Source of the DNA: an uncultured virus (IMG/VR IMGVR_UViG_3300035659_000006)
Taxonomy: Duplodnaviria > Heunggongvirae > Uroviricota > Caudoviricetes
IMG/VR virus record: IMGVR_UViG_3300035659_000006
Strand: one strand, 5' to 3'
DNA length: 20,000 bases
Every line of letters begins with the position of its first letter. Within the stretch, counting starts at the first letter, position 1. The position numbers and the translations under genes were made by a program. Shown piece after piece: positions 1 through 20,000 of the stretch. The notes beneath the pieces are model-generated. The model had not been told where the DNA came from. It made no database searches and saw only the letters and a list, made by a program, of their open reading frames with translations.

Positions 1-290
1 AGGAGTGCCCAGAAGACACGCCCTGTAAGACCGACGGCGGTTGCGGCGGCCTTGGCAGTCGCCAGCACCTCAATCCGCCAAGCCTTCAGGACGCCCATAT
101 CGCCGTTGACTCGTTTGACTTCCGTCTCCAGGCTCGACACCAAGCCTTTGATTTCCTCGTGAGCGCCGTCGTTGCGGTCGAATGCCTTGTCAACTGCTTT
201 CATCGCCTCTGGGAACTCATGGTCCCGGAAGTGCTCTACGGTGCCTCGCAACCCGTTGAACGCCTCTTCCAGGCTCTCCAGTGTCGCCAT
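1..290 (-). CDS. Partial coiled-coil protein with a C-terminal hydrophobic segment (XhlA/holin-like membrane protein); runs off the window edge
   Basis: Not in the ORF track; translated by hand from ATG at 290 (GGAG upstream): MATLESLEEAFNGLRGTVEHFRDHEFPEAMKAVDKAFDRNDGAHEEIKGLVSSLETEVKRVNGDMGVLKAWRIEVLATAKAAATAVGLTGRVFWAL..., with no stop before the edge. Confidence 0.65.
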   Translation of the reverse strand, partial: MATLESLEEAFNGLRGTVEHFRDHEFPEAMKAVDKAFDRNDGAHEEIKGLVSSLETEVKRVNGDMGVLKAWRIEVLATAKAAATAVGLTGRVFWAL

Positions 291-300
291 TTGATCGCTC

Positions 301-612
301 CTAATCCGAAGGCACGAACGTCACGTCACAAGCCCCGCTGAAGATGGCGCGGATGCCCGCCGAGAACGCCACCCCGATCTCAATGACCGGCGGCGGCGTA
401 GTCGATATGAGCACTGTCATCTTGATTGGGTCGGTATCGAGCAGGCCATCGCGCAGGGTGATCGTCCGGTTCGCCCCAGGGGGAGTGCCGACGATGATGC
501 GGTGCAGCACGGCCTCCTTGGAGCGCACCTGCACCGTGGCGCCGCCAGCACCGCCAGCCACCGGGTTGCTCGCAGCCAGCGAGCTGTACAAGACATCGTT
601 CAGGGGCGGCAT
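301..612 (-). CDS. Small beta-rich virion structural protein (hypothetical)
   Basis: GAGGGAGG SD; alternating beta-strand pattern (VLHRIIVG...TITLRDG...IEIGVAFSAGIRAIF); lies two genes after the capsid gene. Confidence 0.65.
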   Translation of the reverse strand: MPPLNDVLYSSLAASNPVAGGAGGATVQVRSKEAVLHRIIVGTPPGANRTITLRDGLLDTDPIKMTVLISTTPPPVIEIGVAFSAGIRAIFSGACDVTFVPSD

Positions 613-625
613 CGCGGCCCTCCCT

Positions 626-1231
626 CTACGTCGTCGGCAGCGCGATCACCACCGTCGCGAACTTGCCGGCGGCCCCGCCGCCAGTCCCGTCGGCGATAGT
701 GCAGATCAGCGGCGCTGTCGCGGGCAGCACACCGGCGCCGATGAAGACCTGGCCGATCGTCGCCGTGGCCACGACCAACTTGTCGAGCAGCCCATCGTCG
801 TCGGCGGCCCAGCCCCAGTCGAACGTCGGCTTCAACGTCACGGCGGCCAGCGTCTCGGTGCAGATCGCCACGACGATACAGGCCCGGTCCTTCGTCGCGT
901 GGGCGGCCATCAGCGTCACAGGCGACGCGTCGGCGTGGTCGACGTTACCGCTGGCCCCAAGGCCAGCGGCGATCGCAGCCGCCAGAGCAGCACCCTGGGC
1001 AAACTTGGCCGCCGTGAGCGTACCGTCAGTCACCTTGACGGCTGTCACAGCGCCATCGGCCAACTCGGCAGTCCCGACCGACAGCGGTGCCAGCTCGCCG
1101 GCCTGGATCGAGATGACGATCAGGTCGACCAGCTCACCGATCCACGGGATCAATGGCGTCCCGCCGCCGCCGTACCCGAATGTGGCAACAAGCTGCGCCC
1201 TTACTTGCTCAAGCGCGGTAGTCATGGACAC
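626..1231 (-). CDS. Putative capsid decoration/cement protein
   Basis: Directly follows the capsid gene; AAGGAGG SD before MSM; ADGAVT-like pentapeptide repeats (VGTAELADGAVTAVKVTDGTLTAAKF) followed by a small-residue-rich beta domain. Confidence 0.6.
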   Translation of the reverse strand: MSMTTALEQVRAQLVATFGYGGGGTPLIPWIGELVDLIVISIQAGELAPLSVGTAELADGAVTAVKVTDGTLTAAKFAQGAALAAAIAAGLGASGNVDHADASPVTLMAAHATKDRACIVVAICTETLAAVTLKPTFDWGWAADDDGLLDKLVVATATIGQVFIGAGVLPATAPLICTIADGTGGGAAGKFATVVIALPTT

Positions 1232-1299
1232 CTCCTTGGCGAGAGCGGGCCTGCACCGCCAGCAGCAGCACAGGCCCGCGCATCAGCTAGTCGCCCCGG

Positions 1300-2610
1300 C
1301 TAGGCGATCTTCACTCTCCGGGCGTGGGCGTGCAGCCTCTCCCACGGCACCTGGACGGCCATCAGGCTCTCCAGGAGGAAGTCGTAGGAGGCGCGCGTCC
1401 GGCCCAGCTCGATGAAGGTCACCAGGTTGTCCACGGCCTGCCCGATCGGGTCGATCAGGCTCACCACGGAGGCGCCCCGGTCCTCAGGGTTCAGGTTGAC
1501 GAAGAAGATGTTCTCCTCTCCGGTTGCCTGGTACCTCTTGCTGGCAGCGCCACCAGGCCGGGTCAGGTTGGCCGTGTCCGACCAGGCGGCCACGTTCCCC
1601 GTGATCTTGCCGTCGCCGTCGCGGGTCTTGCCCGCGATGGTCGTGTACAGGTAGGCCGTGCCGGCCCCACCGTCCACGTCCGAGCGGTAGATCTTGTAGA
1701 GCAGCGCGAGCGGGTCCGCCACCCAGGTCAGGTTGGCGATGTGCTCCGTCGCCCCCGAGGTGCAGTTGCACTCGGCTGCGGCCCGCTGCTCGCCGTTCTC
1801 GTAGACGGCGGCCACCTGGTAGCGGTACACGCCGTTGGGCAGGGCACCGCCAGTGGCGATGGCCGCAGCCAGGGTCCCCGGAGCCTGGGCGGACGGCTTG
1901 ACGTAGTCCGTCTCCAGGATCGGGTAGCCCCGGTACAGCGTCATGCGGAAGCCGCCCTCGTACTCGACCGTCTGCACCTCGCGCCGTGCCAGGGTCTGGA
2001 GGCCGGAGATCTTCGACACCATGCCCTTGCTGGCGACGAAGAGGGCCGGGTCCTTGTCCGCGCCCCGGAAGCCCGTGGCCCCGTCGATCAGGTCATCGAG
2101 CAGCTTCAGGGTAACGACGGCGTTGTGGTCGACGATGTTGGTCACGATGATCTGATCCAGCCCGTCGGGGATGTACGGATCAGCCGTGGCACCCCAGAGG
2201 ATGGCGAACTCGGCCTGGTTAGACATGGCCTCCACGCCAGCCTTCTGTTCCGCCACCAGCGAATCGATGAACCGCTGGGAGGCGGCTCGCTGGAAGCCGG
2301 TCACGGCGCCCCAGTAGTGCAGGGGCTTCAGCGTGACCGTGGGCCGGTCGTAGGTCGACTGGACGGCACCCGCCCTGTTGTCGACGAGCTCGCCCTCGAA
2401 GGCGGCCGCGCCGTGAGCCGTCCGGCGGACGATCTCGTGCACCCGCCCCTTGGCCTGCTTGATGGGCATCACCTGGAGCAGCGGCTGCAGCCGCAACAGC
2501 TCCTCGACGAGGGCCGGCTCCAGGTCCTCCGGCTGGAGCGCCGTCCCCGACGCCCCGGCGGCCGTGAGGGCCTTGGCCAGCTCGCTCGTAGCCTTGATTA
2601 GCCGTTCCAT
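1300..2610 (-). CDS. Major capsid protein (HK97-like fold) with an inserted Ig/FN3-like domain
   Basis: GGAGGT SD; LQPEDLEPALVE, AAFEGE, TYDRPTVTLK, GAVTGF, EFAILWG, DGLDQII and YRGYPILET motifs typical of capsid proteins; follows protease and scaffold. Confidence 0.9.
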   Translation of the reverse strand: MERLIKATSELAKALTAAGASGTALQPEDLEPALVEELLRLQPLLQVMPIKQAKGRVHEIVRRTAHGAAAFEGELVDNRAGAVQSTYDRPTVTLKPLHYWGAVTGFQRAASQRFIDSLVAEQKAGVEAMSNQAEFAILWGATADPYIPDGLDQIIVTNIVDHNAVVTLKLLDDLIDGATGFRGADKDPALFVASKGMVSKISGLQTLARREVQTVEYEGGFRMTLYRGYPILETDYVKPSAQAPGTLAAAIATGGALPNGVYRYQVAAVYENGEQRAAAECNCTSGATEHIANLTWVADPLALLYKIYRSDVDGGAGTAYLYTTIAGKTRDGDGKITGNVAAWSDTANLTRPGGAASKRYQATGEENIFFVNLNPEDRGASVVSLIDPIGQAVDNLVTFIELGRTRASYDFLLESLMAVQVPWERLHAHARRVKIA

Positions 2611-2616
2611 GGGAAT

Positions 2617-2701
2617 CTACCTCCGCTGCATCCCGGCGAGGCCGGGGGATATTCGCTCGTTCGAAGCGCTACCTGCGATGCATCCCGGCGAGGCCGGGGG
2701 A
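2617..2701. repeat. Tandem direct repeat with a 52-nt period (23-nt perfect core TGCATCCCGGCGAGGCCGGGGGA at 2627-2649 and 2679-2701); each copy holds a CCCGGC-N3-GCCGGG hairpin
   Basis: Read directly; extended match CTACCT(C/G)CG(C/A)TGCATCCCGGCGAGGCCGGGGGA. Confidence 0.9.
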
Positions 2702-3664
2702 ATACGTGTCGCCGGGCCGGTCGGAGCGGGACTTCCTCTTGGGCTTCTCCCGCGTGTCCTCCTCGTCCACGGCGATGCTCTTGTAGATGGGCCTGCGCGC
2801 TTGGGCGATGGCGTCGCTGATCATCTTGGCCACCTCGACGGCAGTGACCGGAGCGCCCTGCGGCTGGACGGCCTCTTCCTCGTCGTCCCTCTTCTCCGTG
2901 GGCTGCTCCTGTCCCTCCTTCAGGGCGGCCAGTTGCTCCGCGAGCGCTCCCATGCCCCTGAGCACCTCGGCCTGGAACTCGTCGGCGACCTCGACCTCGA
3001 TCTCGCCGAGCTTCACCTTCACGGGCTCCGTCGACTTCACGCCGACGCCGCCCAGGATTTCGGACAGCTTGCTCCCGAAGGCCTTCACGGCCGCGTCGAT
3101 GAGCGCCAGCTTGTTCTCCTCTTCGCTGTCCAGGACGACCCAGACCACGTCCATGAGAGCGTCGAAGCAGGCCCACACGTCGCCCGAGGCGGCCATGCCG
3201 CGGTAGGCGGTGTCGAAGTCGGTCGTCGCCTCGATCTGCTTCTGGCGCTCCAAGATGCCCAGGGCGGCCTGGCCTGGACGCGACAGCTCCGACTTGTGCT
3301 CCGCCAGGAAGCTGACGGCCCCCGCGACTGTCAACGGCTCCACGGGTGTGGGCGGTTCAACTGCGGCGGGAGCTGCCTCAGGAGCTGCAGCGGCAGGCTC
3401 GGCCTCCGGCTCCTCGGCCTTGCTCACTGGCTTCGTGCCCTCCGGTTCCGTGGCCTCGGGCTCCTCGGGATGCTCCTCAGCCGTGGCTTCCGGCTCCGGG
3501 ACCTCGGGGTCGTGCTTGTCTTTGACCACTGTGTCCTCCTCTTGGCGCTTCATGAGCAGGAACTCGCGCCCAATAGCAGGCGAATCCACCATGCTGACGA
3601 TGGTCACCGTCAGCTCTTCCAGGCGGTAAGCCGCGGGGTCTTCGGTATTCGCTCTGCCCTTCAT
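2669..3664 (-). CDS. Scaffolding protein preceded by a protease-like N-terminal segment; probable internal GTG start at 3529
   Basis: N-terminal LEELTVTIVSMVDSPAIGREFLLMK resembles the VSxVDxPA strands of prohead proteases; then an acidic Pro/Glu/Ala-rich helical region; strong GAGGAGG SD before in-frame GTG at 3529. Confidence 0.75.
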   Translation of the reverse strand: MKGRANTEDPAAYRLEELTVTIVSMVDSPAIGREFLLMKRQEEDTVVKDKHDPEVPEPEATAEEHPEEPEATEPEGTKPVSKAEEPEAEPAAAAPEAAPAAVEPPTPVEPLTVAGAVSFLAEHKSELSRPGQAALGILERQKQIEATTDFDTAYRGMAASGDVWACFDALMDVVWVVLDSEEENKLALIDAAVKAFGSKLSEILGGVGVKSTEPVKVKLGEIEVEVADEFQAEVLRGMGALAEQLAALKEGQEQPTEKRDDEEEAVQPQGAPVTAVEVAKMISDAIAQARRPIYKSIAVDEEDTREKPKRKSRSDRPGDTYSPGLAGMHRR

Positions 3665-3670
3665 GGCACC

Positions 3671-3699
3671 AAAAAAACGACTGCCCGTTGGGGCAGTCG
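3671..3699 (-). terminator. Rho-independent terminator-like hairpin
   Basis: Minus strand CGACTGCCC-CAAC-GGGCAGTCG (9-bp perfect stem) followed by T7. Confidence 0.75.
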
Positions 3700-3715
3700 C
3701 GGCTGCTGCTCTAAG

Positions 3716-3742
3716 GTGACGCTAGACGCTACGCGGCGTCAC
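3716..3742. promoter_or_regulatory. Inverted repeat GTGACGC-N13-GCGTCAC (hairpin or operator)
   Basis: Perfect 7-bp arms just after the protease stop and upstream of the terminator. Confidence 0.4.
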
Positions 3743-3745
3743 GTC

Positions 3746-4906
3746 CTACGGCGGCGTGGCACTGGCCAGTACCTCAACTCCGGCGGGCAACTCCTTGACG
3801 GGGATGCGCAGCCCGCGCCCCATGATCGAGAAGCCGCGCAGCTCGCCGCTCTCCACCTGCCGCCAGACCTCCTCATCCATCACCTTGACCGACATGATCC
3901 AGTCGCCGGCGCCCACGGGCTGCTCGCCCAGCTCGAAGTCCACCGGCGCCTGGTAGCACTCCACAACACGCAGGAGGGGATTGATCACCTCGTTGTGCAT
4001 CACGTCGAGCTGCTGGAAGGCGATCATGTACTTCTCCATGGCCTTCCAGATCTCGTCCGGCTCCACGTAGTCATCCTGATAATCGACGGTGTTGGCGGCC
4101 AGGACGTGGCCCGTCACGACGCGCCTCTCGCTGTTGACCTTGAGGATGGGGGCGAAGACCGACCAGGCCCCGTCCTCCTCGACCTTCAGGACGGGACGCA
4201 TCTCGGGGTTGCGCTTCTGCTGGCTGGCCTCGCCGAGCTGGTCGAGCACGGAGCGGATCCGAGCGATGGCTTCCTCGGCCGCGTCGACAGCGCTGCGGAG
4301 CGCCTGCTCGTTCTTCGCTGAGAGGACCCGACCGACCTTGCCCAGTTCCACCAGCACGCCGAGGTTAGCCAGGGCCTCCTCGATGGGGATATCCCCACCC
4401 CGGAGTTGCCGGATGTATTCCACGGCCTCTGGGCTGGCGCTCTTCTCCTGCTCCCAGGGAGGCACCTTGTCGAACTGACCATAGTGCCCCGCCAGGTGGG
4501 CCTTGACGCCGTCCATGTCATCATCGGGGACATCTACGCCGCCCCTCGAACCCTGGCAGGCGGCGCCGGCCGCCGAGACGCCGTTCCACACGACCACGAA
4601 TGAGCCGTCCACGATGTCGTGGTGAGGCAGCTTGTAGCTACTCGTCAGTTCCGGCTCATCCTCATCGTACCAGGCGAAGCCGGTTCGGTACTTGGCCCAG
4701 TCGATCTTGTCGTTGTCACCGGAGCCGTCAGAGGATGCCCACTCCGCGAGCCTCTTCCGGGCTCCATCGCCGTCCCAGGCCATGTCTTCAGGGGCCTTGG
4801 CCGGTGTGTGGCTGGCCACGGCGCCCTTCTCCTGGACGCTCCCCAGCAGGTCAAGGAGCGGCTGGCAGGCGTCGCGGAAGGCCTGCAACAAGGCTGGGTT
4901 AGTCAT
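3746..4906 (-). CDS. Prohead maturation protease, XkdF-like C-terminal domain with accessory N-terminal domains
   Basis: RRVVTGHVLAANTVDYQDD...DVMH...VVECYQAPVDF...GDWIMSVKV.DEEVW..VESGELRGFSIMG is the XkdF-type pattern; N-terminal AWDG...YKLPHHD...HLAGHY domain and a GRVLSAKN helix of the kind seen in head proteins. Confidence 0.85.
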   Translation of the reverse strand: MTNPALLQAFRDACQPLLDLLGSVQEKGAVASHTPAKAPEDMAWDGDGARKRLAEWASSDGSGDNDKIDWAKYRTGFAWYDEDEPELTSSYKLPHHDIVDGSFVVVWNGVSAAGAACQGSRGGVDVPDDDMDGVKAHLAGHYGQFDKVPPWEQEKSASPEAVEYIRQLRGGDIPIEEALANLGVLVELGKVGRVLSAKNEQALRSAVDAAEEAIARIRSVLDQLGEASQQKRNPEMRPVLKVEEDGAWSVFAPILKVNSERRVVTGHVLAANTVDYQDDYVEPDEIWKAMEKYMIAFQQLDVMHNEVINPLLRVVECYQAPVDFELGEQPVGAGDWIMSVKVMDEEVWRQVESGELRGFSIMGRGLRIPVKELPAGVEVLASATPP

Positions 4907-5114
4907 GGCTCAACATCTCCCGCAACTGGCCGCGCAGCGACGGCGACAGGCCCGACCGTAGGGCGCTCTCCACGATCTCGGCGATGCAGATCCGGTTCTC
5001 GTGGTGCTCGCCGTGGTGCCTCGCCTTCACGACCAGACTGTCTCCGTCCACCATCAGCACCGGCGTCCGGCAGCGCGGCTGGCTACACAGGAGCGTCGTG
5101 CGCCGGCCGGCCAT
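4899..5114 (-). CDS. Small Cys/His zinc-ribbon-like protein
   Basis: CSQPRC...RHHGEHHEN; overlaps both neighbours; ATG at 5114 preferred over the track start at 5123 (start uncertain). Confidence 0.5.
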   Translation of the reverse strand: MAGRRTTLLCSQPRCRTPVLMVDGDSLVVKARHHGEHHENRICIAEIVESALRSGLSPSLRGQLREMLSHD

Positions 5115-5481
5115 CAGGACCAAAGGTCTGCTCCACCTGTTCTGGGAAGGCGCCGCGCGACGCCTCGCGCGCCTCCTCCCGGCTGATATCCGGATAGAGG
5201 CCGCTCATGACACCGGGGTCGCGCCGGATAGCGGCCCGCAACACCTTCAGGCGGTTGCGGGTCATGCCCGGTATGGCCAGCAGCTCAGCGTCAGTCCGCT
5301 CGTCCAGCATCTGGGCGCTGACTGTGCGGATGCCCCCGCCTAGCTCGATCTGGTACCATGGCCATCCCTTGCGGATGACCTCCCGCACGCTCTCCGACAC
5401 GTCGAGCTCTTCGAGGTACATACTCGGATCGAAACCAGGCTTCTGAACCGTGCGGCGCACGACGGTCAGGGGAAGGTTCAT
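5083..5481 (-). CDS. RNA polymerase alpha-CTD-like (HhH) protein
   Basis: LEELDVSESVREVIRKG...IRTV...RTDAELLAIPGMTRNRLKVLRAAI resembles the alpha-CTD/HhH consensus; ATGA overlap with the upstream gene and GGAGG SD. Confidence 0.55.
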   Translation of the reverse strand: MNLPLTVVRRTVQKPGFDPSMYLEELDVSESVREVIRKGWPWYQIELGGGIRTVSAQMLDERTDAELLAIPGMTRNRLKVLRAAIRRDPGVMSGLYPDISREEAREASRGAFPEQVEQTFGPDGRPAHDAPV

Positions 5482-5921
5482 CGGTTCCCTCCATGCAAGC
5501 CTTTGAGCGCCAGCCGGAATCCTTCGCGGAGGGCTCTCTCCTCATCTGAGATTGACGGCGAGCCACGGCCCTCTCGGCGATTTCCCCGAATAACCTGTCG
5601 CTGGGCGAGGAATTCAAGAGCCAGCCAAGCTTGATCGGCCTTACCGACCATGTAACGACGGCAGCGCTCCAGCATGTTAGCTGCCGCTGCTTGCCCTGCC
5701 GACCAGGCCCACAGCTTGCCCTGTCGGCAGACAGAGCCACCGAACAGCGCGAGAAGCCGTTCCACCATGTTGCGGCTTGAGTTGACAACGACCACAGCGA
5801 CTTGGTGCGTCCCGTAGACCTTCCCGCCACGGAATTGAATCCCGATATAACCTTCGCCATCGAGAATGCCTGCGGCCCACGCCAAATCAGTGGCCCTGAG
5901 TCTCATGGCCGGAAACGGCAT
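5478..5921 (-). mobile_element. Free-standing single-motif LAGLIDADG homing endonuclease gene
   Basis: DLAWAAGILDGEGYI, V.VVNSS..MVERL..LFGGSV, W.W, YMVGKADQA; GGAGGT SD. Confidence 0.9.
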
Positions 5922-5982
5922 GGCTCACCTCCAAGGCTAGCCTAGAAAGGCGGGGCGCTCAGCACAAAGCCTCGCGTGGCAA

Positions 5983-6153
5983 CTACTTCTCGGCTGGCCA
6001 GCACCAGCGGCACTTGTGCCAGCGCGGGTCCAGTCCGTCGGCCTCGCCCCGGCGCTTGATGTCGTCCGTGTTGCAGCGTTCACTCAAGCCCGCCCGCCGG
6101 TGCACGACCACGCGCAGCCCGAACCAGGTCTTGTTCAGGATGTACGGCTTCAT
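5983..6153 (-). CDS. Small hypothetical metal-binding protein (56 aa)
   Basis: Below the track cut-off; GGAGG SD; MKPYILNKTWFGLRVVVHRRAGLSERCNTDDIKRRGEADGLDPRWHKCRWCWPAEK (H...C...CxxC). Confidence 0.65.
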   Translation of the reverse strand: MKPYILNKTWFGLRVVVHRRAGLSERCNTDDIKRRGEADGLDPRWHKCRWCWPAEK

Positions 6154-6209
6154 CTTGGCCTCCTGGGAGCGCCCTCATGCGCTTCTCGACCGATCCGCCG
6201 CCAGAATCG

Positions 6210-6578
6210 CTACACGACGCCACGGCCGACCGGGACGGAGGATCTCCCAGACCTCGGCGCCATAGCAGGCCGCGACCTTACGAAGTATCTGGCGGTCCAG
6301 TCGCCGCCAAAGATGTCCTGGGCAGCGGCCACAACCCTCGCCCAGGGGAACGGCTGACAGGAGAAGCAGTCGACGAACGCCCTCGCGCCCTGAATGTGGG
6401 CCGATATATGGCTCTCGGCGATGACGACGAAGCCGATCCCGTGCGCCTCGTCGACCACCGGGCCGGCGATCACGGTCAGACCCGTAACCTCTACGGCCCT
6501 GTTCAGCCAGCGCAGGATGTCGCCTGGGTGAGACAAAACGCCTGAGCCGTCGGCCAACAGGTGATAGCCCTGGATCAT
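6210..6578 (-). CDS. speD: S-adenosylmethionine decarboxylase proenzyme (pyruvoyl-dependent, SpeD/SpeH family)
   Basis: G.HLLAD N-terminus, IAESHISAH autocleavage motif (E|SH), FVDCFSC catalytic Cys motif. Confidence 0.88.
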   Translation of the reverse strand: MIQGYHLLADGSGVLSHPGDILRWLNRAVEVTGLTVIAGPVVDEAHGIGFVVIAESHISAHIQGARAFVDCFSCQPFPWARVVAAAQDIFGGDWTARYFVRSRPAMAPRSGRSSVPVGRGVV

Positions 6579-6626
6579 CGGGTTCTCCAGACATCGCTCT
6601 CACCCCTCTCGCGGGACGCCGACCGG

Positions 6627-7442
6627 TCATTCGGCTGTCGCCTCCAGGTCACCGCCGAGCCACGGCGACTCAGGCCGCTCGCCCTCGTACTCGACCTCGA
6701 GGCTGTGGCAGCAGTTGACGTGCAGCGGGACGGCCCAGGTATAGCCCTCTTCCAGGGAGACCCACCCCTCGGCGACCAGGTCCTCGCAGGCCGGGCAGAC
6801 CGCGCTCTGTGGGTCAACCCGCGCCCTCCCCGTGAGGTGGTTCCGGTAGATGAAGTCCACCTGGGCGTAGTTGCGTGCCGTGCTGAGTTCGGTGGCGCTG
6901 ATGCCGGGCAGGTGCTTCTGCCAGCGTGCGGCGTCCCAATCCGCTAGCCTTTTTAGGTAGGTCGCCCGGTTCGCTGTAGGAACCTCCTCGGCTATGCGGG
7001 CGATCTGCCGGTGCATCTCGGCGTTGTAGGTGTCGCTGATGCTGCGGGCTGCGAACTGGGCCCGGCCCCGTAGGTCCGAGAGGACGGTCGGGTCGGTGAG
7101 CTTCAGGCTGCCAGCGAGGTCATAGCCCGCGGCCCGTGCCTCTTGGAGGATGGCTGCTCCGAAGTCGGTGCTCGCCTGCTCGAACAGCTCCTGCGCCAGG
7201 AGGTCCTCGTAGCCCGGGCCGACACTGAAGGCGTTGTAGACCAGCTCTTGGACGGCGGTGAGTGCCTGCTTGGACAAGGGTGCCGGGTAGGCGAGAGAGA
7301 GGATGCGGCTCTTTGTCTTGCAGTGCTCCTCGGTTGCGGCCATTAGCGCCGCGCAGTAGGCCGACGGGTCGTCCACCTTTCCCTGGTAGAACGCCTCACA
7401 ATCCGCGAAACTAGCGAACTGGCACCGATCACCGAAGGGCAC
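6627..7442 (-). CDS. Phage minor head/head morphogenesis protein (MuF / SPP1 gp7-like)
   Basis: C-terminal TELSTARN...CPAC..L...GW...PLHVNCCHSL; N-terminal FADC...DPSAYCAAL mini-domain; lies between portal and protease; AGGAG SD inside the end of the upstream HEG. Confidence 0.8.
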   Translation of the reverse strand: MPFGDRCQFASFADCEAFYQGKVDDPSAYCAALMAATEEHCKTKSRILSLAYPAPLSKQALTAVQELVYNAFSVGPGYEDLLAQELFEQASTDFGAAILQEARAAGYDLAGSLKLTDPTVLSDLRGRAQFAARSISDTYNAEMHRQIARIAEEVPTANRATYLKRLADWDAARWQKHLPGISATELSTARNYAQVDFIYRNHLTGRARVDPQSAVCPACEDLVAEGWVSLEEGYTWAVPLHVNCCHSLEVEYEGERPESPWLGGDLEATAE

Positions 7443-7920
7443 GAAGCACCTGCTCCTGTCGCCGTGGCGACAGCATTCCGTACAGTGACATCATCAGCCC
7501 GCGAGCGCGGGCCCCGGTAACTCGCCAATCGTAATAACTCGTGTTCCGATGCCGCTTGACTGACCCGCCGAAAGCCGCCCTCAGCCGATCCAGTGGCCAC
7601 CGCTGCTTCTGCCCAGCGGCCACAACCTCAGTCGTCGAGCGGCCGAACGTTCCCTCACCCTCCAGAAACCCGGCTGCCCACACGAAGTCGTCATGCGTGG
7701 CTGGTCGGAGCGGTGCAAGCTTCGGCCAGAGCCGCCCACTCGCCTTCTGAGCACAGCGTCGGCACCGCCGTCCCTCTCCGCGGGCTATCTCAGAGGGGTA
7801 CTTCAGCAGCTCCTTGCCGCACTCGCTGCAGTGCGTCAGGACCTGATATATGTAGCGGGCGTACGTTCCGTCCGCTCGGCGAGGCCCCGTACCCCTCTTG
7901 GTACGTTGCTCGAAGGGCAA
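7429..7920 (-). mobile_element. Free-standing LAGLIDADG homing endonuclease gene with an N-terminal zinc finger
   Basis: CSECGK...CRRCA, then DFVWAAGFLEGEGTF, Q...LDRLRAAFGGSV, YDWRVTG, LSPRRQEQ; TTG start with GGGGAG SD. Confidence 0.88.
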
Positions 7921-7921
7921 G

Positions 7922-8128
7922 CTACTCCCCCTCGCCCAGCGGCGGCGTCAGGAGCAGGCTCTCGCGGACCTGCACCATCTCCCAGGCAGCCCAGACAGAG
8001 AACACGAGCAGCGACCGCTCTCTCTCCAGCATCTCAGAGGCAACGACCAGTGCCGTCTCCGCCGCAAGCAACGACGCCAGCGCCTGCTTCAGCTTCACTC
8101 GCACTTCGCAGTTGCTTCCAAAGGGCAC
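7922..8128 (-). CDS. Hypothetical 68-aa protein whose N-terminus resembles that of the minor head protein
   Basis: MPFGSNCE versus MPFGDRCQ at 7442; no clear SD. Confidence 0.4.
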   Translation of the reverse strand: MPFGSNCEVRVKLKQALASLLAAETALVVASEMLERERSLLVFSVWAAWEMVQVRESLLLTPPLGEGE

Positions 8129-8157
8129 GTCGCACGCTCGCTACAGGCCCTGGGCCT

Positions 8158-8421
8158 TCACGACCAACGCTCGAACACCACCTTGCCCGCAGGGTCGGTC
8201 ACCCGGACATCCAGCGTCTCGAAGTGCCCGCCCTCGTCCATGCGTGGCGGCTCCGGCGCCGGCGTCACGCCAGCGGCGGCCCAGGCCCAAGCCCAGCCGT
8301 CGCCGAAGCCGACGACGTGCGGCACCCGCACCTGCTGGAACTTCAGGGCCAGCACCTGCTGCACGGCTTGGTACGCCATGTGGATGCGCTTCTTCATGTC
8401 GGCGTCGTACTGCACGACCAT
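8158..8421 (-). CDS. Hypothetical protein
   Basis: AAGGAGGT SD; fills the operon gap. Confidence 0.65.
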   Translation of the reverse strand: MVVQYDADMKKRIHMAYQAVQQVLALKFQQVRVPHVVGFGDGWAWAWAAAGVTPAPEPPRMDEGGHFETLDVRVTDPAGKVVFERWS

Positions 8422-8433
8422 CGTCAGACCTCC

Positions 8434-8634
8434 TTACAACTGCCTGCCGCAGTACCGGCAGCTCGTCGGGCCGTTCTGATAGAGCATCTGCCAGCGCCCG
8501 CAGTGGCTGCACTTCACCGAGCGGCTGTAGCTACCGCCCAGCGGCGACGGCGCTCCGGGCCCATAAGGTGCCACCGGCGGCCTGACTCGCAGCGCCATGC
8601 GGGCGGCTCTTCCCTTGACCCAGCGCTTGCCCAA
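8434..8634 (-). CDS. Small zinc-ribbon protein
   Basis: CSHCG...CRYCG; abuts the upstream stop; start uncertain. Confidence 0.55.
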   Translation of the reverse strand: MGKRWVKGRAARMALRVRPPVAPYGPGAPSPLGGSYSRSVKCSHCGRWQMLYQNGPTSCRYCGRQL

Positions 8635-8636
8635 CG

Positions 8637-9035
8637 TTACTTCGCCTCCGCTGCTGACAGTGCCCGCAGCTTCGGCTTGGGGCCGGGCTTTCGCGATCCC
8701 TCTCGTCTCTCGCCAAGGAGCCGCTCTCCCTTGAGCACCTTCAGGGCTCTGGCGATGCGCCGCACCTGCTGCCTTCTCAACTTCGCCTCCCTGCGGTAGG
8801 CGGCCACATGGCTGTCGGCGCGGCTGGCGATGTTCTGCACAAGCTCCAGGGCCTTGGAGACCAGGTCAATCAACTGCTCATAGGGGTCGCGGGCCGGTTC
8901 ACTGGGCGAGGGCTGCAGGGCGGGTGACGGGCGGTGCCGCTGCCGGTAGCCACACTGGAGGCAATAGTCCTCATTCTCCATGGTATCTAGCGCCAACTGG
9001 CCGTTGTGGCAGTGGGGGCACGGTACGTTCATCAT
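8637..9035 (-). CDS. Zinc-ribbon plus coiled-coil/basic protein
   Basis: CPHCHNG...CLQCGY N-terminus, helical basic C-terminus; starts 3 nt after the portal stop. Confidence 0.75.
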   Translation of the reverse strand: MMNVPCPHCHNGQLALDTMENEDYCLQCGYRQRHRPSPALQPSPSEPARDPYEQLIDLVSKALELVQNIASRADSHVAAYRREAKLRRQQVRRIARALKVLKGERLLGERREGSRKPGPKPKLRALSAAEAK

Positions 9036-9038
9036 CGG

Positions 9039-10685
9039 CTACAGGCCCGGTATTTCGGCCTCCTCCAGGCTCTGCAGGCGCTCCTTGCGCGACTGGTCGT
9101 TGAGGGCCGTCAGCCGCTTCAGCCTGTCCTTGTAGCGCTCCGCAGCCCAGGCGGGCAGCTTCGCGGCGAAATCCGCCTTCTCGACGTTCAGCAGGTCGTC
9201 GAAGAAGGAGCGCACCGCCTCTGAGTCGGGGCCCAACTCCGCGAGCCTAACCGCTATTGTCTCCATGACATCGGCGGGCAGGACCTCGGAGCGGAACGAG
9301 CGGGGTGGTGCCTCGCCCTTTGCCACGCGCGTCGCGAAGCGTTTCCAGCGACGCAGCTCGTCGACTTCGGCCTGCGAATTTTCGGGCGCCCGAAAATCGC
9401 GCTTCTCAGCCTCCTCACCGACGACCTGAGCGTTCGCTGGCATGTAGAAGCGCTCGCCGCCAGGATAGCCAGGTTTGCCCCGCTTGGCCCGCTCCTCGTT
9501 CGGATTGCTCAAGCCCCACTGGACACGGCGGACACCATTCGTCGTCTCCGTCGTGTCATCCCCAAACGTGGGCCGGCGGAAGCGGAACAGCCAGTTGCGG
9601 ACGCCAATGCCCTTGAACCAGAGGTTCAGCGTCTCTTCGACCGGCTCCTGGAGAGGGCGGGACTCCTGGCGATATACGATCTCGATGAGCTGTTCGAGGG
9701 TACTCCTGTTGATATCTTCCACGGCGCCAAGGACCCCGGCGGGCGTCCCCACCACGCTGAGCATCTCATCGCGGTTGAACTTGCGACCCCTGAGGTACTC
9801 CTGGTCGCGCCCAAAGGCCTGCCCGAACGCCTTGTACTCCGCCAGGCCCTGGATCGCTGCGAACGCCTTGTTGGCGTTCTCGACGCCGCCGTAGAGGTTG
9901 TCCAGGACTTCGCGGTTCTCGCGCATGATGTCCTCGCTGAGATCGGGGGCGAAGACAAAGGCGCCAGGGGGAGTTCGGTTGTTCTTAAAAGTATTGCGAT
10001 TCCAGACCTGCGAGTACAAATCAGTCGTAGCAGCCATTTCCAGCGACTCCAGGTCAGAGACGCCCAGGCGCCCGTCCACGTCGGGGATCTCAAAGCGGAT
10101 CACTTCGTCCTGGGCAAACGTCTGGCGCCCGCCCGGCATGACCTGGACGTAGGCCTCGTCGCGGCTCAGGAACTGGCCGAAGCGGTCCACCTTCGGGAGC
10201 ACCATCCCGAACATGACCTGGAAGTCGATGACATCGCCGAAGCCGTTGGGCACGATCTCCCAGTAGACCTCCGACAAGAGCTTGAGGCGGGCAAAGGTGA
10301 CATAGAACTTCTGCCTGGGTAGGCTCCACTGCCTGATGTTGACGACGTCGCCGATCTCCGGCTCGAAGAGGCGGGTGAGGAAGGCGAGTTCATCCTCCGC
10401 GGTGGCATCCTGCTCCTGGTCCGAGGGCACGAACTCCCAGCCTTCCGAGACGGCGATGTGGGCGATGCGGCGGATGCCAGCCCGGACCCAGGACTCACGG
10501 CGCCAGAGGCCCAGCAACTCCTGGCGGCTCACGTAGGGGCTGCCAATGCCGGCCATGCCGACCAGGCCGCTCAGTCCTCCGACACCCGGCAGCATGCCGG
10601 AACGGATGCGCGGCTGATCCTTCTCGCTCTTTTCGACGGTTTGCTGGCGGTAGGAGTCGGGGACCCAGATCGAGACCTCGGCCAT
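9039..10685 (-). CDS. Phage portal protein
   Basis: WVRAGIRRIA, EVYWEIV, DEVIRF, G.SDLESL, FKNNRTPPG, YGGVENA, DQEYLRGRKFNRDEM..V.G.P, NPNEERAKRG..GYPGG (HK97/PBSX-type portal motifs). Confidence 0.95.
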   Translation of the reverse strand: MAEVSIWVPDSYRQQTVEKSEKDQPRIRSGMLPGVGGLSGLVGMAGIGSPYVSRQELLGLWRRESWVRAGIRRIAHIAVSEGWEFVPSDQEQDATAEDELAFLTRLFEPEIGDVVNIRQWSLPRQKFYVTFARLKLLSEVYWEIVPNGFGDVIDFQVMFGMVLPKVDRFGQFLSRDEAYVQVMPGGRQTFAQDEVIRFEIPDVDGRLGVSDLESLEMAATTDLYSQVWNRNTFKNNRTPPGAFVFAPDLSEDIMRENREVLDNLYGGVENANKAFAAIQGLAEYKAFGQAFGRDQEYLRGRKFNRDEMLSVVGTPAGVLGAVEDINRSTLEQLIEIVYRQESRPLQEPVEETLNLWFKGIGVRNWLFRFRRPTFGDDTTETTNGVRRVQWGLSNPNEERAKRGKPGYPGGERFYMPANAQVVGEEAEKRDFRAPENSQAEVDELRRWKRFATRVAKGEAPPRSFRSEVLPADVMETIAVRLAELGPDSEAVRSFFDDLLNVEKADFAAKLPAWAAERYKDRLKRLTALNDQSRKERLQSLEEAEIPGL

Positions 10686-10765
10686 GCCTAGACCTCTGGC
10701 TGCTTGGAGCGGGGATAGGCGACGCAGTAAGCGACGGACACGAGCCGGAACCTCTAGCCGACAGC

Positions 10766-11059
10766 CTAGCGCGTGGTTTCGCCTGCCCCTACTCTCTGTT
10801 GGCGCAGTCGCCTGATGATCTTGCTGACGGTGTCGGGCCTGAGACCGAGACGGCGGGCGATCTCCCTCCGGGCTAAGCCGGAATCATGGAGGCGCAGAAC
10901 CTCAGCCCCACGTTCGGCCACACGCAAGCCGTAGGTGCCCTGGGGCAGGTCGTAGCGACAAGCCGCCAAGGGACAGGTCAGGCAGGAGCCGTGCTCCTCA
11001 CAGCCGTCATCCCGGCGGTCCAGCTTCTCAGGGCGCGCTGTATACTGCCGCTTGCCCAT
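10766..11059 (-). CDS. Cys-cluster plus helix-turn-helix regulator (true start probably ATG 11059, not 11443)
   Basis: MGKRQY...DDGCEEHGSCLTCPLAACRYD followed by SGLARREIARRLGLRPDTVSKII HTH; GAGGTGG SD. Confidence 0.8.
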   Translation of the reverse strand: MGKRQYTARPEKLDRRDDGCEEHGSCLTCPLAACRYDLPQGTYGLRVAERGAEVLRLHDSGLARREIARRLGLRPDTVSKIIRRLRQQRVGAGETTR

Positions 11060-11456
11060 CTCGCCCCACCTCAGCAAGCCCAATCCGCTCATCGCTCCAT
11101 ACGCAGTTCGGAAAGCCATGCACTGGCCCGCCATACGGAAAGTTGCGACAGGTTGCCGGCCGCTTGGAGTAGATCGTGCACGTCGCAGGCTGGCCCGGCT
11201 CCCGAGACAGCCAAGGGCAGGCGAAAAGGCTCGGCTGGCGCCCCACTTCGTCCGGCTCACCATAGGGGCCAAGCTCGACCAGCTCGGCCACCCACCACCT
11301 CTCAGGGCCGGCCCAGTCCTTATCGAGCCACGCGAGCATTTGCTCCTTCGTGCCTGGCAAATGGAACCGCTCACAGCACTCACCACAACGGTTGCACTGA
11401 ATGGCCTCGAACTCCTGCCGGTTAACCGTCCGTAGCGACGCAAGATGCTTGCCCAT
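11028..11456 (-). CDS. YkgJ-family cysteine cluster (CxxCxxCC) protein
   Basis: CNRCGECC...CPWL...CTIYSKRPATCRNFP...C. Confidence 0.85.
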   Translation of the reverse strand: MGKHLASLRTVNRQEFEAIQCNRCGECCERFHLPGTKEQMLAWLDKDWAGPERWWVAELVELGPYGEPDEVGRQPSLFACPWLSREPGQPATCTIYSKRPATCRNFPYGGPVHGFPNCVWSDERIGLAEVGRDGQAAVYSAP

Positions 11457-14117
11457 CTACACCGCCTTTATCCGCTGCCCGCGGCTCTCCAGCCGACAGG
11501 CGGCAAATACCCGGAGGCAGTCGGCGCCATCATCTGGGTTACTCCGGCCCGTATTATCCGCTGGCTCCTCGGCATAGATGCCCGAGCTGATCTGCTTGCG
11601 GTGATACTGGCCCATATCTCGCCGGAGCCAGCGGCAGCGCGGATGCACCAGGAGGCCCCGGTGGCCCTGTGCGTCCCGAATCATGCGCCGGACCTCCTTC
11701 ACCCCGTCCACCACGCCGGTCTTCGTGGGAACCTTGACGGGCACGCCGAGCTGGCGGATGTAGGACTGAAGCTGCTTATCGGTCGAGCCGCAAAATGCGC
11801 TCGAAGGCTTGCGGTAGGCGCGGGCCTGGCCCGTGAGCTCGGCCTTGCGCCCCTCCTCCCAGGTGGTCTCCTGCCAGTACCAGATGCCCGTCTCGCGGCC
11901 AGCCGCGTCCAGCTCGCGCTTCTCCGAGAGCCACTTCACGACCTCCTCGTAGAGGGTCATGTTCGTGTACATCTCGTCGAAGACGTGGACCTGGCCGTTT
12001 GGCATCTCCTGGGCCGCCAGTAGGACCATCGGGTCGGGCGAGAAACCGTCGTCGCCAAGCCAGACTACAGGCACGCCGTCGGTATACTCTGCCTCCTCCG
12101 TCACGTTGGAGTCGGGGTCGCCGGGGGCGTCCACCCAGTTCTCGTAGACCAGGCCCTTGCGGGAAACGGTCCGACATAGGGACTGGCAATTCCACGTGTC
12201 GTCATCTGACTGCAGCCGCCGGTTGATCGCATCCGCCTTCTTGATGTGGCCCGTTGCCTCGCGGACCCGCCCCTGGCAGTCCTCCCAGAGCAGGCAGTCG
12301 TGGGGCTTCATCTCGACGCCGCGCTTCACCCGCTCGGCGTCCTCGCAGGTGGCGCAGGGCTCCATGCAGTCCAATAAGCAGCTCGCGTAGACCGCGATCC
12401 CGCGGGCCGGTGCCTCGGTCAGCAGCCGGTTCATCGGGCCGAACGATGTCACCATGGCGGAGGCATAGAGCGTCTGGGCCGGGTAGCGGTCGCTGGACAT
12501 GGGCATCCCGACGAACTGCTGGTAGACGTCCCAGGCCATGAGGTCGAACTCATCGGCGACGCAGAAATTGGGGTGGGGGCCAGAGGTTGCGCCGATGGTG
12601 TTCCCCACAAGCAGACCCGAGCACAGAGCGTAGTTGTGCGTCCCCTCGACCGTGATGTCGTAGCGCCAGTAGCGCCTCGCTGTCCTCTCCAGGCGGCCTA
12701 TCCTTACGGGCACGGCACCGAAGCCGCTGTGCTGAGTGATCGGGCCGCCGCGCCACCGTTTGTACCCCTGTCCCTTGGGTCCCTTCGTTGACACATCGAT
12801 CCACGGCGCGACCAGTTCCGTTAGCCTTGCACTCCCAGGACTGCTACAGCAATACTCGTACCTCTCACCCGTCTTGCTCGCAGCCGGCCGCCATCGGCCT
12901 GTGACGCCCAATCGCCGGAGATAATCGCCTGCGGCCTCACGCTCGCCTCGGTCAAATGACATGGCGCAGATTTTCCAAAAGCCAGTCGGGCGGCCACGAC
13001 CGTGCCATGGGCCACTCACCGAATAGCCGCCATCATCCATGACCCAGACAGCCAGACCGAGCCGACTGAGTCGGGCGAAGGTCCCCAGCGGTATTCTCTT
13101 GACGCCCGTTCCATACCAGTCGCGGCGGGCTAGGCTAAACGGCAGCGCCGCCCCGCTCTCCCACGCAAAGGTTGCTTTGGCCGGGCGATCAGCCACCGTA
13201 CCGCCAAACTCACTGAAAACCTCAACTATCCAGTCGAGGTAACTTCGCTGCCAGTAGGCATGGCTAACCCGAAGAACGCCCGCATTATCCTTAACCGAGC
13301 CGTCTCCAAGCATCAGCCCAAGCAGAACCTGCGCTTGCTCGTCCGAGAGTATTTGCCCATGCACGAGCACCTCGTCACCCTCTGAGAGACAGCCGAGTGG
13401 AACCTTGCGGCCACCAGGTACGACGACCTCGTGGCCGGGGGTCAGCTTGAAGTCGCTCGGCCCGCGTTTTCCTGGGTCGAGGCGTCCTCGGATCCACTCA
13501 GTCGTGGGGCCGTTGCTGAACCAGTCAACAATCCGCCGCCATTGCCATTCACCGAGGCCAAAGTCATATGAGAGAACTGGCCCTGGCAGTCTCTTTGCTA
13601 CGATCTCTTCGATGCGAACCGGCCCATCAGGGGTGATGACTCTCTGGTAGCCCGGCAGGCACCCAGGGAGCACTTCCAGCCGGCTCCCGTTCTTCCAGCG
13701 CGTCTCCGACATCAGCGGGTCCTGGGCCAGGGCCCGGCGGAAGTGTGGGTCGCGGAAGTACTCCTTCAGGTAGCTGTAGTTGAGGTTAGCCTGGCGCTGG
13801 ATGGCACCAACGTGGGAGGTCTGGAAGCCGTCACGGTAGTGGTGGTCAAGGAGATGCAGGATGGACAAGTCGCGGGTCTTTCCAGAGCCTCGGGCCCCGT
13901 GGACAGCGGCCGAGGATACGCGACCGAAGTACATGTCGGCGAGAAACCGGAACGGCGCTACGTGTTCCGGGCAGACGGCCCGCCAGGCGATGTGGAAGCC
14001 CAGGATGTACCAGATCCAGTACCAGAGCTGCTCGTCGGTCTGGGGCCCGATCTCCTTGAGCCGCCGGAGGGATGCGACCGCCCGTTCGCGCTGGTACTGC
14101 TCAAGAGCAGTGCTCAC
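11457..14117 (-). CDS. terL: Terminase large subunit, intein-containing (about 532 aa after splicing)
   Basis: Walker A GARGSGKT, Walker B CVADE, nuclease motifs DDGFSPDP, VFDE, GLLVHPRC, DDGADCLR; lies upstream of portal. Confidence 0.93.
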   Translation of the reverse strand: MSTALEQYQRERAVASLRRLKEIGPQTDEQLWYWIWYILGFHIAWRAVCPEHVAPFRFLADMYFGRVSSAAVHGARGSGKTRDLSILHLLDHHYRDGFQTSHVGAIQRQANLNYSYLKEYFRDPHFRRALAQDPLMSETRWKNGSRLEVLPGCLPGYQRVITPDGPVRIEEIVAKRLPGPVLSYDFGLGEWQWRRIVDWFSNGPTTEWIRGRLDPGKRGPSDFKLTPGHEVVVPGGRKVPLGCLSEGDEVLVHGQILSDEQAQVLLGLMLGDGSVKDNAGVLRVSHAYWQRSYLDWIVEVFSEFGGTVADRPAKATFAWESGAALPFSLARRDWYGTGVKRIPLGTFARLSRLGLAVWVMDDGGYSVSGPWHGRGRPTGFWKICAMSFDRGEREAAGDYLRRLGVTGRWRPAASKTGERYEYCCSSPGSARLTELVAPWIDVSTKGPKGQGYKRWRGGPITQHSGFGAVPVRIGRLERTARRYWRYDITVEGTHNYALCSGLLVGNTIGATSGPHPNFCVADEFDLMAWDVYQQFVGMPMSSDRYPAQTLYASAMVTSFGPMNRLLTEAPARGIAVYASCLLDCMEPCATCEDAERVKRGVEMKPHDCLLWEDCQGRVREATGHIKKADAINRRLQSDDDTWNCQSLCRTVSRKGLVYENWVDAPGDPDSNVTEEAEYTDGVPVVWLGDDGFSPDPMVLLAAQEMPNGQVHVFDEMYTNMTLYEEVVKWLSEKRELDAAGRETGIWYWQETTWEEGRKAELTGQARAYRKPSSAFCGSTDKQLQSYIRQLGVPVKVPTKTGVVDGVKEVRRMIRDAQGHRGLLVHPRCRWLRRDMGQYHRKQISSGIYAEEPADNTGRSNPDDGADCLRVFAACRLESRGQRIKAV
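12600..13661 (-). mobile_element. Intein (354 aa) with a two-motif LAGLIDADG endonuclease
   Basis: VLPG|CLPGYQRVITPDG start, TPGH block B, LGLMLGDGS and LAVWVMDDG motifs, YDITVEGTHNY...LLVGN|T end. Confidence 0.95.
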
Positions 14118-14395
14118 TCGTCGACCTCGGATGCCTCCAGCCCCGACAGAAACGCCAAGCCCTCCTCGGGACTCAGGATTCTGAGCAGCCGGCCGTCCTG
14201 CAGCTCTATGTCGCCTTCGGCCCGGCCATGCCCGCAGCAGGAGCCGCGCATGTCCACGCCACCTCTCTGCAGAGCGTCTACCAGAGGAGCGATGCAGCGG
14301 TCTATCTGAGCCAGCTTCCAGTGCGCCTGGCCATTGCAGGCGAGGTCCGCCGAGATTGTCACCAGGACGGGGACGGTGTCACCCCACTTGCACAT
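14114..14395 (-). CDS. Conserved-looking phage protein with an SCCGHG motif
   Basis: IDRCIAPLVDAL..GGVDMRGSCCGHG; AGGAGG SD; GTGA overlap with terL. Confidence 0.75.
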   Translation of the reverse strand: MCKWGDTVPVLVTISADLACNGQAHWKLAQIDRCIAPLVDALQRGGVDMRGSCCGHGRAEGDIELQDGRLLRILSPEEGLAFLSGLEASEVDE

Positions 14396-14448
14396 CGGGT
14401 GCCTCCTGGGACCATCGCTTTCACGTTTTACGGAAAGTGTGCAATCGC

Positions 14449-14724
14449 CTACTCCCGGCGTACCGGGGCGCGCCTGGGCATCGGCCGTCGCCTGGGGCCT
14501 CGACCTAAGGGCGCCTTCTGGATCGGGACCGAACCCGCCGAGGCCAGCGGCACCGCCGCCCAGCCGTTGTCAAGGAGCTGCAGGCGGCCGCCGCGCTCCA
14601 TCAACCGGAGCAAGAGCGGCACCTCGGCCTTCTCCGTCCTAGCCGCGACCGCCAGCGCCTCGCTTTCGGTCTTCGCTTCCACCAGTTGGTCGATCACCAC
14701 GCGATGGCGTACTCGCCACTTCAT
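14449..14724 (-). CDS. Hypothetical protein
   Basis: GGAGGT SD; VEAKTESEALAVA motif. Confidence 0.6.
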   Translation of the reverse strand: MKWRVRHRVVIDQLVEAKTESEALAVAARTEKAEVPLLLRLMERGGRLQLLDNGWAAVPLASAGSVPIQKAPLGRGPRRRPMPRRAPVRRE

Positions 14725-14736
14725 CCTTGACCTCCC

Positions 14737-14886
14737 TCACGCCCACTCTCGGGCGCACTCCATGAGCCAGCGCCTCATGCGCCGTCTCCAGCGCCGGTGT
14801 CGCAACCGCCTCCAGAACCGGGCCATCCGCGGGTGCCGGTTGTGCGGACCTCCCCAGCCCAGGACCATCCACTGCCGGGCGTTCAT
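14737..14886 (-). CDS. Small Arg/Trp-rich protein (49 aa)
   Basis: Hand translation MNARQWMVLGWGGPHNRHPRMARFWRRLRHRRWRRRMRRWLMECAREWA; its stop abuts the next SD. Confidence 0.45.
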   Translation of the reverse strand: MNARQWMVLGWGGPHNRHPRMARFWRRLRHRRWRRRMRRWLMECAREWA

Positions 14887-14895
14887 TCAAGAACC

Positions 14896-14925
14896 TTGAC
14901 CTCATCTGGCATTCTTTGTTACGCT
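14896..14925 (+). promoter_or_regulatory. Sigma70-type promoter for a leaderless antisense gene
   Basis: TTGACC (14896-14901), 18-nt spacer ending in TGn, TACGCT (14920-14925); ATG at 14933 has no SD. Confidence 0.55.
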
Positions 14926-15073
14926 CCGTTACATGAAGCCTGTCTGCCCTGACTGCGGCTGTGGGAATGGGAAGCACAACCGATTCTGCCCACGGGGATA
15001 CACGGGCAGCCCGCCCAAGGCCGTCGGAGCCCCGCCGAAACGCAGCGTTACTCCGCCTGTAACGGAGCGTAAC
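14918..15073. repeat. 16-bp perfect inverted repeat GTTACGCTCCGTTACA (14918-14933) / TGTAACGGAGCGTAAC (15058-15073), plus an extra GTTAC box at 15047
   Basis: Read directly. Confidence 0.9.
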
Positions 15074-15193
15074 GATGTTCCCTGCGCTTGTGGCTGCGGG
15101 CAGACGGTGAAGGCGCGGCCCGTGTACTTCAACGCAGCCTGTCGGGTGCGGGCTGCGAGGAAGCGGAAGGCGTCAACAGCCCTCCCCGGTTGA
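14933..15193 (+). CDS. Small zinc-finger DNA-binding protein, antisense to the operon
   Basis: CPDCG...H...C; CACGCG...YFNAACRVRAARKRK (treble-clef/CGNR-like basic helix); fits the gap between minus-strand genes. Confidence 0.7.
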   Translation: MKPVCPDCGCGNGKHNRFCPRGYTGSPPKAVGAPPKRSVTPPVTERNDVPCACGCGQTVKARPVYFNAACRVRAARKRKASTALPG

Positions 15194-15197
15194 ACCT

Positions 15198-15872
15198 TCA
15201 CTCCACCACCTTCGCCTCGCCCTCGAACACCGGGCCCAGTTGCGGCGGCTCGCGACCCGTGCGCTTCTGGAAGACAGCCGCCACCACGGCGGTGATCTCG
15301 TCGTCCGTGGGCTCACCGAGCGGCGGCGTGCCGAGAGGCAGGAAGACGCCGAACTGGGCCGAGCCGCCGGGCCGGGGGTTCAGGCCGATGTCCTGGCCGA
15401 TGCGCCACAACATGTCGCCCACGCGCAGCAGAGTCTCGACGGCCTTGTCCACGCCGGGCATTGGGGCAGGCAGTCCTTCCTCCGTCTCAGTCGCCCGCGC
15501 CAGCCGTTCCTCCGCCAGCCGGTAGACCTGTTGTAGCGAGCGGAACAGGTCGACCTTGACATCGAGATCCTTGAGCTTCCGTTCGACCAAGCCGGCGGGC
15601 AGTATGTCCCCCGGTGGCATGTGCCGGTCCCGCCAGCGGGTGATGGTCCGGGCAGAGGGGAGCGGTGCCTTCTCCAAGAGGTCTCCGTACTGCCAGCGGA
15701 GCATACCCACGATGGTCTCGGAGCTGAAGCGGTGACACAGGAAGTCGCGGATTTCGTCGAAGAGGGGATGGGCCTCGACCGACTCGCCGAACCGATCCTC
15801 GGCTCCAGCCGGGAGTCCTATCTTCTCAGCGTCGGGGGTCTTCTTCCGGCGGGGCAAGCAGCACCCTTTCAT
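15198..15872 (-). CDS. HTH-like protein, candidate terminase small subunit
   Basis: VEAHP..DEI..FL....S.ETI...L...PSARTITRWRDRH followed by oligomerisation-like helices; upstream of terL; start may be the downstream TTG (MPRRKK). Confidence 0.5.
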   Translation of the reverse strand: MKGCCLPRRKKTPDAEKIGLPAGAEDRFGESVEAHPLFDEIRDFLCHRFSSETIVGMLRWQYGDLLEKAPLPSARTITRWRDRHMPPGDILPAGLVERKLKDLDVKVDLFRSLQQVYRLAEERLARATETEEGLPAPMPGVDKAVETLLRVGDMLWRIGQDIGLNPRPGGSAQFGVFLPLGTPPLGEPTDDEITAVVAAVFQKRTGREPPQLGPVFEGEAKVVE

Positions 15873-15918
15873 GTCCTCAGGTGGACACGTCCATCTTGCC
15901 CGACGGGGTAGAGAGCCT

Positions 15919-16425
15919 CTAAGACTGTGGTGGCAACGTGCCTACATAGGCGAGGAGGGAGTCAACGATCTTGGGCGGCAGGCCGAGAGCAAGAAGCTGC
16001 TGCTTCAGAACGACGTTGACGTTCACGTTGAAAGCCGGCTGCTCCACCCGGAGCCCGAAGCCGGAGGCCAGTCTCATCATCTGGTCCATCGCCTTGTTGG
16101 CGATCTGGAGGTAGGGGGATTCAACGAGGTTCTGGGACTTCGTTTTGATGACCGGGCCGTACTCGGCCACCTTCTGTAGCGCGTGGCGCCAGGTCGACCA
16201 GGCTTCGCAATAGAGGATGAGAGCGTTGGTGTCGATCTCGGTTACGCCCGCGTCATGGAGTCGCTTGCCGGTCCGTTCCCATTCACTCTTCGCCTCTGGT
16301 GTCAGCCAGTCGGGGACGGGCGGAAGCGTCAGATCGCCCTCAGCGGCAGCGGGTGGGACTATCTCTTCGACACCAGCGGCCTTCTTGGGGACGGGAAGCG
16401 TCGGTTTGGGCTTGCGGCCTTTCAA
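15919..16425 (-). CDS. terS: Terminase small subunit, P27 family
   Basis: GRKPKPT, P..PDWL..EAK.EW.R, D...L..YCEAW, G.VIKT....SPY..IA......M..LA..FGL. Confidence 0.88.
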   Translation of the reverse strand: MKGRKPKPTLPVPKKAAGVEEIVPPAAAEGDLTLPPVPDWLTPEAKSEWERTGKRLHDAGVTEIDTNALILYCEAWSTWRHALQKVAEYGPVIKTKSQNLVESPYLQIANKAMDQMMRLASGFGLRVEQPAFNVNVNVVLKQQLLALGLPPKIVDSLLAYVGTLPPQS

Positions 16426-17234
16426 GGGATAGTCCCCTTTGTTTGGAGCGCCGGGGTCGGAGTTGCACCGCCCTCTTCCGCCTGGATAGCGGACGTGTCG
16501 CTGGTTTCACTTCCGACGCTCATGGACTCCTCGACCATGTCCAACAAGAGCATCATCGCCGTTGCGCCGTTGCGGACGTCGCGCTCTGCCATCTTCTCGG
16601 CTAGGGCGTTCAGGAGCCGGTCATGCTCGGCCCACCGCGCCAGGATAGTCGGAGTCTTGATGTCGGCCTGGACCTTGTCGAGCATGGAGAGCAGCCGCTC
16701 CACCTCCTCCGGCAGAAACGCAAACGAGATCACATGGTAGTCCAGGGGAATGTCAGTTAGGGCCTGGGGCTCGATAGAAGCCAGTTGCAAAAGGATCCCG
16801 TCGTCGAGACCCGAGTATTCCTTGAGGACCACATCGTCGATCTCGTTGAACAGCTCCCGCAGGATAACCGAGTCGTCTTCTCCCACGATGGCGTTGTGCG
16901 ACAACTGCTTCGCCACCTCTTCGCCCCTGGTCATGTCATCGGTGATGACCAGCACGGCGAGGCGCTGGATGCCAGCCTGCTTAGCTGCCATGACGCGGTG
17001 ATTCCCTGAGATCACCCGGAGCTTGCCATCGGGGAGTAGCCGGCAGAGTGGGACGCTTTCGACCCGGCCATCGTGCTTGAGGTTGTCCACCAGGGCACCG
17101 AAGGTGGCGGCGGACATCATGCGGGCGTTCTTCTCAAGAAGTTGCAGCTCGTCTATGCTGGCGTATCTGAGGGTCAGGCCATCAGGGAGACGCAGACTCA
17201 GTTCGTCGATGTCCCGTGGTTTTGCAGCCACCAC
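16422..17234 (-). CDS. ParB/Srx N-terminal domain protein
   Basis: KNARMM..ATF..LVDNLK.DG....P...VISGNHRVMAA, QLSHNAIVGEDD; AGGAGG SD. Confidence 0.85.
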   Translation of the reverse strand: MVAAKPRDIDELSLRLPDGLTLRYASIDELQLLEKNARMMSAATFGALVDNLKHDGRVESVPLCRLLPDGKLRVISGNHRVMAAKQAGIQRLAVLVITDDMTRGEEVAKQLSHNAIVGEDDSVILRELFNEIDDVVLKEYSGLDDGILLQLASIEPQALTDIPLDYHVISFAFLPEEVERLLSMLDKVQADIKTPTILARWAEHDRLLNALAEKMAERDVRNGATAMMLLLDMVEESMSVGSETSDTSAIQAEEGGATPTPALQTKGTIP

Positions 17235-18508
17235 TCTAGTCCCTCCTGGAGCGTCCAGCGCCCAAGCTCGCCGACATAGTTTAGATGCCCCTCCTTGCGA
17301 GAGTGGAGTTTGTAGATACCCCGATACTTCATACTAACAGGCTTGTCCGTGAAAGCCGTAGTCCCGATGGTCTTCGCCCTGGCAACCATCCCACCATCCG
17401 ATAGCGAGAGCCTAAGCTCCCGGGACAGACTCGCGGCCAGCACGAGCTTGCCCAGGCGTCGATAGCGATGGTGGGGCACGGACACGTCGCACATCATGTA
17501 GAGATCCCCAAGCTTCATTATTGAACGGGAAAAGGACAGGAGCCCGACGAGGTAGTCGTCCAGCATGACGGCGAACATGAATTGTGGCTGGCCGGGTATG
17601 ATGTTCTTGCCGAGAAGGCAGTCGCGAAGCCAGCGGAAGGCGGGCGCGTCCAGCTTCATCAGGCGGAGTTTGCAGGAGGGAGAGATCTCGGCCTGCGGGG
17701 GCAGCCTCTTCAGGTGGGGGTCGCGGGTGATCTCCCTTCTTTTGGCCAGGCGGGTGTGGGCGAGGCCCCCGTAGCAGTAGACGGGACGCTTTCGCAGAGA
17801 TGGCACGGCGATGCCGACGAGGTGGTCCCGGAGATCCTCGATGAGGTGGTCGTTGAATAGGAGCCAGTAGCGCCGGCTGGTGAGAATCCCTATGAGCTGG
17901 GCCATGCTTGAGTCGTCGAACATGCGATAGGAGGGCCGCTCTTGCCAGTCGAAGACCTTGTCCATGTTCTTGTAAAGCCGCTCGTATCCGCCCTTGTAGG
18001 TTGGCGGGGCAGTCATGATTCCAGCGTCGGCGGGAGCCGCGGAGAGGTGATCGATCACGTCGCCGGCGTAGTAGGAGGCGACTTTCACGGCACCGAGGGC
18101 CTTCTCCGCCTTTGCCTTTGTCCCCTCGTGCATCTCGCGGAAATGGTCGCGGTATGCCCCCACGTAGCGCAGCCAGTATTCGGAGTCCTTGCCGTAGCCT
18201 TGCAGCATCGAGGTGCAGAGCAAAAGGGTGGCCACGGTGTCGAGCGGTGCCTTTAGGTAGGGTTCCAGCCAAGCGTACTCCTGGTCCTTGATGGCAAGGG
18301 CCAGGGCATCCCCCGTTAGGTAGGCCCCGATAGCGGAGCTGTAGAGGCTGACATCGTTGGAGTGGCACTTGACGGGGACGGATGAGAGGGCGCGTTCGAG
18401 GCCGAAGTTGCCGGAGCAGCCCACATAGACGTCGGAGACCGACCAGTCTCGGACCGCCTCCAGGGCCATCGACTTGAGAGGAAGGGGCAGACCACCGATG
18501 AAGGGCAT
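17198..18508 (-). CDS. Putative DNA modification enzyme: adenine methyltransferase-like domain fused to a GNAT/Mom-like domain
   Basis: VYVGCSGNF (motif I-like), HSNDVSLYS, APPTY (DPPY-like); C-terminal VGLLSF...RLGKLV...TTAFT..PVSMKYRG. Confidence 0.65.
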   Translation of the reverse strand: MPFIGGLPLPLKSMALEAVRDWSVSDVYVGCSGNFGLERALSSVPVKCHSNDVSLYSSAIGAYLTGDALALAIKDQEYAWLEPYLKAPLDTVATLLLCTSMLQGYGKDSEYWLRYVGAYRDHFREMHEGTKAKAEKALGAVKVASYYAGDVIDHLSAAPADAGIMTAPPTYKGGYERLYKNMDKVFDWQERPSYRMFDDSSMAQLIGILTSRRYWLLFNDHLIEDLRDHLVGIAVPSLRKRPVYCYGGLAHTRLAKRREITRDPHLKRLPPQAEISPSCKLRLMKLDAPAFRWLRDCLLGKNIIPGQPQFMFAVMLDDYLVGLLSFSRSIMKLGDLYMMCDVSVPHHRYRRLGKLVLAASLSRELRLSLSDGGMVARAKTIGTTAFTDKPVSMKYRGIYKLHSRKEGHLNYVGELGRWTLQEGLEWWLQNHGTSTN

Positions 18509-18525
18509 TTCAGCGGGGATTATAG

Positions 18526-18867
18526 CTATGCCGGCAGGCAGCTCAGAGCTAGCTCCGGCACCGATATGCCGAGCTCACGCTCAAGCCATTCCGCCACGAC
18601 GCGGCGGTGGCAGAACTCCCCGGGCTTCTCCCAGCAGAGAAGGATGGCATCCTCGCCGAGGGCCTCTACCGTGGCCCTAGCGTCCAGCCGCTCCAGTTGG
18701 GTCATGAACGTCTTGCGGAAGACCGCCTCGTCGGGCTCTTTCACCAGCGCCCAGGTCGCCGGTGCTAGGGGCATATACCTGCGGCCCTTGAACCCTTTCG
18801 GCACCCCCCTGCTGATGGCGACAGCGTTGGGGTCCGTTCCTGAGAGTTTGAAGTTTGAGGTCTGCAT
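18526..18867 (-). CDS. DUF488-family protein (true start probably ATG 18867, not 19140)
   Basis: MQTSNF, AVAISRG.P, LAP..W, AILLCWEKPGEFCHRRVVAEWL; TGATG coupling with parB; GGAGG SD. Confidence 0.85.
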   Translation of the reverse strand: MQTSNFKLSGTDPNAVAISRGVPKGFKGRRYMPLAPATWALVKEPDEAVFRKTFMTQLERLDARATVEALGEDAILLCWEKPGEFCHRRVVAEWLERELGISVPELALSCLPA

Positions 18868-20000
18868 CAGACCGTCCTCCCTGCAAGCGTCCGGCCATTG
18901 TGAGCTGCGAGCGCCCGGCGCATCCCCGTGAGACTCTTGATCAGGGTGTCGAGATAGGACATGGCCGTTTCCATCTCTGGTGCCAGGGCTTCGGCTATCT
19001 GGCCCGTCTCGACACCTGCCAATTCCTGCGCCGCCTTTGCCGCCAGGACTAGCGCCCGATGGTAGGCCGCGACCGCCTGTCGGGCCCCTTCGGAGAGTTT
19101 GGTCTCGGGCATCATGTCGGCCTGGTTTTCCTCCATCCATAGCTGGTCGCAGATGCCCCTAACCCCGTCGTCGCCCAGGCCCTTCTCCTGCCAGATCCGT
19201 AGCACCCGTGCCTGGCTGTTCAGGCTCAGCTTCGCCATATAGTAGGCGATCCCCGGCTTCATCTGGCCACGACCGATTAGGTACTGGACATCCTCGCGGA
19301 GGTTCAGCAGGGCTACTCTCCACGTTATCTGGCTGGCCGGCAAGCCCACCAGCGCCCCGACCTCCTGGAGGGACATCGGCCGCGCCAGGAGCTTGGCGAG
19401 CATCCTTGCCTCTTCCATCGGGTTGAGGTCTTCCCTGACCGCGTTCTCCAGAACCGCCAGCTCATAGGCCTCGTCGTCGGTGAGCTCGCGAACGAGAGCG
19501 GGGATGGTTTCCCAGCCGGCCAGTTGCGCGGCCCGGAAGCGCCGCTCGCCGGCCACGATGCAATAAGCAGCGCTAATGAATTCGGAGGCCGTTGCGTCGT
19601 TTGTCTGGCAGACCAAGGAGGCGGGCGCGATGCCTGATAGCCGTGATCGTTCGGCTGAGCAGGGATGAGATATGACCTTCGGAGAGAATGCCCCAGTTGG
19701 CTTCGATGAAACGGTCCTCCGAGGGCTCCCATCTATATCTGGCGTCTGGAGGAACGACCGCGAGCGCTCGCAGGGCCGCTTCTCTCTTGACATGCAGATA
19801 GGGCAACAGAGTCGAGAGTAGAAAGCGAACTCGTCGAGCCCGGTTGACGTTCCAATGCCACTGATTGTGCTCCTCTCCCCGCTTGCTCCAGTGCTTCCGC
19901 TGGCAATTGACTCGCCCGAAGCCCCAACTGGATTGCAGCCATAAGCAGAGCGACTCACCGTCGTTGACTTCGCCCTGCGAGATGGAACAGAGATATCGGT
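18867..20000 (-). CDS. parB: ParB/RepB/Spo0J-family protein, 5'-partial, with a long insertion that overlaps a homing endonuclease gene
   Basis: YCIVAGERRFRAAQLAG...IPA.VR...A.LEN..REDLNPMEEA plus HTH from 19565 downward; the same frame has no stop from 20000 to 19566. Confidence 0.8.
   Translation of the reverse strand, partial: TDISVPSRRAKSTTVSRSAYGCNPVGASGESIASGSTGASGERSTISGIGTSTGLDEFAFYSRLCCPICMSREKRPCERSRSFLQTPDIDGSPRRTVSSKPTGAFSPKVISHPCSAERSRLSGIAPASLVCQTNDATASEFISAAYCIVAGERRFRAAQLAGWETIPALVRELTDDEAYELAVLENAVREDLNPMEEARMLAKLLARPMSLQEVGALVGLPASQITWRVALLNLREDVQYLIGRGQMKPGIAYYMAKLSLNSQARVLRIWQEKGLGDDGVRGICDQLWMEENQADMMPETKLSEGARQAVAAYHRALVLAAKAAQELAGVETGQIAEALAPEMETAMSYLDTLIKSLTGMRRALAAHNGRTLAGRTV
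19573..19998 (-). mobile_element. LAGLIDADG homing endonuclease (5'-partial) with a C-terminal Myb/HTH-like domain, nested out of frame inside parB
   Basis: Hand translation from the edge: RYLCSISQGEVNDGESLCLWLQSSWGFGRVNCQRKHWSKRGEEHNQWHWNVNRARRVRFLLSTLLPYLHVKREAA...RWEPSEDRFIEANW...LSRTITAIRHRARLLGL; the namesake motif itself would lie beyond the edge. Confidence 0.82.

Follow-up and report, generated by a model that had tools for sequence, protein, structure and literature searches.

A LAGLIDADG homing endonuclease gene nested out of frame in a ParB hairpin, with the host reading frame kept open

In the genome of an uncultured virus of the Caudoviricetes, a LAGLIDADG-family homing endonuclease gene lies within parB, in frame +2 relative to ParB, as part of an insert in a β-hairpin that leaves the host frame open, and ParB is probably read through it. 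Homing endonuclease genes are usually said to persist in essential genes only by means of self-splicing introns or inteins. The window, the whole 20,000-nt stretch analysed here (IMG/VR record IMGVR_UViG_3300035659_000006), ends within the insert. On its minus strand, a ParB-frame ORF of 377 aa (18867..20000) is open at its 5′ end, at the window edge. Its downstream part (18867..19565, minus strand) begins at the Tyr of YCIVAGERR, takes in the GERR motif and the ParB helix-turn-helix (HTH) domain, and ends with the stop codon. The 3′ part of the insertion (19566..20000, minus strand), 145 of ~196 codons, has no stop in the ParB frame, which is the endonuclease frame +1, and its translation is rich in Ser, Gly, Thr, Ala and Arg. 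The endonuclease ORF (19573..19998, minus strand; 141 aa), also open at its 5′ end, corresponds to about residues 33-173 plus the stop codon, and includes a C-terminal HTH module at 19600..19740 (minus strand; residues 87-133 of P0001). At the 3′ junction (19573..19577, minus strand), the endonuclease TAG (19575-19573) consists of the last base of a host ATT codon and the first two of AGC; the host codons GCT GCT then separate these codons from the Tyr codon of YCIVAGERR (19565-19563), with 7 nt between stop and Tyr. These positions bear out a preliminary description of the locus, made from the sequence alone, which had placed the endonuclease stop 7 nt before YCIVAGERR and described a ParB frame, +1 relative to the endonuclease, that is open for 145 codons to the window edge and is Ser/Gly/Thr-rich.

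The host gene encodes a ParB protein: Pfam HTH_ParB matches at 1.3e-9 (38.6 bits), the GERR motif is present, and Pfam ParB_N matches residues 144-186 at 2.9e-14 (53.3 bits, cut-off 26.3). Of the 95 profile positions of ParB_N, only 51-93 are matched; the window therefore lacks the N-terminal half of the domain, in line with what the preliminary description had said of its N-terminal strands. The first half of ParB_N is visible in P0008, and in locus L008 as a separate stretch. The downstream part of the window parB is 88-91% identical to uninterrupted ParBs of 286 aa (P0003-P0007), and DNA homology to loci L003 and L002 resumes at the same part of the gene. In an alignment with these insertion-free homologues, as the preliminary description had proposed, the site in P0003-P0007 reads VRPV-NSH-YQVV, with three residues where P0008 carries 196. 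P0008, which is 93% identical to the window ORF, reads VRPV, 196 residues and YCIV in a single stop-free frame that includes the ParB N-terminus, and the insert part in the window aligns with its insert at 90% identity. The element is thus present or absent among near-identical ParB alleles. Judging from P0008, the window genome's own ParB N-terminus and the first ~51 codons of the insert would also be open.

The insert is ~590 nt long and lies in the β-hairpin turn between the ...QPITVRPV strand and the Y-x-I-V-A-G-E-R-R strand of the N-terminal (ParB/Srx) domain of ParB. Its leader, of 14-32 codons in relatives, is followed by an endonuclease gene of ~173 codons that ends at the 3′ edge of the insert. 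A PCG[H] motif in the leader, outside the endonuclease ORF, is conserved in 4 of 5 lineages. In the read and contig layout, the 3′ junction of the window is bridged by identical contigs in X2 and X3, and the window end is overrun by contigs in X3 and X6, with no joints seen; the layout holds no interpretable loose end at the 3′ junction. Many loose ends at 19510-19560 in this layout belong to GERR regions of other organisms. G001 covers positions 1-17749 of the window only. No match was returned by an exact-pattern scan of viral contigs for sequence past position 20000, by scans of viral contigs with P0001, P0123 and P0236 as queries, by metagenome scans with the P0008 insert and with P0123, or by blastn against phage records.

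The ORF at 19573-19998 is a real gene, with 331 homologues at E<=1e-3. The best of these, P0236 (171 aa, 62% identity), aligns through its residues 33-170 with residues 1-140 of the window ORF. A family profile (A6) built from 26 sequences, including the window ORF, matches I-MsoI in the PDB at 1.5e-15, and I-CvuI and I-CreI at 6e-8 to 1e-6. The match to these three enzymes spans ~105 residues and includes the YTAGl.DGEGSI motif and the LPYL.VK helix. From its homologues and this profile match, the family would be of the single-motif, I-CreI/I-MsoI-like LAGLIDADG type. The LAGLIDADG motif of the window endonuclease, on a helix within the first ~32 residues, falls outside the window, which covers about residues 33-173 only. 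In relatives it reads YTAGLFDGEGSI (P0236) and AGFIDGEG or AGLIDGEG (L008-L010), and the host-frame sequence DCSMEKAAS of P0008, decoded by hand, may correspond in frame +2 to L-[FL]-[YHND]-G-[EK]-[GS]. Pfam LAGLIDADG models gave no match to P0001 or to P0236-P0238 at E<=1. The preliminary assignment to a LAGLIDADG type is therefore upheld by the homologues and the profile match, but not by a motif within the window or by Pfam.

Members of the endonuclease family carry one or more C-terminal HTH repeats and are found free-standing or nested, in phage and bacterial DNA. The HTH module follows the pattern W..eD.....W......R....R...LGL, and many multi-repeat proteins match only about residues 87-135 of the query. 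It has a weak match to phrog_323, and in relatives there are weak matches to Sigma70_r4_2, HTH_AsnC and GcrA, all below the Pfam cut-offs. The window itself contains a second LAGLIDADG-like gene, at 5478-5921, which is free-standing; BLASTP between the two LAGLIDADG-like ORFs of the window gave no significant match.

The same nested layout is found at the same β-hairpin in four further lineages, namely P0123, L008 with L072 (Mesorhizobium), L009, and L010, and the nested endonucleases are 34-42% identical between lineages. P0123 and its 4 cluster mates are all 497 aa long with a 195-residue insert, open in 5 of 5. L008 and L072 (Mesorhizobium sp. WSM3860) have ParB open frames of 486 and 471 codons, L072 lying in a provirus-like region. 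The hosts in L009 and L010 are ParB_N-only proteins, and P0389, an uninterrupted homologue, reads IVVRED-MEIVDGYHR, with 2 residues where L009 has 206. These loci show that the element occupies the equivalent hairpin in divergent ParB/Srx genes. The whole insert is free of stops in the host frame in P0008, P0123, L008, L072, L009 and L010. The check proposed in the preliminary description, for a ParB N-terminus in frame across the entire endonuclease gene, has this outcome in P0008, and the host frame is likewise continuous in the four further lineages, each represented by complete DNA or protein. L008, L009 and L010 also have a common junction design, in which the endonuclease stop is formed by xxT and the GA or AG of the next host codon, 1-3 host codons before the Y/E-x-I-V strand. 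The search that yielded P0008 and P0123 saw long ORFs only, so that broken forms shorter than 227 aa could be missed, and it returned no broken ParB C-terminal fragments of at least 227 aa. The collection was scanned for family loci with an alignment of 12 closer members. In the family tree, 19 of 33 inner branches are open, and nested members may or may not form one clade.

Evidence on which of the two frames is constrained came from comparisons within lineages and between them. For L008 against L072, pN/pS in the overlap is 0.12 for the endonuclease reading and 3.7 for the host reading; in the ParB exons it is 0.06. P0008 and P0123 agree at 84 of 111 comparable sites (76%) for host codon position 1, and at 65 of 140 (46%) for position 2. 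These data show that purifying selection acts on the endonuclease frame, and that host-frame residues are not conserved. There is no bias against hydrophobic residues in the loop, since T at endonuclease position 3 is as in GC-matched free relatives. The endonucleases of L008 and L072 have diverged at synonymous sites by 0.068, compared with 0.19 and 0.34 for the flanking exons, which may be a sign of mobility. Because the endonuclease is younger than the exons, the conservation of the exons in L008 and L072 may predate the insert.

We propose that ribosomes from the parB start codon would read straight across the insert, yielding a ParB with a loop of ~190 residues that is unconstrained in sequence, probably disordered, and tolerated by the fold. 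The leader, with its Shine-Dalgarno-like site, would allow the endonuclease to be translated separately from an internal start. The putative start, an ATG, shares its bases with host xxA-TGG/TGC; in L008 and L009 it is preceded, 9-11 nt upstream, by GGAG or AAGGA. During co-infection, the endonuclease would cut uninterrupted parB alleles at the insert site, and repair would copy the element in, as in homing. An AlphaFold2 model of P0123 is consistent with a tolerated loop: the ParB parts are predicted with pLDDT >90, including the strands that flank the insert (51-58 and 250-256), while most of the insert has pLDDT <50. Taken as a whole, this reading, in which ParB would be translated through the insert and the fold would tolerate the loop, appears likely. 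An alternative is that, after read-through, proteases excise or nick the loop, or that only the halves matter, such that the active form is in two pieces. Unconstrained and predicted disordered loops of this kind are protease-sensitive, and split host proteins beside endonuclease genes have a precedent in nrdA/mobE of phage Aeh1. This alternative makes no sequence prediction that the uncleaved, loop-bearing ParB does not also make, and we regard it as unlikely.

The element is not an intron, nor is it an intein. Infernal with Rfam 15 returned no matches for positions 19300-20000 of the window at E<=10, and no intron at E<=1 for the three complete inserts of L008-L010, where a single chance miRNA match was obtained. 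Apart from the last 1-3 codons at its 3′ end, the whole insert is taken up by the ORF and its leader of 14-32 codons, which leaves no room outside the ORF for a ribozyme core. Intein blocks are lacking in all lineages, with no C/S at the start of the insert and no HN followed by C/S/T at its end; the first residue of the inserts is L, W, F, P or I, and their ends read AA|Y, AG|V, AV|Y, VS|E or IE|Y. At the window junction, which reads ...EFISAA|YCIV, neither HN nor GN precedes C/S/T. The preliminary description had reported no intein C-terminus at this junction and no group I core, and both statements hold. Group I introns are nonetheless the classic carriers of homing endonuclease genes in protein genes, and covariance models detect described families only; the insert might thus be removed from the RNA by an unrecognised ribozyme or host factor, with the frame open for some other reason, such as avoiding polarity before splicing. 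The lack of Rfam matches and of space for a core outside the ORF count against this, and a spliced element does not need a stop-free host frame, yet it is kept by selection (see below), which makes removal from the RNA quite improbable. No lineage has a host gene broken into two ORFs; a single host frame is open throughout. Two further candidates were rejected. A fractured gene with split inteins is ruled out by the single open frame and the lack of room for intein halves. Production of the endonuclease by programmed frameshifting finds no inferable conserved slippery site in the host-frame leaders, and the endonuclease has its own ATG and Shine-Dalgarno-like site.

The open ParB frame could also have arisen incidentally from a GC-rich composition or from foreign codon usage, with the insertion having killed a dispensable parB. 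The window has a GC content of 65% and many long spurious ORFs. With the codon usage of the window, the probability of no stops in the window ORF is 0.023, but when synonymous codons were permuted within the ORF, 41% of shuffles were stop-free (P=0.41). The preliminary description had added the caveat that the +1 frame of the free-standing gene at 5478-5921 is also largely open. This is correct, as that gene has a single +1-frame stop in 147 codons, which is within chance (P=0.20). Taken alone, the window is statistically weak and is no proof of stop avoidance; the strength of the case comes from its relatives. Across the 64 viral loci with a family member, the median number of frame +1 stops is 10. 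The 3 nested loci have none, and each of the remaining 61 has 1-25. With a Poisson model fitted to 49 non-nested loci, the probability of zero stops is 0.012 for the part in the window, 0.008 for L008, 0.0037 for L010, and 0.00017 for L009, which at a GC content of 47% has no stops in 175 codons where 8.7 are expected. L073, a 39%-identical relative with a GC content of ~66-70%, does have stops in the +1 frame.

Evidence for selection on the host frame came from a codon-context test, in which four nested genes with DNA were compared with the 49 non-nested relatives. Among NTN codons of the nested genes, A or G is the last base in 5 of 89 that precede a purine-starting codon and in 25 of 66 that precede a pyrimidine-starting one (Fisher p=5e-7). 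The corresponding counts for the non-nested relatives are 667 of 1342 and 388 of 844 (p=0.96). The window on its own gives 0 of 13 before purine and 9 of 22 before pyrimidine (p=0.007). These data show that the nested endonucleases avoid just those pairings of codon and neighbour from which a stop would arise, their codons being chosen such that the host frame stays free of stops. Stop avoidance, which the preliminary description had suggested could be assessed by synonymous shuffling, is not evident from permutation of the window gene but is evident from the codon context of the nested genes taken together. A chance origin of the open host frame is excluded by the stop counts above. Given that the bias is context-specific and absent from non-nested relatives, and that all five lineages are in frame and open in spite of the divergence of their endonucleases, a by-product of composition in a dead parB is very improbable. 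Finally, it is hardly credible that the host-frame insert is itself a functional domain, such as a non-canonical intein or a zinc-binding module (PCGH...CPIC), to which the shifted ORF is secondary: PCG[H] and CP[IT]C each occur in the host frame in 4 of 5 lineages, but CP[IT]C results when the conserved LPYL motif of the endonuclease, written with CTG codons, is read in +1, L008 and L072 lack both motifs, the host frame matches ParB families only and has no intein terminal residues in any lineage, and both its pN/pS of 3.7 and codon position 2, the least conserved, argue against function.

The element can be placed among several known arrangements of endonuclease genes. LAGLIDADG genes are reportedly fused in frame into fungal mitochondrial rps3 as “genes within genes” (this is said to have been described by Sethuraman et al. 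in 2009), and PDB entry 6bcg, “Ribosomal protein 3/homing endonuclease-like fusion protein”, is among the PDB matches of the family profile. In both rps3 and parB, the LAGLIDADG gene sits directly in a protein gene with no intron or intein of its own; in rps3, however, the endonuclease is in the host frame and is made as a fusion, whereas in parB the two frames differ and the host frame yields a junk loop. I-CreI, I-MsoI and I-CvuI are homodimeric enzymes whose genes lie in group I introns of the rRNA genes of algal chloroplasts. The window family differs from these intron-encoded enzymes in its C-terminal HTH repeats and in being free-standing or nested in phage or bacterial DNA. Out-of-frame genes within inteins are likewise overprinted on host-frame sequence that needs to stay open, but there the self-splicing intein removes the read-through sequence, and the parB element has no intein blocks. 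Endonuclease genes also split host genes in nrdA/mobE of phage Aeh1 and in the bypass cassette of T4 gene 60. Fractured genes with split inteins and free-standing endonuclease genes were described by Dassa et al. (2009; PMC2677866), as far as the available part of that report goes. Like the parB element, these three systems house an endonuclease within a coding gene and dispense with the usual intron or intein; their hosts consist of two ORFs, or depend on ribosome hopping or trans-splicing, whereas parB retains a single uninterrupted frame.

The closest parallel is found in DNA methylases of mycobacteriophages, where the ShiLan domain and the insert of Pacc40 gp60 hide HNH genes out of frame (Arsenault, Gosselin, Gogarten 2025, Genes 16:178; PMC11855218). 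From the accessible portion of that paper, the ShiLan type resembles the parB element in having an insert of ~200 codons at a conserved site in a phage gene with a stop-free host frame, a nuclease ORF in a third frame that starts a few codons in and stops in the last bases, no intron or intein signal, a host-frame part predicted to be a loop, and presence or absence among close relatives. The two differ in the nuclease, which is HNH in ShiLan and LAGLIDADG (I-CreI/I-MsoI-like) with an HTH in parB, and in the hosts, which are methylases for ShiLan, and ParB and ParB_N-only proteins here. They also differ in the start, since an ATG with a Shine-Dalgarno-like site is found in the parB element, and a GTG with proposed leaderless initiation in the ShiLan type. 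The codon-context test for selection against host-frame stops was applied here, and none is described in the accessible text of the ShiLan work. Since the nuclease is of the LAGLIDADG and not the HNH type, the parB element is a variant of this kind of out-of-frame insertion and not a relative of ShiLan. As far as we have found, descriptions of out-of-frame read-through inserts are limited to computational work on HNH-type genes in methylases, going by the same portion of that paper (PMC11855218). The principle is therefore not new, and what is new is a LAGLIDADG enzyme in ParB/Srx hosts. The preliminary proposal of an overprinted loop insertion, distinct from introns and inteins, is supported, with translation being the conditional part, and none of the checks made here refuted it.

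Read-through inserts of this kind are a third solution next to self-splicing introns and inteins, and the parB element extends it to an unrelated nuclease fold, LAGLIDADG, and to a different host fold, ParB/Srx. It also provides a sequence test, in that depletion of NTR codons before purine-starting codons indicates that a host frame is kept open by selection, and Mesorhizobium sp. WSM3860 (L072) is a cultured carrier in which read-through, splicing and ParB function can be tested directly. Annotation pipelines call an over-long ParB (P0008, P0123) or fragments (P0390 and P0281) at such loci, and both the host gene and the endonuclease are consequently easily mis-annotated. A broader reading of these findings is possible, which we put forward tentatively and consider less probable than not by some way. 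Out-of-frame insertion might be a third route of general use, alongside introns and inteins, reached independently by LAGLIDADG and HNH enzymes, with the present clade specialised on the β-hairpin by the CTP-binding GERR/DG.HR motif across the ParB/Srx superfamily. The target of the clade would then appear to be the most conserved coding sequence of the fold, in proteins that are otherwise only ~35% identical, and the ~190-residue loop and PCG[H] leader could modulate the clamp function of ParB or couple expression of the endonuclease to translation of parB.

The parB gene lies on the minus strand at 18867-20000, a 377-codon ORF with its stop at 18867 and its 5′ end open at the window edge. 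Its ParB identity resides in the last 233 residues, where Pfam HTH_ParB matches at 1.3e-9 and ParB_N at 2.9e-14, the latter covering profile positions 51-93 of 95 only. Homology begins at the Tyr codon 19565-19563, in the motif YCIVAGERR. Upstream of this Tyr, positions 19566-20000 contribute 145 codons to the ParB frame, rich in Ser, Gly, Thr, Ala and Arg and free of stops to the window edge. A shifted ORF on the same strand spans 19998 down to its stop codon, TAG at 19575-19573, which lies 7 nt ahead of the Tyr codon; the ORF is in the +2 frame of ParB (ParB being its +1 frame). The preliminary description had reported this stop, the open ParB frame and the missing N-terminal part of the ParB domain, and it was correct in every coordinate and observation. 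The gene after parB (18526-18870, minus strand) has an ATG overlapping the parB stop (TGATG); its upstream extension, a 204-aa ORF from 19140 in another frame of parB, matches phrog_2450 (function not known, 5.3e-18) over residues 92-196 only. Two genes downstream of parB, ORF 16422-17234 contains a sub-threshold ParB_N match at 16946-17158 (minus strand; E 9.3e-4, 14.9 bits), located through coordinates 48469-48681 of G001, the nearest genome record, and may encode a second ParB/Srx-like protein.

Evidence that the open frame connects to a ParB N-terminus came from close relatives. G001 ends at window position 17749, and collection scans gave no match for the region past 20000 or for the nearest relatives' loci. 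Searched against protein sequences, the ParB part returned five uninterrupted ParBs (P0003-P0007; 286 aa, 88-91% identity) and P0008, a 413-aa protein cut by a contig end and 93% identical across the whole window ORF. P0008 reads MNETLG...QPRQEFDKEKLEDLARSLEDKGLLQPITVRPV, continues through 196 stop-free residues and reaches YCIVAGERR; the in-frame N-terminus anticipated for the window is thus present in this relative, with no stops across the whole insert. At the same site the uninterrupted proteins read VRPV-NSH-YQVV, with three residues (NSH) against the 196 of P0008. In DNA alignment with the uninterrupted parB loci L002 and L003, homology picks up again at GTGGCCGGCGAGCGG, and the few codons just ahead of it are diverged.

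The shifted ORF has no Pfam match at E<=1 and only weak PHROGs matches. An exhaustive HMMER search found 331 homologous proteins at E<=1e-3, 46 of them at E<=1e-10. The top homologue, P0236 (171 aa, 62% identity), aligns to the window ORF through its residues 33-170, so the gene has ~173 codons, the first ~32 outside the window. Full-length relatives share the N-terminal pattern M....P......YTAG[LFI].DGEGSI, LPYL[RH]VKR, and at their C-termini at least one repeat W..eD.....W......R....R...LG. A 26-member profile that includes the window ORF matches I-MsoI at 1.5e-15 and I-CvuI and I-CreI at 6e-8 to 1e-6, each over ~105 residues. On these profile matches and motifs, the ORF is assigned by sequence similarity to the single-motif, I-CreI-like LAGLIDADG endonucleases, with a predicted C-terminal helix-turn-helix (HTH) that is backed by weak, sub-threshold Pfam matches (Sigma70_r4_2, HTH_AsnC, GcrA). 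A second LAGLIDADG-type gene is free-standing at 5478-5921 (minus strand; 147 aa, motif LAWAAGILDGEGYIG); it matches phrog_5046 at 3.8e-15 and Pfam LAGLIDADG_3 at 0.13 only, and overlaps by 4 nt the beginning of the gene that follows (5083-5481).

The same element was found in other hosts. The N-terminal 290 residues of P0008, used as a query, found P0123, a 497-aa protein whose ParB parts are only ~35-40% identical and whose 195-residue insert lies between identical QPITVRPV and VRVVAGERR; four cluster mates on other contigs are each complete at 497 aa. A scan of viral contigs with a 12-endonuclease alignment gave 64 loci, the three best of which (L008, L009, L010) have no stops in +1 across the endonuclease gene, the +1 frame running on for 486, 409 and 370 codons, respectively. 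The L008 host is a ParB (...ITVRPV, 184 residues, YEIVGGERR...) matched by Pfam ParB_N in two separate stretches. The hosts in L009 and L010 are a small ParB_N-only protein (...GWTQPIVIRE, 206 residues, EIIDGYHRW...), and uninterrupted relatives of the L009 host (170-186 aa) read GWTQPIVVRED-MEIVDGYHRW. Among 24 loci from a species-genome scan, L072 of Mesorhizobium sp. WSM3860 is a ParB with L008's nested gene; the two endonucleases are 98% identical and the L072 host frame spans 471 codons. In the two loci ranking next, L073 (Streptomyces carpinensis) and L074, the gene is not nested and +1 contains stops. The element thus occupies a structurally equivalent hairpin turn, between strands QPI.V and x-E/x-I-V-x-G-x-[RH]-R, in five lineages, between which the endonucleases are just 34-42% identical. 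Gene callers treat nested loci inconsistently: the L009 contig records give the host gene as its last 100 residues only (P0390) and the endonuclease as its own protein (P0281), and those of P0008 and P0123 give over-long "ParB family" proteins with the endonuclease uncalled. A more distant family member in five near-identical viral loci (L066-L070) has one stop in +1 (e.g. L066 2342-2854); a 189-codon +1 ORF in L066 (2484-3050) extends past its 3′ end, which may reflect overlap with part of a gene downstream or nesting of a different sort.

The inserts share an architecture in which a 14-32-codon leader comes first and the ATG of the endonuclease next; this ATG overlaps xxA-TGG or xxA-TGC in the host frame and in L008 and L009 follows GGAG or AAGGA by 9-11 nt. 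The endonuclease stop (xxT+GA or xxT+AG) falls 1-3 host codons ahead of the Y/E-x-I-V strand. A leader motif, [ILF][FLW].PCG[HV], is kept in the host frame in four of five lineages (leaders at L009 2385-2482, L010 2448-2488, P0008 residues 51-70 and P0123 residues 57-74) but not in L008/L072; being located ahead of the endonuclease start, it is not part of the endonuclease ORF, and it may serve as peptide, as promoter/RBS context or as RNA. An AlphaFold2 model of P0123, built from an alignment of 40 ParBs, has pLDDT >90 in the ParB parts, among them the insert-flanking strands 51-58 and 250-256, and mostly <50 in the insert. The model speaks to the plausibility, not the function, of a ParB fold that tolerates the insert. 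A loop-bearing ParB might later be processed by proteolysis, an alternative that shares the open frame with the preferred reading of a retained loop. The insert might also be removed from RNA by cryptic means; against this, Rfam 15 gave no match in window 19300-20000 at E<=10, and the three complete loci L008-L010 gave no intron match at E<=1. Inteins are likewise not indicated, since none of the host-frame inserts has C/S/A at its start or HN+C/S/T at its end. Both absences agree with the preliminary description.

An open host frame could also reflect chance. In the window, the +1 frames of 13 long ORFs that we took to be likely genes contain 137 stops over 4,422 codons. Stops averaged 3.1 (P(0)=0.023) when the endonuclease codons were redrawn according to codon usage in 12 window genes, and permuting the gene's own synonymous codons gave P(0)=0.41; 12 control genes behaved as expected under both nulls. 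The window alone gives modest evidence against chance. The earlier caveat that the 5478-5921 gene also has a mostly open +1 frame holds, at one stop in 147 codons against 2.6 expected (P=0.20), within chance; this gene lacks NTG avoidance before purines. The relatives settle the matter: open frames are not commonplace, each of the 61 non-nested loci carrying 1-25 stops in +1. Poisson regression of stop density on GC used 49 of these, 12 being dropped by eye (L027, L034, L038, L045, L047, L048, L061 and L067-L070 as apparent near-duplicates of loci that were kept, L039 as cut by a contig end). P(0) came out at 0.012 (window part), 0.008 (L008), 0.00017 (L009, GC 47%) and 0.0037 (L010).

The codon-level mechanism of stop avoidance is visible in the nested genes. 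A host-frame stop requires an endonuclease NTA or NTG before a codon starting with A, or NTA before one starting with G. Across the four nested genes for which DNA was available, A/G ends 5 of 89 NTN codons that precede a purine-starting codon and 25 of 66 that precede a pyrimidine-starting one (Fisher one-sided p=5e-7). Since these genes have no host-frame stop, each of the five exceptions has to be an NTG with G after it (host TGG). The 49 non-nested relatives have 667/1342 and 388/844 (p=0.96), and the window alone 0/13 and 9/22 (p=0.007). Selection very probably keeps the host frame open.

The window and P0008 carry the element; the 88-91% identical ParBs lack it. Between L008 and L072, synonymous divergence of the endonuclease (L008 2501-3004) is 0.068 (8 changes), three- to five-fold below that of the flanking ParB exons (L008 2310-2450 and 3010-3704; 0.34 and 0.19, 12 and 30 changes). 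Recent lateral spread by homing predicts this pattern, which fits a recent transfer between diverged alleles. The two exons have pN/pS 0.06, but with the endonuclease less diverged than the exons, their conservation is no proof of ParB function after invasion; the ban on host-frame stops speaks against a dead gene. A stretch of ~45 nt adjoining the insertion site (19515-19558, encoding GERRFRAAQLAG) is the sole aligned stretch of many unrelated contigs from four sediment metagenomes, which shows that this DNA is strongly conserved across organisms. Homing sites typically show conservation of this kind.

The second position of a host codon corresponds to the third position of an endonuclease codon. 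In the P0008-P0123 comparison, 84 of 111 determinable sites agree at host position 1, against 65 of 140 at host position 2; between the window and P0008, determinable changes number 2/98 and 12/116, respectively. In the L008-L072 overlap (Nei-Gojobori, DNA), pN/pS for the endonuclease frame is 0.12, against 3.7 for the host frame. The endonuclease frame is thus under purifying selection and host-frame residues are free save for the ban on stops, which leaves little room for the insert being a functional domain in the host frame. A bias against hydrophobic residues in the loop was not detectable. Apparent host-frame motifs that recur, such as CP[IT]C, are the +1 reading of conserved LPYL written with CTG codons.

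The nested anatomy, which recurs at a single structural site, together with selection both on the endonuclease frame and against host-frame stops and with the absent intron and intein signals, supports the preliminary interpretation of a tolerated second-frame loop insertion in ParB. Ribosomes starting at parB would run through the insert, giving a ParB whose surface hairpin adjoining the GERR motif bears an unconstrained loop of ~190 residues. The endonuclease would be translated separately from its own start and, as an HTH-aided homodimer, would cut uninterrupted alleles at conserved coding sequence, and repair would copy the element into the cut allele. This account as a whole, from anatomy through read-through to homing, is likely.

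Arsenault, Gosselin and Gogarten (2025, PMC11855218) have described a parallel computationally: the ShiLan domain, an insert of 202 aa found in the DNA methylase of a mycobacteriophage. As set out in the text of that article, the host frame is stop-free, and the third frame hides an HNH gene that begins 18 bp inside the insert and has its stop within the insert's last four bases; intron and intein signals are described as absent and a loop is predicted. The text reports a second such insert in Pacc40 gp60, and its authors call for RT-PCR and protein analysis. Related hidden-endonuclease cases inside true inteins appear in two preprints. In full-text searches, the matches listed included no non-intein case with LAGLIDADG or ParB. 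The present case differs from ShiLan, as described there, in nuclease fold (LAGLIDADG rather than HNH) and host fold (ParB rather than DNA methylase), and is a variant of a published principle since that principle is already in print. It adds to that principle a spread over five lineages, a signature of selection that can be read directly in the codons, and a carrier in culture, Mesorhizobium sp. WSM3860.
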